Positions 1 to 64,000 of a DNA stretch of 64,000 bases are shown here, piece after piece (position 1 is the first letter of the stretch; each line of letters opens with the position of its first letter). The notes beneath the pieces are model-generated. The model was given only the letters and a program-made list of their open reading frames with translations. It was not told the origin of the DNA and did not search any database. Source of the DNA: a virus (Duplodnaviria; Caudoviricetes); the IMG/VR virus record IMGVR_UViG_3300022936_000009, positions 2,148-66,147 of that record. The stretch is one strand, 5' to 3'. A program made the translations under genes and the position numbers.

Positions 1-2
1 AG

Positions 3-209
3 GGCAAGGACGCCGAGATCATCACCCCGCCGCGCGTGCACAAGTGGCTCGACGACGACGCCGCTTTCGACCGTGAGGGCTTCGTGCAGGCCGTTCTCTT
101 CGCCATCGCGCGCGGCAAGCCCGGCGCCGAGGGCAAGCGCATGGTCAAGGTCCTCGACGAGGTCTTTGCCGAGGAGGCGCAGAAAGACGACCACGTCCCT
201 ACGCCGTGA
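3..209 (+). CDS. Tail assembly chaperone, 5'-truncated
   Basis: Frame 3 is open from the window edge to TGA 207-209 (GKDAEIITPPRVHKWLDD...DHVPTP); lies two genes upstream of the tape measure gene. Confidence 0.55.
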   Translation, partial: GKDAEIITPPRVHKWLDDDAAFDREGFVQAVLFAIARGKPGAEGKRMVKVLDEVFAEEAQKDDHVPTP

Positions 210-649
210 GGCTCGCCGAGGCCCACGAGCGCGACGAGATGTTGATTCTTGCCGCGCAGGTGGGCCTCACGCCGGACCAGTTCTATGACCTGTCGTACCG
301 CGAGTTCGAGTGCGTGCTCGAAGGCTACCAACGACAGGTCGACCTCTGGATGGACCTCGCGGCGTGGGCGCAGGCGAACCTCATCAACGTCCACATCACC
401 AAGGGGAAAAAGGTCAAGGCCGCTGACCTGCGCGGGAAAAGGGCTGCTGTGCGGAACGGCACCGACGACCGAAGCGACGAGGAGATCATGGCCGAGCTCG
501 ACATTGCGACCGGTGGTGATCCGCGAGATAGAATGCGCGCGCGGATGAAGGCTGCTGCAGCCAAGGCCGAGCGCGAAGAGTCGCAGCGTTACATGTCCTC
601 GCCAGCAGGGCAGAAGCTGCGCAAGATGGTTGAGCGCATGTATTCCTGA
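206..649 (+). CDS. Second tail assembly chaperone (gpT-like)
   Basis: GTGA overlap with the upstream ORF; 'LTPDQFYDLSYREF...W' pattern typical of pre-TMP chaperones; directly before the TMP. Confidence 0.6.
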   Translation: MRLAEAHERDEMLILAAQVGLTPDQFYDLSYREFECVLEGYQRQVDLWMDLAAWAQANLINVHITKGKKVKAADLRGKRAAVRNGTDDRSDEEIMAELDIATGGDPRDRMRARMKAAAAKAEREESQRYMSSPAGQKLRKMVERMYS

Positions 650-663
650 TCGCGAGGGTCGCC

Positions 664-3600
664 GTGTCAAACACGCAAAATGTCGGCGGCGTCAACGTCG
701 GGATCGGTGGCGACGAGAGCGCCCTTGTGCGCGCGTGTCGACGCGCGGCAGGGGCGCTTTCTGGTCTCGGCGGCAACATCAACAAACTCGCCGCCGGCGC
801 CGAGTCGCGCATGGCGACGATGGCGCAGAAGGTACAGGACAAGCTCAACAACGCCTTCAAGCAACCGCGCACGGCGTCGGGCAAGTTCATGGAGGCCGAC
901 CTCAACGCCACCAAGCTCGTCCAGATCGGCGGCATCTTCGCGGGCGTCGGCGGGGCCGCCGCGCTGGCCGCAAAGAACGTGGCGGACCTCTCTGGTTCGT
1001 TCGAGCAGATGATGACCGAAGCCGCCGCCATCTCTGGCGGCAAGAGCGGTTTCGGGCAGGCGTTCGAGAAGATGTCGGCGGAAGCGATCCGCCTCGGCGC
1101 GGACACGAAGTACAGCAGCACACAGGTTGCCGAGGCCTTCAAGGGTCTGTCGATGGCGGGCCGCACCGCCGACCAGGCGATCTCGCAGATGCCGCACGTC
1201 CTCAAGCTCGCAGCGGCGTCGGGCATGGAGCTCGCAGACGCGGGCAAAATCGTCACGAACATCATGGCCAACTACGGCCTCGGCGCCGACAAGATGGGCG
1301 ACGCCAACAACACCCTCGTCGGCACCTTCGCCGGTTCGCAGGTCTCGTTGCAGGACCTCGGCGACAGCTTCCGCGCCGTCGGCGGCATCGCCAAGATCAG
1401 CGGCGTCGGCATCGAAGAGCTTTCGGCGTCCCTCGGCGTGCTCGGCAACACCGGCGAGGCCGGCGCCAGCGCTGGCCACGGTATCAAAATCGCGCTCGCC
1501 TCCCTCGTCGGCGGCTCGAAGCAGATGAAGGAAGCGCAGAAGAAGCTCGGTCTCGGCAAAAACGCGCTCGCAGACGTCGGCTTCACCGGCGTCGTCGGCC
1601 AGTTGGAGAAGATGCACGCGGCGATGAAAGCAGCGGGCAAGGAAACCGAGTTCGTCGGCCTGCTCTTCAAGGCCTTCGGCACGCGCGCCGGCCCGCGTAT
1701 GGCGATGCTCGTCGGCCAGGGCACGGCCGCGATCGAAGCGATGCGACAGAAGATCGAAGACGCAAAAAAGACCGATCTCGCGTCGTTCTTTGAAGAAAAG
1801 CAGATGTCGACTTTCAACGGCGCGATCGAGCAGCTCGGCGGCTCTTTCGAGAGCCTCAAGCTCACGCTCGGCGAAGCGCTGCTGCCAGTCCTCAAACCCC
1901 TCGTCCTCGCCTTCAAAGCAATGGTCGACGTCTTCAACGGCCTCCCGGGTCCGGTGAAAACGGCGGCAGGCGTGTTCTTCGTCGGCGCCACAGCCGTCCT
2001 CGCCTTCGCCGGCGCCATCGGGGGCCTCATGATCGCCGTTGGCCTGGCGATGCCGGGCCTCGGCGCACTCGCAAAGCTCATCGGCGTCGACATGGTTGCC
2101 GCCCCCGGCCTCGCCGCGGCGAAGGTCCTCAAGTTCGGCGCCGTGCTTGGAAAGGTGGGCCTCGTCCTCGTCGTCTTCACGGCGGCGTTCAAAGCCACGA
2201 ATTTCATCTTGAAGCTCTTTGGCGGCGGCGTGAAAGACAGCACGTCGCTGACGGACGTCTTTGGCGACGCGCTCAAAGACGCGACCGGATCGATGCGCGG
2301 ATTGCAGCGGCAAGCCGTCGGGCTGATCATCACGTTCCTGCAGTTGATCGCCACCATCCCGCGCAGCATCTTCAAAGACCTCGACCGCGGGATCCTCGAC
2401 CTTGAGCAGCACCTGCTCGGTCTCGGCAGCGGGCTCGACGACGGTTCCAAGGATCTGCAAGCGGTCGCCGACGCAGCGGCGGCGGCAGCGACGCCGGCCG
2501 ATTCGCTCGCCGCAGCTCTTGAGGCGGCACAGGTGCAGGCCGAGCTCGGGATCCCAACCGAGGGCTTCGACAAGGCCGACGAAGCCATCAAGGCGGCCCT
2601 CGCTTCGTTGAAGGAATACGCCGACGTCGCCCGCACCGTCTCCGAGCAAAACGAGCGCATCGGCCTCAAGGAAGGCGCTCGCAGCATCTTCGACGTCGGC
2701 CAGGGTTTCCGCGCCGACATCGCCGACGCGCAAACGAAGATGCAGGCGGGTCGCGGCGCCCCCGGCTTCGAGGGCGCGCAAGAGGACTTCAAGCGCCTCA
2801 TGACGACGCGCTTCGACACGTTCACCGTCGAGCTCAAAGAGGCTCTCGAAAAAGTCCCGTTCAAAGACTTTTCCGCCGCCCTCGACCACGCGCGGGGCGA
2901 CCTCACCGGCTGGCTCACCGACTCGGAGATGAGCAAGTTTTTTGCGTCGGTGAAGGCGCCGCCGTCGCCGGCAGAGTCGGTGATCGCCGGTCTGGCGGGC
3001 GACCGCGCGGGCGTCCTCGCCGACGCCACCGACGCCGAGACGTTCAACCGCTTCAACGGCTACGTCCGTGAGGCCTCAAAGAGCGTCGCGGACCTCTCTG
3101 TGCGGCTCAAGGAAGAGGGCGCGACCTTCGAGGACATGCTGCTAGTGCAGAGCGCTGCAAACGAGCTCGCCGCCGCGAAGATCGTCACCGCCTTCAATGG
3201 CAGCAAGCTCGGCGTCGACGCGCACAGCGTGGAGATGGCGAAAGCGACGGCGGCCCTCGGCCTCCTCGGCGCCGAAGGCGCGGCCGCGGCCGCGCAGCTC
3301 ACCAAGATCGCGCAGCCCGAGGACATCGGGGGCCTCCTCTCTGGCCGCGTGGGCACCATCGTGGACGCCATCGCCGGAATGTTCGGCAGCAACCTCGGCG
3401 AGGAAGGCCGCGGCCGCGTCGTCGATGCGTTGAGCGGCGCTGTGACCGACCTTTTCGCAGGCGGCGGCATCGACGGCGGCGCCATCGGCAAGGCCCTCGG
3501 CGAGCTCATCGGCAGCACCGCCGGCGGCACAGACCTTCTGTCGACGATTGCCGGCCTCGGCGGCGCTGGCGTTGCTGCCACCGGTGGCGGCGCCGCTGGC

Positions 3601-5013
3601 ACCGTGCTCGGCGGTCCGCCTGGCGCAGCGATCGGCGCGGCTGTCGCCGCCGTCGTCGTCGCCGCCGTCCCCATGATCGGCGACGCCATCGAAGCGATCG
3701 CCGACGGCATCAAGAGCGTTGCGCTCGCGATCCCTCAAGCCTTTGCTGACGTCGCTGGCGCCATCGCCGACGCCAGCGGCGACGGCCGTCTTGGCGATGC
3801 GTTTGCCAAGGGCTTGAATCCGATGATGATCGGGGTGGCGTACCTCGCCGCCATGTTCGTGATGACCGGGCTGTTGGTCGGCGCAGTTCTCCTGCCACCG
3901 CTCACCGCCATGGCGATGGGCTTTACGCTCGTTGCCACGTTGCTCGTTGCAGTCGCTGCCTTGCTGGCGATCGTTCTTTGGCCTCTAACGATCCTCGCCG
4001 CCGTCGTCGCCGCTGTCGTGCTCGTCTTCGTCGCGCTCGCCGCGATCATGGTGACGATCGCTGCGACGTTTGCCGCGATGGTCGGCGTGTTCGTGTTCCT
4101 TGCGGCGCTGTCGACGTCGACGGAGTCGTTCAAGCGCTTCCAAGGCGCCATGGCCGCCGTCGTCGACAAGATGGTCAAAGTCCTCGAACCGTTTTGGAAC
4201 GGGATGCTTGCGCTCGTCGGTCTCTTCGACGCGCTCATGGCCGTGCTCGCGCCCTTCGCCGCTGCCTTCGCCGACAGCGAGGTCGTGGCGCGCGCGCTCT
4301 TCGAGGTGGTGAAGGTCGCAGCGATCGTCATCGGCGCTGTGCTGATGGCCGTCGGCATGCTCGCCACCGTCTTCATCGCCCTCGTGAGCGTCATCGCCAA
4401 CGCGGGCGCGATGCTGATCACGGCGCTGTCCGTGCCGATTAACGCCGTCGTCGGCTTCTTCCTCAACGCGATCGCCGCGATGATCGACGGGATCCGCGCC
4501 TTCCTCAACAGCTTCGGTCTCCTCGGCGAGGACCTCAACGCCAGCCTCGCCGGCGCTGTCGCCGGCCTGCGCGACATGGCATCTGCCGGCGTCGCCAACG
4601 GTGCCGCCGAGGGCCTGCGCGACCTCGCGCGTGCTGCCGTCTCGCTGTCGCCCGACCTCGGCGCCATGGGCAGCGCCCTCGCCGAGCTCGCTGGCCTGAC
4701 GTACGAAGAGAGCCAGGCGCGCGGCGAAGAGCTTGCGCGGACAAAAGAGCTCAACGAGCAGCTCACGAACGTCCCCACCGGCTACAAGGTCGCGCTCGCG
4801 CGCTTCCGCAGCATCTCGCCCGACACCGGTCGTGCGAACGTCGCGGCGGAGTACGACACGGGCACGGCGGGAACCAACGTCTTCATTGAACGCATCGACG
4901 TCATCACCAACGACTGGCGAGACCTCATCTCGACCGCGCAGCGAGAAGCGACGCGCCGAGCGTTCCAGCAGAACGGCACCGACGGCGGTGGCGGCAACAA
5001 CCGAGGCGAGTGA
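664..5013 (+). CDS. Tail tape measure protein (TP901-like core)
   Basis: 1449 aa, Ala/Gly-rich; 'AIRLGADTKYSSTQVAEAFKGLSMAG...LKLAAASG' core; hydrophobic C-terminal half. Confidence 0.95.
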   Translation: MSNTQNVGGVNVGIGGDESALVRACRRAAGALSGLGGNINKLAAGAESRMATMAQKVQDKLNNAFKQPRTASGKFMEADLNATKLVQIGGIFAGVGGAAALAAKNVADLSGSFEQMMTEAAAISGGKSGFGQAFEKMSAEAIRLGADTKYSSTQVAEAFKGLSMAGRTADQAISQMPHVLKLAAASGMELADAGKIVTNIMANYGLGADKMGDANNTLVGTFAGSQVSLQDLGDSFRAVGGIAKISGVGIEELSASLGVLGNTGEAGASAGHGIKIALASLVGGSKQMKEAQKKLGLGKNALADVGFTGVVGQLEKMHAAMKAAGKETEFVGLLFKAFGTRAGPRMAMLVGQGTAAIEAMRQKIEDAKKTDLASFFEEKQMSTFNGAIEQLGGSFESLKLTLGEALLPVLKPLVLAFKAMVDVFNGLPGPVKTAAGVFFVGATAVLAFAGAIGGLMIAVGLAMPGLGALAKLIGVDMVAAPGLAAAKVLKFGAVLGKVGLVLVVFTAAFKATNFILKLFGGGVKDSTSLTDVFGDALKDATGSMRGLQRQAVGLIITFLQLIATIPRSIFKDLDRGILDLEQHLLGLGSGLDDGSKDLQAVADAAAAAATPADSLAAALEAAQVQAELGIPTEGFDKADEAIKAALASLKEYADVARTVSEQNERIGLKEGARSIFDVGQGFRADIADAQTKMQAGRGAPGFEGAQEDFKRLMTTRFDTFTVELKEALEKVPFKDFSAALDHARGDLTGWLTDSEMSKFFASVKAPPSPAESVIAGLAGDRAGVLADATDAETFNRFNGYVREASKSVADLSVRLKEEGATFEDMLLVQSAANELAAAKIVTAFNGSKLGVDAHSVEMAKATAALGLLGAEGAAAAAQLTKIAQPEDIGGLLSGRVGTIVDAIAGMFGSNLGEEGRGRVVDALSGAVTDLFAGGGIDGGAIGKALGELIGSTAGGTDLLSTIAGLGGAGVAATGGGAAGTVLGGPPGAAIGAAVAAVVVAAVPMIGDAIEAIADGIKSVALAIPQAFADVAGAIADASGDGRLGDAFAKGLNPMMIGVAYLAAMFVMTGLLVGAVLLPPLTAMAMGFTLVATLLVAVAALLAIVLWPLTILAAVVAAVVLVFVALAAIMVTIAATFAAMVGVFVFLAALSTSTESFKRFQGAMAAVVDKMVKVLEPFWNGMLALVGLFDALMAVLAPFAAAFADSEVVARALFEVVKVAAIVIGAVLMAVGMLATVFIALVSVIANAGAMLITALSVPINAVVGFFLNAIAAMIDGIRAFLNSFGLLGEDLNASLAGAVAGLRDMASAGVANGAAEGLRDLARAAVSLSPDLGAMGSALAELAGLTYEESQARGEELARTKELNEQLTNVPTGYKVALARFRSISPDTGRANVAAEYDTGTAGTNVFIERIDVITNDWRDLISTAQREATRRAFQQNGTDGGGGNNRGE

Positions 5014-5016
5014 TCC

Positions 5017-6237
5017 ATGGCTTTCGACCGCATCATGCAACTCGGCAACGCGCCCGGCACCGGTGATGTCACGTTCACGGGGACCGAGGTCGGTTTTCGC
5101 GCCTACTCGCCGACGTTCACGGCGGGCGCTGGCGACGACATCGACTACTACATCGAGCAGTACGACCCGTTGACGCTTCTGCTCACCGGTAAATGGGAAA
5201 CGGGCGTCGGCCGCCTGCTCACGGCATCGACCTTCCAGCGTTTGGCGGTGACGGCGTCCAGCGCGGGCGTCGGCACGGCCGAGAATTTCACGGGCAACAT
5301 CCGCGTTGGCCACGGCGTCACCGACGGCGCAATTCGCCGCATCATCAACGCACTCAAGGGCATTGCCAGCGGCCTCGTTCCTTTTGAGGCCGACCTCGGT
5401 GTCAACCTCCCTGTCGTGGTGGGACCGACATCGCCGCCCGCAAACTTCGTCAAGCTCTTCGCGCGAAACCTCGCGGGGCGGATCATGTTGGCGATCGTCG
5501 GGCCGTCTGGTCTCGACGTCACCCTGCAACCGCACATCGGACGCAACAAGGTCGGCCTCTGGTCCGCTCTCGGCAACACGGCGGCCGCGCCGATCGCCGC
5601 GGTCGGCATCGGCGCCCCGACCGTCACCGGCACCGCCACGCAACGTGACGTCGCGACGACGTCGTTGCTCGCTTCGACACGGCGCATCGGCTACGTCGGC
5701 GCCGCCACGGCGGCCTCTGTCGTCAGCATCCGTCTTGCGCTCGCGCAATTCTTTCGCGGCACCGGCTTGCTCACCGGTGGCGGCTTCAACTTCACGATGC
5801 GCTTTGCCGTGAGCGATGCGGCGTTGGTGGCGACGGCGCGCTGTTTTTTTGGCTTCCGTGATCGCACCCTTGTCCAGGGCGACGCCGATCCGTCGACGTT
5901 CTTGAATACGCTTGGCGTGGGGCAAGACGCTGGCGATACCAACTGGTTCATCATGTACAACGACGGCGCCGGCGTCGCCGTGCGCGTCAACACCGGCATT
6001 GCAATCGATGCGACGTCGCTGTTGGAATTGGTGTTGTTCACGCCGCCGGGCGGTACGTCGGTGACGATCATGTTCACCAACATCACGACTGGCGTGACTT
6101 TTTCAACGACGACGTCAACGGACATCCCCGCGCAGACGCAGTTGTTGACGACCAACAGCTTTCGCAGCAACGGCGCGGCCGGCGTCGCCGCCGTCGCCTT
6201 CGACTTCGTCTCTGCCTATTTTGAAACGGATTCCTGA
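5017..6237 (+). CDS. Tail/virion protein, Thr/Gly-rich beta type
   Basis: 406 aa right after the TMP; N-terminal 'GTGDVTFTG..GF...WETGVG' motif seen in phage tail proteins. Confidence 0.65.
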   Translation: MAFDRIMQLGNAPGTGDVTFTGTEVGFRAYSPTFTAGAGDDIDYYIEQYDPLTLLLTGKWETGVGRLLTASTFQRLAVTASSAGVGTAENFTGNIRVGHGVTDGAIRRIINALKGIASGLVPFEADLGVNLPVVVGPTSPPANFVKLFARNLAGRIMLAIVGPSGLDVTLQPHIGRNKVGLWSALGNTAAAPIAAVGIGAPTVTGTATQRDVATTSLLASTRRIGYVGAATAASVVSIRLALAQFFRGTGLLTGGGFNFTMRFAVSDAALVATARCFFGFRDRTLVQGDADPSTFLNTLGVGQDAGDTNWFIMYNDGAGVAVRVNTGIAIDATSLLELVLFTPPGGTSVTIMFTNITTGVTFSTTTSTDIPAQTQLLTTNSFRSNGAAGVAAVAFDFVSAYFETDS

Positions 6238-7928
6238 TGACGTTCGGTGGACGACCATTCGGTGGCGCGGCCTTCGGCGCAAATCCGTTGGCGCCTTCGC
6301 TCGCCACGCCGCCGATCCCTCCGCCGACGCCGTTGCCCGCGCCGCCTGACGTTGTCGGCGGCGCAAGCTTCATCAACGGGTGGAGCCTGCGCATCGCCGA
6401 CGCCAGCGCGCGACAGCGCTCGACGCGCGTGGGCCCGCGCGGGCGTTCGTACCGCCGACAGATGCGCGACGCCCGCCGCTACACCCGAAAGTCTTGGGAG
6501 TGCGACGCCGTTGTCGCCGACGCCGACGAGGCGCGCACCCTTGAGCACGTCCTGCTCGGCGAGGGGCACTTTTTCGACTTCGCCTCGGGTCTGGATGCTC
6601 AAACCGGTCTCGGGCCACTGGCGGGGTATCAGGGGCTTCGCCTGCTGCCTTCCACGTGGGGTGCCTTCGGCCGCGGCGCGCTCGGCTTCGAGGCCGCCGC
6701 GGGCGGGACGCTGATCCGTTGGGATGCGCAGCTCGAAACCGAGTGGACTATCGTCGTGCGGATTTGGGACGCCGCGCGGTCTTTGTGGGTCGGCCATGGC
6801 ATCCGCGACGACGGCCTTGGCTTCATCAACGGCGTCGAAAACGGCTCGTTCAACGCGCCCGGGTCTGCGACGGGCCTCTATTTCAAGGTCATCGACGGCG
6901 TCGTCGAGGTCGTCAAAGACGGCGCCTTCGCAATCGTCGTCGACGATCTCGCGATTCTGCCCTACCGCGCGTGTGACAGCGCCATGGTGTCGTGGACGCG
7001 GCCGACGACGACGACGACGAAGATGGGGCCTTGCCCGGCCGTGCGCGTTCGCGGCGACATCTTCGGCGCGCCAACCGGTGCGGGCTTCCTCGCGATGGGC
7101 AACGTCACCGGCGTCGACATCATCGGCAAGCCGACAAAGGTCGGTCGTTTTGGATGGGTCAACAACTCGCGGATCGTGCGCTTCGCCCTGGACGCTCTCA
7201 AAGCCGACTACGTGCGGACGGAGGTCGCTGACGACGCGGTGACGCCGCTGCCGCCGGTGACGCCGGTGTTGTGGGCCGAGGCGCTCAACACCGACGGCGC
7301 CCACAACGTCACGCGACCCGTCGACGGCACGTTGGTGTCGCCGGTAGCGAATCTCGGAAGCCGGACGACGACGCTTTCGGTGCTCGGCGCGCCGAAGCTC
7401 GTGCGCATGACGAAGAGCGCGGCGAAGCTCGGCAACGGCGCCTACTTCAACATGCCGAACCTCACCGACGTCCTCGACGAGGCCGGCATCGCTGCGGTGT
7501 TGACGCCGCCGTACACGATCGCGGTCGTGTGGGCGACGAACACGATCGCCGCGACCGCGCGGGATATTGTCGACGGAAATAGCCTCTTCAAGCTGCGGCG
7601 CTCAGGGTCGTCGGCCATCATGTCGGCGCCAGTTGGGAACGACGTCAACACCAACGGTATCGTCGTCGACGGGTGGAATCTGCACATTGGGCATTTTGCG
7701 GCAGTGGGCGCGCACCACATCCTCAACGCTCTCGACGATGCGTTGGCGGCCGACTACAGCGTCCCCGCCGGCGCGCACATGTTCACGATCGGCGGCGGCT
7801 TCGCCTCGAAGAGCGGCCACACGGGCAAGGTCGCTGCCGTCCTCGTCTTCGAGGGTGCAATAGACCTCGTCGCGCTGCAGGCTTTCATGATCGCGCGCTA
7901 CGGTGTGGGCCTGTCGTTTCCGCAGTAG
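6237..7928 (+). CDS. Minor tail protein (distal-tail-like paralog 1) with C-terminal lectin-like domain
   Basis: 563 aa; ATGA-type coupling to the upstream gene; shares motifs with the next ORF (GLGP, WD..L...WT, DDL.ILPY, WVNN). Confidence 0.6.
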   Translation: MTFGGRPFGGAAFGANPLAPSLATPPIPPPTPLPAPPDVVGGASFINGWSLRIADASARQRSTRVGPRGRSYRRQMRDARRYTRKSWECDAVVADADEARTLEHVLLGEGHFFDFASGLDAQTGLGPLAGYQGLRLLPSTWGAFGRGALGFEAAAGGTLIRWDAQLETEWTIVVRIWDAARSLWVGHGIRDDGLGFINGVENGSFNAPGSATGLYFKVIDGVVEVVKDGAFAIVVDDLAILPYRACDSAMVSWTRPTTTTTKMGPCPAVRVRGDIFGAPTGAGFLAMGNVTGVDIIGKPTKVGRFGWVNNSRIVRFALDALKADYVRTEVADDAVTPLPPVTPVLWAEALNTDGAHNVTRPVDGTLVSPVANLGSRTTTLSVLGAPKLVRMTKSAAKLGNGAYFNMPNLTDVLDEAGIAAVLTPPYTIAVVWATNTIAATARDIVDGNSLFKLRRSGSSAIMSAPVGNDVNTNGIVVDGWNLHIGHFAAVGAHHILNALDDALAADYSVPAGAHMFTIGGGFASKSGHTGKVAAVLVFEGAIDLVALQAFMIARYGVGLSFPQ

Positions 7929-7938
7929 GAGGTCCGCC

Positions 7939-10155
7939 GTGTTCGGTCGCATTGGTGGATGGCCCGTTCGGTGGCGGCACGGCTCGACGTCGCAGCGCCC
8001 GGACGTCAACGACAACGACGTCAGTATCGACGGTAAGCCGCTGCGTCGTCGCCATGGCCTGCCGTGGTCGTCGTCGCTTGAGGCCGTCGCCCTCGGCGCC
8101 GACGACGCCGACATGCTCGCGAACCTCATCGACATCGGCGGGCATCACTTCCCTTTCGACATCGACGCCCATGCAGAGAGCGGCCTCGGCCCTGACACCG
8201 CGGCGGCGGGCAACTGGTCGATCGTGCCCGCCACGTTGGCCGCTGGCGTGCACGGCAACGGCTACCTCAACGTCTTCGGCTCCATCGTTTGGGACCCGTC
8301 GCTGCCGACGACGTGGACGGTGATGGCGTGGCGCAACGTCACTGGCACCGCCGAACACATCACCGTCACGAGCAGCGGGCGCAAGTTCTCCAACGGCGTT
8401 CGCAACGACGCCCTCGTCACGACCGAGCTGCTCGTGAGCAACGGCGCCGTCGCCCTCACCGCCGGCAACTACGACGACCTCGTGATCTTGCCGTACGAGC
8501 TCACCGACGAATTCGTCGCCGCGTTTGTGCGATGGACCCTCGGGCGCGCGCTCGCGTTCGCCGTCCACTACGGCGACGGCAGCGGCCGCGACGTGGGGCC
8601 GACGCAGTTGGCGACGTCGTCGCCGACGTCGACGGCGATTCGCCGCACCGGTGGGAAGTGGAACGGCGCTGGCGTCTTCGTCGGCGGCGATTCGATGACC
8701 TACGTCGCCTCACCGGCGCACAGCCTCAACGGTCGTGTTGGATTCTCTGTCGAGGATTGGGTTTGGCTCGACACCGACCTCGGTTTCGCGAGTCGCTTTC
8801 TTGCCGATCACGGTGCGACGTCGTCGGGCCTCACGGCGGGTTGGGAAGTGATTTTCTCCGCCGCTGGCGACAACACTTTCGGGGTGCTCGTTCGTGCCGT
8901 GACGACGGGCGGTGTGATGGCCGTGCTCACGGCGTCTGGCGCAAAGCTCGGTGTGACCGGCAAGAGGTTCGTTCATGTGATCGCGACGTTCGATGCGATC
9001 ACCGGGCGCGCCACGGTCTACATCGATGGCATCGCGGCCAGCGTTGCGGTCGAGACGTCAGCTTCACCAGGCTCGGCCTTCGCGAACGATAGCGCGCAGA
9101 CGTTGCGCATCGGCGGCGCCGCCGCCGGCACGTTCCCAATGCTCGGCCGCTCCTCTGGCCTGCGCTGCTACGGGCTCGTGCTCACCGCTGCCGAGGTCCT
9201 TGAGCACTTCCGCGCGGGCATCGCCGGCAACGTGCCCACGTCGCGGCGCCCCTTCTCGCCTCTGCCCGGCCTCGACTTCTGCGGCGACCTCACCGACGGA
9301 AAACCGATGATCGTCGTCGGGCAGACGGCAGACCAAGCGATCGTGCAGCGGTCGCGCATGAAGGCGACGGAAAAGGTGTGGGTCAACAACGCGCGCGACG
9401 TGCCCGTGCAGCTCGACGAGGTCATCGACCGCGACGTGGGCCGCCTGCCCGAGCCTCTTTGGTCGTTCAACCTGTCGGATCCCTACTTCGACATCGCGTC
9501 GCTGCGCTTCCGCGCGGCCGCGGGCGACCTCGGCGACGGTGTCATCACGACGCAACGGTGGAACACGGGGCCGATGCTTCGGCGGATGCGCTCGCGCGAC
9601 TTCGTCAGCGCCGCCGCCGATCGTGTGCAGCTCAACGCCGAGCACAGTGCCTGCGTCCAGGGCCTCACCGCCTACTCGGTGGTCGCGTGGATCTTCCCCT
9701 TCGCGGCCTCCGCCGGCGGCATCGCAAACGCCGCGTTCACGGCATCGACGCATCGGTGGACGATGTCGATGACGTCAAGCCTCCTCGTCTTCAACGGTCG
9801 CGGCGCGGGGACCGACACGCTGCGCACACAGACGTCGATCGGCACGATCGCGCAGCAACGGTGGTCGATGGTCGGCGGCTGGATGGACATCGCGAACAAC
9901 CAAATGGGCGTGTTCGCCAACGGCTGCGGTCTCGCTCCCCACCTCGGCGGCTTCTACGAGCTCGGCGCGCAGGTCTTCGCCTCGATCAAAGCAGGCGGCG
10001 GCGGCTACGCCCCAAACACCGCCATCGGCGTCGGCAGCGCCCTTGCCACGCCCTTCAACGGGCCGATCGCCCACGTCGCGCTTTACCCTCGTCGTCTCAC
10101 CGCCGCCGAGGCTCTGCGCATCTATCGCGCGGGCCTCGCTGGCATCTTCCGATAG
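7939..10155 (+). CDS. Minor tail protein (paralog 2) with two LamG/ConA-like domains
   Basis: GTG start after AGGAGG; LamG-like motifs 'FSVEDWV...HVIATFD....ATVYIDG' and 'FNGPIAHVALYPRRLTAAE'. Confidence 0.7.
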   Translation: MFGRIGGWPVRWRHGSTSQRPDVNDNDVSIDGKPLRRRHGLPWSSSLEAVALGADDADMLANLIDIGGHHFPFDIDAHAESGLGPDTAAAGNWSIVPATLAAGVHGNGYLNVFGSIVWDPSLPTTWTVMAWRNVTGTAEHITVTSSGRKFSNGVRNDALVTTELLVSNGAVALTAGNYDDLVILPYELTDEFVAAFVRWTLGRALAFAVHYGDGSGRDVGPTQLATSSPTSTAIRRTGGKWNGAGVFVGGDSMTYVASPAHSLNGRVGFSVEDWVWLDTDLGFASRFLADHGATSSGLTAGWEVIFSAAGDNTFGVLVRAVTTGGVMAVLTASGAKLGVTGKRFVHVIATFDAITGRATVYIDGIAASVAVETSASPGSAFANDSAQTLRIGGAAAGTFPMLGRSSGLRCYGLVLTAAEVLEHFRAGIAGNVPTSRRPFSPLPGLDFCGDLTDGKPMIVVGQTADQAIVQRSRMKATEKVWVNNARDVPVQLDEVIDRDVGRLPEPLWSFNLSDPYFDIASLRFRAAAGDLGDGVITTQRWNTGPMLRRMRSRDFVSAAADRVQLNAEHSACVQGLTAYSVVAWIFPFAASAGGIANAAFTASTHRWTMSMTSSLLVFNGRGAGTDTLRTQTSIGTIAQQRWSMVGGWMDIANNQMGVFANGCGLAPHLGGFYELGAQVFASIKAGGGGYAPNTAIGVGSALATPFNGPIAHVALYPRRLTAAEALRIYRAGLAGIFR

Positions 10156-10164
10156 GCTGCCCGC

Positions 10165-13100
10165 GTGCGTACCCCCGACAACGGCCGTGCCCTGCCCCCG
10201 CTCATGCGCCCGTCGACGGTGCGGTTCTACGCATTCGACGAGACGATCTCGGCAAGCGCGCGCGACATCGCGCGAGGCGCGACGATGGTCGTGCCGGCGT
10301 ACGGCTCGCAGGGCCCGCCGCGCATCGTCGGCGCCACGCCGCGTGTCGTCTTCATGGAGGCGGTCAACAACAAGTCGGTGCTCGCCGAAGGCACCGCCGT
10401 CGACGCCGAGCTACTCGACGCGCTCATCGGGACGAACACCGTCGCCCTCATGTTTCGGCCTCGCTCCAACACGTTGGGGGCGGTCTTCGCAGTCTGCGGC
10501 GCCGACGTCACAACGGCCTCGGCAAATATCCTTTGGGGTCTTTTTTGGTCGAGCTTTGGCGACGGCACGATCTCCTATATCCATGAGCAGGGATCCGGGT
10601 CCGCGATTGGTGCACCCTTTCAGGCGACGTTTGCGGCGGGCAAATGGATGGTCGCGCACATCCGCAAGGTCGTGACGGGCGTGACGTGTGACCTGTCGCT
10701 CTTCATCAACGGCGCGCTCGTGCAGACGATCGCCGGCCTCGGAAACTGCGACGGCGGCAGCGCCTCGGTCGTGCGCGCGGGCCATCTGCTCGACGCGGCC
10801 GGCGCGAACGCGACGTTTCCCTTTGACGGGGACATCGGTGCGTGGGTCGTCAACGCGGAGGCGCTCACCGACGAGCAGATCGCCGACGATGCACGCCGCC
10901 TGCACCTGCTGGATCACTCGACGCACGCGGACATCGTGCTGCGCGTAGGCGACCTCAACGGCGCGTGGGTCGAGCTCACCAACGCCGAGGGCGTCGACCT
11001 CGTCGACACCTGCGAGATCTCCGACAACATCGACAACGTCACGCGCACGATGTCGGCATCGTTGCTGCGCGAGCAGGAGGCGCTTTCGACGGCGGGCCTC
11101 GTCACGACGAGCAAGCTCAACCTCTCCAACGTCTTCGTCCCGTCGAGCTTCGCGGCGCTGATCCGCGAGACCGCGCCGGTGGAGCTGCTCGTGGCGCGGA
11201 TGCCGCTCGGGCTGCGCGCCGGCCCTGGCGATCTTGAGAGCGCGTTTCTCGGAGAAATCGACGAGGTCGACGACGGCGGCGACGCCACGACGTTCACGGC
11301 ACGTGACCTCGGCGGCCGCCTCATCGACACGCACATCGAGGAGGAAATCAACTACGGCGACGTCACCCCGGTGGCGGTCGAGGGTGAAATGCAATTCATC
11401 CTCAACGACAACGACAACGACGCCGGCAACAACAGCGTCGGCGGCCTGACGGCGCGCATGGGCAGCTACGCGCCGATCACGCTTTTCACGCCCGTCGCGC
11501 CGTCGTGGTCGATCCTGCTCTATCGCCAGCGGCGCGAGCCGGTGATGACCGCGCTGCGCGCGCTCGCGGGGCAGATCGGGTGGGACTGCCGCTACATGTG
11601 GGATCCGACGACGAAGACGTGGCGGCTCACGTTTTTCGACGTCGACCGCACGCGCGTCGGCGTCGACGCCGTCTTTCGCGCCGATGACATCCTCGAATTT
11701 CAGGAGCTGTCCCGCTCGACCTTTGGCGTGCGCAACATCGCCCGCGTGGTCTACGCCTCGTCAGAGACGACGTTGCCGTCGCTGCCCGCGTTGCCCGCCG
11801 GCTACAGCGGTCGACGTGGTTGGAGCAACGTCGACGGCGAGGGCAACCGCCTGGTCGCCTTCGTGGAGATCCAGAGTGATGCCTCGTTGGCGGTCCTCAA
11901 TCGCCGCTACTGGATGGAAGCGCAGGAGCAGAGCGCGGGGCAGATCGACACGATCATCGAAGGCACGCGCATGGGCCTCCGCTTCGTGCAGGACCTCGAA
12001 GAGAGCGACCTCGGCGCGTCGGTGACGTTCCCTCTGATGTGGGAGGCCGAGGTCAACACCTTCGGCCGCTTCGAGGGCCTCACGCGCGGCCCACGCGGCC
12101 TGCAGCGGCTCTTCACGGGCGCGCAGAAGCTCGCCATCAAAACCATCACGTCGACGTTCGATGACTCACCACGGACCAGCGTGCAGCTTCGAGGCAAGCC
12201 CGCGCTCGGCTTCAAGCGCTGGCTCGCGGTCGAGACCCGAAACGGCAAAGGCGCCATCGCCAGCCCGCTCGACGCCCTCACCGACCTGCGCGCGGGCCCG
12301 CGCTTGCAGATCGTGCGCGAGCTGCTCGATCAGACCCGCTATTTCACGGGCGGCAAATTCCTGGCGATCCGCAATCAGGAATTCGAGGCCTTCTCGGCTG
12401 GCCTGCAGAATCCCCCTGACGGGTGGTCGATGCAGGCGGGCGCGTGGGCCACCGACGCGATCGTCTCGACGACGGCGCAGTCGGGCGCGCGGTCGGTGCG
12501 CCTCGTCAACACGACGGCGGCGCTCCGCTCTGACTTCGTTGTGCTGCCCGCCGGCAGCCTCAACGCGCCGTTTTCGTTGGAGGCGCTTTGGCAGCGCGTT
12601 GCCGGCGACGACTCGCTGCAGGTGGATGTCGAGTGGTACAGCGCGGCAAAGACGCTGCTCGCGACGACGTCGTTGTTTCCGGGGTCGGGCACCTACGGCT
12701 TTCCGGCGGTGCCCGCGACGACGGGCGCGTGGTTCACCTCGCGAGCGCAAGGCTTCATGCCGCCGAACGCGCTTTCACGATACGTGCGGATCATCGTGCG
12801 CGGCCGCCAGGTCGGCGCCGCTTTCTCGGCGATCCTCGTCGACAATATCAGCATGTACCGCACGTCCCGCGAGGTCCTCGCAGGCAACGGCGGGTCCACG
12901 CCTGCGTTGTGGGGTGCCACCGCTGTCGGCGCCAATTTCTACAACCAGGCTTACGGCGACATCGTCGGCGCCGGCCGGTACGACCGCGGCAACAGCCTCG
13001 TCAATGCCACGCTCCTCGGGCCGCCGAACAACGGGCTTCATGTGCTCGCGCGCGAGCCGGGCACGTATGAAGTCGACGTCTGCCATTGGCCGATCCACCA

Positions 13101-13404
13101 GGTGTCACCGGCGGCGGCGACCAAGGTCCTTGAGCTGCAGCTCATCCTCAACGGCACCTACGGCGCGGGCGGTGTGCGGACCGGCGGCACGTTGGTCGCA
13201 CGAACGCGGTTCACCGAGCTTTTCACGACCATCCCGTCGCAGCCTCTTCGCCTGCGCCACGTCATCGACCTCGTCGAAAACGACCGGCTCACGGTCGACC
13301 TCGGTTTCGTCTCGACCACCGCCGGCGCGGGCAACATCCTGCTCGGCAGCGGCCCAGGCACCGACCCGAGCCTTTTCCGGGTGAAGATTCGCGGGATGGA
13401 CTGA
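10165..13404 (+). CDS. Tail tip/host-specificity protein with N-terminal LamG and C-terminal carbohydrate-binding-like domain
   Basis: 1079 aa; 'LSLFINGALVQ...FDGDIGAW..NAEALT' LamG; central tail-hub-like region; 'IRNQEFE...PPDGW' CBM-like start. Confidence 0.65.
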   Translation: MRTPDNGRALPPLMRPSTVRFYAFDETISASARDIARGATMVVPAYGSQGPPRIVGATPRVVFMEAVNNKSVLAEGTAVDAELLDALIGTNTVALMFRPRSNTLGAVFAVCGADVTTASANILWGLFWSSFGDGTISYIHEQGSGSAIGAPFQATFAAGKWMVAHIRKVVTGVTCDLSLFINGALVQTIAGLGNCDGGSASVVRAGHLLDAAGANATFPFDGDIGAWVVNAEALTDEQIADDARRLHLLDHSTHADIVLRVGDLNGAWVELTNAEGVDLVDTCEISDNIDNVTRTMSASLLREQEALSTAGLVTTSKLNLSNVFVPSSFAALIRETAPVELLVARMPLGLRAGPGDLESAFLGEIDEVDDGGDATTFTARDLGGRLIDTHIEEEINYGDVTPVAVEGEMQFILNDNDNDAGNNSVGGLTARMGSYAPITLFTPVAPSWSILLYRQRREPVMTALRALAGQIGWDCRYMWDPTTKTWRLTFFDVDRTRVGVDAVFRADDILEFQELSRSTFGVRNIARVVYASSETTLPSLPALPAGYSGRRGWSNVDGEGNRLVAFVEIQSDASLAVLNRRYWMEAQEQSAGQIDTIIEGTRMGLRFVQDLEESDLGASVTFPLMWEAEVNTFGRFEGLTRGPRGLQRLFTGAQKLAIKTITSTFDDSPRTSVQLRGKPALGFKRWLAVETRNGKGAIASPLDALTDLRAGPRLQIVRELLDQTRYFTGGKFLAIRNQEFEAFSAGLQNPPDGWSMQAGAWATDAIVSTTAQSGARSVRLVNTTAALRSDFVVLPAGSLNAPFSLEALWQRVAGDDSLQVDVEWYSAAKTLLATTSLFPGSGTYGFPAVPATTGAWFTSRAQGFMPPNALSRYVRIIVRGRQVGAAFSAILVDNISMYRTSREVLAGNGGSTPALWGATAVGANFYNQAYGDIVGAGRYDRGNSLVNATLLGPPNNGLHVLAREPGTYEVDVCHWPIHQVSPAAATKVLELQLILNGTYGAGGVRTGGTLVARTRFTELFTTIPSQPLRLRHVIDLVENDRLTVDLGFVSTTAGAGNILLGSGPGTDPSLFRVKIRGMD

Positions 13405-13488
13405 TTTGCGCTCGGCGCTTGCATGCAAGCACCGGGGGCAGATCGTCCGCTCTGGACAGATGCCGATCCACCGCCAAGGATGATCGCC

Positions 13489-13980
13489 ATGAGCACCACC
13501 ACGCCCGGCCAGACTGCCCCACAAGAACCATCTGGCCCCGTGACCGCTTCGGTGCACACGGGCGGTTCCTCGTCGACGTTGTCCGGTGATTCGGACAGCA
13601 TCACTTTTCGTATGGGGAAACAGTCGCTCGCCATTTTGATCGGCTCGTTGCTGGCCGCCTCTGGCGTCGGCGGCGGCGTCGTGTCCGGGGTGTCCGATCG
13701 CAAGCTCGACGAGCGGGTGAGCGCCGCTCTCGGCGAGTCGCTCGACAAGCGCTTGTCGACGAAGTTCGCGGAGATGCAGGCGGCGGCGACGTCGGCCGCG
13801 GCCGCGGCCAGCGACAAGAGCAACAGCGAGCTCAAAGAGATCCTGTACAAACAGGGCGCCAACGCCGAGGCGTCGCAGCGGTTGGAGTCGGCCACGCGGG
13901 CGTCGACGACGACGATGCTGGCCGATCACGAAGAGCGTCTGCGTTTCCTCGAACGCGCCGCGTCTGCTGGACGTCGCTGA
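13489..13980 (+). CDS. Single-TM coiled-coil protein, possibly lysis-associated
   Basis: One hydrophobic segment, then a coiled coil ending 'DHEERLRFLE'; AAGGA upstream of ATG 13489. Confidence 0.5.
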   Translation: MSTTTPGQTAPQEPSGPVTASVHTGGSSSTLSGDSDSITFRMGKQSLAILIGSLLAASGVGGGVVSGVSDRKLDERVSAALGESLDKRLSTKFAEMQAAATSAAAAASDKSNSELKEILYKQGANAEASQRLESATRASTTTMLADHEERLRFLERAASAGRR

Positions 13981-14016
13981 CGGCGCGTGGTCTGCTCGGC
14001 GTGGAGGTCCACCACC

Positions 14017-14229
14017 ATGCCTGCACCAACAAAGCTCTCGAACCGCCGCCGCCCGCCTCGTCGTGAGGTGCGGGCGCAGATGGCGTTCGCCTCGCAGCTC
14101 ATCTTCAAGGTCGCGCAGACGCCGAACATGGGCGGTCTCGCTGCCGGCGCTGTCGTGACCACGGCAACGGCCGCAAACCTCGCCAACGCCCTGCGGCGCG
14201 GCGCGGTCGTGGCCACCGCCATCCCTTGA
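14017..14229 (+). CDS. Small basic hypothetical protein
   Basis: GGAGG RBS, ATG 14017, 70 aa. Confidence 0.5.
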   Translation: MPAPTKLSNRRRPPRREVRAQMAFASQLIFKVAQTPNMGGLAAGAVVTTATAANLANALRRGAVVATAIP

Positions 14230-14284
14230 GCTTGCGCGCAGCGGCGGCCCGTTCTACGCTGCGCTTCGAGGTCGTGCTCGGGGG

Positions 14285-14329
14285 TCGCGCCGGTTGTTCT
14301 CTTCGGAGACGACCGGCGCGATTCCTTTT
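14285..14329. terminator. Hairpin terminator at the convergence of the tail and early arms
   Basis: CGCGCCGGTTG-T-TCTC-TTCG-GAGA-CGACCGGCGCG followed by TTCCTTTT. Confidence 0.75.
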
Positions 14330-14949
14330 CAGTCGCCGCCGCGCTTGATCCGCGCGAGCTCGTCCGGCTCCTCGATGGCCATCCGGTCAATGACCGCCTG
14401 CATGTCCGCTTGCAGCTCGGCTGCAGTCTTCGCCGGCACCGGCGCGCCGACCGCCAACACAAACCCCGCGTCGCCAGGCAACCCGTGCCGCGTCCCGTCG
14501 CTGCTGATGGTGAGGACCTTGCCGCGCGGGCGATCCTCGTCAAACGCGACATGGACCCAGCCCGCGCCAGGCACGAGGGGTTTGTAGTGCTCAAGGATCA
14601 GCTCATCGAACGGGATCGAGCTCGCGCGGATGATGATCGCGAGCGTGAGGTTGTCGAGGCGCGGATCGTACGACTCGACATCCCACGCGCGGCCGGAAAG
14701 GTGATTGCTCGTGTCGACGCCGCCGACGGCGTTGTTGACGCGCTTGTTGCGGAAGGCGCTGTTGACGCGCAGCCGAGGGTCGTAGCCCATGCCCTTCAAG
14801 ATCACGCGCAGCGATTCGAGCCAGCGCGCGCCGTAGCGCAGGCGCCCGATGATCACAGGATCCGTCGGGATGTTGTTCGTCTTCGTGCGCTCCGCCCATT
14901 CGGAGCGGCACGCCTCGGCCAGAGAAAAGCTCTTCGACAGCATTATCAT
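14329..14949 (-). CDS. Endolysin, peptidase M15A family (Zn D-Ala-D-Ala peptidase fold)
   Basis: 'SKSFSLAE..RS...NNIP', 'VNSAFR...N.AVGG...SNHLSGRAWD', 'WVHV' zinc-ligand motifs. Confidence 0.88.
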   Translation of the reverse strand: MIMLSKSFSLAEACRSEWAERTKTNNIPTDPVIIGRLRYGARWLESLRVILKGMGYDPRLRVNSAFRNKRVNNAVGGVDTSNHLSGRAWDVESYDPRLDNLTLAIIIRASSIPFDELILEHYKPLVPGAGWVHVAFDEDRPRGKVLTISSDGTRHGLPGDAGFVLAVGAPVPAKTAAELQADMQAVIDRMAIEEPDELARIKRGGD

Positions 14950-14966
14950 CGTTGACCCTCAAACGG

Positions 14967-15012
14967 CTCGGCGGGGGTCGTGTCGTCACCGCGACGAACG
15001 ACCCCGCCCGAG
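14967..15012 (-). terminator. GC-rich hairpin between the replication operon and the endolysin
   Basis: CTCGGCGGGGGTCGT...ACGACCCCGCCCGAG inverted repeat; weak U-tract. Confidence 0.45.
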
Positions 15013-15056
15013 GCGCGCCCTCATCATTGAGCAGCGCGGCGGCGACGTCGAGGACG

Positions 15057-15548
15057 TCAGCCGAGGGGGTCGCCTTCGGTGCTGTCGTAGTCGTCGTCGG
15101 GTTGGTCGAGATGCTCGACACCGATGCCCGTCAGCTTCTTCAAGCCGTCGACGGCGTTGGCCATTGCCCGCACGTCTTCGAGGCTGCCGGCAACGCGAAC
15201 ATTGTTCGCCAGCGTGAGCAACGGCGCGAGCGCCGCGCGCAGCGTGGGCGTCACCTCGCGCTCGGCGTCGAAGCGTCGCGCGGCATCGTCGCGCGCCTCG
15301 ACCGCGTTGCGCGCGGTCTGCGCGAGCTCCCGGTTGAGCTCGATGAGAAAGGCGCGCTCTTCGGCCTCGGCGCCCTTCATGCGAAAGAACGCCAGGCGGA
15401 TCGGATGTTGGTCGTCGGCGAAAGCCTGCACGACGAGGTCGCGCAGATAGTTGCCTTTCTCTGCGCGTTCGGTCGCAAGCTCCTGTCGGCGGTCGCTGCG
15501 CTCTTTGGTGATTTGTTCGGGCGTCTTCTTCTTCGTCGTCGTGCTCAT
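15057..15548 (-). CDS. Hypothetical coiled-coil protein
   Basis: 163 aa, starts MSTTTKKK, overlaps the DnaB stop. Confidence 0.7.
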   Translation of the reverse strand: MSTTTKKKTPEQITKERSDRRQELATERAEKGNYLRDLVVQAFADDQHPIRLAFFRMKGAEAEERAFLIELNRELAQTARNAVEARDDAARRFDAEREVTPTLRAALAPLLTLANNVRVAGSLEDVRAMANAVDGLKKLTGIGVEHLDQPDDDYDSTEGDPLG

Positions 15549-17089
15549 GCGTATTCTCCCGGCGGGGCGAGGCTCTCGAAACGAGGAACCTCTTTGTGGA
15601 AACGGAGGTCGATGGACCCGATCGGCCCGTTGCGGTTCTTCGCAACGATGACCTCGGCGATGCCAAGGCGGTCCTCGGGGCAGCGGTCTTTTGCGTAGTA
15701 TTCTTCGCGATAGATGAACGCGATGAGGTCGGCGTCTTGCTCGACGGCGCCGCTTTCTCGGATGTCGCTCATCATCGGCCGCTTGTCGGCGCGACTCTCC
15801 ACGCCACGGTTCAACTGCGACAACGCGCAGAACGTCGCGCCGGTCTCCATCGCAATGCCTTTGCAGCCACGGCTGATCCCCGACATCTGCGTCGTGCGGT
15901 TCTCTTCCGTGTCCTCTTCACCTGCGATGAGCTGCAGGTAGTCGACGACGATGAGGCCGAGCGGCGGCAGTCCTTGCCGCAACATCTTGCGGTGCTCCTC
16001 GCGGATCATGGCCTTGATCGCCGACATCGGCAGACCAGAACCACCGACGACCCAAATGGGCGAGTTCGCGATGGCGCCGGCGGCTTGTTCGAGCTGCCCG
16101 CGATCTGCAGGCGAGATGAACCGGCGCGTTGTCAGGTTCTCAATGTTGCTCTGCCCCTGGACGAGCTTGAGGGTCGCGGCCTCTCGTGTGACTTCGAGCG
16201 AAACGATGAGGACGCTCATCGGCTTGGAGCGGTGGAGGGCGACGCCGCGCGCGATGTCGAGCGCGAGCGACGTTTTGCCCATGCTCGGCCGCGCCGCGAC
16301 GACCCACAGGTCGCCGGGCTTGAGGAGCGAGTAGTTGTCGAGGTCGGGAAAGCCGGTGCTGTTGCCGACGACGACGCCGCCGTTGATCGGCAGCGCATCC
16401 ATCACAGAGGTCATGATGTCGCCGACGTGAACGAACGGCGAGGCGTGCCCGCGCGAGTCGACAGACGCGAGCTCGCCGACGACGCGGTCGACGATCTCGG
16501 CGAGGTTGCCACCGTGACGGCTGGCTTCGAGGCCCGTGAGCAGCGCCGCTTGCACGCCGCGCAGCTTCGATTTCTCGATGATCATCCGCACGCACTCGGG
16601 CACGCTGGCGGCCGTCAAGACGGCAGCTTCGAGCTTCGCCACGGCAGCAAAGCCGCCGACGGCGGCGAGGGCGCCGATGCGCTGCAGCTCGTCGCAAACG
16701 GTGAGCGTCTCGACGGCGTGGCCTGCCTCGTGGACGGCGATGATCGCCGACCAGATCCGCTGTCGAGCTTCCGAGTAGAAATCGCTGGCGGTGAGGCCCT
16801 GATCCTCGCAGGGCACGAGCGCGCCGTTGCCGTAGGAGAGGACCGCGCCGATCACCATCGCCTCGGCGTGCTCGACGTAGTGGTGTTGTTTGAGGCGGGC
16901 GTTGACGACGTCACGCGCCGTGACCTCGGCAAGGACGCGCGCGCGCTCGGTCTCGATCGAATTGAGCACCATCCCGAGCGGTACGAGGCCCTCCTCATCG
17001 CCGCCGTCGGTGTCTTCGTCGTCGTCGCGAAAGTCGGGGTCACGGGCGATCGTGACGTCGTCGTCGTCGCCGGGTTCGCGGTTGCTCAC
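15545..17089 (-). CDS. dnaB: Replicative DNA helicase (DnaB family)
   Basis: Walker A 'AARPSMGKT', 'IVVDYLQL', 'LSQLNRGVESRADKRPMMSDIRESGAVEQDAD', 'AKNRNGP'. Confidence 0.97.
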   Translation of the reverse strand: MSNREPGDDDDVTIARDPDFRDDDEDTDGGDEEGLVPLGMVLNSIETERARVLAEVTARDVVNARLKQHHYVEHAEAMVIGAVLSYGNGALVPCEDQGLTASDFYSEARQRIWSAIIAVHEAGHAVETLTVCDELQRIGALAAVGGFAAVAKLEAAVLTAASVPECVRMIIEKSKLRGVQAALLTGLEASRHGGNLAEIVDRVVGELASVDSRGHASPFVHVGDIMTSVMDALPINGGVVVGNSTGFPDLDNYSLLKPGDLWVVAARPSMGKTSLALDIARGVALHRSKPMSVLIVSLEVTREAATLKLVQGQSNIENLTTRRFISPADRGQLEQAAGAIANSPIWVVGGSGLPMSAIKAMIREEHRKMLRQGLPPLGLIVVDYLQLIAGEEDTEENRTTQMSGISRGCKGIAMETGATFCALSQLNRGVESRADKRPMMSDIRESGAVEQDADLIAFIYREEYYAKDRCPEDRLGIAEVIVAKNRNGPIGSIDLRFHKEVPRFESLAPPGEYA

Positions 17090-17952
17090 TTCGCCACCTT
17101 CGCAGCCCGGACCCACTTCGACGTCGTGAGGTCGAGGGTGTAGCCCTGTTTGTGCATGTGCTCGTCAGCCTGCGTCCAAACGTAGTCGAGAGGGATGGCG
17201 ACGGGGACGCCGTCGACCTTCACGGTCTTCACGTTGCGGAGCAGCGCGCCGTCGGCCTCGGTGGTCTTCTTCGGCATGCCGAGCGTGCCGAAGAGCATGA
17301 ACCACCGATCCGCGCTCTTCGCGACCGCGTCCCAATCGCAATGCTTCGCGCGGTCCGGCCAGTCGTCGTGCTTCATGCCGAGGATCGATTTGCACCACGC
17401 GCTCGGCTTGCCCCCGTCTCGGCAGTAGCGCACGAAGTAGCGGCGGCGCTGCGGCGTCACGCGCACCTGCGGCCGTCCCCACAGCTTGCCCCAGGCCTCG
17501 ACCATCGGCGTCAACATCGCGTCGGTGGGCGCCGCGAGACGGCCTTTCGGCAGCGCGTCGAAGGCGCCGTTGAGGATCTCGACGAACGTGGCGGGCGGCG
17601 GGACGATGAGGACTTCGGCGGGGCCGCGCTTCGGCGCCACGCCCGCGAGGCCGAGCAGGGCGCCGACGGCGGCGGCGTCGACGACGACCTTTTGATCGGT
17701 TTCGCTTGTGATGAGCTGCAGGTGCCGCAGGCGAGACAGTGCGTCTTCGCGCTCTTTCGGCAGCAGGGGGATGTCGCGCGGCTTCGTCGAGCACATTAGC
17801 GACGCCAGCGCGATGGCCGCGGTGGTGCTCTTGAGGGCGGCGGCGACGCCAGGGGAAAAAGCAGACTGCGAAAAGACGAGGTCGTGGATCGTCATCGGTG
17901 TCTCGGGGGAAAGAACCACCGTCGCCCGCGCGACGGTGGGAAGCAAAGTCAA
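17086..17952 (-). CDS. Putative replication initiator/organiser
   Basis: Sits between Bet and DnaB; Trp-rich helical C-terminal domain; function inferred from position only. Confidence 0.45.
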   Translation of the reverse strand: MTLLPTVARATVVLSPETPMTIHDLVFSQSAFSPGVAAALKSTTAAIALASLMCSTKPRDIPLLPKEREDALSRLRHLQLITSETDQKVVVDAAAVGALLGLAGVAPKRGPAEVLIVPPPATFVEILNGAFDALPKGRLAAPTDAMLTPMVEAWGKLWGRPQVRVTPQRRRYFVRYCRDGGKPSAWCKSILGMKHDDWPDRAKHCDWDAVAKSADRWFMLFGTLGMPKKTTEADGALLRNVKTVKVDGVPVAIPLDYVWTQADEHMHKQGYTLDLTTSKWVRAAKVAK

Positions 17953-19175
17953 CGTGCGGTCGACATCGTCGGCGCGTCGAAGGGCGTCGACTCATCGACT
18001 GCCGCGGCGCGGTTGTAGCCCGCGTCTTCCACGACCTCGACGGCGGGGTCGACGCCGAGGCCGCCGCTCGCCGGCTCCTCGGCCGCCTTCGCCTTTCGCT
18101 TCGACGGCGTCTTGAGAGCCAGCAGGCCGGCGATCAGGGGCAGCACCTGCGCAGGCACCGGGGGCCCGCCGAGATCGGCCGCCCGGTGCAGCTTGAGGGC
18201 GTCGGCGAGGGGTCGGACCTTGTCCGCGCCCGCCCACTGCGGCGCCCATTCGTTCGCGAGCGCGTCGACCGCTTCGATGGTGTCGACCGCTTCGAGCGCC
18301 TTGCGGAAGCTGATCAGGAGCGCGCTCGACTTCTTCCCCGACGGCCCGGCGTGCTTGCCGCGGCCGGCGAGGAGGTCGACGATCGGCGCCCCGGACGTGC
18401 TGACGGCGTTGTCGTCGCCGACGGCGCCCGTGGGCAACGGCGCGGTCGGCGGCGGCGGCGCCGGCGACACGTCGACGAAGTCACCAGACGCCGCGCCGCG
18501 GCGCAGCTCCTCGGGGATGTGCAGGCCGCCGAGCTCGTTGGGGAAGGCTCGACGCAGCGACAGGGCCTCGGAGCACTTCGCGAGCATCACGGTGGGGAAG
18601 CCATCGGGGCTCCACATCGGCGACGTCGGATCGGCGTACTCCGACCACAACGCGGGCGACGAGATCGGCTTGTCGAAGCCAACGCGGTGGACGTCCACGC
18701 GCGCGGCAAACGGCGGCTCTTTGGAATCCCACACGGTTTTCCACGCCACGCGCACGGCGCCGTCGTCGTCAAAGACGGGGACGCCGTCGGCATTGAGCAC
18801 GGGCTTGCCGTCGGTGAACCACGGACCGCGCTGCCCAGCGTACTTCCCGGACCGCTCGGCGATCGAGCGGAAGCCGTCGATTTTCACCAGGACGGTGAAG
18901 ACCTCGACCTTGAAAACGCGGTCCCATTTTCGGACGCCGATGATCTGCCGCGCGATGGGGTCGAGACCCGTGGCCATCGCGACGTGCAGGAGCTCGCCGA
19001 TCTCGGCGAGGCTCAACGTCGGGTAGAACGCATCGCGGAGCAGGGCGACCTTGTCGGCGCCGAACGCCGTCGCCGCCGAGAGCAGGTAGGTGGGGTCCGG
19101 GCCCGGCGCGCGCGCGGTCGCCCGGCGCGTCGAGGGCATGGTGATCGTCGTCGGGGTGGCAGTGGTCGTGCTCAT
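17949..19175 (-). CDS. bet: Single-strand annealing protein, Bet/RecT family
   Basis: 'TGLDPIARQI', 'IDGFRSIAERSGKYAG', 'MLAKCSEALSLRRAFP..LGGL..PEE'. Confidence 0.92.
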   Translation of the reverse strand: MSTTTATPTTITMPSTRRATARAPGPDPTYLLSAATAFGADKVALLRDAFYPTLSLAEIGELLHVAMATGLDPIARQIIGVRKWDRVFKVEVFTVLVKIDGFRSIAERSGKYAGQRGPWFTDGKPVLNADGVPVFDDDGAVRVAWKTVWDSKEPPFAARVDVHRVGFDKPISSPALWSEYADPTSPMWSPDGFPTVMLAKCSEALSLRRAFPNELGGLHIPEELRRGAASGDFVDVSPAPPPPTAPLPTGAVGDDNAVSTSGAPIVDLLAGRGKHAGPSGKKSSALLISFRKALEAVDTIEAVDALANEWAPQWAGADKVRPLADALKLHRAADLGGPPVPAQVLPLIAGLLALKTPSKRKAKAAEEPASGGLGVDPAVEVVEDAGYNRAAAVDESTPFDAPTMSTAR

Positions 19176-20233
19176 GCCTTGCTCTTTTTCTTCGAGGTCA
19201 ACCGGACCTGAAAGGTGCGGCCGGGGTGCGGCGCGCGGGTGGTGTGTTTCTTGCGGATGAGGGCGATGGCGCCGTCGGCGTCGTCGCAGATGCCGACGAG
19301 CTCGTCGAAGGCGGCCGCGGCGTCAAATTCGTCGCTCGGCTTCTTCGGCGTGTAGACGATGGCGCCGCCGGTCGTCGCGGGGTGCTCGACGCCGTCGTCG
19401 TCGACGCCGCCGTCGGAGGCGGGCCACTTCGCGCCGCGGTGGTCGGCGACGATGGCCTTGATCTGCGCCGCGAGCTCTTTCTTTTGCTCCTCGGCGTGGC
19501 TCTCGATGTCGCGCCAGACGCCGTAGGCGTGGGCGGCTTCGATGAGCGCGGGCGGCGGGTTGGTCATCGGGTCGAGGGTGCCGAAGTAGCAGAGGTCGAC
19601 ACCGCGGCCGACGGCCTCCCAACCGGCGGCGCACTCCTCGGCGTCGGGGACGGTCTTGGTGAGGATGTGCTCACACCAAAACCAGTCGGCGACCTCGCGG
19701 AGCCGCTCGATGAGCATGTCGTTTCGCTCGACCGGGTAGTAGCGGGTCTCCCCGGTGTCGGCGATCCAGAGGACGATCATCGCGCGCGGGAAGCCGGTGA
19801 GGCCGAGGTACCACTGCACCTGCAACAGCTTGTAGAGCGCGGCGCCCGACTCGTCGCCGTCTTCGCCCCACATGATCCCGAGCTGCCGCGACGTCGTCGA
19901 CGTGAATTCCCACAGCATTTCCGGCGCGCCGTCAGCGCCCCACGTCAGGCCGTCCGGGCTGCCAGCGATAAACGGCTGCTCATCGTCGACCCAAAACGTT
20001 TTGGGGACGATGGCGACGCCGTAGGCTTCTTCGGTGTCCAGGCGCAGGCCCTCTTCGACGATGTGGCCGCGTCGGAAGAGCGTGGCCTTTGCCTTCGGCG
20101 TGGCCGGCGAGATGCCGAGCGCGCAGTGCGCAAAGACCTCGTGCATGGAGAGGTAGGGGTGCAGCCCCACCACGGCGCCGATCTGGTGGCCGCCGAGGTA
20201 GGTGCCGCGCGGTAGCGGGTTGTCGCACATCAT
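19172..20233 (-). CDS. YqaJ/lambda-exonuclease-like protein with atypical active site
   Basis: 'R..YLGG..IGAVVGLHPY', 'PFIAGSPDG', 'QVQWYLGLTG'; adjacent to Bet. Confidence 0.85.
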   Translation of the reverse strand: MMCDNPLPRGTYLGGHQIGAVVGLHPYLSMHEVFAHCALGISPATPKAKATLFRRGHIVEEGLRLDTEEAYGVAIVPKTFWVDDEQPFIAGSPDGLTWGADGAPEMLWEFTSTTSRQLGIMWGEDGDESGAALYKLLQVQWYLGLTGFPRAMIVLWIADTGETRYYPVERNDMLIERLREVADWFWCEHILTKTVPDAEECAAGWEAVGRGVDLCYFGTLDPMTNPPPALIEAAHAYGVWRDIESHAEEQKKELAAQIKAIVADHRGAKWPASDGGVDDDGVEHPATTGGAIVYTPKKPSDEFDAAAAFDELVGICDDADGAIALIRKKHTTRAPHPGRTFQVRLTSKKKSKA

Positions 20234-20256
20234 GGGCGTGGTCCTTTGCTGTGTCG

Positions 20257-20293
20257 TTGTCGACACTTTGCCGGACGTTGCCGAAAGATGCAA
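20257..20293 (-). promoter_or_regulatory. Repeat-associated promoter, copy A
   Basis: TTGCAT-N17-CAAAGT with the conserved core CAACGTCCGGCAAAGTGTCGACAA. Confidence 0.75.
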
Positions 20294-20301
20294 GCGAAAC
20301 G

Positions 20302-20964
20302 TCAGAGGGCGGAGCAGTCGAGGGAATCATCGGACTGCGAAGCCATGAGCGCAGCGCAGAACCAGCGCACCGCGTGAACCTGAAAGAGGAAGTGCCGGGA
20401 GAGGCCTTCAACCTCTGGCGGTTCGTCGTCGTCGTAGTCCAGGGCGGCGAGGCGGCTGTAGAATTCGCCGGCGCTGCCGATGTCTTCGTCGTCGAATTCT
20501 TCGATCGCTTCGTCGATGGCGACGACGTCGGCGTCGGTGTCGTCGATGTCTTCGTCGTCGGCGAACATCTCGGCGCGGCGCTCGCGCAGCGTCTCGACGT
20601 AGCGGTCGACAAAAACGCGTTGAAACGTGTGGATGCTGCAGTCCTGCGCGACCTTCTCGCCGACGTAGCCGTACGAGATGCCGATGGGCCGACCCTCGTC
20701 GTCGGCGCCGCGGTTGGTCACCCCGCACAACCACGCGAGCGTGTCCGGTCCGCGATCAAAGATGACCTCGCCGATGTCGCCGGTCACGACGACGACGCGG
20801 CCGACGACGGCAACACGAAACCAACACATCCACGACAGTTCACGATCACGGTTCTTGAAGAGCCAGCGGTCTGGCCCCTCGTTGACGAGATGGAAATTGG
20901 CAAAGGTGTTGTCGGCGTCGGCCGCGGCCTCGGCGGCGAGCTTCTGGCAGTACGGTTTTCCCAT
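20302..20964 (-). CDS. Hypothetical phage protein
   Basis: 220 aa; AGGAG RBS; 'VVVTGDIGEVIF'; acidic C-terminus. Confidence 0.75.
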   Translation of the reverse strand: MGKPYCQKLAAEAAADADNTFANFHLVNEGPDRWLFKNRDRELSWMCWFRVAVVGRVVVVTGDIGEVIFDRGPDTLAWLCGVTNRGADDEGRPIGISYGYVGEKVAQDCSIHTFQRVFVDRYVETLRERRAEMFADDEDIDDTDADVVAIDEAIEEFDDEDIGSAGEFYSRLAALDYDDDEPPEVEGLSRHFLFQVHAVRWFCAALMASQSDDSLDCSAL

Positions 20965-20989
20965 GGTCGTGCTCCTGGGGGTTGGTGTT

Positions 20990-21448
20990 TCAGATGAGGT
21001 GAGGGAGGTCCTGCATGAGGCGGCGGCGCTGCTGGACCTCGGCCGGCGGCGACTTCCAGACGTGGCCGTTGGCCTCGACGATCGTCATCTCGGCCGTGTT
21101 GCATTCGCACGGCGCGCGGTGCGCGGGATCGATCGCGAGGAAGAGATGGCGAGCTCGGCCCGGCTCGTGGTTGTCTTCTTCGGCATCGTTCATGCCGAAG
21201 GCCTTGCGGACGACGGCGACGTCGGCGTCGCTCGGGTGGCCGCCGATGCGCGAGACGGAGACGTGCCAGTGAGGCACGGTGCTTTTGTCGACGGCGCTTT
21301 TCATGCCGTCCATCCCGCTCAACACGCGCAAGCTGCCGAGCCGCCACCACGACGAGACCACTTCGATGCCCTCGCGCACGCGCGGCGACACGTTCGGCGT
21401 CGGCTCTCGTTTCCACATCGCGGTCTTGGGTCGCTTCTCTGTCGTCAT
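20990..21448 (-). CDS. Hypothetical phage protein
   Basis: 'HWHVSVSR..GHPSD', 'ARHLF' His-rich motifs. Confidence 0.7.
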   Translation of the reverse strand: MTTEKRPKTAMWKREPTPNVSPRVREGIEVVSSWWRLGSLRVLSGMDGMKSAVDKSTVPHWHVSVSRIGGHPSDADVAVVRKAFGMNDAEEDNHEPGRARHLFLAIDPAHRAPCECNTAEMTIVEANGHVWKSPPAEVQQRRRLMQDLPHLI

Positions 21449-21789
21449 CGTTGGGCCTCTCTCAACCACGGCGGCGCTTCCATGTCTGCACCGCGAATGA
21501 AGTTCACGCCGTCGGCGGTGAAGCGCCAGCCGCAGACGTCGCCACGGCGGTTGCGCACCTCTTCGAGGACGCCAAAGAGGACCATCTGCCCGCAGACGCG
21601 CCGTCGCGTGTCGAGGTCGGCGAGCTCGTGCACGCGACCCGCCGCGTGAGCGCGAGCGGCATAGACGTCGATGGCGGCGTCGAGGACCTCGACGCTTGCC
21701 TCCCTGCCGACCTCGGCCATGTGGCAGAGCATCAAGATCGCCAGGCGGTCTTTGCCCGACGTGAGGAAATCGAAGACGTCGACGCTCAT
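21445..21789 (-). CDS. Hypothetical protein, possibly winged-helix
   Basis: MSVDVFDFL...; coupled to the AlkB stop. Confidence 0.6.
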   Translation of the reverse strand: MSVDVFDFLTSGKDRLAILMLCHMAEVGREASVEVLDAAIDVYAARAHAAGRVHELADLDTRRRVCGQMVLFGVLEEVRNRRGDVCGWRFTADGVNFIRGADMEAPPWLREAQR

Positions 21790-22409
21790 CGCTTGACCTT
21801 GCGGAAGGTGAGGTTGATCCGCTGCATCCCCGTCAACGGCGACGTCAATGTCGGCAGCAGCTTTTTGATCCCGTGGAAGAGGTGCCGCGAGCGGCCGCCC
21901 TGCACGAGGAGGTCGCCCGACGACAACACGATCGGCGTGGTCTTGTCCTCGCGCTCCTCGCCGCCGATGAGGAACACCGCATCGGCGCCGATGGAGAGGG
22001 AGACGATCGGCGCGTCGAGATCCTCCTCGGTGCGGTCGATGTGGAGGCCGAGCGAGCCGCTCTCGTCGTAGTGGTTGATCAGCAAGCTGTCGGGCGTCAT
22101 CGGCGTGTGACCGACGCGGGCGAGGCCGCGCGCGCAGATGTCGAGCAGCTCGGCGGGGATCGCCGGCCACGGCTGCCCCGTCGTCGGGTGCTTGTCGATG
22201 TAGCGGTAGCCGCCGACGTCGGCCCACCAGCCCCACGCGCCCGCGCTGGCGACCTTGAGCTTGAGGGGCTGCCCCGACGCCGTCGACGGCACGCGCAGCG
22301 GCGCGGCCCTGCAGATGCCGCGCACGAGATCGATCACGGCGGCGACTTCGGCGCCGTCGAGGAAGCCGGGGACGTGGTGAAGGCCGATCGCCTCGTGCGC
22401 GCTCTTCAC
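21786..22409 (-). CDS. alkB: AlkB family Fe(II)/2-oxoglutarate dioxygenase
   Basis: 'PDSLLINHY...LGLHID..E.DLDAPIVSLSIG...F..GG', 'HGI', 'RINLTFR': HxD...H triad and 2OG-binding Arg residues intact. Confidence 0.93.
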   Translation of the reverse strand: MKSAHEAIGLHHVPGFLDGAEVAAVIDLVRGICRAAPLRVPSTASGQPLKLKVASAGAWGWWADVGGYRYIDKHPTTGQPWPAIPAELLDICARGLARVGHTPMTPDSLLINHYDESGSLGLHIDRTEEDLDAPIVSLSIGADAVFLIGGEEREDKTTPIVLSSGDLLVQGGRSRHLFHGIKKLLPTLTSPLTGMQRINLTFRKVKR

Positions 22410-22606
22410 GGCGTCACCTTGCAATAGGCTTCGCTCTCGACCCAGCACCGGCGCGTGCCGTGGCCGTCGTCAGTGCAGATCTCGACATCACGCCAATGGC
22501 GGTTGCAGCCCTGCGGATCACGTTCACACCCGGACCGCGAACCGGTGGCGCAGACCAGCACGAGGACGATGATCACAATGAAAATGTCGGAGTCGCCAGG
22601 CATCAC
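22406..22606 (-). CDS. Small Cys-rich secreted or membrane peptide
   Basis: N-terminal hydrophobic stretch, several Cys, overlaps both neighbours. Confidence 0.5.
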   Translation of the reverse strand: MMPGDSDIFIVIIVLVLVCATGSRSGCERDPQGCNRHWRDVEICTDDGHGTRRCWVESEAYCKVTP

Positions 22607-22905
22607 GACCTCGTCCGGCGGCCGGCTTTGCGCGCTTTCTTCGTGCGCTTGCGTTCTTCGCGCTTCGCTTTCGACGGACCAGGCAGTGGCATCGAGGGCC
22701 GTCGATATTCGACGCCGTCAAAGACCATCAACGGAACCGTCGCTGCGAGCAACGCGCGATGTCGCGCGAGCGACGCCGAGGCGGAGGGTCGGGGCTTGTC
22801 GTCGAAGATCCACGCCTTGCACTTTCTGCAGGTCGGATACTTCGTCGACGAGTCGAAGGGGTTTTCTGGCTCGGGAAGGGAGCAGGTGCAGCCTTGGGTC
22901 ATCAC
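22603..22905 (-). CDS. Small Cys-containing basic protein
   Basis: CxC and CxxC motifs; overlaps both neighbours. Confidence 0.55.
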   Translation of the reverse strand: MMTQGCTCSLPEPENPFDSSTKYPTCRKCKAWIFDDKPRPSASASLARHRALLAATVPLMVFDGVEYRRPSMPLPGPSKAKREERKRTKKARKAGRRTRS

Positions 22906-24803
22906 GCGGCCTCGTTGATTTTGTGTTGCGGCAGGTTCGCCGACACGAGCGCCGCCGCCATCTGCGGAACGACGCTGTTGCCGATCATGCGGATCTGCGC
23001 GGTCTTCGAGAGCTTGCCGTCGAGCTCAAGATCGTAGTCGACGGGGAAGCCTTGCGCGGTCGCGAGCTCGCGCGCGGTGAGCATCCTCATGCCGATGTCG
23101 ATGATGACGTGGTCGACGCCGTCGACGGTGACGAGGCCGAAGCGGTCGCGCGTCGTGACCGTCGACATCGGCGTGTCGAGGGTCTGCCCCGCTTTCTCGT
23201 TGCCGAAGTAGCGGATCAGGAAGGCGCGCACTTCGCCGATGTGCGTGCCGCCGGCGGTGACGGTGGGCATGGGGCCGTCGACGTCGACGCCGTCGCAGTT
23301 GTTGCGCAGCACCACGAGCGACGACGCTGCCGCCTCGGGGAACACCGGGCAGATGCAATCCCCCTGCTGAAACCCGGCGGAGGCCGCGCACGTCGGGCAC
23401 GGCGTCGGGGTGTCGTCTTCGCCTTCCTCTTCGATGACCCTTTCGTCGTACTGCGCGACGCGGTTGAAGAAGCGCAGGTCTCGCTTGGCGGCGCGGGTGT
23501 CGTCGTCGTCGTCGTCGCTGTCGAGGAGATGCTCGGGGTGCGGCGGGAAGTGGTCGACGTCGTCGTTGTCGGCGTATTCCTCGGGGTCAAAAGCGCCCTC
23601 ACCGACGGCCGCGATGTCGTCGCTCGTGCCGCGCGTCGGCCGCTTCGGCGGCGACGGCGCAAGCTCGGCGGTGACGAGCGCGTGGTGATCGACGGTGGTG
23701 ACGGTCGAGACAGGGCCGTCCAGGGGAACGCCGGGGCCCGTGTAGCCGCCGCCGTAGTGCTTCGCGAGGAAGGCGGCGACGACGGCGTGTTTGGCGCCAC
23801 CGGCGACGACGGTGCCGAGCGGCGCGCGGATGTCGAGCGACCGCGGCGCCTGCCCCTCGCGTTCGCCGTAGCCGGTCTGGATGAGCGTGGGCGCGATGAG
23901 CGCGAATTCTCCCCGGTGAGCGGTGGTGATGGTGCGCAGCGGCTCGTCGATGTCGTGGACGCGCGGGGCGCCGCTGTGCGTGATCGGAACGATGAAGGGG
24001 CGAGGGTTGTCGACGACAAAGCGTTGGATGCCGCGCGCGATGCGGGCAAGCGTCTTGTCGGCCAACGGCCGTTTGCGGCCGAAGATGGACGGGCAAGGGA
24101 TCGAGAAATCGATGCACTCGGCAGCGGTGCGGTACGGCAGCAGCACCTTGGCAGGAGGCGCGAAGAGGTCGCGCACGCGCGGCTCGTCGACCTTCGGCCC
24201 GTGCGTCGCCGCCGGCCACACGACAGGCTTTCCATCTCGGCGCGCGATCACGAAAAGGCGTTTTCTCGACGTCGGCGCGCCGTAGTCGCAGGCCTTGAGC
24301 TCGCGCCATTCGACGACGTAGCCGAGGCCTTTGAGGCGGCCGACCAGTTGCTTGAACGTGAGGCCCTTCTTTTTCGGATCGGGGGTGCCGTCTTCCAACA
24401 AGGGCCCCCACGTTTGGAATTCCTCGACGTTCTCAATGATGATGACCCAGGGCAGCACGAGCTTGGCCCACCACACGGTGACCCACGCCAGCGCGCGCAC
24501 GCCCTTCTCGACGGGCTTGCCGCCCTTGGCCTTGCTGAAATGCTTGCAGTCGGGGCTCGCCCACAACAAATCCACGCCGCCGATGTCGGCGACGTCGGTC
24601 GGGTTCACCTTCCAAACGCTTTCGCAGAAGTGCTTGCTCTGCGGGTGATTCGCGCTGTGCATCGCGATCGCTTCCTCGTCGTGGTTGATCGCCACGTCGG
24701 GGTGTCTGCCGAGCGCGAGAAAGATGCCCGTCGAGGCACCGCCGCCACCGGCGAAGCTGTCGACGATGAGGCCCGTGCGCTTCTGTGCGGTCTGTGTCGT
24801 CAT
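22902..24803 (-). CDS. DNA (cytosine-5)-methyltransferase
   Basis: Motif I 'DSFAGGGG', catalytic 'SPDCKHFS', motif VI 'ENVEEF', motif VIII 'R.RLFVIAR', motif X 'IGNSV.P'. Confidence 0.95.
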   Translation of the reverse strand: MTTQTAQKRTGLIVDSFAGGGGASTGIFLALGRHPDVAINHDEEAIAMHSANHPQSKHFCESVWKVNPTDVADIGGVDLLWASPDCKHFSKAKGGKPVEKGVRALAWVTVWWAKLVLPWVIIIENVEEFQTWGPLLEDGTPDPKKKGLTFKQLVGRLKGLGYVVEWRELKACDYGAPTSRKRLFVIARRDGKPVVWPAATHGPKVDEPRVRDLFAPPAKVLLPYRTAAECIDFSIPCPSIFGRKRPLADKTLARIARGIQRFVVDNPRPFIVPITHSGAPRVHDIDEPLRTITTAHRGEFALIAPTLIQTGYGEREGQAPRSLDIRAPLGTVVAGGAKHAVVAAFLAKHYGGGYTGPGVPLDGPVSTVTTVDHHALVTAELAPSPPKRPTRGTSDDIAAVGEGAFDPEEYADNDDVDHFPPHPEHLLDSDDDDDDTRAAKRDLRFFNRVAQYDERVIEEEGEDDTPTPCPTCAASAGFQQGDCICPVFPEAAASSLVVLRNNCDGVDVDGPMPTVTAGGTHIGEVRAFLIRYFGNEKAGQTLDTPMSTVTTRDRFGLVTVDGVDHVIIDIGMRMLTARELATAQGFPVDYDLELDGKLSKTAQIRMIGNSVVPQMAAALVSANLPQHKINEAA

Positions 24804-24805
24804 GC

Positions 24806-25207
24806 TCAAGCCCCGATCTTGAAAGTCGCGGTGGTGCCGCCGCAGGTGCGGCAGGTGATCTTCGCCGTGCCGCTCGCGACGGACACACCGGCGACGGTCT
24901 CGCCGCTGCCGAGGCAGTCGCCGCAGATGCTCGTCGTCGCCGACCACAGCTTTCGAGCGTCGGCGGCCTCGGCGCGCGACGTCATGACCTCGAAGCGCGG
25001 GCGCTTCTTCGTCTTGAAAGTGACCTTCACGGCGCCGGTCGGCTGGACCTTGCCGTTGACCTTCGCGAGGATCGACTCAAGGGCCACGACGGCGTCGTCG
25101 GCGTCGACGTCGGCACCGGCCTTGTTGCGGGCGGCGACTTCGATCCAGCCATAGGGGCAGGTGCGGGGGTCGAGGAGGGCCGTCGCGGTCGTGCTCGCGG
25201 CGGTCAA
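24806..25207 (-). CDS. Hypothetical protein with C-terminal CxxC...CxxC zinc ribbon
   Basis: Probable TTG start overlapping the upstream stop; 'CGDC...CRTC'. Confidence 0.55.
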   Translation of the reverse strand: MTAASTTATALLDPRTCPYGWIEVAARNKAGADVDADDAVVALESILAKVNGKVQPTGAVKVTFKTKKRPRFEVMTSRAEAADARKLWSATTSICGDCLGSGETVAGVSVASGTAKITCRTCGGTTATFKIGA

Positions 25208-25470
25208 CCGACACCGCCAGCAGCCTGCTCGGCGGGGGCGGTCGGTTTCGTCTTCGGCGGCGGCGCGTTGCCGCTGCGGATGTACTGCTGCAGCGAGCTT
25301 TCGAGCAGCATCCAGCCTCGGCGGCCTTTGAGGTTCTTGCCGGCGATGCGGCCCGCGCGCAGCTCGGCCTTGAGGAAGCGCGCCGTCAAGCCGCACAGCT
25401 TGTGCGCCTCGTCGGCGGAGATGAAGCGGTCCGGCACTGCCGGCGGCTTCTCGGTCTTTTTCGTGGCCAT
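25204..25470 (-). CDS. Excisionase-like HTH DNA-binding protein
   Basis: 'FISADEAHKLCGLTARFLKAELRAGRIAGKN...GWML..SSLQQYI'; GAGGG RBS. Confidence 0.75.
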   Translation of the reverse strand: MATKKTEKPPAVPDRFISADEAHKLCGLTARFLKAELRAGRIAGKNLKGRRGWMLLESSLQQYIRSGNAPPPKTKPTAPAEQAAGGVG

Positions 25471-25518
25471 GTCGCCCTCTTGGTGTGTTGTTGCTGTGCT
25501 GTTGTCGGTGCTTTGCTG

Positions 25519-25563
25519 ACCATACGACCTCGGCCCGGCAGCGCAAGGGAAACCGGGCCGAGG
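25519..25563 (-). promoter_or_regulatory. 11-bp-stem hairpin overlapping a candidate promoter for the HTH gene
   Basis: CCTCGGCCCGG/CCGGGCCGAGG inverted repeat; TTGCGC-N16-TATGGT on the minus strand; CA-rich leader follows. Confidence 0.45.
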
Positions 25564-25568
25564 CGCCG

Positions 25569-26126
25569 TCAGTGCACGAGCTTCTCGGGGTTGGTGATGA
25601 GGTCGGCGACGCTGCGGCCGGTCTCGCGGGCGATCTTGCAGATCGGGCAGTTGTCGGCGTCGAATTCCACGCCGCACGGTTCGGGGGCGGGCCGCTCCTG
25701 AAAGGTGCGCGCGGCGACGGCAACGGCGTCGTCGACGGCGAGGGCGCCCGTCGTCTTGCAGGCCGTGCAACGGAACATGACCCCGCCGGCAGCAAGCCGC
25801 GCCTGCAGCGCGCTGTCGTCGTCGGCGCAGTCGTCGCACAGCGCGCCAGGCACGCGCTCGCCTTCGATGAGCGGGCGGATGATCCCCGGCTGCACCGCCT
25901 TGCACTTCGTGCAGTCCTTGGCCGCGGCCACGGTCGGGTCGACGCCGATCACGAGCGGCTCGGTGAGGCCGTAGCGCATCGACTGGCAGGTGCTGCAGGT
26001 CCACACGGCGTTTCGGTTGCCGATGTCGACGTGCGTCGGGTTGTTGCTCGGCCCCGAGCAGGCGGGGCAGAAGCAGGGGCGGGGGTTGAGGCCGAGGCGA
26101 GGGTGCATCACGAGACGGTCGACCAT
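25569..26126 (-). CDS. Multi-CxxC zinc-ribbon protein
   Basis: Six CxxC pairs in 185 aa; GAAGGA RBS. Confidence 0.7.
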   Translation of the reverse strand: MVDRLVMHPRLGLNPRPCFCPACSGPSNNPTHVDIGNRNAVWTCSTCQSMRYGLTEPLVIGVDPTVAAAKDCTKCKAVQPGIIRPLIEGERVPGALCDDCADDDSALQARLAAGGVMFRCTACKTTGALAVDDAVAVAARTFQERPAPEPCGVEFDADNCPICKIARETGRSVADLITNPEKLVH

Positions 26127-26824
26127 GGGGCGGTTCCTTCCTGATTCGGTTCGTAGCGGGCGGGCTTGTCGTCGCCGTCGAGGCGGCCCCACGCGCCCCA
26201 CCCTGGACGGCGGGCGCGCGAGAAGAGCTCGACGGCATCGATGGGGGCGGCGCGCAGGCTGCCGGCGGCGATGGCTTCGATGCGGCGCCAGGCCGCCTGC
26301 GGCTTCGTCGAATGCGCGCCCTCGCGGTCACTGTAGATGATGGACCGCTGTCGGTTGCGGGTCTGCGGGACGCGGATGGTGGGGGCGTCGCCTCGTCGAC
26401 AGAGGAACAAAAATTCATGTTCCACGCGGACCCACTGCCCCTGCCCGAGCTTCTGCACCGGCTTAAAAAGGCCCTCGTCGGTGAGGTCGAGCTCGGCCTC
26501 GACGCCGTCGGGCAGCGTGACGTCGAGGTTGTCGACCGCCGTGACCTTCGCCCACACCAACGACGAGCAGATGCGCAGGTTGAGGCGGTTGGCGAGGGCG
26601 TGGGCGTCGCCGTCGCAGACGGCGAGCGTCGTTGCCCACATGAAACCAAGCATCGGCTCCACGTCGTTCCAGACCGGCGACATACGGATCACCTTCGAGA
26701 TGCCGTCGACGTCGAGGGTTTCATATTGCGCGTTGGCGCCCTTGCCGCCGCCGCCGTCGTCGGCGTTCCAGTTGGGATCGAAGACGCGCACGAGAGGTTG
26801 TCGGGTGGGGATGAGGTCGCTCAT
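26108..26824 (-). CDS. MT-A70 family (N6-adenine) methyltransferase
   Basis: 'DPNW', 'FMWAT', 'LVWAK', 'G.G.W.R..HEFLFLCRRG', 'HSTKP', 'VELFSR..RPGW..WG'. Confidence 0.85.
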   Translation of the reverse strand: MSDLIPTRQPLVRVFDPNWNADDGGGGKGANAQYETLDVDGISKVIRMSPVWNDVEPMLGFMWATTLAVCDGDAHALANRLNLRICSSLVWAKVTAVDNLDVTLPDGVEAELDLTDEGLFKPVQKLGQGQWVRVEHEFLFLCRRGDAPTIRVPQTRNRQRSIIYSDREGAHSTKPQAAWRRIEAIAAGSLRAAPIDAVELFSRARRPGWGAWGRLDGDDKPARYEPNQEGTAPWSTVS

Positions 26825-27471
26825 CGCGAGGCCTCGACGATCGCGGCGACGACGGGATCGTGGTGGCCTGCGCGTCCTGCGGTGATCGTGCGCCGGCGGA
26901 TGGCGGCCATGAGCGCCGCGGCCGGCACGTTCCCGAGCTCGTCGAAGGCGCGGGCGACAGCGTCGTCGGCCGCCTTCGCCTTCTCCTCTTCGTCGATGGA
27001 GGCGCAGCAGATCGCCGCCCACGCCCGGACATCGGCGGGCAGGGCGCGGATGTAGCGTTCAACGTCGTCAAAGCTGACGTCGGCAACGGGTACGGTCGGG
27101 GCGGAGATGCTGGCATCGAGGACCATGGCGGGGGCTTTCTCGGCGACGACGCCGGCGGCGATGAGGTTGAGGCGCGTGGTGCTGTAGTTGGTGCGGACCT
27201 GGACGAGCTGCACGCCTGCAGCCTTGGCAGCGTCGCGGGCGTGGTGGCTCTCGTTGTGTGAGGTCATGTCGGAATTGAGCAGGACGAGGTCGACGTGCTT
27301 GGGGATGCGCTGGCCGGCGAAAAGGTCGGCGGCGACGACGTCGACGACGATGCCGTCGGCGTCGAGCTTTTCGCGCAGGCGCGCGAGCGTCGCGCCGGGT
27401 GGTCCGCCGATCCACATCGCGCGGCGCTTGGTCGTTTCGGTGGCGGTCGTGGCTTTTGCTGTCTGGTTCAT
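26821..27471 (-). CDS. DUF2325-like (flavodoxin-like) domain protein
   Basis: 'WIGG...LREKL...G', 'DLVLL.SD.TSH..SHHARDAAKAAGVQLV' resembles DUF2325. Confidence 0.55.
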   Translation of the reverse strand: MNQTAKATTATETTKRRAMWIGGPPGATLARLREKLDADGIVVDVVAADLFAGQRIPKHVDLVLLNSDMTSHNESHHARDAAKAAGVQLVQVRTNYSTTRLNLIAAGVVAEKAPAMVLDASISAPTVPVADVSFDDVERYIRALPADVRAWAAICCASIDEEEKAKAADDAVARAFDELGNVPAAALMAAIRRRTITAGRAGHHDPVVAAIVEASR

Positions 27472-27745
27472 TTTTGGATCTCCTGCATTTTGCAAAGGTG
27501 CTTCTCCTCTCACACTCTCCTCTACTCCAAAGAGTGTGCTTTTCTGATCCGTTGGACGAAGCCGAGAATCAGATGATCGAGCTATGAGCAGCGGCTGCAC
27601 CGATTCTTTCGCCCCTCTGGCGGACCGAAAGCAAGGTCATCGACAAACGGCATGACGATCTTGAGCAATGACTTTGCTTCAACCGGTCGCCGTCGCGTTC
27701 GGGCCACGCCGACGACGACGGCGAAACGCCGCACGGTGCGCGTGT
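27472..27745 (-). other. Lower-GC, structured non-coding leader
   Basis: Several inverted repeats: AGCAAAGTCAT/ATGACCTTGCT, TCTGATTC/GGATCAGA, CACACTCT/AGAGTGTG. Confidence 0.5.
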
Positions 27746-28249
27746 TCAGTCCAGTTGCTGCACGAGCGTGAGCACGATCGCCCCCGCCGTGTTCTTCGAG
27801 GCGGCGATCGTCCAGCGCTGGCCGAGCGAGGACACGCCAGCGGGCTGGCCGATGTACAGAAAGCGGTTGCTCGTGGGGTTGCTGCCGTTCTTCCGGGTGC
27901 GCACCTCCGCCGGCCAGTCGGTGAGGCTCTTGCCCGCGCCACCGCCGGCCCCTGGACGAATGGCCCCGAGGCCTCGCAGGACGGCCTGCAGCGTGTCGGC
28001 GATCGGCGACCCGGCATCGCAGCGGCGAAGAGCTCGGCGAAGCGCGGCGCCCCGGATGGTGCTCGGCAAACGGGCAACCTCGGCGGTGACGGCGGCGACG
28101 ACGTTGACGCCGTCCTGCCGAGCGAGGTCGTAGGCGGCGGCGATCGCCCGGGCGTGGCTGTCGGTGGCCTTGCGGGCCGTGGTGGCTTTGGCGTCGACGG
28201 CGGCGTCGAGGTTGAGCGTTTGCTGCGCGTGCTGCGGCTTCGTCTTCAT
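27746..28249 (-). CDS. Hypothetical protein
   Basis: MKTKPQ...; GGGAG RBS. Confidence 0.65.
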   Translation of the reverse strand: MKTKPQHAQQTLNLDAAVDAKATTARKATDSHARAIAAAYDLARQDGVNVVAAVTAEVARLPSTIRGAALRRALRRCDAGSPIADTLQAVLRGLGAIRPGAGGGAGKSLTDWPAEVRTRKNGSNPTSNRFLYIGQPAGVSSLGQRWTIAASKNTAGAIVLTLVQQLD

Positions 28250-28281
28250 GGGTCGTGCTCCCGGAAGAGGTGGGGGAAAGA

Positions 28282-28305
28282 GGCGCCGCCCTCGCGGGCG
28301 GCGCC
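28282..28305 (-). terminator. Intrinsic terminator
   Basis: Perfect 10-bp stem GGCGCCGCCC/GGGCGGCGCC followed by TCTTT on the minus strand. Confidence 0.65.
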
Positions 28306-28311
28306 GGTCGA

Positions 28312-28563
28312 TCATGCCTTGTTGTACGACCCGCAGTTGGGGCAACGGGTGCCGCGACGTCCCGTCAGGTTGGTCGGGCAGACGCATGCGCCGCGTCCGT
28401 GGCTCGCGCCCTGCCAGTAGCAGGCGTCGAATCCGGCTGCGCGGCTGACGTCGAGGGCGCCGCCCGCCTTCCCGTCCGCCTTGCCAGCGCTGTAGGCCGC
28501 CGCCATCTGCCGGGTCCAGCCGCCGCCGAGGGATACGGGCGGAACGTCGATTTTCGTGCTCAT
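28312..28563 (-). CDS. Small zinc-ribbon protein
   Basis: CxC...CxxC; first gene after promoter copy B. Confidence 0.6.
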   Translation of the reverse strand: MSTKIDVPPVSLGGGWTRQMAAAYSAGKADGKAGGALDVSRAAGFDACYWQGASHGRGACVCPTNLTGRRGTRCPNCGSYNKA

Positions 28564-28617
28564 TGTTTTCTCGCTTCCGACACGGTGCAACGCGGGATTG
28601 CGTTGGATGCTGTGCCG

Positions 28618-28654
28618 TTGTCGACACTTTGCCGGACGTTGCCGGACAATGCAA
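28618..28654 (-). promoter_or_regulatory. Repeat-associated promoter, copy B
   Basis: TTGCAT-N17-CAAAGT plus the conserved core. Confidence 0.75.
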
Positions 28655-28665
28655 GCGATGAAACG

Positions 28666-28699
28666 AAAAAAGCCCGCGCCTTCCGAAGAAAGAGCGGGC
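28666..28699 (-). terminator. Intrinsic terminator upstream of copy B
   Basis: GCCCGC...GCGGGC stem followed by TTTTTT on the minus strand. Confidence 0.6.
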
Positions 28700-28719
28700 C
28701 AGTGCATTGGGAAGCCGGA

Positions 28720-29007
28720 TCAGGTCTTGCGCAAGTCGTCGATGGGCGCGGCCGTCTTCGGCCGATCTCGCCAGGCGGACCGGCATGCGGGGCGCCCGCA
28801 GATCGCGCCGTGGGTCACGGACGAGCTCGCGCCCTCGGCGTCGAGCATCACCGCCCCCGGCCGACAGGCTGCAGAGCCGTCAGCTAGAAGCGCGTGAAGA
28901 ACCGGGGGACGGCCGGAACCGCGGCCGGTTCGGGTGCACGTAGCGTCGCGCACAGCAAACAGCGGTTGGCCACGGGCGAGCGAAGCACGGACCTCGTCGA
29001 GGGTCAT
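28720..29007 (-). CDS. Hypothetical protein
   Basis: 95-aa ORF; boundaries uncertain because alternative frames overlap. Confidence 0.4.
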   Translation of the reverse strand: MTLDEVRASLARGQPLFAVRDATCTRTGRGSGRPPVLHALLADGSAACRPGAVMLDAEGASSSVTHGAICGRPACRSAWRDRPKTAAPIDDLRKT

Positions 29008-29019
29008 AGGGAAGGCTCT

Positions 29020-29631
29020 TCACTTTCGGGAAGGTGATGCGGAGCACTGAAACCGAGAGGCGGACGTCGTCGACGCCACCAATCGAGGTGAACCGGTCAA
29101 TGCGTCGACCGTTGACGCTGATGTAGTGGAGTCGTCCGGGAATGATGGCCATGTCGGCAAACCCTCTTCGATGAGCAGCGCGGTGGTGATCGTATCGGGC
29201 GTCGTCGCCGACGGGTAGAGGGCAACCTCGACGTCGCTGACGTCGTCGTGGCGGCCGGTGGCGAGGTGGTCGATAACAGCGCGCCGGGACGACGCCGACA
29301 ACGCCGCTTCGAGCCGATGCACGACGCTGCGCCACCACTGCCCGGCGAAGTCGCTTTGCGCGCGGGCCCACCGGGCGTTGGCGTAGTCGAGGACCGCGAG
29401 CATGCGCGCGCGACGCGGGCCCTTTCGCTGTCGCCGTGCGTCGGCGAGCTGCGCCGACGTCGCCGCGTTCACGAGGCGGATTCGCGGGTGGCAATGCGTC
29501 GACGACCACGGCTCAATTCCGTGCTGCAGCCGGTATTTCTGGACGTTCTTCCGCGTCGTGCCGAGGGCAATGGCGATCCTGCGGTCCGACATCTGCCCCC
29601 ACCGCGCCGCGCTGTAGTCGGCGCGCTTCAT
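29020..29631 (-). CDS. Hypothetical protein with N-terminal HTH
   Basis: 'WGQMSDRRIAIALGTTRKNVQKYR..HGI'; 3' end uncertain. Confidence 0.55.
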   Translation of the reverse strand: MKRADYSAARWGQMSDRRIAIALGTTRKNVQKYRLQHGIEPWSSTHCHPRIRLVNAATSAQLADARRQRKGPRRARMLAVLDYANARWARAQSDFAGQWWRSVVHRLEAALSASSRRAVIDHLATGRHDDVSDVEVALYPSATTPDTITTALLIEEGLPTWPSFPDDSTTSASTVDALTGSPRLVASTTSASRFQCSASPSRK

Positions 29632-30116
29632 TCGCCACGCAAGACGTCGTCGACGATGCGGGTGATCACGGTCTCGGCGGTCTCGTTGCCGTCGCCCTGG
29701 CGCCCTTGGTGGAAAGCCTCGGCGCAGGCCTTGAGCATCGCCGCGCGGATGCCGGGGGCGGCTTCGACGTCGACGACGCTGCCGCCGATGGCGTGATCCA
29801 TCGCGCGTTTGACGTCGATGACCTCTTGGTTGGGCCACACGGCGGGGACGCAGCAGACCCACGGGCGCGCGCGGCGGATGAGGATGGTGAGGCGATCGAC
29901 CTGATCCTGCAGCAGCCCGTCGTCGTCGGTGGCGTGGTCGACGAGACCCATGCGCTTCCGAGCGTCGGCGTAGCGTTCGTCGTGGAAGCCGACGGCGGCA
30001 CCGCGCCGACCACGGCAGCAGGTGAAGGGCGCCGCGTTGCACCGACGACAGGGCTCGGCAGCCGCTCGCGCGTTGCGCGCTCGCTCGGCCATGTCTTTGT
30101 CTTTCCACGACGTCAT
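29628..30116 (-). CDS. Hypothetical protein with zinc-finger-like motif
   Basis: 'CRRCNA.PFTCC...FHDER'. Confidence 0.6.
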   Translation of the reverse strand: MTSWKDKDMAERARNARAAAEPCRRCNAAPFTCCRGRRGAAVGFHDERYADARKRMGLVDHATDDDGLLQDQVDRLTILIRRARPWVCCVPAVWPNQEVIDVKRAMDHAIGGSVVDVEAAPGIRAAMLKACAEAFHQGRQGDGNETAETVITRIVDDVLRGE

Positions 30117-30118
30117 GG

Positions 30119-30265
30119 TCAGGCCTCGCAATCGTCGACGAGGCCGGCAACGGCGCGGGTGCGGTCGGCGGGCCAATCGAGCTCGATCATCGCGCGGGCG
30201 ATCGAGTCGGCGACGGGGAAGGTGCGGCCGTCTTCGACGGTGACGGTGGACGTGAGGGCGTGCAT
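30119..30265 (-). CDS. Small hypothetical protein (48 aa)
   Basis: AGGAG RBS; MHALTSTVTVEDGRTFPVADSIARAMIELDWP...; below the ORF-track cutoff. Confidence 0.5.
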   Translation of the reverse strand: MHALTSTVTVEDGRTFPVADSIARAMIELDWPADRTRAVAGLVDDCEA

Positions 30266-30290
30266 CGCGAGGCTCCTGCAGCGGTGGTGA

Positions 30291-30503
30291 TCAGGCGGCG
30301 GCGTGGACGTTGCCGTTGAAGGCGGCGCGCATGCGCTCGACGGCGGCGGCGAGGCGGGCGCGGGTTTCGGCGGTGTCGCCGTCGGTGCAGACGGCGCCGA
30401 TCGCGCGTTGGAATTCGCGGTCTGCCTCCTCGACAGTGGGGGTGACGGTCACGAGGTAGGTGACGCCGTCGTCGCCGACAAAGGTGCGGGTCTTCGTGCT
30501 CAT
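30291..30503 (-). CDS. Small hypothetical protein
   Basis: MSTKTRTF...; GAGG RBS. Confidence 0.55.
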   Translation of the reverse strand: MSTKTRTFVGDDGVTYLVTVTPTVEEADREFQRAIGAVCTDGDTAETRARLAAAVERMRAAFNGNVHAAA

Positions 30504-30511
30504 GGCCTGCC

Positions 30512-30748
30512 TCAAAACGTGGGGGTGATGTCGACTTGCGTGCGGTCGGCGCGGCCGCTGACGGCCTTGTGCTCGACGACGACGCCGGTGGCGCGCTTCC
30601 ACACGAGCCGCACGGTCGCGAGCGCCTCGGCCTCGGTGACGACGCCGCCGACGGGGACGATGCCCAACAGCGATCGAGCGGCGCCACGGAAGACGAGGAA
30701 GGCGCCGAGGGCTTTGAAGGTGGGGCGGATCGTCTCGGCGCTGTACAT
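30512..30748 (-). CDS. Small hypothetical protein
   Basis: AGGAG RBS; first gene after promoter copy C. Confidence 0.6.
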   Translation of the reverse strand: MYSAETIRPTFKALGAFLVFRGAARSLLGIVPVGGVVTEAEALATVRLVWKRATGVVVEHKAVSGRADRTQVDITPTF

Positions 30749-30772
30749 GGCGGCTCCTGCGGTGGCGTACTC

Positions 30773-30809
30773 TTGTCGACACTTTGCCGGACGTTGCCGG
30801 CAAAGTCAA
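30773..30809 (-). promoter_or_regulatory. Repeat-associated promoter, copy C
   Basis: TTGACT-N17-CAAAGT; contains the dyad ACTTTGCCGG-N6-CCGGCAAAGT. Confidence 0.78.
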
Positions 30810-30817
30810 ACAAGGAA

Positions 30818-31306
30818 TCACTGCGCCTTGTTTTTTTCCCACGCGGCGACGAGGCGGGCGCGTTCGGCCGCGCACTGCTCACCGCTCTGCACGTAGACGT
30901 GGAGATAGAAATTGCAGTTAAAATAGTCGCTCATCACGTCGCTTTTATCCATGTGGTACGGGGCGACGATGGCGTTGAGCTTCTCGCGCACGGCTTCGCA
31001 GAGCGGCGTCGTATCGGGAAGGGCGCGGTAGTCCTCGGAGCGAAAGAAGTCGGTCGGGTTGGCGATCTGGTGCCAGAGGCGCGAGACATCGAACATGTTG
31101 CCCGCGAGGTCGAGGCAACGGATCGTGAGGCTGCAGCCGCCGGCGTACTTCGACACCTTGACCGAGATCTTCCCCTCGGGGATGTCGCCGGCCTTCTGCG
31201 CTTCCTTGATCTCGCCACGCACACGGGCCGCGATCTCGGTGATCGGGAGGTCGGTGAGCTTGACGGTGACGGCGGGGACGAGCTTGAGGACGGTGTTGGT
31301 GGTCAT
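30818..31306 (-). CDS. LPD29-like (large polyvalent protein-associated) domain protein
   Basis: 'IAARVR.EIK...KISVKVSKYAGGCSL.I', 'D.MSDYF...FY' resemble LPD29. Confidence 0.6.
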   Translation of the reverse strand: MTTNTVLKLVPAVTVKLTDLPITEIAARVRGEIKEAQKAGDIPEGKISVKVSKYAGGCSLTIRCLDLAGNMFDVSRLWHQIANPTDFFRSEDYRALPDTTPLCEAVREKLNAIVAPYHMDKSDVMSDYFNCNFYLHVYVQSGEQCAAERARLVAAWEKNKAQ

Positions 31307-31334
31307 GGTGTCGGCTCCGGTTGTTGTCGTGCGC

Positions 31335-31403
31335 TTGTCGACACTTTGCCGGACGTTGGCGGACATGTCAAGCGTCGCGCCGATGTTTTTCTAATCTTTT
31401 TTC
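31335..31403 (-). promoter_or_regulatory. Main leftward promoter (copy D) with A-rich UP element
   Basis: TTGACA (31371-31366)-N17-CAAAGT; A-tracts upstream on the minus strand. Confidence 0.82.
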
Positions 31404-31436
31404 TCCTCGCATTGGGAAGCGCCGCTACGCCTGCTG

Positions 31437-31465
31437 TTGACACGTCGGCGGACCGCTGGCAGGGT
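31437..31465 (+). promoter_or_regulatory. Divergent rightward promoter
   Basis: TTGACA-N17-CAGGGT. Confidence 0.65.
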
Positions 31466-31471
31466 GGCCGC

Positions 31472-31720
31472 ATGTAACGTGTTGAGCTCTCGCCCCTCGG
31501 GGCCACAAAACGTTTGTGAGGCCCGATCTCAACCAGGGCCGATCCGCCGAACCGGGAAGCGTTATCGTCGACGACGGCCGTCAAGATCCCCGGATGCCGT
31601 AGAGGAGAACACGCCCGAGCTCGGGCAGACGACCCTCGAACCGACCTGCAGGAGGCGCAACGCGAGCGCCACCAGCGTGCAGATCTGGAAAACCCCGCCT
31701 CACCGCGGGGTTTTCTTTTT
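31472..31720 (+). ncRNA. Putative ~250-nt structured RNA or leader
   Basis: Lies between the rightward promoter and a terminator; four hairpins; no credible ORF. Confidence 0.45.
31689..31720 (+). terminator. Intrinsic terminator
   Basis: AAAACCCCGC-N6-GCGGGGTTTT followed by CTTTTT. Confidence 0.85.
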
Positions 31721-31724
31721 GCTG

Positions 31725-31756
31725 TTGTTGACACTTTGCCGGACGTAGGCGACAAC
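31725..31756. promoter_or_regulatory. Repeat copy E (variant)
   Basis: TTGTTGACACTTTGCCGGACGT; no -35 on the minus strand, but creates TTGACA on the plus strand. Confidence 0.6.
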
Positions 31757-31832
31757 CGTCGTGCTCGGTAGCGCCGAGTGGTGGCACGGGGGCGGCGGCA
31801 TGGTGCCGCCGTCTTTGTCAAAGGTGGATGCG

Positions 31833-32012
31833 ATGGCGTTCCTGCGCGGTATCTTGGCGGCCGTGTTCTACATCGCGGCCGCGGCCGTCGCGACGGTGGG
31901 CGCATTGCTGCGCCTCGTTGGACTGCTCATCGAGGGCCTCGCCCGGGCACTGTACGACACGGGCCAGGACATCCACGGCGGGCCGCGCTTCGATGCGGAG
32001 AAACGACCATGA
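31833..32012 (+). CDS. Small membrane protein
   Basis: Hydrophobic 59 aa; ATGA coupling to the next gene. Confidence 0.55.
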   Translation: MAFLRGILAAVFYIAAAAVATVGALLRLVGLLIEGLARALYDTGQDIHGGPRFDAEKRP

Positions 32013-32188
32013 TCACGCTCTTCCTCTGGTTCACCCGCCTGCTCGTCGTCAGCTACGCCGCCCTCGCGGGCTACAACATCTTCATGGGGTCGTGGTTCGC
32101 GCCCCTCGGCTACGGCCTCGGCGCCTTGTGGATGTGGGCGGTTTCCGAGACGTGCGCGGGCCGGTTGCTCGCCTTGAGGCGCCCATGA
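32009..32188 (+). CDS. Small two-TM protein
   Basis: Hydrophobic 59 aa, coupled. Confidence 0.55.
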   Translation: MITLFLWFTRLLVVSYAALAGYNIFMGSWFAPLGYGLGALWMWAVSETCAGRLLALRRP

Positions 32189-32319
32189 GCACCACGCCGC
32201 CGCCGCTTCCGCCGCCCGTGGAGCTTTACGACGTCAGCAAGCTCCTGCTGCCGTGGTGGGTCGACGTCCTCGGCGTCGTCGGCTTGGTGGTGCTCGCTGT
32301 GCTGTTGAGCCGCCCATGA
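32185..32319 (+). CDS. Small Pro-rich single-TM peptide
   Basis: 44 aa, coupled. Confidence 0.5.
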   Translation: MSTTPPPLPPPVELYDVSKLLLPWWVDVLGVVGLVVLAVLLSRP

Positions 32320-32630
32320 GCAGCGGCGCCCCCGTTGCCTTCCGCGTGCTCCTCGACGCCGAGCAGCACGCCGCCTCGCGCGCTCATGCCGCCGGCCGCA
32401 ACCTCGCGTTGGAGCTCTCGTTGCCCCGTCGACCTTCCCGGTGGTCGGCCTTCCACGCGGCCGCGGCGTGGATCGCCGAGCGGGTCGCCGACGGCCTCGA
32501 CGACATCGTCGTGCCCGAGCACATCCCGATCGTGGCACCGGCGCGGTTTTCGGTGGTGCCGGAACCTGTCGTGCTCGTGCATCCGCCGCACGTCTGCCAA
32601 GTGCCCGACTGCGCCGACGACTGCGCGTGA
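32316..32630 (+). CDS. Hypothetical protein
   Basis: Coupled; C-terminal H/C cluster. Confidence 0.5.
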   Translation: MSSGAPVAFRVLLDAEQHAASRAHAAGRNLALELSLPRRPSRWSAFHAAAAWIAERVADGLDDIVVPEHIPIVAPARFSVVPEPVVLVHPPHVCQVPDCADDCA

Positions 32631-32845
32631 AGCAGAAGCGGTGGGCGAAGGCCCCGCCCTGCAGGTGCGGCGCGGTCCGCGTCGACGAACACGCCGAGCG
32701 CACCAACGGCTCGTGGGTCGTGCTCGTCTTCTGCGTTGCCTGCCCGGTGGTTGCAGGCTGGCACGGCAAGACACGCGGCGAGGCCTCAAGAGCAGCTCGG
32801 GCGCGATGGACGGCGATCCCGCCCTTGACGCCGCCTCGACCGTGA
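32627..32845 (+). CDS. Small zinc-ribbon protein
   Basis: GTG start in a GTGA overlap; CxC...CxxC. Confidence 0.45.
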   Translation: MKQKRWAKAPPCRCGAVRVDEHAERTNGSWVVLVFCVACPVVAGWHGKTRGEASRAARARWTAIPPLTPPRP

Positions 32846-33030
32846 GCAACGGTGCCGAGGCTGGCGGTTCACGCTGTCGGCTTTGCGGGGCTCTTGTCGG
32901 AAACGGCGGGCGCTCCACCAAGCGGGGGGTTGACGGATTCTGTGACAAGCCCGGCGCCGGGCCTCACGAAGCCAGCGCAACCCGCCGCTGCCAGGTCAGA
33001 CAGCGATCACGGTCGCCCATGACGTCGGGG

Positions 33031-33072
33031 GAAGCCTCCGCAGCCTTTCGAGGGTGCGGAGGCTTCTTCTTT
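33031..33072 (+). terminator. Intrinsic terminator with UUCG loop
   Basis: GAAGCCTCCGCA...TGCGGAGGCTTC followed by TTCTTT. Confidence 0.8.
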
Positions 33073-33143
33073 GTGGTACCGGTACAGCGCATCCCCAAGC
33101 ACTGACGGAGCATCGCCGAGACGCTAGAACGCCGAAGCGATGG

Positions 33144-33177
33144 AAGAAGACCGGCGTTAGAGCGCCGGTCTTCTTTT
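33144..33177 (+). terminator. Intrinsic (possibly bidirectional) terminator
   Basis: AAGAAGACCGGCG-N6-CGCCGGTCTTCTT followed by TT. Confidence 0.8.
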
Positions 33178-33187
33178 GCGAGGTCTG

Positions 33188-33234
33188 TGACGCATTGCGT
33201 CAACATGGCCATGAGAATCAACATGGCCATGAGA
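33188..33234. repeat. Palindrome plus tandem 17-bp direct repeat
   Basis: TGACGCA-T-TGCGTCA; TCAACATGGCCATGAGA at 33200 and 33218. Confidence 0.9.
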
Positions 33235-33287
33235 GATCCGCACCGGTCGAGGCCTCAAGTCCCGCACGAGCTCGCCGATGGAAGGGC

Positions 33288-33512
33288 ATGCAAAACGCTG
33301 CCGCCCTCGAACGCCTCGCCATCCTCACCGAGCAACGCGCGATGCTCCGCCGCTACGGGTGGGGTGGGGCGCCGGCGCTGGATCGGGACATCGCGGCCGC
33401 CGAAGTGCTGGCAAACGCACAGCAAGGGGATAGGCTGACGACGACGACGCCGACCACGACGGCGTCGAGGAGCCAAGCCGATGCCGTCGAAGAAGCCGCC
33501 CACGCCTGCTGA
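33288..33512 (+). CDS. Small hypothetical protein
   Basis: GGAAGG RBS, 74 aa. Confidence 0.45.
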   Translation: MQNAAALERLAILTEQRAMLRRYGWGGAPALDRDIAAAEVLANAQQGDRLTTTTPTTTASRSQADAVEEAAHAC

Positions 33513-34359
33513 TCCCCCCGCCGACCCGCCGCGGAAGCGACCGAAGCCGGGGCCGACGACGCCGAAGAAGCCTCGGAAGAGCCAGGCGCGCCCCAAGGAC
33601 CCGGACGCGCCGAAGAAGCCGAAGCGACCGCCCCACCGCGTGCGCGAGGCGAGGGCGACGGCGAACAAGGAAGCCGCGGCCGCCACGGGCCAACCGGTGC
33701 GCAAGGGCCGCCCTCTGTCGCTCACCGAGAGCGTGAGCAAGGCGATCACGGACGCCCTCAAGGTCGGCAGCTACCTGCAGACCGCAATCAGCATGGGCGG
33801 AATCAGCTCGGCGACGTTCCACGCTTGGATCAAGCGAGGGCACGACGAACGCAAGCGCCGCGAGGCCTTCGAGCTCGACCTTGCCGCGATGGAGCGCAAG
33901 ACCGAGCGGTGGGCAATGGCGCAGGCCGACGAGGCGATCACGAAGCAGAAGGAAGAGCCTTATCTGGCCTTCATGGAAGCTGTGACCCTGGCCGTCGCCG
34001 AGAGCGAGGTTTCGGCCCTCAAGACCATCAAGACCGCCTCGAAAGACGATTGGCGCGCCGCCGCGTGGATGCTCGAACGCCGCACCCCGACGAAGTGGGG
34101 CCGCCGCGTGCTGGACATCAACGCCACGGTCGACGCCGCCATCGTCGACGCCACCAAGGTCGAGGAGATCGCAGCGGGCGAGACCGTCAAAGCCAGCGAG
34201 GGCGGCGAGGGCACCGCGCGGCGTCGGCTCGCGGCCGCGCTCGAAAAGCTCGTCGGGAACATGGCCGGTGGACAAGCGGCAACAGCACAGCTACGGTCCG
34301 GCAACGGCATAGCAGCCGAGCACGAAAACGACCCCGCCGACGACCTCGGCATCGATTAA
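33481..34359 (+). CDS. Terminase small subunit-like HTH protein
   Basis: 'ITDALKVGSYLQTAISMGGISSATFHAWIKRG' HTH and 'WRAAAWMLERR.P.KWG', a motif of TerS-like phage proteins. Confidence 0.65.
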   Translation: MPSKKPPTPADPPADPPRKRPKPGPTTPKKPRKSQARPKDPDAPKKPKRPPHRVREARATANKEAAAATGQPVRKGRPLSLTESVSKAITDALKVGSYLQTAISMGGISSATFHAWIKRGHDERKRREAFELDLAAMERKTERWAMAQADEAITKQKEEPYLAFMEAVTLAVAESEVSALKTIKTASKDDWRAAAWMLERRTPTKWGRRVLDINATVDAAIVDATKVEEIAAGETVKASEGGEGTARRRLAAALEKLVGNMAGGQAATAQLRSGNGIAAEHENDPADDLGID

Positions 34360-34371
34360 GGACGACGACAG

Positions 34372-36309
34372 ATGACGAAGACGGACCTCAACATGAGCAC
34401 CGCCCTGCCCGATAACGAGCTCGTGCGGGACATCGAACCGGACGAGCCGCCCGCGACGGCCGAGGCCCTCGCCGCCGAAGCGGAAGCCGCCCGGGTCGAG
34501 CTCGACGCCGACATCGCCGCCGCGCACCCGGCGATCCGCCGCTTTCTGTCTCGCGTCCCGGTGGAAGGCGAGACGCCCGCCACGGATCTGGCCCGGCGCC
34601 AGGTCCTGCGGTTCGCGCAGCTCGGCGTCGTGACCGAGGAGATCCAGGACTGGCAGCGCGCCACGTTCCCGGGGACCTCGATCCTCGGGCGCGCGAAGCA
34701 CCTTCAGAAGGAAGCGGGCGAGGTCGTCGCCGCCGTTGAAGCCCTCACCGCGCAGGCGACCCGGCAGCCGTACGACGACGCCGCCACCATGGCCGCCATC
34801 GCCGACGTCGGCGAAGAGCTCGCCGACGCCTTCATGCTGCTCGTCGCGGTGGCCTCGAAGGCCGGCGTCAACCTGCACGAGGTCGCGGCGGCGAAGCTCG
34901 CCAAGAACCGGCTGCGGAAGTGGGGCAAGCCCGACGCCGACGACGTGATCGAGCACGTCGCCGAGGGCGATCGGTTCGTGGTCGGCTTCGTGCCCACGGA
35001 AGAAGCCCGCGCGGAGCTGCTCACCGACAACTTTTCTGGCACTCGGGTCTCGCCCGGTGCGGCGGGCGCTTTCATGCCGAACGTCGTCAAGGTCGACGGC
35101 GGCGTTGAAATCGAAGTCGACACCGAAGGCGAAGCGCGCGCCCTCGGCGCCGAGATGGAAAGGCAAGGCCTCGTCGTCAACAAAGTCGAGCTCAACAAGG
35201 CGATCGCGCTGCAGCGCCACCCGCTCCCGTGGGCCGTGGCGTCGCATCCCGACGACTACGTCCGGGACGCCAACGGCGACACCATCTTTGATACGCGCGG
35301 CTCCGAAGACGTCGCGGCCTTCATCGTCGACGCGGTCAACGCCAGCGGCAGCATCGAAGCCGTCACCGTCACGGTGAACCTCGCTGCGACCCCGGCGAAG
35401 CAGCGCCAGGCGAACGCCGACGCCGCCATCGTCGCCAACGCTGCCCGGGCGCAGACCGCGGCCGCGGAGCAGGTCGAGGCCGTCAGCCCGAGCCTCGTGA
35501 AGCTCAACGAGCTCCTCACCGCCATCAACAACGAAAACGGTTTCGGCGGCCACGGCGACGTCACTGCCGACGACGACGCCCCTGCGCATGCCGACGCTCT
35601 GCGGCGTGCTCTTGAGACGCACGACGCCGACGGGGCCCGTGGCGAACGCAGGGAGCACCTCGCCCGCTACAGCGACACGGCCCTGCGGCTGTCGTGCGGG
35701 TTGAGCAACCTCGAAGGCGTCAACCTCGCCGACGTCTGTGTCGCCCTCATGAACGAATCGGCGGCCCTCGCCCTCGGCCACGACGCGGCGGTCAATCTCA
35801 CCGGCAGCCCGACCGCCGAGAGCATCGTGATCGCGTGCCTGCGCTCTGCGATGGAGCGCGGTGGCGACCTCGGCGTGAGCCTCGCCGGCTTCACCGCCGA
35901 CGGCGAAAACAAGGTGTCGCGCGGCTTCATCGCGGCTGCTGGCCCGGGCCAGGCCTCGGAGCTGCAGAAGGCGTGGGCGCTCATCGACATCGACGACAAG
36001 ATCGTTGACGGCTTCGCCGTCGGCGCCAGCGAGATCGAGCACCCCGGCGTCGACATCGATGGCCTGCGTCGGCAGGCGCTCCTGCCGCTGCTGGATGAGA
36101 GCAGCCCGACGCGCCTCGGCTTCGTCGTCGGCTTCCTCAACGCGCGCGCGGGCGAGCTCGTGTCGCCGTTCGCCGATGCCGCTGCGACGGCGGGCCTCGA
36201 CCCCGTGAGCAGCGCCGTCGTTCACGGCGTCGCCGCCGGCGTGGAGCGCCGCAAGACGCTCGACGTCGTCGACGACATCGTGGCCGCCGGGCAGAAGGGC
36301 GGCGGCTGA
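34372..36309 (+). CDS. DUF550/MazG-like nucleotide pyrophosphohydrolase fused to long unknown regions
   Basis: 'DWQRATFP...AKHLQKEAGE...EELADAFMLL...KLAKNRLRKWGKP...IEH'. Confidence 0.75.
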   Translation: MTKTDLNMSTALPDNELVRDIEPDEPPATAEALAAEAEAARVELDADIAAAHPAIRRFLSRVPVEGETPATDLARRQVLRFAQLGVVTEEIQDWQRATFPGTSILGRAKHLQKEAGEVVAAVEALTAQATRQPYDDAATMAAIADVGEELADAFMLLVAVASKAGVNLHEVAAAKLAKNRLRKWGKPDADDVIEHVAEGDRFVVGFVPTEEARAELLTDNFSGTRVSPGAAGAFMPNVVKVDGGVEIEVDTEGEARALGAEMERQGLVVNKVELNKAIALQRHPLPWAVASHPDDYVRDANGDTIFDTRGSEDVAAFIVDAVNASGSIEAVTVTVNLAATPAKQRQANADAAIVANAARAQTAAAEQVEAVSPSLVKLNELLTAINNENGFGGHGDVTADDDAPAHADALRRALETHDADGARGERREHLARYSDTALRLSCGLSNLEGVNLADVCVALMNESAALALGHDAAVNLTGSPTAESIVIACLRSAMERGGDLGVSLAGFTADGENKVSRGFIAAAGPGQASELQKAWALIDIDDKIVDGFAVGASEIEHPGVDIDGLRRQALLPLLDESSPTRLGFVVGFLNARAGELVSPFADAAATAGLDPVSSAVVHGVAAGVERRKTLDVVDDIVAAGQKGGG

Positions 36310-36584
36310 TGGCGGCTCAAGAGAGCTCCCTGCGCCGCGCCATCGGCGCCGTCGCTGTCGCCGGCATGTCGTTGGCCATCACCTTGGCGGCCTGCAAGCT
36401 CATGGGCCTCGGCGAGGTCGATGACCTCCCGTGGTCGCTGATCCTGCTGCCCCTCGTCGGCTTCACCGTCGGCGTGTTCCTCCTCGTCGCCCTCGTGATG
36501 GCGGTGATCGGGATGATGGCCCTCATGATCCTCATCGACGACCACCGCGCCGACAAGGCGCGCAAGGGCGACGCCGTCGCTTGA
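36309..36584 (+). CDS. Small 2-3 TM membrane protein
   Basis: 'LAACKLMGL...LPWSLILLPL'. Confidence 0.65.
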   Translation: MAAQESSLRRAIGAVAVAGMSLAITLAACKLMGLGEVDDLPWSLILLPLVGFTVGVFLLVALVMAVIGMMALMILIDDHRADKARKGDAVA

Positions 36585-36590
36585 CCGCCG

Positions 36591-36635
36591 GGCGATCCAC
36601 GATCACAGCAACGTGATCGTGGATCGCCTTTCTTC
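36591..36635 (+). terminator. Intrinsic terminator with 16-bp perfect stem
   Basis: GGCGATCCACGATCAC-N6-GTGATCGTGGATCGCC followed by TTTTCTT. Confidence 0.9.
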
Positions 36636-36699
36636 GATACTGCCCCCGGCTTTCCGCGCACCTCTGGCGCTGCAACTGCAATAAAGAATGTGAGCGAAC

Positions 36700-37059
36700 A
36701 TGTTGAAGACGGATCCGAAACCCGACGAGATCTCAATGAGCCTGGCGACGTTCTCCCTGCTCACCGTCGTCGTCCTGCTCCCCGGCGGCACGGTGTGGCG
36801 CGCGTTCGTCGCCGTCACGTTGTGGCGATGGTTCGCGGTGCCCGCGCTGCACCTGTCCGAGCTTTCGATGCCGATGGCGGCGGGTCTCTCCCTTGTCTGG
36901 TCGGTCTTCGCCGGGGGGCAGATACAGACGCCCCCGCCCGACCCGACGAAGACGAAGCGCGAGAAGCAGATCAACAACCTCATGCGCTTGTTCGGCAAGG
37001 CCGTGCTGTATCCGCTGCTCCTGCTCGCCATGGGCTGGATCGTGCTGCGGTTCCAATGA
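36700..37059 (+). CDS. Three-TM membrane protein
   Basis: 'TLWRWFAVPALHL..LS...AAGLSLV'. Confidence 0.7.
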   Translation: MLKTDPKPDEISMSLATFSLLTVVVLLPGGTVWRAFVAVTLWRWFAVPALHLSELSMPMAAGLSLVWSVFAGGQIQTPPPDPTKTKREKQINNLMRLFGKAVLYPLLLLAMGWIVLRFQ

Positions 37060-37274
37060 AGCGGGACGCCCCGAGCGCGCCTCTCTGGCCGCCCTACTAC
37101 AACAAGGGTCTGCGGACAGACGCGCCCGTGTGGTGGTGGATCTTTTGGGCCGTCCGCAACCCTCACGGCCTCGTCGACGGCTACAGCCATCGCGGTTGGC
37201 GGGTGAGCCGCATCCACAAGGTGCGGCCCGCCCTCGTTTTGGAGGCCTCTCGGCTCCCTTGGGGCACACCATGA
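37056..37274 (+). CDS. Small Trp-rich hypothetical protein
   Basis: ATGA coupling. Confidence 0.5.
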   Translation: MKRDAPSAPLWPPYYNKGLRTDAPVWWWIFWAVRNPHGLVDGYSHRGWRVSRIHKVRPALVLEASRLPWGTP

Positions 37275-37468
37275 GAGCGATCGCCGTCCACTGCACCCGG
37301 TGCCTCTCCGAGCCGGGCGAGGTCTGCCGAGGCACTCACATGGGCGCCTACCGCGCCCTTCACACCGAACGGCACCGCCTCGCGGCTGCCCTCTCCACCG
37401 CGGCGACGACGCCGCAGAAAGACGACGACCATGACGACCATGACGACCGCCCCGACCACGACGGCTGA
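37271..37468 (+). CDS. Small zinc-finger protein
   Basis: 'CTRC.S.PGEVC...H.ER'. Confidence 0.55.
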   Translation: MRAIAVHCTRCLSEPGEVCRGTHMGAYRALHTERHRLAAALSTAATTPQKDDDHDDHDDRPDHDG

Positions 37469-37811
37469 TGCGCACGAGCTCGAGATCCGCGATTTCAACG
37501 GGGCCCGGGAGTTCATCCCCAACCCGCCGAAGAAGATCGACGGGCCGGCAAAGGCCTGGACACGGGGCGACATCGTCACCGATGAGGCGTTGCCCCTGCC
37601 CACCGCCGAGAGCTTCGCCGAGGCGAGCGATCGGCTCGCCCACGCGATCGCCGCCCGCGCCGCTGCCGGCCGCGTGGCTGACGAGCTGATGGCTGCCGCC
37701 CGCAAGGGGCAGGACGCCTACAACACTGCCACCGACGACGAGCACCGCGCGCTCACGGCGCTCAACGACCTCACCCGGCGGCGGGCGTCGTTCATCCTCA
37801 ACGGCCGTTGA
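37431..37811 (+). CDS. Hypothetical coiled-coil protein
   Basis: 126 aa, phage-typical codon usage. Confidence 0.6.
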   Translation: MTTMTTAPTTTADAHELEIRDFNGAREFIPNPPKKIDGPAKAWTRGDIVTDEALPLPTAESFAEASDRLAHAIAARAAAGRVADELMAAARKGQDAYNTATDDEHRALTALNDLTRRRASFILNGR

Positions 37812-37847
37812 CACCCGATGGTGCCGCGAACATTGTTCGCGGCACCA
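37808..37847 (+). promoter_or_regulatory. Promoter overlapped by a perfect 29-bp palindrome (operator-like)
   Basis: TTGACA-N17-CATTGT; TGGTGCCGCGAACA-T-TGTTCGCGGCACCA. Confidence 0.75.
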
Positions 37848-37863
37848 CGACCAACGAGGCCCC

Positions 37864-38328
37864 ATGAAGACCGCCGCTGAGATCCTCGACATCCTCATCA
37901 AACGGCATTGCGCTGCCGGCGTTTGCATCTCCTGCCTGCAGGGCCCGCGCAAGGCAACCACGCCGTGGGGTCAATGCAAGCCCTGCGCAATCGCTGGCGC
38001 CGACGGCCTCGGTCGACAGTGGAGCGCCTTCCACGCCGGCATTGACGTCGCCTCGGTCTCGCCCGGCGACGTCGTGACGTGGGTCCGGCAGCACAACTAC
38101 ACCGCCGAGACTCACGGCGTCGTCGACGCCATGGCTTGCGACCTCGCTTTCGACGGCGAGATTGCGATCCAGTCCTCGACGGCGCACACGACGCGCAGCT
38201 TTCGCCAGATCGAAGACGGCAACCGCTCGGTCTTCGCCTCGGGGCAATACGCGCTCGCGCTCGGAAGCCACGCCGTCAACGAACCGGTCGCCTTCAACCA
38301 CTTCATCAAGCTGCGAGGCAAGGCGTGA
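37864..38328 (+). CDS. Hypothetical protein with zinc ribbon
   Basis: GAGG RBS; CxxC...CxxC. Confidence 0.65.
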   Translation: MKTAAEILDILIKRHCAAGVCISCLQGPRKATTPWGQCKPCAIAGADGLGRQWSAFHAGIDVASVSPGDVVTWVRQHNYTAETHGVVDAMACDLAFDGEIAIQSSTAHTTRSFRQIEDGNRSVFASGQYALALGSHAVNEPVAFNHFIKLRGKA

Positions 38329-38753
38329 GCGCGAACAAAGTACGCGCCCCGGCTCACCCCGCGCAGGTCGAGGCCGCCCGCATCCTCATCGCCGACCTGC
38401 AGCGCGGTCGCGACCACCGGGCCGCCCTGCTGCGCTCCCTCGTGGGCGTGCTGCTCTTCACGGATTGCGAATTCGCCGAGCTCTGCGGGGTCGGCAAGAG
38501 CACCGTCGCCGGGTGGTGGAAGGGCCGCCGCAAGGTGCCGCAGCGCGCCGTCGACGTCGCCGTGGCCCTCGTGGACGTCGTCGGCGACGGGCCGCCCGTG
38601 GCCACGAAGGAAGTCGCCATGTGCTCGGTCTGCTGGAAGAAGCACACCGTCAGCACGGCGTCGACGATCATGCCGCACATGCGCCGCGTGAAGGGCGGCG
38701 GGCCTGACGTCGCCTGCGCCGGTGCTGGATCCCTGGCGGTGCTTTTCGGCTGA
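38325..38753 (+). CDS. XRE-type HTH regulator with C-terminal zinc-binding motif
   Basis: 'FTDCEFAELCGVGKSTVAGWWKGRRKVP'; 'CSVC...H...C'. Confidence 0.7.
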   Translation: MSANKVRAPAHPAQVEAARILIADLQRGRDHRAALLRSLVGVLLFTDCEFAELCGVGKSTVAGWWKGRRKVPQRAVDVAVALVDVVGDGPPVATKEVAMCSVCWKKHTVSTASTIMPHMRRVKGGGPDVACAGAGSLAVLFG

Positions 38754-38761
38754 CGTGGCGC

Positions 38762-38799
38762 TTGCATTGCTCGGCAACGTCCGGCAAAGTGCCGGCAAC
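38762..38799 (+). promoter_or_regulatory. Repeat-associated promoter, copy F
   Basis: TTGCAT-N17-CAAAGT with GGCAACGTCCGG spacer core. Confidence 0.78.
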
Positions 38800-38819
38800 G
38801 CACCACGGAGCACGACCGA

Positions 38820-39329
38820 ATGCCGAACGACAACCGCTATTGCCTCTGGTCCCTCGACGGGGCCATCGACCTCAACAAGGAAAGCGGGTGGCGGCCGTCC
38901 ATCGCCCGCGACTCCGAGGCGATCACCCGGTGGAAGACGCGCGCCGGCGCGCTCAAAGCCGCCGCCATTGGCCTGACGGTGCCCGACCTCACCGCAGAGC
39001 AGCGGACGATGTTGACGACGGCCACGGCGGCCCTGCACACGCCCGAGCTCGTCAAGCGCCACATCACCGTCACCAACGAGCGCGAGCAGGCCCGCAAGCT
39101 CGGCCTCGCGTGGAACGCGGCGATCCTCGAAGCGCGGCACCTGCTCGACCTCGCCGAGGCGATGCCCGCCGATGGCCGCGTCGTGCTCACCGGTGGCGAC
39201 GGCGAAGACACGCCGATGACCCTGGACGACTGCCGCGCCCACTTCGACGCGACGGTCAAAGCCGCCGTCGACGCCGCCGAGCGCAAGCACACTATCTGGC
39301 CGTTCCTCACTGCGAAGCGGAGCCGCTGA
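38820..39329 (+). CDS. Hypothetical protein
   Basis: GGAG RBS, 169 aa. Confidence 0.7.
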   Translation: MPNDNRYCLWSLDGAIDLNKESGWRPSIARDSEAITRWKTRAGALKAAAIGLTVPDLTAEQRTMLTTATAALHTPELVKRHITVTNEREQARKLGLAWNAAILEARHLLDLAEAMPADGRVVLTGGDGEDTPMTLDDCRAHFDATVKAAVDAAERKHTIWPFLTAKRSR

Positions 39330-39330
39330 C

Positions 39331-40254
39331 ATGCCGGTTGATCTCGACCTCGTCATCAACCCCGGCAACGACGACGGCAACTACATGCCCGTCGCGCAGG
39401 CGAAGCGCTCGAAGCCGCTGGCCGCCGCCGACGTCGTCGCCGTATGGCCGCCCCCGCCGTACGTTCGCCCGGCTCATCTGCCGCCGCGACCGTTGGAACC
39501 GCCGTCGAAGGCGAAGGCGAAGCCCGCGCCTGCCCCCGTCGTCGTCGAAGAGGTCGAGGCGCCGCCCCCGCCGGTGAAGGCGCCGAAGCCGGTGAAGGTG
39601 AAGGGCCCGCCTCGGGTCCGACAGCCGATGTACGGGCCGAAGAAGCCGCGCGTTCGCCGGCCGCCAGGCTCGCCGCTGCTGCCCGTTCGGCACTGGACCC
39701 TCAAGAAGATCGCGACGCTCTTCGGCATCGGGCAGGACACGCTTGCACGCGCCATCCGCGCCGATCCCGAGCTGCAGCGGTTGCTCGACGCCCCACACGG
39801 GCTGCGCATCAACGGCATGCGCGGCGAGGGGCCCGGCAGCGGCGTCGATGTCACCGACGCCGACGTCGCGCGCGCCAAACGCCAATACGAAGAGACCCGC
39901 CCCGAGCGCCTCTATCCGTGGTGCCCTCGAAACCGGCTCACCGAATGCGTCTCGTGCAAGCGATCGGACAGCCCCCACTGCGGCAACGGTCTCTGTGAAG
40001 GCTGCTACTGGAAGGCGAAGCAGACCGGGTGGAATCGCCGGTGGTGTGCGCGCAAGGACCTCGACGCCTGCGCGATCTGCAACCTTCGAGACAAGCCCCA
40101 TTTCAGCAACGGCCATTGTCGGCCCTGCGCGTTGTGGGCGTGGCACGCGAAGAAGCGCGGGGTCACGCCCGAGGACTACGCCGCCGGTATCGTGAAGCGG
40201 AAAGAAGAAGCCCCATGCATCGCGCCGGGAAAAAGGTTCACGCCCACGCCCTGA
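39331..40254 (+). CDS. HTH protein with tandem zinc-finger repeats
   Basis: 'WTLKKIATLFGIGQDTLARAI'; two 'CxxC...PH..NG.C..C' units. Confidence 0.7.
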   Translation: MPVDLDLVINPGNDDGNYMPVAQAKRSKPLAAADVVAVWPPPPYVRPAHLPPRPLEPPSKAKAKPAPAPVVVEEVEAPPPPVKAPKPVKVKGPPRVRQPMYGPKKPRVRRPPGSPLLPVRHWTLKKIATLFGIGQDTLARAIRADPELQRLLDAPHGLRINGMRGEGPGSGVDVTDADVARAKRQYEETRPERLYPWCPRNRLTECVSCKRSDSPHCGNGLCEGCYWKAKQTGWNRRWCARKDLDACAICNLRDKPHFSNGHCRPCALWAWHAKKRGVTPEDYAAGIVKRKEEAPCIAPGKRFTPTP

Positions 40255-40314
40255 AACCGAAAGCCGACGTGCTCGACGACGTCGACGACAGCGACAACCA
40301 GACCGAGGAGCACG

Positions 40315-41364
40315 ATGACGAAACGACAGACGCAGCTCACGCACGCACAACGCGGGGCGCCCTTCCACAAGCCCGTGGGCACACCGGTGCCGCCGAACGA
40401 AGGCGACCGCCGCGCCCTCGGCCTTCCGCTTGAGGCTGCCGAAGGGCGCAGCATCGTGCGCAGCGCTGTGCCGGGGTTCATGGCGCAGATCGAAGTGATC
40501 GGTCATGAGCGGTACCAGAGCGGCGCCGACGTCGCCGTTTTGAAGCTCGACGACCTGCACGCGCCGATCGCCCCGCGCCCGGTCATGCAAGACCCTTGCA
40601 TCAACACCGTCGACGAGCTGCACGCGGGCATCGACCTCGCTCCTGGCCGCTACGGTAGCTGCGACGACGGCGAGACCTGCGGCTGTCATTGGGGCGAGTC
40701 GTCGAGGCATTGGATCCATCGGTGCGTCGACTGCCCGGCGTGGAAGCGCGAGCAGCCGCCGGCGCCCGACCTCTCCGCCGAAGCTGCCGAGAAGATGATG
40801 CGCGAGGTCAGAGCGGCCGAAAGGACCGCGGTGATCCAGCCGTATCGACGAGGCAACCCGCACAACGTGCCCCCGGGCTACGAAGTGCCCGGCTACAGCT
40901 TCCCGCACGAGACGTTTGAGAAGGTCGCCGCCGAGACGCGCGTGTCCATCGACAAGGCCTTTGCCGCCCTCGTCGACGCCCTCGCTCCAATGCACGACGT
41001 CTTCGAGCGCTTCGTTGAAGCCATCTGCGAGGCGGCCGGCGAAGAGCCTGCGCTGCGCTTCTGCATGTCCGGCAGCCTGCAGGTTGCGCAGTCGTCGGAC
41101 CAGATGATGAGCCAGGGGCGCCCGCGTTTGCGCAACGTCTTCGTCCCCGATGGCTTCGAGCTCGTGGAATTCGACGACCCCGTGACCGGGCCTTTCGATG
41201 TCGTGCGCCCTCGTCGTGAAGGTGCGGGCGTGGTTCGCTTCTCGCCGTCGACGCCGCGCGTGGCCGCCCGGGTGACGGGCGACCGCGTCCACGACTTCGC
41301 CGCCGCGCGGGCGATCGTGAGGCCCGCGCCTCGGCTGACGTGCAAGTCGACCACTGACGTTTGA
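40315..41364 (+). CDS. Hypothetical protein
   Basis: GGAG RBS, 349 aa. Confidence 0.6.
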   Translation: MTKRQTQLTHAQRGAPFHKPVGTPVPPNEGDRRALGLPLEAAEGRSIVRSAVPGFMAQIEVIGHERYQSGADVAVLKLDDLHAPIAPRPVMQDPCINTVDELHAGIDLAPGRYGSCDDGETCGCHWGESSRHWIHRCVDCPAWKREQPPAPDLSAEAAEKMMREVRAAERTAVIQPYRRGNPHNVPPGYEVPGYSFPHETFEKVAAETRVSIDKAFAALVDALAPMHDVFERFVEAICEAAGEEPALRFCMSGSLQVAQSSDQMMSQGRPRLRNVFVPDGFELVEFDDPVTGPFDVVRPRREGAGVVRFSPSTPRVAARVTGDRVHDFAAARAIVRPAPRLTCKSTTDV

Positions 41365-41426
41365 CTTTGCTGCAACGCGGTGCGGGCGCGATGATTGCCC
41401 GCACCCTTCACCTCGGAGCACGACCG

Positions 41427-42098
41427 ATGAAACCCACCCCCGAGCAGGTCGACGCCATCGCTGTCGACGTCAACGCCTTCCTCGCCGACGAAGACGGCAA
41501 GCACGCGCCGTCGGACCTCGTGCGCATGATCCACGGTCGCATGACGACCCTTGAGATGGAGACCGAGCGGCTTCCGACGATGACAAGCGCCAAAGACCGC
41601 GCCGAGGCGCGCTCGATCGTTCGTGATGAAGGCGCGGCCGTCATCGCCCGCGTGATGCAGCTCCTCGTCGAGGTGGGCGCCGTGCCCGCTCCGACGACGG
41701 TGAAGCTGCCGCCGAAGGTCGACACCAAGGCCCTGCGCTTCGACGAGAAGAAGATCACGGGCAAGGTCGACGAGCGCCAGCAGCTCATCCTCGACAAGCT
41801 GCGCGTCTGGTGTCGCACGATGCCGAAAGATATCCCGGCCGGCTACGGCCTCATGATGCGCGTCGGCGTCGTCTACATCGGCGACGCGAGCCGCGGCCGC
41901 GTCGACCGCAACATCGTGCAGGTCGACTTCGTGTTGGCCGGGCTTTCCATGGACGTCGTCGTTGAGACCTTCATCACGGTCGTTGAAGCCAACATGATGA
42001 CGCGCGCCGAGTTCTTCGAGCGGGTCGTGCGCAGGACCGTGAACCAGATGATCAACGACGACATGGACCGCGTCATAAACGCGGTGAGGCCGGCGTGA
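41427..42098 (+). CDS. Hypothetical protein
   Basis: GGAG RBS, ATG 41427. Confidence 0.7.
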   Translation: MKPTPEQVDAIAVDVNAFLADEDGKHAPSDLVRMIHGRMTTLEMETERLPTMTSAKDRAEARSIVRDEGAAVIARVMQLLVEVGAVPAPTTVKLPPKVDTKALRFDEKKITGKVDERQQLILDKLRVWCRTMPKDIPAGYGLMMRVGVVYIGDASRGRVDRNIVQVDFVLAGLSMDVVVETFITVVEANMMTRAEFFERVVRRTVNQMINDDMDRVINAVRPA

Positions 42099-42403
42099 CC
42101 CTCAAGGTCTACAGCGTCCGAATCGAGATCGAGGCGATCGTTGTTGCCGAGAGCGAGCGCGATGCCATCCGCACCGCGCGCGACAACCTCGACGCCGAGG
42201 AAGACGCCACGGCCATCGATGACGTCGAGGGCCTCTCGGCGCAGGCGCTCGACCGCGCGCCCGATGCCCTGTCGATGGTGTGCCCGCGCGGCGTTGAAGA
42301 CCTCACGGTGCGGGACTGGATCGCCTGCGCCGAAGACGACACGAAGATCCACAACGCTGTCTTCATGTCGAAGCAGCAAGACATGTTCGCCCGCCGTCGC
42401 TGA
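42095..42403 (+). CDS. Hypothetical protein
   Basis: GTGA coupling. Confidence 0.65.
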   Translation: MTLKVYSVRIEIEAIVVAESERDAIRTARDNLDAEEDATAIDDVEGLSAQALDRAPDALSMVCPRGVEDLTVRDWIACAEDDTKIHNAVFMSKQQDMFARRR

Positions 42404-42427
42404 CGGCCTCTGACACCGAGAGCACGA

Positions 42428-43174
42428 ATGAACCGAAGCACGAAGCCTGGTCCGCACTTCTGTTGGCGCATCGAAGGCAGCGACAACGCCTACGGGCCTC
42501 ACGACAGCATTGAAAAGGTGCTGGCCGAGGCCCGCCACGACTGCGACGACGAGGAGCCGGTGACGATCATCATCGCGCCTGTCGTGTGGATCGTGCCAGA
42601 GGAGTTCATCGACGCCGACGACCTCATCGAACACATGCGCGAGGTCTTCGACGACCGATACGCCTACGACGACGCGCCGTTTGAGATCATCGGCGGTGAC
42701 GACAAGGGCGCCACCGCCAAGCGCGAGCTCCGCGAGTGGGTCGCGAAGCACGTCAACGCGAATTGCAAATGGGTGTGGGGCGACGAAGAGGTGCACCACA
42801 ACCTCCGCGAGCCGCTGCGCTACGTCATCCGCTCGCAGCGTGTCGCCGAGGGCGTTGTGCCCAACGTCGACTACTTCCATGAAGTGGCGCCCCACGACGA
42901 AGACACCTTGCAGCGCCTGCAGGCGGACGGCGTGCAAGTGAAGCCCGGGGCCGGCTGCCTCAACTGGACCGTTCACGTCGACGAAGCCGCCCGCTTCAAA
43001 GACGCCGAGGAGGCGGCCGAGCTGTTGGCCTCGATTGCCGGTCTCGAAGATCGCTCGGACCAGTGGCGCCGCGTTGCCTCGCTCGTCGACGAGGTCACTG
43101 CGCAGATCGATGCACAGAGCGCCGAGATGCGCCGCAAGTCCACTGTCACCAACGACGTCACCGTCGACGTCTGA
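42428..43174 (+). CDS. Hypothetical acidic protein
   Basis: 248 aa, GAGAG RBS. Confidence 0.7.
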   Translation: MNRSTKPGPHFCWRIEGSDNAYGPHDSIEKVLAEARHDCDDEEPVTIIIAPVVWIVPEEFIDADDLIEHMREVFDDRYAYDDAPFEIIGGDDKGATAKRELREWVAKHVNANCKWVWGDEEVHHNLREPLRYVIRSQRVAEGVVPNVDYFHEVAPHDEDTLQRLQADGVQVKPGAGCLNWTVHVDEAARFKDAEEAAELLASIAGLEDRSDQWRRVASLVDEVTAQIDAQSAEMRRKSTVTNDVTVDV

Positions 43175-43201
43175 AACCTCAAAGAACCACGGAGCACGAC
43201 A

Positions 43202-43906
43202 ATGACGACACCGAAGACCCACGCCACCGGCGCGAGCTTCATTCCCGCCGCCGAGGCCTGCCTGCCGAAGCATCCGCAGCCCGACGTCGCCAGCGGCCTG
43301 CGCATCTCCATCGACGAGGCCGAGGAGTGGGCCGCGCTCATCGCCGGCGTCGGCGACTTCGGTGAGGTGCCGGTGATCGGGCCGCGCGCCCTCTTCCTGC
43401 AGGTGGACGCCGCGGTGCGCCGCACGTTCCCGCTCAACGACGCGCCCGACGACGTCGTTGGCGCCCTCAACAAGCTCGCGCACCACGTCGAGCAGTTCAA
43501 CGTCGCGTTGGAGACCGTGGCGCGCATCGTCCTCGGCGCCGTCGTCGTCGTCGACCCCGGCGAAGACGACGCGCCCGCGCCGTTGAGCGAAGCGCAGCCC
43601 CGCGCTGTGCCCGACGTCTCCGCCGAGATGCTCGCGATTGTCGCCGCCGACCTCGTCGCGTTGGGGTGTCCCGAGGACAAGGCCCGCGCGTTCATCGGCC
43701 AGGCGCTCCCTGCGCTCATCCAGTCGGTGATCGAGGGGCGGGCGAAGGCGGTGCAGGGGCAGCAGCTCCTCGACCGCGCGGCGGCCCTCTGGAACGACGA
43801 GCGCGGTGGCCACCGGCCGACCACGAAGCTGCCCGCGCGCAACGATGAGAGCGACGCGGAATACAGCGCGCGCATGCGGCAGCTTGCGACGGATCGGCCC
43901 GGCTGA
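43202..43906 (+). CDS. Hypothetical protein
   Basis: 234 aa, GGAG RBS. Confidence 0.7.
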   Translation: MTTPKTHATGASFIPAAEACLPKHPQPDVASGLRISIDEAEEWAALIAGVGDFGEVPVIGPRALFLQVDAAVRRTFPLNDAPDDVVGALNKLAHHVEQFNVALETVARIVLGAVVVVDPGEDDAPAPLSEAQPRAVPDVSAEMLAIVAADLVALGCPEDKARAFIGQALPALIQSVIEGRAKAVQGQQLLDRAAALWNDERGGHRPTTKLPARNDESDAEYSARMRQLATDRPG

Positions 43907-44124
43907 TGGCCACCAACGGCATCGTCCCCGACCTGCAGCAGCGCCTCGACGCCGCCGAGGCGCTGCTCTCTCGTTACCGCTCCTGCCTCGTCGACACGGC
44001 CCACGCCCTGCGGCAGGTGCTCCCCGAACGCCCCGACGGCGAAGAGCTCGACGTCTTCGCCAGCGACTTCGAGGCCCTCGAAGACGCCGAGGACCTCCTC
44101 AAAGAAACGGACCCCTCACGATGA
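43906..44124 (+). CDS. Small coiled-coil protein
   Basis: TGATG coupling. Confidence 0.6.
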   Translation: MATNGIVPDLQQRLDAAEALLSRYRSCLVDTAHALRQVLPERPDGEELDVFASDFEALEDAEDLLKETDPSR

Positions 44125-44498
44125 TGAGCCGCCTTTCGTCTGACACGACGTTTCCGTCGAAAGCAAAGGTGCTCTCGGCGATCGATGCCGCCGAGGTCGC
44201 AAAGAAAGCGCGCGAAGCGGAAGCCGAGCGCGCCCGTCTTCGTCGAGAAGAGGATGACCTCATCGTCTTCATCAAACGACGGATCTCGACCGACATGCGC
44301 GCAGTCATTGACCCTTCATCGAAGGCGGCGACAGACCACGACGCACAGCGCTTCTGCTTCACCAACCGCACCGGCGACCCCGACGACGCCGTTCTTGCGC
44401 CGATTTCTGACCGGGTCGTCGAGGAGGTGCGCGAGCACTTCGCCCCGGGCGGCTGGACCACAGATCGCACCGGTCCTTTCACCCTCGTCGTTCAATAG
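44121..44498 (+). CDS. Hypothetical protein
   Basis: ATGA coupling. Confidence 0.6.
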   Translation: MMSRLSSDTTFPSKAKVLSAIDAAEVAKKAREAEAERARLRREEDDLIVFIKRRISTDMRAVIDPSSKAATDHDAQRFCFTNRTGDPDDAVLAPISDRVVEEVREHFAPGGWTTDRTGPFTLVVQ

Positions 44499-44527
44499 CC
44501 CCCACCGCCAACAACGGACCCCGCACG

Positions 44528-46438
44528 ATGACCTCGACCACCTCGCCCGCTCCTGTTGCCTCTGCCCTCACCATCCTCCGCGGCATCCTCGACGATGTGA
44601 ACGTGCGCCCGTGGCACGACGACGTCAAAGACGCCCTCGCCGAAGTGGAAAACACCGCCCACAAGCTGGAAACCATCCGCGAAGACGTCGAGGAGGCCTT
44701 GGAATACATCGGCCCCGAGGACCTCGACATGATCGACCAGGTCTTGCGCGCGGCCCTCGACAAGACGGCGCCAGAGGTGCCGATGCCGATCCCGCACGAC
44801 GACGACGTCGCCGTGTTCCGCTTCGTCTCCCACATGCGCGACAAGCTCGCGAAGATGCGCGAGCAGGGGCGCGACGGCTGGCAAAACAAAGACGCCATCA
44901 CGACGTCGACGCTGTCGTCGATGCTCCGCCACTGCGTCGAGAAGGGCGACCCCGTCGACGTCGCGAACCTCGCGATGATGCTCCAACAACGAGGCGAGAC
45001 GATCGCCCACGACGCGCCGGTGATGATCTCCACACCGCTCGGCCTGCTGCCGTGCAATTCGACGGGGATGCGCCGCCTCATCGACGTCATGGCCGCGTGC
45101 GGCCGCTTCGTGCGCCTCACGCGCGAGGCCTTCGAGGCCGGCGACGGCTTCAACGTCACCGCGACCCGCACCCTCGCGCGCATCCGCGAGGCCTTCGACG
45201 CGCTGCCCGCCCTCGAAGCGGCGACGATGAAGAACGCCGAAGACGTCGAGCGGGCGGAGACGACGTTGGCCCGACTGCGCGAGGCGATCCGCCTGCAGGC
45301 GCTGCAGACTGCGCTCCCCCGCGAGCTTCTCGACGTCGCCCGGGGCATTCTGGCGGAGCACCCGTTTGCTCCCGAGCGCATCCGCGACCTCGAACAGGTG
45401 TGCCGCAAGCTGCAGGACGAGCGCGACGAGCAGAAGGCGCGCGCCGACCTCATGCAGGAGCAGGCCCAAAACGCGCTCGAAGGCTACAACGTCCGTGACG
45501 ACGAGATGCGCCGCATGCACGAGGCGCTCGTTGCCGCGGGCTTTGTCGCCGACGACGTGAGCACGAGACTGGTCCGCGTGCTCGTGCTGCTCTCCGACTT
45601 CCGCACCGAGCGCAACACCGCTGTCGAGCTCGTCGACGCCTTCAAGGCCGCCGCGCTGCTCGACGTCGGCGGCGACCCGGGCGGTGTGACGCCCGCTCTC
45701 GTCGAGGCGGAGATCACGCGGCTGCGCAAGCTCGTCGAGGATCCGCGCGCCCGCAGGTCGGCCGCGTGGGCGGACCTGCAGAGCACCAACGCCAGGCTCG
45801 TGGAGAAGTTCACCGCCTTGGAGACCTCGCACACCGCCGAGGTTGCCCGCCTTCGTGCGGAGGTGGAGCGCCTGCGCGGCAAGACCGGGAACGGGGTCAA
45901 GCTCGGCGACCGCGTTCGATACGGCGACGATCCGAAGCACGTGGGCACTCTCGAATGCCTTGAGGAGGGCGAGGGCGTCAATCACCCCGCCGGGATCAAG
46001 CTCAAGGGCAACGCGCGCATCCGGCGCGACGCTGACCACCCGATCGCCCTCGACCATCCTTTCTTTTGGTCGCCGCTCGAATCGCTGATCCTCGTCGCCC
46101 CCGGCAGCGGTAACGTCGACGAAGCCGCGTCGCTTCGAGCCGAGGTCAACACCCTGCACGCCGAGCGCGACCGCTTCAACGACACGGTCCGCAAAGCCAT
46201 CGGCGACAAATATGAAGTGCTCACCGGTGAGACGCTCGCCAGGACGATGATCGGCACCATCGAAAGCCTCCGCGAGGCGATCGGCCTCGTCGCCGTCGAG
46301 GTCGGCGACGTCGAGAGGGCTTTGACGCCCGCGTTGGTGGCGAAGCGGGTGCGGGCGCTGCGGCTTGGAGCGCGACCGACCTTCAACGGCGAGGCCTCGA
46401 CCGTCGACGATGCTGCTGCCGAGCCGGTGAAGGCGTGA
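44528..46438 (+). CDS. Multidomain coiled-coil protein with a 'GDPVDVAN' phage domain
   Basis: 'AV.RF..HMRDKLAK.R..GRDGW...L...VEKGDPVDVANLAMML..RG'; long heptad regions. Confidence 0.7.
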   Translation: MTSTTSPAPVASALTILRGILDDVNVRPWHDDVKDALAEVENTAHKLETIREDVEEALEYIGPEDLDMIDQVLRAALDKTAPEVPMPIPHDDDVAVFRFVSHMRDKLAKMREQGRDGWQNKDAITTSTLSSMLRHCVEKGDPVDVANLAMMLQQRGETIAHDAPVMISTPLGLLPCNSTGMRRLIDVMAACGRFVRLTREAFEAGDGFNVTATRTLARIREAFDALPALEAATMKNAEDVERAETTLARLREAIRLQALQTALPRELLDVARGILAEHPFAPERIRDLEQVCRKLQDERDEQKARADLMQEQAQNALEGYNVRDDEMRRMHEALVAAGFVADDVSTRLVRVLVLLSDFRTERNTAVELVDAFKAAALLDVGGDPGGVTPALVEAEITRLRKLVEDPRARRSAAWADLQSTNARLVEKFTALETSHTAEVARLRAEVERLRGKTGNGVKLGDRVRYGDDPKHVGTLECLEEGEGVNHPAGIKLKGNARIRRDADHPIALDHPFFWSPLESLILVAPGSGNVDEAASLRAEVNTLHAERDRFNDTVRKAIGDKYEVLTGETLARTMIGTIESLREAIGLVAVEVGDVERALTPALVAKRVRALRLGARPTFNGEASTVDDAAAEPVKA

Positions 46439-46716
46439 AGCTCGACGAGCTCGCGCCCGAGGGCCTGCCGCAATTCGCGCGTTCGTGCCCTCGGTGCGCG
46501 GCTCGTCGCGGCATGCGCTGCGTCGTCGTCCAGGGCGGCGCCGTGCGCGTCCTCGTCGGCGTCCACATGGCCCGCATCAACGAGGGTTTCAAGCATCTGC
46601 ACGCGGTCGACCGCCGGCAGATCGACATGTTCCGCGAGGTGAGCAACGGGCGCCGACGGCCGCGCCGCGTGGTCGTCGACGACGACGGCCGCGTCAACAT
46701 CGTGCAACCAGAGTGA
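46435..46716 (+). CDS. Small zinc-finger protein
   Basis: 'CPRCAARRGMRC...H..R'. Confidence 0.6.
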   Translation: MKLDELAPEGLPQFARSCPRCAARRGMRCVVVQGGAVRVLVGVHMARINEGFKHLHAVDRRQIDMFREVSNGRRRPRRVVVDDDGRVNIVQPE

Positions 46717-46847
46717 GCGGCGACGTCGTCGTCGTTCGCTGGACCGTTCCCCGCGCCGAGCTCGACGCCTATCTGCAGGCCGTCGAGCGGTCTGGCCGCC
46801 CGGGTGATGTGGCCGTGATTGCCGAGCTTCTGCGCGCAGCAGAATGA
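46713..46847 (+). CDS. Small hypothetical protein
   Basis: GTGA coupling, 44 aa. Confidence 0.4.
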   Translation: MSGDVVVVRWTVPRAELDAYLQAVERSGRPGDVAVIAELLRAAE

Positions 46848-46885
46848 GCCGAAGCACAAAACGAGACGCCTCCGCATGTGCTCGC

Positions 46886-46914
46886 TTGCGCGGCGTGCAA
46901 CGTTCGGCTACGGT
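46886..46914 (+). promoter_or_regulatory. Repeat-associated promoter, divergent copy G
   Basis: TTGCGC-N17-TACGGT with GCAACGTTCGGC; leader ACGACACAGCAAGGA resembles the copy A leader. Confidence 0.6.
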
Positions 46915-46947
46915 ACGGCTACGACACAGCAAGGAACGGGGCCCACG

Positions 46948-47232
46948 ATGAAAGACAGCATCCGCACCATCTTTTTTGACACCCTCCTCGTGGTCGCCTT
47001 CGTGGCGGCCTCGGCGCTCAACGCCGGCTGCGGTGAGGTCCACGACCCGATCGAGGTCCCGCCCGACACCATCGAAGAGCCTGGCGAAGGCGAGGGAGAA
47101 GGCGAGGGCGAGGCGAGCGGCGGCAACTGGCACAAGGACCGCGAGAAGATGGCCGGCGAGGGCGTGGATGCCCCGCCCTGCATCGATGACCGCTGCCCCT
47201 GCCCTCTCGACACCCCCGACTGTTGGGCCTGA
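46948..47232 (+). CDS. Lipoprotein with (GE)n linker and Cys-rich tip
   Basis: Signal peptide with lipobox-like 'LNAGC'; EGEGEGEGE; C-terminal CxxxxCxCxxxxxxC. Confidence 0.7.
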   Translation: MKDSIRTIFFDTLLVVAFVAASALNAGCGEVHDPIEVPPDTIEEPGEGEGEGEGEASGGNWHKDREKMAGEGVDAPPCIDDRCPCPLDTPDCWA

Positions 47233-47234
47233 AC

Positions 47235-47813
47235 GTGAGCACCTCTCAAGGCCTCACGCCCGCCCACCGGCGCCGCTTCTTCGTCGACTTCGTCGAGGTC
47301 CCGGTGATGGTCGTCATCATGTCGTACCGCCACGTCGACGACCTCACCGGTCGCGTCTACACCGAGGCCGAGATGATGGCCGACCTCGAAGAGGGGGGCG
47401 ACCTCGAATGGCAGGCGCCGCCGCTGCCGCTCATCAAGGTCCGCCGACGCCTCGGCCCCGACGGCGACGTCTTCGCCGGCCACCCTGGACGCATCACCGT
47501 TCAAGATGACCTGCTCGACCCCGGCGTCGTCGACGAAGAATGGACGGACCGGTTTCGTGTCGAGGGCGAAAACGGCGGCGTCGAGGAGCGCAACACCGAG
47601 GTCGAGGCGCTCGAAGAGGGCTACTACCGCCTCGCCGGCTTCCGCCCCCGGCCCGACGAGGAGCGCCCGCGCGAGGCAACCCCGCTCGGCCCGACGTGGA
47701 CGCCCTGCCCGAGCTGCCAGCGCCCGCAGTGTTGGCTCGGCCGCGGCCCCTTCAACATGAAGCGCGACGGGGTTTTCCCCGCGCTCTACATCCCGAAAGA
47801 GAGCACGACATGA
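47235..47813 (+). CDS. Hypothetical acidic protein with C-terminal CxxC
   Basis: GTG start; phage-typical codon usage. Confidence 0.6.
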   Translation: MSTSQGLTPAHRRRFFVDFVEVPVMVVIMSYRHVDDLTGRVYTEAEMMADLEEGGDLEWQAPPLPLIKVRRRLGPDGDVFAGHPGRITVQDDLLDPGVVDEEWTDRFRVEGENGGVEERNTEVEALEEGYYRLAGFRPRPDEERPREATPLGPTWTPCPSCQRPQCWLGRGPFNMKRDGVFPALYIPKESTT

Positions 47814-48652
47814 GCGAGATGGAGATGGCTTGGCGGCGCGGCATGGGCCTTCACGAAGGCGGCGAGGCCGCGATGATGCGGGATCCGCGCTGCGTCTTCG
47901 CGTGGGCGATCCGTGAGGCGGCCGGGGACCTCGAAAGAGCCGCGCACTTTGTTCGCCATCTGCCGCAGCACCTGCGCCGGTCGCGATGGGTCCCCGAGGA
48001 CTTCGACCCGCTCGCCAATGAGTACCGTGACGTCGTCACCTTCCTCGCTCACTACGACGAGCTCGTGGCCAGCGCCCGCCTCATCGCCGACGGCCTCGAC
48101 AACAACCGCGCGAGCATCCTGCGCCTGCGCGCGGCACAGAAAACGTCGTGGAAGTCGGACCGTCGCGGCAGCACCGAGGCCCGCAAGACGGCCGACGCCC
48201 TCGTCGAGCGCGTCAAGGTGCAGGAGGTTTCGGCCGCCGTCGTCGCCGCTTCCGACCGTGCCAAGGCCTTTCTGCACGGTGACATGATCGCCGACGGCCA
48301 CATCATGGCCCTGCGGGCGTTGGCGTTGCAGGTGTGGGGCATGGCCCACCGCGCGCACATCGTCGTGCCCGGTGGCGTGGGCGGGCAGTGGACCCAGGAC
48401 TACCCGGCGCGCCGCTACCCCCGAATCCGTGATCACGTCGTCGTCTCGCTCGAAGCGGTCCCCGCAGACCCTCGCCGGGTCAACGTCATCCTGACGGGGC
48501 CCGGTGCTCGACATGCCGACGGCCTCGACGGCGGTGAGATCGTGGCCCTCGGGCACGCCATCGCCAGCGTCACCGGCGCGTGCTCGGCCCTGCAAGGCGT
48601 CACGAAAATGGTCGCATTTGGTGATCTGCTCGGTCACGTGGTGATGCTTTGA
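47810..48652 (+). CDS. Hypothetical protein
   Basis: GAGAG RBS, ATGA coupling. Confidence 0.6.
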   Translation: MSEMEMAWRRGMGLHEGGEAAMMRDPRCVFAWAIREAAGDLERAAHFVRHLPQHLRRSRWVPEDFDPLANEYRDVVTFLAHYDELVASARLIADGLDNNRASILRLRAAQKTSWKSDRRGSTEARKTADALVERVKVQEVSAAVVAASDRAKAFLHGDMIADGHIMALRALALQVWGMAHRAHIVVPGGVGGQWTQDYPARRYPRIRDHVVVSLEAVPADPRRVNVILTGPGARHADGLDGGEIVALGHAIASVTGACSALQGVTKMVAFGDLLGHVVML

Positions 48653-49203
48653 CGACGACAACGCCCGAAAACATCCGCGCAAGCGTCATCGACCTCGCGC
48701 GAACAATGTTCGCGGACCTCACCCGGGGTTTCGGTGAGACCGACGGCACGTGCTTCTATTGGGCCCTGGCGGCGCAGCTCGCGCTCACCAAGCACGGCAT
48801 CCGCGCCGAGCCTCGTGCCGGGTCGGCCTCGTGGCGGCGCGCGGCCGACGACGTCGACGACGGCATGCCGCCGCATCTCTTCTACGAATGGGACGACGAC
48901 GCCACCGACGACGACATCGAGGAGCAGCTTACGGCCGGGTGCCTGCCCGAGATCCACATCTGGACCGTCGTGGTCGACACCGACGAGATCGTCGACCTCT
49001 CCACGCCCTTCCTGCCTGCCGTCGTCGCCGCCGTCGGTGGCGGCGCCGTCTGGACAATGCCGACGCCTGGCATCTTGTGGGCGGTGGACCCGCGCGAGGT
49101 CCTCGAATGCGGCTACACGTCGACGCAGCGAGCAACGAAGCTCGCGGCCCGGCTGATGTCGGAGCACCTGCAGGCGGTGGCCGCCATGCGTTCGCGACGA
49201 TGA
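48649..49203 (+). CDS. Hypothetical protein
   Basis: TTG start coupled to the upstream stop; 'EIHIWTV...EIVDLS'. Confidence 0.6.
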   Translation: MTTTTPENIRASVIDLARTMFADLTRGFGETDGTCFYWALAAQLALTKHGIRAEPRAGSASWRRAADDVDDGMPPHLFYEWDDDATDDDIEEQLTAGCLPEIHIWTVVVDTDEIVDLSTPFLPAVVAAVGGGAVWTMPTPGILWAVDPREVLECGYTSTQRATKLAARLMSEHLQAVAAMRSRR

Positions 49204-49628
49204 CCTTGCTGCAGCGCGATCGGCGGCGGATGATGTCGACCATGAGCCACGACAACGACAACCACGAAGGCGCCGAGGTCATCCCGCTTTTTCACCGCGA
49301 GGCGCCTGTTGTCGTCGTCGCCGTGCCGACGCGGCAACGCATCTGCGACCACATGGCGATCGCCGTCGACGACAACGAGCAGATCGTGACGTGCCGCGCG
49401 TGCGGCGCGCGCCTCGACCCGTTCGTGTGGATCAAGGGCCTCGGCCAGCATTGGGAGCGCTACACGCGGCGGACGTCGTCGGCGCTGCGCGAGGTCGACG
49501 AGGCCGAGCAGCGCGTTGCCGAGCTCAAGGCCGAAGAGCGCCGCCTGCGCGGCCGCATCGATCGACTGCGGGGCAAGGCGCCCACCGACGTCGACGCCAA
49601 CACGGGCGCCGTGAAGCGAGAAGCATGA
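49200..49628 (+). CDS. Zinc-ribbon plus coiled-coil protein
   Basis: 'C.H...VD.....VTC..CGA.LDPF.W' followed by a coiled coil. Confidence 0.65.
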   Translation: MTLLQRDRRRMMSTMSHDNDNHEGAEVIPLFHREAPVVVVAVPTRQRICDHMAIAVDDNEQIVTCRACGARLDPFVWIKGLGQHWERYTRRTSSALREVDEAEQRVAELKAEERRLRGRIDRLRGKAPTDVDANTGAVKREA

Positions 49629-49960
49629 AGATCCAGAAACCCGCCCCCGGTGACAAAATCCTCGTCACGCTGCGCACGACCTACGGCAAGACCGTCGAGC
49701 GCGGCGCCATCGTGACCAACGTCTTCGACAACGGCCGCGTCAACGCCTCTGTCTTCCTCGACGGCCGCAACGACAACGGCGTGCTCGTCGAGCGCGACGG
49801 CGCGCGCGGTGGCGTCGTGTGGAGCGCTGCACACAACCTTTTCGGCGAGCTCCCCTCGCCGCCCGTTGAAGTCGTCGGCACCGCGCCGCAGCCGGTGCAG
49901 GCGTCCTGGCGGTGGCCGCCGCCCGCCGACGTCATCGAAGAGATCGAAGTCGAAGCCTGA
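49625..49960 (+). CDS. Small SH3-like beta protein
   Basis: 'PAPGDKILV...AIVT.V...VN..VFLDG'. Confidence 0.6.
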   Translation: MKIQKPAPGDKILVTLRTTYGKTVERGAIVTNVFDNGRVNASVFLDGRNDNGVLVERDGARGGVVWSAAHNLFGELPSPPVEVVGTAPQPVQASWRWPPPADVIEEIEVEA

Positions 49961-50029
49961 CCACGCCCACCCGAGCGCATCGGGTCCAGCCACAACGCGG
50001 AGACGGCCCGCACAGCGAACGAGCACGAG

Positions 50030-50485
50030 ATGAGCACGAACCTCCCCACCGTCGACGAATGCAAAGCGAGCATCGAAAACACGGTGCGAACCGCCTTCGC
50101 CGACCACGGCAGCGCCGAAGACCCCGGCGCCGCCAACATCCCGCAGGCCATCCAGTGGAAGCGCAACAGCGCGGGTGTCGTCGAAGAGACGTTGCTTGCG
50201 CTTGCGCTTTCGGTTCCCGCCGCGTTGGCCACCGTCAAGCGAGGCGACCCCGAGATCGTCGCCATTGCCATCGAAGCGTGGGGCGAGGGCAAGGACGACG
50301 ACATCGTGGCGATCACCATCGACCACCCCGAGGGCATCCACGTCGGCCGCGCCAGCGTGCACAAAGACGGCGAGCGGATCCGTGACTTCGAGTGGACTAC
50401 GACGATCACGCCCCCCGATGGCCGGAAGTTCTTCCGCTTCCCGGTCTTTTCCATGACCGGGGCGCTCCTCACGCGCGCGGCCTGA
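50030..50485 (+). CDS. Hypothetical protein
   Basis: 151 aa. Confidence 0.65.
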   Translation: MSTNLPTVDECKASIENTVRTAFADHGSAEDPGAANIPQAIQWKRNSAGVVEETLLALALSVPAALATVKRGDPEIVAIAIEAWGEGKDDDIVAITIDHPEGIHVGRASVHKDGERIRDFEWTTTITPPDGRKFFRFPVFSMTGALLTRAA

Positions 50486-50562
50486 TCCCCACCCGCCCCG
50501 GTGACGATCGGGGCCCACGCCTCACGACGGAGATCGGCGCCGTCCCAAGCACGAGCACGACC

Positions 50563-51216
50563 ATGTCAGAAACCCCGTTCACCGCCGCGGCCGCCCGCGT
50601 CGTCGCCGACTCCCTGCCGCCCCCCGACGGGTTTGCTACCTGCAAAGGGTGCCTCGAACGTGTCGAGATGAACGACGACACGCCCCACGTTTGCAAGAGC
50701 GGTCCGAACGCGCCGAAGCCGTTTGTCAGCTTCAACGAGCCGCCCCGGCGCGCGTCGCGGTGGCTCCGGTTGGAGGTCACGAGCAACAGCGGAAAACAGC
50801 TCTTCTGCTGCACCATCTGCGGGCGCACGTCGCCGACGCCGGATCGCCTTTGCCCTTCGGTGAACGAAGCGAAGAGCAACCGCTGCTACCGCAACGAGCA
50901 CGCGACGACGACGCTCGAAGGCCTCGACGACGCGCAGACCGAGCTCGTCAACCTGCGCTTCCACCTCTTGCGCTTCGTCGCGATGGTCCTGCCGCGCGAA
51001 AACCGTCGGGGTTTTTGGGATCGCGAGAACATCGCCAACGTCAAAGAGGACTGGATCACGTCTGATCTGGACATCGTGAAAGCCGAGGTGCGGCGTTTGC
51101 GCGCGTTTCGCGACGAGGTCGACGGCATCGCCTCGCTCGCCGCGTCCGGCCTGTCGGGCCACGAGGTTCATCGGGCCCTACAGCACGCGATCATGGACGC
51201 GCGAGGGGGTCGCTGA
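50563..51216 (+). CDS. Hypothetical protein with two zinc-ribbon motifs
   Basis: 'CKGC...H.C', 'CCTIC...C'. Confidence 0.6.
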   Translation: MSETPFTAAAARVVADSLPPPDGFATCKGCLERVEMNDDTPHVCKSGPNAPKPFVSFNEPPRRASRWLRLEVTSNSGKQLFCCTICGRTSPTPDRLCPSVNEAKSNRCYRNEHATTTLEGLDDAQTELVNLRFHLLRFVAMVLPRENRRGFWDRENIANVKEDWITSDLDIVKAEVRRLRAFRDEVDGIASLAASGLSGHEVHRALQHAIMDARGGR

Positions 51217-51833
51217 TGGCGCCGGGTCGTGTCCGTCTCGTCGAGAAGCTCGTTGAAAGCGGTGAATGGGAACCGGTGGCGTGGGAGGCTGTCGAGCTCG
51301 ACGACGTCATTCGCGTCCGCGAGTCCGGCGGCGCGCTGCTCGCCCCCGAGCGCCTCGACGGGGGTATGCAGGTCGTCGTCGGCGTCCCCGATGACGCTGG
51401 CGTGCTCATGGTCGAGCGCTTCAAGCTGCCGAGGCACCGAGAGAACCGTGAGCGCCCGAAAGGCGGCGAGGTCCTGCACCGGGCAGAGCCGCCGCTTTTC
51501 TACATCCAGGACAACCGCACGATGTGCGGCAACGCCGTTTTCTGGTGGATGCCGAACGGCAACGGTTACACGACGCACATCGACCGCGCGGGGAAATACC
51601 CGATCGAATATGTGCGCGGCCTGCGCGACACCGACGTGCCCTATGCCGTCGAGGAGGTCGACGCCATCCGCTCGCAGCACGTCGACATGCAGCACCTGCG
51701 CAATCTCAAGCCGTGCTCGCAACACCGCGACCCTGACGGGCCCCTGCTCGCCAACCGCGCCGAAGGCCCCGTCTGGCCCGACCGGTGGCAGCTTGTGCCC
51801 GTGCCTCCGCCGAAGAAGCCGCGGCGCCGATGA
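51216..51833 (+). CDS. Hypothetical phage protein
   Basis: 'FYIQDNR..CGNAVFWW..NG.GYTT.ID.AG.Y'. Confidence 0.65.
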   Translation: MAPGRVRLVEKLVESGEWEPVAWEAVELDDVIRVRESGGALLAPERLDGGMQVVVGVPDDAGVLMVERFKLPRHRENRERPKGGEVLHRAEPPLFYIQDNRTMCGNAVFWWMPNGNGYTTHIDRAGKYPIEYVRGLRDTDVPYAVEEVDAIRSQHVDMQHLRNLKPCSQHRDPDGPLLANRAEGPVWPDRWQLVPVPPPKKPRRR

Positions 51834-52366
51834 AGCGCAGCGAGATGAAGAGAGGTGCCCCCATGAAACGGGGCACCTCGGAAATGAAGCGGACCGAGAT
51901 GAAGCGCGGCGCGTCGACGCTCGGCCGGACGGAGATGAAGCGCGGGACGACGCGCATCAAACCCCGCTCGACGAAGCAGGACGCCGCCTACGCTGGCACA
52001 GACGAGGTCGAGGGCCGCCGGGCCTACGTCGCGCGCAAGCTCGAAGAGGCGCCGGTCTGTGAGGCGCAGAGGGTGTGGGCGACCCTGCACGACAGCGGCG
52101 CCACGGTGGTGCTTTCACGCGCGCAGGTGGAGCAGCGGGCCTTCGCCTGCGACTACTACGCCGTCGACGTCCATGAGCTTCTTGCCCGCTCCGCCGGCGG
52201 CGGCATCGTCGACGAGGCGAACACGACGAACCTCTGCCGCGCTTGCCACGACTGGATCGGCCGCAAGCCGCTCCAAGCCCTCGCCCTCGGCCTGCGGCAG
52301 TCCCGCTATGCTGGCCGAAACCCTGCAGATACGATCCTCAAACCTGCCCACGGAGATGACCAATGA
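51830..52366 (+). CDS. HNH endonuclease-like protein with MKR repeats
   Basis: 'CE...C....VDVHE...RS.GG....AN...LCRACHDWI'. Confidence 0.8.
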   Translation: MKRSEMKRGAPMKRGTSEMKRTEMKRGASTLGRTEMKRGTTRIKPRSTKQDAAYAGTDEVEGRRAYVARKLEEAPVCEAQRVWATLHDSGATVVLSRAQVEQRAFACDYYAVDVHELLARSAGGGIVDEANTTNLCRACHDWIGRKPLQALALGLRQSRYAGRNPADTILKPAHGDDQ

Positions 52367-53151
52367 AACTGTTTTCCCCTCGCAACGCTTCCCTCGGCCC
52401 CACCGGCAAAGGCCGCCTGCAGTTCGATGGTCGCGACGCCGTCGAGGTGCAGCAGATGCTCGAAGCGCGCGAGCGCAACGGCGGTGATCCCGTGATCATC
52501 GCCCTCGACGAGCCGGCCGGCGCGCTCTTCAAGCTCCTGCACGAGGACGGCATCCAGGTGGTTGCCGACAACCTCTACGTCAACGCCGAGGCCGCCGGCA
52601 CCATCCCGGGCGCGTACCTCAAGCCCGCGCCCCACGGTGAGCGCCGCGAGACGGTGGAGCTCACCCGTGAGGAGGAGGAATTCATCAAGCACGGCAAGGC
52701 GGACCTCATCGCCATCACCCGCGCGCAGGTCGGCCGCACCCCCGGCGACGACGAGGAGCACGCCGAGGCCGTCACCGCCCTCACCGCTGGCCCCGTGCCC
52801 GACATCCTCGTCGGCACGAGCAACGACGCCGAAGCGATCGCGCTTGCCTCGGGCGAAGGCGTGAGCACGGCGCCGTCGTTGTCGACGACGTCGGTGCCGA
52901 CCCCGGTGCAAATGCCCGTCGCGATGCCGAAGGATCCGCCCGTGCAGCCCCTCGTCGGCGGCGCCGCCGCGACCGAGCGCGCGCGCGTGCGCATCTCGAA
53001 GAAGACCGACCCCGCGAAGACGACCGAGCCGGCCCCGCAGGGCAGCCCGCTCGCCGACGCGGCCACCACCGACGCCGACGGTGATGCCGACGACGACACC
53101 TTGCGCAACACCGACGGCGCCGACATCGGCACGCCGAAGGTCTCGCGCTGA
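52363..53151 (+). CDS. Hypothetical acidic/Pro-rich protein
   Basis: GGAGA RBS, coupled. Confidence 0.65.
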   Translation: MKLFSPRNASLGPTGKGRLQFDGRDAVEVQQMLEARERNGGDPVIIALDEPAGALFKLLHEDGIQVVADNLYVNAEAAGTIPGAYLKPAPHGERRETVELTREEEEFIKHGKADLIAITRAQVGRTPGDDEEHAEAVTALTAGPVPDILVGTSNDAEAIALASGEGVSTAPSLSTTSVPTPVQMPVAMPKDPPVQPLVGGAAATERARVRISKKTDPAKTTEPAPQGSPLADAATTDADGDADDDTLRNTDGADIGTPKVSR

Positions 53152-53453
53152 TGCCGGGGGCGGTGACGATGCGGAATCAAGTGCGCGTCGTGAAAGACGC
53201 ACACATGCTGATCCTCCCCTGCGCCCTCTGCGGGGTCCCCCTCGCGCAGTTCGCTGTCGAGGATGCGCCTGGCGCCCGTACCGGCACCGCCCGCCGTCTC
53301 TTTCGCGCCACCACCCTGCCCGATGGCAGGGTGTACGTCCCGACGAAGCACGCTCACCCGGGCGAATGCCCGGACCCGCCTTCCACCACGGAAAAATTCT
53401 GGCAGGATGACGAGGCGCGCGAAGCATGGAAGCGCCAACGTCGAGGCCTCTGA
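53151..53453 (+). CDS. Small zinc-ribbon protein
   Basis: 'PCALCG...H.H...C'. Confidence 0.5.
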   Translation: MPGAVTMRNQVRVVKDAHMLILPCALCGVPLAQFAVEDAPGARTGTARRLFRATTLPDGRVYVPTKHAHPGECPDPPSTTEKFWQDDEAREAWKRQRRGL

Positions 53454-53725
53454 TGTCGCTGGACCCCCGCAGTTTGAGCATGTCGCCTGATCACCCGGGC
53501 GTCATCGTCGACGTCGACGGGGCCACGCAAATCGAGTGCAACAACGTCGAGCTCTGCGAGGTCGTGCTTGCCGCGATCCAGATGCACGACGACCACCGCC
53601 GGTGTCGAGCCGCCCTCGAAAAGCTCGTGGCCGAGCTGCGCGGCAGCAACATCGGCCGCAACATGGGCCACGCCGGCAACGTCGCGTTGTCCGTCGCAGA
53701 GCGGGCGTTGCGACAGAAGGCATGA
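53453..53725 (+). CDS. Small hypothetical protein
   Basis: TGATG coupling. Confidence 0.5.
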   Translation: MSLDPRSLSMSPDHPGVIVDVDGATQIECNNVELCEVVLAAIQMHDDHRRCRAALEKLVAELRGSNIGRNMGHAGNVALSVAERALRQKA

Positions 53726-55146
53726 CCTCGCTCAACCACCTCATCGCCGCCGCGCTCGCCGCCGGCGGCCGAGAGAGCATCGACAAGATCATCGCCGAGG
53801 CCGGCCTCGACGACGCCGATTGCGAAAGCATCCTGCACGATTGGGTCAACGTGTGGGCGCGCCCGCTCACGACGAACGGCGACGGCACCTACGGCGGGCA
53901 GCTCCCCCCGCCCGGGCAGTGGGATACCTGGCTCGTCCTCGCCGGCCGCGGCTACGGCAAGACGCGCGTTGGCGCCGAGTGGTGCCGCAAGGAAGCGATG
54001 AGCCAAGAGCTGCGCTTTGCCTTCATCGCGCAGGACCCCGGCGACGCTCGAAAGGTCATGATCTACGGCGACAGCGGGATCATGGCCGTCTCGCCCGAGA
54101 AAGAGCGGCCGACCTACAACCCGTCTCTCAAGCTCCTCAACTGGCCCAACGGCTCGCAGGCCGAGGTCTTCTCGGCGTGGTCGCCCGATGACCTGCGCGG
54201 CCCGCAGTTCCATCGATATTGGGGCGATGAGCTCGCGTCGTGGAAGCATGGGCAGGCGACGTGGGACATGCTGCAATTCGGCCTGCGTTTGGTGGCCGCC
54301 GACGGCAGCCAACCGCATGGGGTCGTGACGACGACACCGCGCCCATTGCGTCTGCTCAAAGAGATCATGAAAGATCCGGGAACGGTTATCACGACCGGAT
54401 CGACGTACGAAAACATTGCGAACCTGGCAGCAGGCTTCATCCGTCGCGTCATTCGTAAGTACGAAAAAACCGCGCTCGGTGCGCAAGAATTGTATGCGCG
54501 CATCCTCGACGAGGCCTCTGGCGCGTTGTGGGACCGCAAGACACTCGAAGAGCACCGCAAAAACTACAATTTCAAGCCGAAAAACGGCTACATGCGCATC
54601 GTCGTCGCCGTCGACCCGATGGCGCGCGCGAGCGAAAACGCACGGCGCCGCGTGGCCCCGCCGGAAACCGGCATCATCGTTTTTGGCGTCGACGAAGACG
54701 GTCACGGCTTCGTGCTCGACGACGTCTCGATCGAGAATGCGAAGCCGTCGGAGTGGGCGCCGCGCGCGATCGACGCCTACCATCGATGGGAAGCCGACTG
54801 CATCATCGCCGAGGTCAACAACGGCGGCGACATGGTCGAGGACGTCATCATCGGGCGCGACAAGACCGTGCCGGTGCGGATGGTCACGGCGTCGCGCGGG
54901 AAGAAGACCCGCGCCGAGCCGGTGTCGTCGCTCTACAGCCAAGGCCAGATCCACCACGTCGGCATGTTCGCTGCCCTTGAGGATCAGCTCTGCACGTGGA
55001 CCGGCGCCGACGGCGAGCCTTCGCCCGACCGGCTCGACGCCCTTGTGTGGGCCGCAACAGAGACGATGATCGGCAACGACGATGGCGGGACTGCGGACGT
55101 CGACCCTGATATCGGTCTGTCTGAAAACGCGTGGAGGTCCGAGTGA
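53722..55146 (+). CDS. terL: Terminase large subunit
   Basis: Walker A 'AGRGYGKT', 'LRGPQF...WGDE', nuclease 'VAVDP', 'AEVNNGGD', 'SPDRLDALVWA'. Confidence 0.96.
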   Translation: MTSLNHLIAAALAAGGRESIDKIIAEAGLDDADCESILHDWVNVWARPLTTNGDGTYGGQLPPPGQWDTWLVLAGRGYGKTRVGAEWCRKEAMSQELRFAFIAQDPGDARKVMIYGDSGIMAVSPEKERPTYNPSLKLLNWPNGSQAEVFSAWSPDDLRGPQFHRYWGDELASWKHGQATWDMLQFGLRLVAADGSQPHGVVTTTPRPLRLLKEIMKDPGTVITTGSTYENIANLAAGFIRRVIRKYEKTALGAQELYARILDEASGALWDRKTLEEHRKNYNFKPKNGYMRIVVAVDPMARASENARRRVAPPETGIIVFGVDEDGHGFVLDDVSIENAKPSEWAPRAIDAYHRWEADCIIAEVNNGGDMVEDVIIGRDKTVPVRMVTASRGKKTRAEPVSSLYSQGQIHHVGMFAALEDQLCTWTGADGEPSPDRLDALVWAATETMIGNDDGGTADVDPDIGLSENAWRSE

Positions 55147-56834
55147 GCGAGACGAACAACACCGACGACGGCGCCGACGACGTCGAGAAGCTCGCGGGCG
55201 ACGACGGCGACGCGCGCGGCCCCGAGTTCGTCACGCGCAACAGCTTCAAGCGCAGCGAGGTCGGCAGCACCGGCCTCATCCGCTACGGCGACGCCGTCGA
55301 CGAGGAATGGCACCGCGCCCTCAAGGGCCGCAGCGGTGTCCGCGTGCTGCGCGAGATGCGCGACAACGACAGCACCATCGGGTCGTCGTTCTACGCCATG
55401 AACGCCACGATGCGGCAGGTGCCCTGGACGGCGCAGCCGGCGAACCATCCGCGCGGCGCGGAGGCCGCCGAGTTCCTCACGTCGTGCTTTCGGGACATGA
55501 CCCACACCTACAGCGAGCTTCTCACCGAGGCCCTGTCTCATGTGTGGTTCGGGTGGGCGCTCTTCGAGAAGGTCTACAAGCTGCGCGTCGGCGCGACCGG
55601 CGACGCGCGCACGTCGAGCCGGTACAACGACGGCCGCATCGGGATCCGCAACATCGCGATCCGTGCGCAGGAGACGCTCGACGGGTGGGAGTTTGACGAG
55701 GACGGCTCGATCCTCGGCATGTACCAGCTTGCGGCGCCGAAGTTCGAGCGCGTCTTTCTGGACATGGAAGACTGCATCCTCTTCCGCACCGAGCTCTCGA
55801 AGAACAACCCCGAGGGGCGCACCATCTTGCGCAACGCCTATCGGCCGTGGTTCTTCCTCAAGCGCCTCGAAGAAATCGAGGCCATCGGCATTGAGCGCGA
55901 CCTCGTCGGCCTCCCCGTGATGGAGCTGCCGATCTCCTACTTTGGCGCCAAGGCCCCGCAGGACAAGATCGAAGCGCGGCGCAACTACGGCCGCCTCATC
56001 TCGCAGATCCGGCGCAACGACCAAGAGGGCGTCGTGATCCCCGCCGAGCTCAACACCGACGGCAAGCCCTCGGGCTACAAGCTGTCGTTGCTGTCGACGG
56101 GCGGCACGCGCGCCATCAACATCGAGGCCGCGATCCAGCGGAAGGCGAAGGCGATCGGGCAGGTCATGCTCACGCACTTCATTTTCATCGGCATGGACGG
56201 CGTCGGGACGCAGGCCGCCGCCGGCAGCTTTATCGACGTCTTCAACACCGCCCTCGGCTCGATCCTCGACAGCATCGAGGAGACGCTCGATCGCTCGCTG
56301 ACGGCCGAGCTGATGACCCTCAACGGCTACCCCGTCGAGTCGTGGCCGCGGTGGAAGCACGGCGACATCCAGAAAGCCGACGCGCGCTCGCTCGCCGAGA
56401 CGATCCTCAAGCTCGTGCAGGCGAACACGCTCACGCCCGACAGCCCGCTTGAAGACTTCCTGCGCTCCGAGCTGCGCCTGCCCGAGCGCAACGACGAGGA
56501 CCTGCCGCGCTCCAAGGAAGAGCTCGACGCGATGACCGGCGAGGCCGAGGCGCGTGGCATGGAGACCGCGCAGATGGCGGCGGAGTCGTCGGCCGCGGCG
56601 AGCCTGGTCGACCTCACGAGCGCCATGGCTGCGCTACTCGAGATCGGCGACAAAGAGCTGCTGCAGGCCACGCGCCTGCAGTACGCCGCGCAGCTCGGCG
56701 TCAAACCACCGGCCGAGCTCGCGCCCGAGCTGTTGGAGAAGCCGGACCCCGTGCCCGTCGTGGTCCCCGGGCAGCCCGCGCCCGCCCCTGGCGCGAAGCC
56801 GGCGCCGCCGAAGCCGCCGGCGAAACCGGCGTGA
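55143..56834 (+). CDS. Portal protein (DUF935-like)
   Basis: Follows TerL; 'E.G.TGL...EEW...L.G', 'NPEG..ILRNAYRPW..LK..EE.E.IG.ERD..G.P'. Confidence 0.9.
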   Translation: MSETNNTDDGADDVEKLAGDDGDARGPEFVTRNSFKRSEVGSTGLIRYGDAVDEEWHRALKGRSGVRVLREMRDNDSTIGSSFYAMNATMRQVPWTAQPANHPRGAEAAEFLTSCFRDMTHTYSELLTEALSHVWFGWALFEKVYKLRVGATGDARTSSRYNDGRIGIRNIAIRAQETLDGWEFDEDGSILGMYQLAAPKFERVFLDMEDCILFRTELSKNNPEGRTILRNAYRPWFFLKRLEEIEAIGIERDLVGLPVMELPISYFGAKAPQDKIEARRNYGRLISQIRRNDQEGVVIPAELNTDGKPSGYKLSLLSTGGTRAINIEAAIQRKAKAIGQVMLTHFIFIGMDGVGTQAAAGSFIDVFNTALGSILDSIEETLDRSLTAELMTLNGYPVESWPRWKHGDIQKADARSLAETILKLVQANTLTPDSPLEDFLRSELRLPERNDEDLPRSKEELDAMTGEAEARGMETAQMAAESSAAASLVDLTSAMAALLEIGDKELLQATRLQYAAQLGVKPPAELAPELLEKPDPVPVVVPGQPAPAPGAKPAPPKPPAKPA

Positions 56835-57676
56835 TGGTCCTCAAGCGCGCGACGGCGACGCCCGAGACGCAGCTCATTGCTGCGTTCCTCGGTCGTGTTG
56901 GCGTGCTCCGCGCCCTCGTCGACGGCGTCGGTGCCCGTTCCCTCAAAGAGCCGACGCTGCCGGTGATGGCTTTCGACGACATGCCCGTCGAGGCCGCCCT
57001 CGACCCGTTCGTCGACGGCTTCGTTGACGCGCTCGCGCCCGGCATCGACGACGCCATCGCCGCCGCCCGCGCCGAGGGGCAGGCGTTCGCCGTCGGCAAG
57101 GACAAGATCGCCGACATGGCTGGCGACTTCGCCCGCGTGCAGGGCTCGACGCTCGTGCGGCAGGTGACGCGCGACGTTCGCGAAGCGATCCGCGAGGTCG
57201 TCGGCTTCGGCATCCAGGGCAACAAGAGCATCCTGCAGATGGCGAAAGAGCTGCGCGAGGTCGTGGGCCTCACGAAGCGGGACCGCGCCGCTGTCCGGGC
57301 GTTTCGCGCGCGCCTGCGGGCATCGGGCGTGAGCGTTGCCGAGGCCGACCGCCAGGCGGGACGGTACGCGCAGACGAAGATCGCCGCGCGAGCTCGGCTC
57401 ATCGCTCAAACCGAGGCGCGGCGGGCGTTCAACGTCGCGCGCATGGCCGAGTGGGGTGACGGGATCGCCACGGGCCGCATCCGCACCGACGTGCACCGGA
57501 AGTGGATCGGCCGCGACCCCTGCCCGATCTGCCGTTTCCTCGCGGCGCAACCCGCGATGCCGTTCGGAGTGCCGTGGCAGACGGAGTGGGGCGAGTTCAT
57601 GCAGCCGCCAATCCACCCCGGCTGCAAATGCTCGATCGTGCTCGTGCCGCCGCCCGGACGCAGTCGCCGACGATGA
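56831..57676 (+). CDS. Minor head morphogenesis protein (MuF/gp7-like)
   Basis: 'ARARLIAQTE..RA.N', 'RKW...CP.C...PPIHPGCKC'. Confidence 0.85.
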   Translation: MMVLKRATATPETQLIAAFLGRVGVLRALVDGVGARSLKEPTLPVMAFDDMPVEAALDPFVDGFVDALAPGIDDAIAAARAEGQAFAVGKDKIADMAGDFARVQGSTLVRQVTRDVREAIREVVGFGIQGNKSILQMAKELREVVGLTKRDRAAVRAFRARLRASGVSVAEADRQAGRYAQTKIAARARLIAQTEARRAFNVARMAEWGDGIATGRIRTDVHRKWIGRDPCPICRFLAAQPAMPFGVPWQTEWGEFMQPPIHPGCKCSIVLVPPPGRSRRR

Positions 57677-57704
57677 AAAGGAAACGCCCACCGTGAGGTG
57701 GGCG
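57676..57704 (-). terminator. Terminator for the antisense tRNA operon
   Basis: CGCCCACC/GGTGGGCG stem followed by TTTCCTTTT on the minus strand. Confidence 0.65.
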
Positions 57705-57747
57705 CTGCCTTGCCGGTATCCTCTGCAGAGGCCAAGGCGGGCGGCCT

Positions 57748-57822
57748 TGGCTGCGTCGGCAGGCATCGAACCTGCGACCGTTCGCTTAACAAGCGATTGC
57801 TCTGCCGCTGAGCTACGACGCA
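57748..57822 (-). tRNA. tRNA-Asn(GTT), CCA encoded
   Basis: Acceptor stem TGCGTCG/CGACGCA; D-arm GCTC/GAGC; anticodon loop TTGTTAA; T-arm GCAGG-TTCGATG-CCTGC; discriminator G; 3' CCA. Confidence 0.93.
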
Positions 57823-57834
57823 CCGACGACGACG

Positions 57835-58215
57835 CTACGGCGCGGCTGCACCCTTCGCAACCCCGAGCGTCCACCCCGCGAGCAGGAAGGCGCCGACGAC
57901 GACGGCGGCGCCGCCGACGAGGCCGAGGCCGAGGCCGACGTTGAAGCCGGCACCCTCGAAGGGCGACGACGGCGCCGCGACCGGTTCGGCGGTCTGCTGC
58001 AGGGCAATCGCCATCGCCTTCCACGCCTCGCGCACTTCGACGTCGCGCGCCAGGTGCGCCGCGCAGGCCTGCGCCTCGGCCTCTGTGACCGCGAGGTCGC
58101 CCGCGCGCTCGTTGCTCAACAGGACGCCGGTGAAGGGCGCCGCCTCACCTTCGGCGATCGGCTCGGCGTCCGATGCAGCGAAGGCGAGGGCGAAGACGAC
58201 GACGGCGCCGATCAC
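57835..58215 (-). CDS. Signal peptide plus C-terminal TM protein (possibly spanin-like)
   Basis: N-terminal hydrophobic signal, 'GEAAPFTGVLL', helical middle, C-terminal TM. Confidence 0.55.
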   Translation of the reverse strand: MIGAVVVFALAFAASDAEPIAEGEAAPFTGVLLSNERAGDLAVTEAEAQACAAHLARDVEVREAWKAMAIALQQTAEPVAAPSSPFEGAGFNVGLGLGLVGGAAVVVGAFLLAGWTLGVAKGAAAP

Positions 58216-58925
58216 TTCGCAGCCTTGGGGGGCGAGCGGAGCAGCGCGGCGAGGGCCTCGGCCGCCTTGTGCGTCGGCAGGTTCTTCGCCGCGTTGACAG
58301 CAGCGCGAACCGGCGCGGTTTCCTCGTCGGCGAGCTTCGCGTTGAGCACGACCTTGTCAGCGAGGGCCTTGTTGCCTGCCTCGATCGTCTCGGTGGTGAC
58401 GCGCTTCTTCGACCGCTCGACGGGGCTGACGAGCCGGCCCGCGTCGTAGCCGCCGCCAGCGGTGAAGCCGGCGAGCACGCCCGAGATGAAGGCGCTGACG
58501 AGGCCGCCGACGTCGCGAACGCCCGCCGTCAACACGGTCACGACGGCCCCCAAGCCGCCGAGCAGCGCCGCGAGCCACGGCCGCGCCCATGACCACCCCC
58601 GGACTTCGAGGAACGTGTAGAGGGCGCCGAGCTTCGACAGGCGCATGAGCAGGGCGATGATCGCCGCGGCGAGCGAGAGCGCCGTGGCGGCGCGCCAATT
58701 CGAGATGATGCCGACGACGTCTTTGAAGGCGTCGCCGATGATCACGGTATCGCCGGGCTGCAGCTCGGCCCGCTTGACGATGACGCCCTCATCGACGACG
58801 ACGGTGGGACCGGGCGGCGCGGCTTCGACGACACCGCCGTCGACGACGACGCTGACGGGGTCGGCAACGACGACGTCGGCCGGGGTCTGCGCTGCGAGCA
58901 GCGCCAAGAGCAAAAGACTTTTCAT
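58212..58925 (-). CDS. Multi-TM membrane protein (possibly holin-like)
   Basis: Signal peptide, three TM segments, basic C-terminus; GGAGG RBS. Confidence 0.55.
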   Translation of the reverse strand: MKSLLLLALLAAQTPADVVVADPVSVVVDGGVVEAAPPGPTVVVDEGVIVKRAELQPGDTVIIGDAFKDVVGIISNWRAATALSLAAAIIALLMRLSKLGALYTFLEVRGWSWARPWLAALLGGLGAVVTVLTAGVRDVGGLVSAFISGVLAGFTAGGGYDAGRLVSPVERSKKRVTTETIEAGNKALADKVVLNAKLADEETAPVRAAVNAAKNLPTHKAAEALAALLRSPPKAAK

Positions 58926-59047
58926 GCGTGAACCTCCTGCGCCACGGTATCGCCTTCGGCTGCGGTGGCGAATGGTTGTTGTCTGACGTTTGGCGTGCAT
59001 TCGTTGAACGCTTGCAAGGCCCGCCGGGTGTGTGCTCTACGGCAGGG

Positions 59048-59458
59048 GTGCCAGCCCCCACCGCGTTCCGAAAAGACGTTGAGATCGTCACCAAGAACGA
59101 CGAGCAGCGCCTTGTCTTCGGTTGGCTGTATGTCGCGCGAAAAGCGAACGGCGAGCAGGTCGTTGACCACAGCGGCGAGACGATCTCGATCGAGGACCTC
59201 GAAAAAGCGGGCTACGGCTTCGTCCTCGCCTCGCGCAAAGCCGGCGAGATGCACGAAAAGATCGGCGTTGGTCGCCTGGTCGAGTGCGTCGTTTTCACCG
59301 CCGAGAAGCGGAAGGCGATGGGCATCCCTGACGGCGTCGTGCCGGATGCGATGTGGGTCGGCTTCAAGGTCGACGACGACGACGCATGGAAGGCCGTGAA
59401 AAACGGCACGTACAAGATGCTTTCGCTCGGCGGCAGCGCCGTGCGCAACACGCTCTGA
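59048..59458 (+). CDS. XkdF-like prohead serine protease
   Basis: 'EQRLVFGW.Y...VDH.GE.I..EDLEKA.Y.F...GEMH...G.LVE...W.GFKV.DD..W..VK.G.Y..LSLGG'. Confidence 0.85.
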   Translation: MPAPTAFRKDVEIVTKNDEQRLVFGWLYVARKANGEQVVDHSGETISIEDLEKAGYGFVLASRKAGEMHEKIGVGRLVECVVFTAEKRKAMGIPDGVVPDAMWVGFKVDDDDAWKAVKNGTYKMLSLGGSAVRNTL

Positions 59459-59468
59459 CAGGAGACCC

Positions 59469-60707
59469 ATGCCCGCCCCCGCCCCTCGAAAAGCAAAGGT
59501 CAGGCTCACCAACCTCACGATCAATGAGGGCAGCTTTGTCGGCGCCGGGGACAACCCCGAGGCCCATATCACCCTCTTCAAGAACAAAGGCGACGACGTG
59601 CCCGAAAACAACGACGACGACGGCACCGCGCCCGAGGGCCTGTTTTCCAAGATCGCGGCTCGCCTGCGGAAGTGGGCAGGCTCGCCGAAGACGACGAGCC
59701 AGATCGTCGCCGAGCGCGCTTTTGCCGACGAATTCTACAAGCTGCGCTCTGCGTTCATGGAATCGGTGTGGTCGATCCTCGACCTCTCCGACCCCGACGA
59801 GATGGCCGGCATGATGGGCAAGACCGTCAACGAATTCGCCGCCGCCGCCAAGCGCATGATCGCCGCCGTCGGGAAGGTCGACGCCGTGAAGGCCGCCGAC
59901 CTGCAGGCGATCGTCGACCAGATGACGACCGCCGTCGCCGTCGACGCCGAGAAATCCGACACCCCTTCGGCGCAGTCGATCGACCGCGCCGCCCTCGCCG
60001 ACATCGTCGTCAAGCTCGAAGCCTTCGAGTTCCCCGCCGGCGTCGCAGCCCCGACCGACACCCCCACACAGGAGCCGCCCGTGAAGAAGTCTGCCGCCGA
60101 GATCCTCGCTGCCATGCCCGCCGACGAGCGCGCCGCCGTTGAGGCCCACGTCAAGGCCGCCGCCGCGACGCCGACGCCCGCCGAGAAGAGCACCCCCGCC
60201 GACGTCGTCCCCGCCAGCGTGCAGAAGGCGATCGACGAGCTCACCAAGACCTCGGCCGACCTCGCCAAGCGCCTCGAAGCCTCCGAGGCCGAGACGAAGA
60301 AGCTCAAGGACGAAGCCGAAACCGCGCAGTACGTCGAGAAGGCGCGCAAGTTCCCCGGCCTCGACGTCAACAAGGTCGCGAAGCAGCTCAAGGGCGCCTA
60401 CGCCGTGAGCAAAGAGCAGGGCGAAGAGCTCGAAAGCCTTTTCGCCGCGCAGGCCGCGCAGGCGAAGAAAGGTCAGAAGCGTCTGACCAATTCGGTCGGC
60501 AGCTCCGCCCCCGGCGAGGTCGACACCAACAAGGCCGCCGCCGCCGAAACCGCGATGGCGAAGCGCATCGGCGAGATCCGCGCCGCCGAGCCGAAGCTCT
60601 CGAAAGAGCAGGCCTACGCCAAGGCCCTCGAAGAAAACCCCGACCTCTACAACAACATGGATGTCGGCGAGCTCGACGACGCCCTTGACGACGGCGTCGA
60701 CGGCTGA
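59469..60707 (+). CDS. Capsid scaffold-like protein
   Basis: N-terminal 'LTNLTINEGSFV..GDNPEAHITLFK'; Ala/Lys/Glu coiled coil; lies between protease and capsid genes. Confidence 0.7.
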   Translation: MPAPAPRKAKVRLTNLTINEGSFVGAGDNPEAHITLFKNKGDDVPENNDDDGTAPEGLFSKIAARLRKWAGSPKTTSQIVAERAFADEFYKLRSAFMESVWSILDLSDPDEMAGMMGKTVNEFAAAAKRMIAAVGKVDAVKAADLQAIVDQMTTAVAVDAEKSDTPSAQSIDRAALADIVVKLEAFEFPAGVAAPTDTPTQEPPVKKSAAEILAAMPADERAAVEAHVKAAAATPTPAEKSTPADVVPASVQKAIDELTKTSADLAKRLEASEAETKKLKDEAETAQYVEKARKFPGLDVNKVAKQLKGAYAVSKEQGEELESLFAAQAAQAKKGQKRLTNSVGSSAPGEVDTNKAAAAETAMAKRIGEIRAAEPKLSKEQAYAKALEENPDLYNNMDVGELDDALDDGVDG

Positions 60708-60773
60708 TCCAGCGGCGGCGAAGGGCACGACCTCGTCCACCTCAACGTCAACGTCTCACCTCGGAGTCTCGCA

Positions 60774-61529
60774 ATGCCCTCCCCGCCGAACACCGCCTAT
60801 GAGAACCACGTCCAGGTCCTGCCGTTCCCGGCGGGCCAGGACTTCACGGCTCTCGGCTTCAACTTCCCGATCGTCACGCTCAACGCCCTCGGGCAGGCGA
60901 TCGTCGCGCAGCCGGGCGCGCGCGCCGTGGGCATCGCGCTCAACAACCCGCCCGCCGTCGGCACCGTCGACGTCGGCACCTACGGCGTCGGCCGCGCCAC
61001 CGCGTCGGAAGCGATCGGCGTCGGCGACCTCATCGCCGTCGGCACCGGTGGCCGTGCTCGCAAGGCCGTCGACGACGACAACGTCATCGGCATGGCGCTC
61101 TCGGCAGCGGCCGGCAGCGGCATCATCTTCGCCTGCCTGATCCTCAACCAGCTCGACGGCCAGAACGGCGGCGGCACCACCGGCCTCGTCGCGGGCGTCG
61201 ACCTCTCTGCGCAGGCGGGCCGCGCGGCGAAGTTCGACGGCGCCGGCGCCGTCATCCCGGCCTCGGTCGCGGGTGAAAACTGCATCGGCTTCATCAACGC
61301 CGGTGTCGCCAACGCGCAGCCCGTCACCGTGCAGCAGTACGGCACGCTGACGAACGCCGTCGCGGGTGTCGCGATCACGCGTGGCACGAAGCTGTCCACC
61401 GACAACCAGGGCCGCGTGATCGTCGCCGCCACCGGCAACCACGTCCTCGGCATCGCCATGGCGTCGCAGGCCGTCGTCGGCAGCCCCGTCAAGATCCTCG
61501 TCACGCTCGGCGGCGCCCCGCTTCCGTGA
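60774..61529 (+). CDS. Capsid cement/decoration protein with two DUF2190-like domains
   Basis: Two repeats of 'AG.D.....V......A..G....GI......G..V.V..YG....A..AI..G..L.....GR......V.G.A...A'. Confidence 0.75.
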   Translation: MPSPPNTAYENHVQVLPFPAGQDFTALGFNFPIVTLNALGQAIVAQPGARAVGIALNNPPAVGTVDVGTYGVGRATASEAIGVGDLIAVGTGGRARKAVDDDNVIGMALSAAAGSGIIFACLILNQLDGQNGGGTTGLVAGVDLSAQAGRAAKFDGAGAVIPASVAGENCIGFINAGVANAQPVTVQQYGTLTNAVAGVAITRGTKLSTDNQGRVIVAATGNHVLGIAMASQAVVGSPVKILVTLGGAPLP

Positions 61530-61622
61530 TCGTGAGCTCGACGACGGCGGCGTCGCTGTCGTCGTCGGGCTTTCCCTTCGCCCACCTCTTCAACCTGTCA
61601 GCACAGCAACGGAGCCGCACAC

Positions 61623-62639
61623 ATGCCCAGCCTCCCGTCCAACGGCGACGTCCACGTCAACAAGCCGCTCACCAACATCGCGATTGCGTACATGCAGTCC
61701 GATTCGAATTTCATCGCGATGCGCGTGTTTCCGATGGTTCCCGTCGAGAAGCAGAGCGACGTCTACTACGAATGGGATCGTGGTGACTTCCACCGCGACG
61801 AGGCGCAGGAGGTCGGCCCGTCCGGTGAGGCCCCGATCGGCGCGCTCCGCCTCGGCACCAACAGCTACTACTGCAAGGTGCACAAGTTCGCGCACCTCGT
61901 CAGCGATCAGGAGCGGGCCAACGCCGACAGCATCCTTTCGCTCGACCGCACGAAGACCGAAGACGTGATGCGCAAGCTGCTCATCCGTCAGGAAAAGAAG
62001 TGGGCCGCGTCCTACTTCCGCACCGGTGTGTGGACCGGCGCGCTCGGCATCGGCGGCGGTGCCAACGGCGCCGACCTCGTCGGTGGCACGACCGCGGGCG
62101 CCAACCAGTTCGTCTATTGGGACGACTACATCAACAGCGACCCGGTCAAGCTGATCCACCAGCAGATGTTCCACCTCGGCAAGCTCGGCATCGACAAGCG
62201 CAAGCTCAAGCTCGTCATCGGGCCCATGGCGTACCTGGCGCTCCTCGATCACCCCAAGTTCATCGAGCGCTACGAGCAGGTGCAGGCCTCGATCCTCAAC
62301 GAGGAGCTCATGGCCGGCGTCCTCGGCATCGCCGAGGTGTTGGTGCCTGCCGCCGTCGAGACGACCTCGCAGGAGGGCGCCCCGGCGACGATGGACTACA
62401 TCCACAGCAAGAGCGCGCTGCTCGTGTACGCCGCGCCCGCGCCTGGCATCAACGTGGTGTCGGCGGGCTACGCCTTCACGTGGACCGGCCTCACCGGCTC
62501 GCAGAACCACGGGATCCAGATCAAGAAGTTCCGCCGCGACCTGCGCGACAGCGACCAGATCCAGGGCCAGACGGCTTTTGATTTCAAGCTCGTCGCTCCC
62601 GTCCTCGGCGTGTTCTTCTCGAACGCCACCGCGCCCTGA
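61623..62639 (+). CDS. Major capsid protein (HK97 fold)
   Basis: 338 aa; 'LTNIAIAYMQ..FIA.RVFP.VPVEKQSD.YY'; expected position in the head module. Confidence 0.9.
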   Translation: MPSLPSNGDVHVNKPLTNIAIAYMQSDSNFIAMRVFPMVPVEKQSDVYYEWDRGDFHRDEAQEVGPSGEAPIGALRLGTNSYYCKVHKFAHLVSDQERANADSILSLDRTKTEDVMRKLLIRQEKKWAASYFRTGVWTGALGIGGGANGADLVGGTTAGANQFVYWDDYINSDPVKLIHQQMFHLGKLGIDKRKLKLVIGPMAYLALLDHPKFIERYEQVQASILNEELMAGVLGIAEVLVPAAVETTSQEGAPATMDYIHSKSALLVYAAPAPGINVVSAGYAFTWTGLTGSQNHGIQIKKFRRDLRDSDQIQGQTAFDFKLVAPVLGVFFSNATAP

Positions 62640-62671
62640 TCCGTCAACGAGCACGACCTCGGAGATACACC

Positions 62672-63208
62672 TTGAAGGCCCGTCAGATTCTCAACTACCG
62701 CCGTCTCATCGCGCTCCTCCCCAAGGTGCTCGAAGGCGCGCGCGTCGTCGTTGTCCGCCCGTTCCCCGGCATGCCCGAGGGCGTGGCGATCGGCGACGAC
62801 GTCACCGAGGCCGTGACGGGCCTTCCCACTTTTCAAAGCATGCTGAAACGCGGCTACCTCCGCGTGAAGGTCGACCCCGCCGTCAAGGCGACCATCGCGC
62901 CGTTGCGCGCGGTGACGTCGGCGCCGTCGTCGAAGACCGCGGCGCCGTCGGACCGGCTCGGCTCGCTGCGCGCGCTCACCGCCACCGCCAGCAAGAAAGA
63001 GCTGCGCGCGGTGCTCGAAGACCTCGGCCACACGCCCGCCCTCGACGCGAGTCGTGAGGACATGTTCAAGGCGCGCACTCGCCTGCTCGCCGCCGCTGTC
63101 GGTGCGTCTGCCATCGCCGCCGATAACCCCGCGCCAGACGTCACCACGTCCACGGAGGCCGCCGACATCGACATCGTCGACCGCGACGCCGACGACGAGG
63201 CCGCATGA
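62672..63208 (+). CDS. Hypothetical head-associated protein
   Basis: TTG start with GGAGA RBS; follows the MCP. Confidence 0.6.
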   Translation: MKARQILNYRRLIALLPKVLEGARVVVVRPFPGMPEGVAIGDDVTEAVTGLPTFQSMLKRGYLRVKVDPAVKATIAPLRAVTSAPSSKTAAPSDRLGSLRALTATASKKELRAVLEDLGHTPALDASREDMFKARTRLLAAAVGASAIAADNPAPDVTTSTEAADIDIVDRDADDEAA

Positions 63209-63666
63209 CCTTCTCTTTCGACCCTGCGCTGTCGACGCCGAAGGATCGCGTTCGCCTGCTGCTCGGCGATACGCAGCCGCCCGGTTGGTTCTCCGACGAG
63301 GAAATCAACGGCCTGCTCGTGACCGTGCCGGCCCCGACGTACGCCGCCGCCTTCCTCGCCGACAGCCTCTCGGCGCGCTTCGCTATGCGCGTCGACAAGC
63401 GCATCGGGTCGACGCAGGTTTCGAGCTCGCAGGCGTCGAAGGCCTTTGCCGCGCTTGCCGAGCGGCTGCGCGCGCAGGGGCCCGACAGCGATGGCAGCGG
63501 TGTGCCCACCGCTGGCGACATGTACGTCGGCGGCATCTCGCACGCCGTCGTCGACGAGCTGCGCCGAGACAGCGATGCGGTCCAGCCGTCTTTTGAGGTC
63601 GGCCAGGACGACCACTATGGCGAGCGGTCGCCGCGGTCGACGCCGACATCGTGGGACGGTGTCTGA
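63205..63666 (+). CDS. Head-tail adaptor/connector
   Basis: 'TFSFDP.LST.KDRVRLL.GDT...FSDEEI..LL...AA..AD.L.ARFA..VD...G...S.SQ....F..LA..LR'. Confidence 0.8.
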   Translation: MTFSFDPALSTPKDRVRLLLGDTQPPGWFSDEEINGLLVTVPAPTYAAAFLADSLSARFAMRVDKRIGSTQVSSSQASKAFAALAERLRAQGPDSDGSGVPTAGDMYVGGISHAVVDELRRDSDAVQPSFEVGQDDHYGERSPRSTPTSWDGV

Positions 63667-64000
63667 TGGATCCCTTCCTCAAAGACCTGCTCGACACGAC
63701 GATCGCTGTGCGGCTCGCCAGCGACCCGGACGACGCCGGCGCCGAGACGCTCGGCGATGTCGTGATCCTGCCCGCACACGTCGAAGCAAAAGACGTCTGG
63801 CAGGAGGCGTCACCGCAGAAGGGGCGCGAGCTCGTGACGATGCACTTCGTCGTCGTCGAGGAGAAGATCAGCCGGCAGCACCGCGTCTGGCTTCTCGGTT
63901 ACGGTGAGGACCCCGTTGACCGAACGCTCGCAAAGAAACCCAAGCGGCTCAACTACTTCACCGACCCCGACACCCTCGCCTTTTCTCATTCGGAGTTCGT
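63666..64000 (+). CDS. Head-closure protein, 3'-truncated
   Basis: TGATG coupling; MDPFLKDLLDTTIAVR...; open to the window end. Confidence 0.6.
   Translation, partial: MDPFLKDLLDTTIAVRLASDPDDAGAETLGDVVILPAHVEAKDVWQEASPQKGRELVTMHFVVVEEKISRQHRVWLLGYGEDPVDRTLAKKPKRLNYFTDPDTLAFSHSEF

Follow-up and report, generated by a model that had tools for sequence, protein, structure and literature searches.

Organization of the locus

The window analysed here is a 64,000-nucleotide stretch (positions 2,148 to 66,147) of IMG/VR record IMGVR_UViG_3300022936_000009, a 66-kb contig of 67% GC from an uncultured, siphovirus-like phage. Its minus strand carries a putative MT-A70-family methyltransferase gene (26108-26824), a C5-cytosine methyltransferase (C5-MTase) gene (22902-24803) and an alkB gene (21786-22409), and the span 21786-26824 is bounded precisely by the AlkB stop codon and the MT-A70 start codon, so that the three genes lie within ~5 kb on one strand, as the initial annotation had described.

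All three belong to a chain of ~11 genes linked by stop/start codon overlaps, among them overlaps of 4 nt and 1 nt. The first gene of the chain encodes a DUF2325-like protein of 216 aa (26821-27471, with the ribosome-binding site AGGAG upstream) and is followed by the MT-A70 gene (238 aa), by a 185-aa protein that is zinc-ribbon-like at best (25569-26126; no family match and weak Atlas leads), by an 88-aa helix-turn-helix protein of excisionase/AlpA-like type (25204-25470; PF12728 HTH_17, E 2e-4; phrog_1840 and phrog_66), and by a 133-aa protein whose C-terminus resembles a CxxC zinc finger (24806-25207; weak PF00684 match, E 0.002; phrog_22148; TTGA overlap). Beyond the C5-MTase gene come two small open reading frames (ORFs) of 99 aa (22603-22902) and 65 aa (22406-22603), which were recognized by GC3 frame plot and codon overlaps and have no family matches (Pfam and PHROG for the latter). 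The stop codon of the 65-aa ORF overlaps the AlkB start (GTGA), and the AlkB stop in turn overlaps the ATG of a 114-aa ORF without family matches (21445-21789; ATGA).

Two minus-strand copies of a 51-nt promoter-like repeat (family D3, 92% identical) bracket the chain. The copy at 28608-28658, upstream of the unit, reads TTGCAT, 17 nt, CAAAGT, while that at 20247-20297 stands at the head of the next unit, directly downstream, which encodes a YqaJ exonuclease (PF09588), RecT (PF03837) and DnaB (phrog_19). No strong minus-strand terminator was found inside the chain. The stop/start overlaps, the lack of a strong internal terminator and the flanking repeats together support the earlier view that AlkB and the two methylases share one operon and would be read from one transcript. 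Proximity as such carries less weight: by our own calculation, three early genes placed independently in the ~18-kb early region would all fall within 5 kb with a probability of ~0.19 (3w^2-2w^3, with w = 5/18). The clustering is not beyond chance, and the unusual part is that the phage has an AlkB at all.

The two DNA methyltransferases

The MT-A70 protein matches PF05063 with an E-value of 4e-10 (40.4 bits against a cut-off of 23.9) over profile positions 84-171 only, and phrog_359 with an E-value of 8e-21. Its putative catalytic tetrapeptide is DPNW, as compared with (D/N/S)PP(W/Y/F) for the MT-A70 family. Just 12 homologues were found in 5.8 billion proteins; D16, P17 and W19 are invariant among them, and the third tetrapeptide position is N, P, M or A. 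Sequence searches found no related solved structure. We regard the protein as a putative beta-class N6-adenine DNA methyltransferase.

The C5-MTase ORF extends over 22902-24947, with a likely start at ATG 24803 that gives an orphan methyltransferase of phage type with 633 aa (phrog_116, E 3e-99). The PF00145 match (E 4e-29) is split in two around a variable, target-recognition region of ~400 aa between motifs VIII and IX/X, given which the enzyme is possibly multispecific. Motif I, the AdoMet-binding FAGGGG, lies at residues 17-22. Motif IV is SPDCK, of which SPDC is kept in phage homologues, and its cysteine aligns with the PPCQ cysteine of PDB 3g7u; motifs VI (ENV) and X (GNSV) are present, and motif VIII reads TSRKR, with the Q replaced. 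No further methylase of the PF01555 or PF02086 type was found elsewhere in the record.

AlkB: identity, active site and fold

The AlkB ORF is open over 21786-22448, and the most likely start, GTG 22409, gives a protein of 207 aa. A Pfam search of the ORF matched PF13532 over the whole profile (E 4e-47), and sequence searches matched PDB chains of the Escherichia coli enzyme (EcAlkB) at an E-value of 5e-35. The two proteins are ~36-45% identical, with no gaps around the active site, and have in common the iron triad, the RxxxxxR motif, N120/Y122, W69 and Y76 (EcAlkB numbering). The HxD...H triad of the phage enzyme is formed by H136, D138 and H192 (EcAlkB H131, D133 and H187), and the RxxxxxR and 2-oxoglutarate-binding residues are R210, R216, N125 and Y127; these, together with W74, are invariant across 22 aligned homologues, which confirms, as far as residues allow, the initial call of a catalytically intact enzyme. 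The AlphaFold model (pLDDT 93) contains both the double-stranded beta-helix core and the nucleotide-recognition lid, and Foldseek superposes it on EcAlkB (PDB 2fd8, 3khc) over ~199 residues with a TM score of 0.92-0.94 and an rmsd of 1.6 A. By sequence, then, the protein is an Fe(II)/2-oxoglutarate dioxygenase of the EcAlkB (group 1A-like) type.

It differs from EcAlkB in several respects. Its scores lie below the equivalog cut-offs (180 bits against 267 for NCBIfam NF011930; 135 bits against 231 for TIGR00568), it falls in a separate clade with an SH-aLRT support of 99 in a quick tree, and its gene sits in an early operon, whereas E. coli alkB belongs to the Ada regulon. The closest cellular homologues are just ~45% identical to it, and its GC3 of 0.92 is the same as that of the phage.

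A TET/JBP-like identity was considered and rejected, the sole Pfam family matched at E<=0.01 being PF13532. As in phage pairs of a TET/JBP enzyme and a C5-methylase, a 2-oxoglutarate dioxygenase lies near a C5-methylase here; unlike in those pairs, it is of the AlkB family, and neither a glycosyltransferase nor any other tailoring enzyme appears among the Pfam, PHROG and NCBIfam matches of the operon, whose unassigned proteins have no enzyme-family match. The proposal that AlkB takes part in base hypermodification is for now rejected.

A natural substitution in the substrate pocket

In EcAlkB, D135 contacts the exocyclic amine and sets the preference for 1mA and 3mC. The phage enzyme has threonine at this position, which is the new point of the present analysis and one that the initial annotation missed. 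T140 aligns with D135 and lies at H+4, in the same register as D135 (H131+4) and S235 of ALKBH1 (H231+4). The substitution is clade-wide: among the top 120 homologues the position is S or T in 18 of 18 clade members, and the remaining 102 have D or N; S or T occurs there in 73 of the best 150 representatives. In the quick tree, long branches place two other viral AlkBs, L003 and L004, apart from the main S/T clade, so that one origin of the S/T type is no more than a possibility.

The engineered EcAlkB mutants D135T and D135S, which serve as tRNA-seq demethylases, carry a residue of this type at the corresponding place of the same scaffold; they keep the removal of m1A (>90%) and m3C (~50%) and gain that of m1G, D135T being the best known m1G demethylase on tRNA (PMC7968990). 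In contrast to these laboratory mutants, the phage substitution is natural, clade-fixed and known from sequence, and the lid differs, e.g. GWW(A/S)D. Other changes of D135 also alter specificity, D135A switching the 1mA preference to 1mG (PMC2800194) and D135I gaining m6A demethylation (PMC7968990; PDB 4nii, 4nig). In ALKBH1, the mammalian N6-mA demethylase of unpaired DNA, it is the small residue S235 that allows N6-mA to fit, and activity is lost in the S235D/E mutants (PMC7054317). The phage AlkB may accept more substrates than EcAlkB; its threonine could equally signal a different main substrate. The residue bears directly on which of the three roles first proposed for this AlkB is possible, namely repair of damage from the phage's own methylases, oxidation of its own methyl marks into a new modification, or erasure of host-imposed methylation. 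The locus could show whether nature has already arrived at the D135T/S pocket change by which protein engineers obtained m1G activity and by which ALKBH1 accommodates N6-mA.

A predicted role in direct-reversal repair

From these features we infer the activity, substrates, expression timing and biological role of the phage AlkB. The explanation that we favour, at about an even chance of being right, is that it acts as a direct-reversal repair dioxygenase, probably of broad range, clearing lesions from phage single-stranded DNA (ssDNA). Using Fe(II) and 2-oxoglutarate, it would hydroxylate methyl groups on the base-pairing face in single-stranded nucleic acid, whereupon the hydroxylated methyl would depart as formaldehyde. 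It would be made early, on one transcript with the two methyltransferases and just upstream of the exonuclease, RecT and DnaB genes, whose products would generate ssDNA, and would clear replication-blocking lesions from the phage genome. Such lesions could stem from damage accumulated in the virion and from cellular SAM and alkylating agents, with 3mC from the phage's own C5-methylase as one source among several. The predicted lesion range is wider than 1mA and 3mC, probably extending to 1mG and 3mT, because the restricting aspartate (D135) is threonine here. Group 1A AlkBs complement alkB mutants for methylated ssDNA phage (PMC2790896). Elsewhere, S/T-type AlkB domains are fused to YpsA/DprA-like SLOG domains, which are ssDNA/repair-related, and one sits with a PIF1 helicase within a single giant ORF.

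Against a repair role, Iyer et al. take the sporadic occurrence of AlkB among phages as an argument against plain repair (PMC7824862), and the bit score under the NCBI equivalog cut-off points the same way. Our searches confirm the rarity: 50,697 phage records yielded one weak AlkB match, LR756511, an enzyme of ALKBH2/3-like type whose pocket residue is Glu, and of the 586 phage records with homologues of the window's C5-MTase at least 585 are without AlkB. Nearly all phages thus manage without the enzyme, so the selective reason for it in this lineage is unexplained. If its role is only generic repair, the locus still offers an example of a phage with its own alkylation repair and a natural broad-range AlkB usable in tRNA/RNA sequencing.

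Co-occurrence of AlkB with methylases

A narrower explanation, which we consider unlikely, holds that AlkB is kept specifically to clean up after the methylases of the same phage, the C5-methylase producing toxic 3mC on a 67% GC genome. The C5-methylase gene lies ~0.5 kb upstream of the AlkB start in one overlapping chain, and the chemistry assumed in the initial annotation holds: 3mC is a product of C5-methylases, and E. coli expressing M.SssI shows AlkB-dependent mutagenesis and MMS sensitivity (bioRxiv 10.64898/2026.01.24.701492). Scans of IMG/VR for further viral AlkBs gave only L002, L003 and L004. The first is probably a host gene, given its position at a provirus edge and its D-type pocket; the T-type AlkB of L003 lies ~0.4 kb from a PF01555 DNA methylase. 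A DNA methylase adjoins AlkB in two of the four informative S/T-type contexts, but none was seen in the S-type contexts L004 and L011. The closest MT-A70 relatives, L179 and L180, which are without a C5-MTase, are also without AlkB, as a clean-up role would have it.

Approached from the methylase side, by contrast, the suggested survey of co-occurrence gave no enrichment, AlkB of any kind being present in one record against the 586 with a homologous C5-methylase. Among 80 phage DnaB loci, seven carry a C5-MTase and none an AlkB, and the phages G011 and G012, one of them estimated to be 100% complete, have an MT-A70-like gene and a C5-MTase and no AlkB. A clade-motif scan of GTDB species genomes returned seven alphaproteobacterial AlkB loci, of which the six readable at the pocket position are all D-type; these loci have no other genes in common with the window, and the C5-methylases of their genomes either lie 23 kb or more from AlkB or belong to different contigs. 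No AlkB-methylase fusion was found, although a search among longer proteins is weak evidence. No close relative of the phage was found: its contig had no nucleotide match in the 50,697 phage records, and even the best of its DnaB homologues in IMG/VR do not exceed 38% identity. Comparative support for the proposed AlkB-methylase link is therefore weak, and in EcAlkB a threonine in place of D135 cuts the removal of m3C to about half. The earlier reading as a whole is partly supported, and the locus, a compact, testable case of three small genes, bears on the question of whether damage from methylase by-products is of consequence to a virus.

Possible removal of methyl marks and other candidate roles

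Phage DNA methylases are common; enzymes that remove DNA methyl groups are, to our knowledge, almost unknown in phages, and we know of no established prokaryotic or viral 'eraser' for N6-mA or of broad range. It is distinctly unlikely, in our estimate, that the phage AlkB erases or oxidizes methyl marks, removing N6-mA (or oxidizing 5mC) on unpaired DNA either as a writer-eraser pair with the MT-A70 protein or by stripping protective or regulatory adenine methylation of the host. T140 occupies the position at which the small S235 of ALKBH1 admits N6-mA, D135I confers m6A demethylation on EcAlkB, S or T is fixed in the clade and frequent among the best representatives, and a putative N6-adenine methylase is encoded in the same operon. 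ALKBH1 is moreover the second-best PDB group by sequence (E 1e-16) and has the small hydroxyl residue in common with the phage enzyme. Its extra Flip elements (Flip0/Flip1) and N-terminal extension set it apart, however, and its chains reach a TMt of only 0.39-0.42 on the phage model, whose fold and lid are EcAlkB-like. The documented gain for D135T/S is m1G, not m6A; co-expressing the writer and eraser of one mark would be futile; and neither a Tet_JBP match nor downstream hypermodification genes were found. We hold in similar doubt the wider proposal that S/T-pocket AlkBs form a natural subfamily associated with mobile elements and acting mainly on something other than 1mA/3mC, here N6-mA on unpaired DNA (or m1G/m3T-type marks), paired with MT-A70 or stripping host adenine methylation.

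The initial annotation called the combination of a phage AlkB with methylases unusual, and this stands as regards rarity; AlkB-like 2-oxoglutarate dioxygenases, with a suggested resetting of methyl marks, were, however, already described in jumbo phages (Iyer et al. 2021, PMC7824862). Those enzymes are likewise phage-encoded and sporadic, whereas the present one comes from a ~66-kb siphovirus-like contig.

A very unlikely role is countering alkylation imposed by the host or the environment, or demethylating RNA (e.g. tRNA m1G/m1A) so as to reshape translation. Besides the tRNA activity of D135T, this could draw on giant proteins in which a T-type AlkB domain is combined with an ADP-ribosyltransferase toxin domain or an IrrE-type peptidase, a multidomain layout typical of conflict proteins (PMC5512222). 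Yet searches of the phage and plasmid collections matched these giant proteins through the AlkB domain only, and the window's AlkB is encoded by an early gene of its own rather than as part of an injected protein. Nor do we know of any defence system that would methylate phage DNA on the base-pairing face.

That AlkB is a horizontally acquired passenger, accidentally placed beside the methylases, would fit the chance expectation for three early genes and the lack of a conserved AlkB-methylase association in the relatives found, but is barely credible for a gene with phage GC3, embedded by codon overlaps, only ~45% identical to its nearest cellular homologues and with all catalytic residues kept across a well-supported clade.

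A further viral parallel, which could be cited for an RNA-directed activity, is provided by plant RNA viruses, whose AlkB domains are functional and act in RNA repair (PMC2553587, PMC544882). In the Flexiviridae replicase, too, a viral AlkB stands beside a methyltransferase domain and is thought to protect the genome; there, in contrast, the viruses are RNA viruses, AlkB is a polyprotein domain and the methyltransferase is a capping enzyme. Among phage protein families, the phage AlkB has weak matches to phrog_21963 and phrog_30585 (E 5e-12 and 3e-5).

The phage and its AlkB operon

The window spans positions 2148-66147 of its source record, an IMG/VR virus record of 66,147 bp that is given there as linear, with a CheckV completeness estimate of 73%; GC content stays at 65-70% along the whole window. 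Genes on the record include those for a tape-measure protein (634-5013), a DnaB helicase (15545-17164), a large terminase (53491-55146), a portal (55125-56834), RecT and a YqaJ exonuclease, a gene content that makes it a tailed phage. No nucleotide match to the record was found among 50,697 deposited phage genomes, and its portal shares at most 40% identity with those of deposited phages: the top match (39.8%) comes from a faecal-metagenome phage, and every named match (36.5-38.7%) from an Arthrobacter phage. Among cellular AlkBs the closest are alphaproteobacterial, as are the genome loci matched by motif. Nine tested ORFs of 182-376 aa (27746-31366, minus strand, and 33439-42098, plus strand) matched zero Pfam families at E≤0.001, so a large share of this phage is uncharacterised sequence. 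One tRNA, tRNA-Asn (GTT; 57748-57822, minus strand), lies on the opposite strand to the head genes around it.

Because of the high GC content, genes were called using third-position GC, together with start-codon context. Between ∼27,470 and 21,445, minus-strand genes form an unbroken chain, with stop/start overlaps of 4 nt (ATGA, GTGA, TTGA) or 1 nt. It opens with a DUF2325-like protein (26821-27471) and the MT-A70 methylase (26108-26824), followed by a 185-aa protein of no assigned function (25569-26126), then by a helix-turn-helix protein (25204-25470) and a zinc-finger-like protein (24806-25207). The C5-methylase (22902-24803) comes next and is separated by two small ORFs (22603-22902 and 22406-22603) from AlkB (21786-22409). 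A 114-aa ORF (21445-21789) follows AlkB, and beyond it two further ORFs reach 20302. Copies of a 51-nt promoter-like repeat, 92% identical, lie at 28608-28658 and at 20247-20297, the latter preceding the YqaJ-RecT-DnaB genes, and no strong minus-strand terminator was found between them. The initial annotation had placed the two methylases and AlkB in one operon on one strand, which the overlapping chain, the flanking repeats and the lack of a strong internal terminator support well; its coordinates for the three genes were exact, with Pfam and PHROGs concordant for each. The spacing of the three genes is by itself unremarkable, as we calculate a chance of about one in five that three early genes fall within 5 kb in an 18-kb early region. 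The repeat occurs in five copies in all (20247-20297, 28608-28658, 30763-30813, 31325-31375 and 31715-31765; 61-100% identical), which split the early region into units.

AlkB is intact and carries threonine in the specificity pocket

The enzyme had been described as catalytically intact, and this description holds. Its alignment with E. coli AlkB (EcAlkB; E 5e-35) is gap-free around the active site, and no variation is seen across 22 homologues at H136/D138/H192, R210/R216, N125/Y127 or the lid tryptophan. A structural model based on 18 sequences (pLDDT 93) superposes on EcAlkB with an rmsd of 1.6 Å.

The position of EcAlkB D135, in the specificity pocket, is Thr in the window's AlkB. D135 touches the exocyclic amine of 1mA and 3mC, and D135I gains m6A activity. 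The D135A mutant acquires 1mG repair at the cost of >95% of its 1mA repair (PMC2800194). The best m1G demethylases from saturation mutagenesis were D135T followed by D135S, both of which retain tRNA demethylation (m1A >90%, m3C ∼50%), and Ser at this position in some species has already been remarked (PMC7968990). The equivalent residue of ALKBH1, the mammalian N6-mA demethylase, is S235; S235A is harmless, while S235D and S235E abolish N6-mA demethylation (PMC7054317).

Among the best 120 homologues the position is D in 80, N in 21, T in 13, S in five and G in one. The 18 S/T proteins are precisely the 18 closest relatives within that set, and they form one clade in a quick tree (SH-aLRT 99). 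Two viral loci share this pocket type (L003, T; L004, S); D is found at a provirus-edge locus (L002), at six alphaproteobacterial chromosomal loci and at 78 of 80 metagenomic loci. When a profile was run against 1.84 billion representatives, 73 of the best 150 were of the S/T type, a share inflated because the profile was made from S/T sequences; the search shows the S/T type to be a large and diverse group.

AlkB is rare among phages

A tblastn search with AlkB against 50,697 phage records gave one weak match, an ALKBH2/3-like AlkB of a 595-kb megaphage, and scanning 2.9 million IMG/VR contigs for motifs gave three AlkB loci. A homologue of the window's C5-methylase is present in 586 phage records; of 80 phage loci centred on DnaB, seven have the C5-methylase and none AlkB. 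Viewed from the methylase side, AlkB is almost never the partner. The nearest relatives found are two contigs of 65% GC (IMGVR_UViG_3300021093_000236 and 3300044295_000355), which share with the window the MT-A70 subfamily (40% identity), RecT (44%) and a large tail protein; neither AlkB nor C5-methylase was found in either. AlkB is also absent from two phages, one estimated complete, that combine a more distant MT-A70-like gene with a C5-methylase.

From the AlkB side there are four informative contexts. The window has two methylases; L003 has a T-type AlkB ∼0.4 kb from a PF01555 methylase, near a terminase; L004 has an S-type AlkB domain within an ORF of >4100 aa that also holds a PIF1 helicase, and no methylase was found in its 137-kb contig; and L011 is a 4.2-kb fragment whose other content is small ORFs without assigned function only. 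Methylase adjacency in two of four AlkB contexts against a background of ∼10% is suggestive and carries no statistical weight. L003 (positions 1-5816 of IMGVR_UViG_3300047175_000169) is a viral fragment of 5.8 kb that encodes a resolvase, the large terminase and a 448-aa DNA methylase, to which the AlkB gene is divergent before running off the contig end.

The two methylases

The C5-methylase has motif I (FAGGGG), ENV, GNSV and the catalytic cysteine, the last in the context S-P-D-C-K instead of P-C-Q. This SPDC variant is common to phage homologues (Burkholderia, Pseudomonas and IMG/VR contigs) and is therefore a family trait rather than a lesion. About 400 residues separate motif VIII from IX/X, which could accommodate two or more target-recognition domains. 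In the window's gene and in homologues from viral loci L177, L178, L111, L137, L139, L160 and L162, all of family phrog_116, motif IV reads S-P-D-C-(K/T)-H-F-S in place of the canonical P-C-Q, and T/S replaces Q in motif VIII. In one of these, Pseudomonas phage vB_PstS-pAN (L178), the early operon that holds the homologous C5-methylase also encodes a 3'-5' exoribonuclease and a phosphohydrolase; with an SOS-response-associated (SRAP) peptidase a few kb from it, this is a further methylase neighbourhood with a DNA-damage gene.

The MT-A70 match is confined to the C-terminal half of the Pfam profile, and the catalytic tetrapeptide is DPNW. The subfamily is very small, with only 12 homologues at E≤0.001 among 5.8 billion proteins; in these the D, P and W of DPxW are invariant and the third position is variable. 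The enzyme is probably active. A GGGG(K/R)GA loop is likewise invariant in the subfamily.

Possible roles of the phage AlkB

It is certain that the phage AlkB is an EcAlkB-fold dioxygenase with a full active site, and it would be expressed with two methylases ahead of recombination and replication genes that generate ssDNA. The most economical reading is direct reversal of methyl lesions: AlkB would remove them from the base-pairing face of bases in phage ssDNA, over a lesion range that the Thr pocket may widen. Any 3mC produced by this phage's C5-methylase could plausibly add to these lesions, although comparative data fail to single it out as the reason for alkB's presence. AlkB may alternatively act as an eraser of methyl marks, for which the ALKBH1-like pocket residue, in an operon shared with a putative N6-adenine methylase gene, offers one concrete structural argument; outside that residue, however, the protein resembles EcAlkB, what was measured for D135T is an effect on m1G, and a methylase and a demethylase of one mark made from a single transcript would undo each other's work. 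A step in base hypermodification, as the initial annotation had also proposed, has nothing in its favour, AlkB not being TET-like and tailoring enzymes being absent from the operon.

Phage AlkB-like genes are already on record as PHROG families, a mark-resetting role has been proposed for those of jumbo phages (PMC7824862), and AlkB beside a methyltransferase is the classical arrangement in plant RNA viruses. What appears to be new is a mid-sized phage whose AlkB is translationally coupled in one unit with two DNA methylases, and the membership of that AlkB in a natural Ser/Thr-pocket subfamily that resembles the engineered D135T/S enzymes and ALKBH1 in the pocket residue. The unit offers a readily testable case.

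Domain architectures of AlkB homologues

The S/T group includes four metagenomic proteins of 2057-2548 aa (P0193, P0204, P0212 and P0223), each with a T-type AlkB domain; one has an ADP-ribosyltransferase exoenzyme (toxin) domain and one an IrrE/M78 peptidase domain. Against phage and plasmid collections, the four gave no match beyond the AlkB domain. No AlkB-methylase fusion was found among the profile-search proteins. P0165 and P0198 join a T/S-type AlkB to a YpsA/DprA-like SLOG domain, and P0149 joins DUF488 to a T-type AlkB; P0282 fuses a Y-family polymerase (IMS) with a D-type AlkB. The L004 frame (positions 3-12311 of IMGVR_UViG_3300044640_002221), cut by the end of its 136,923-bp contig, has its AlkB domain at residues 712-898 and also contains DUF4326; from these domains it looks like a polyvalent phage protein.
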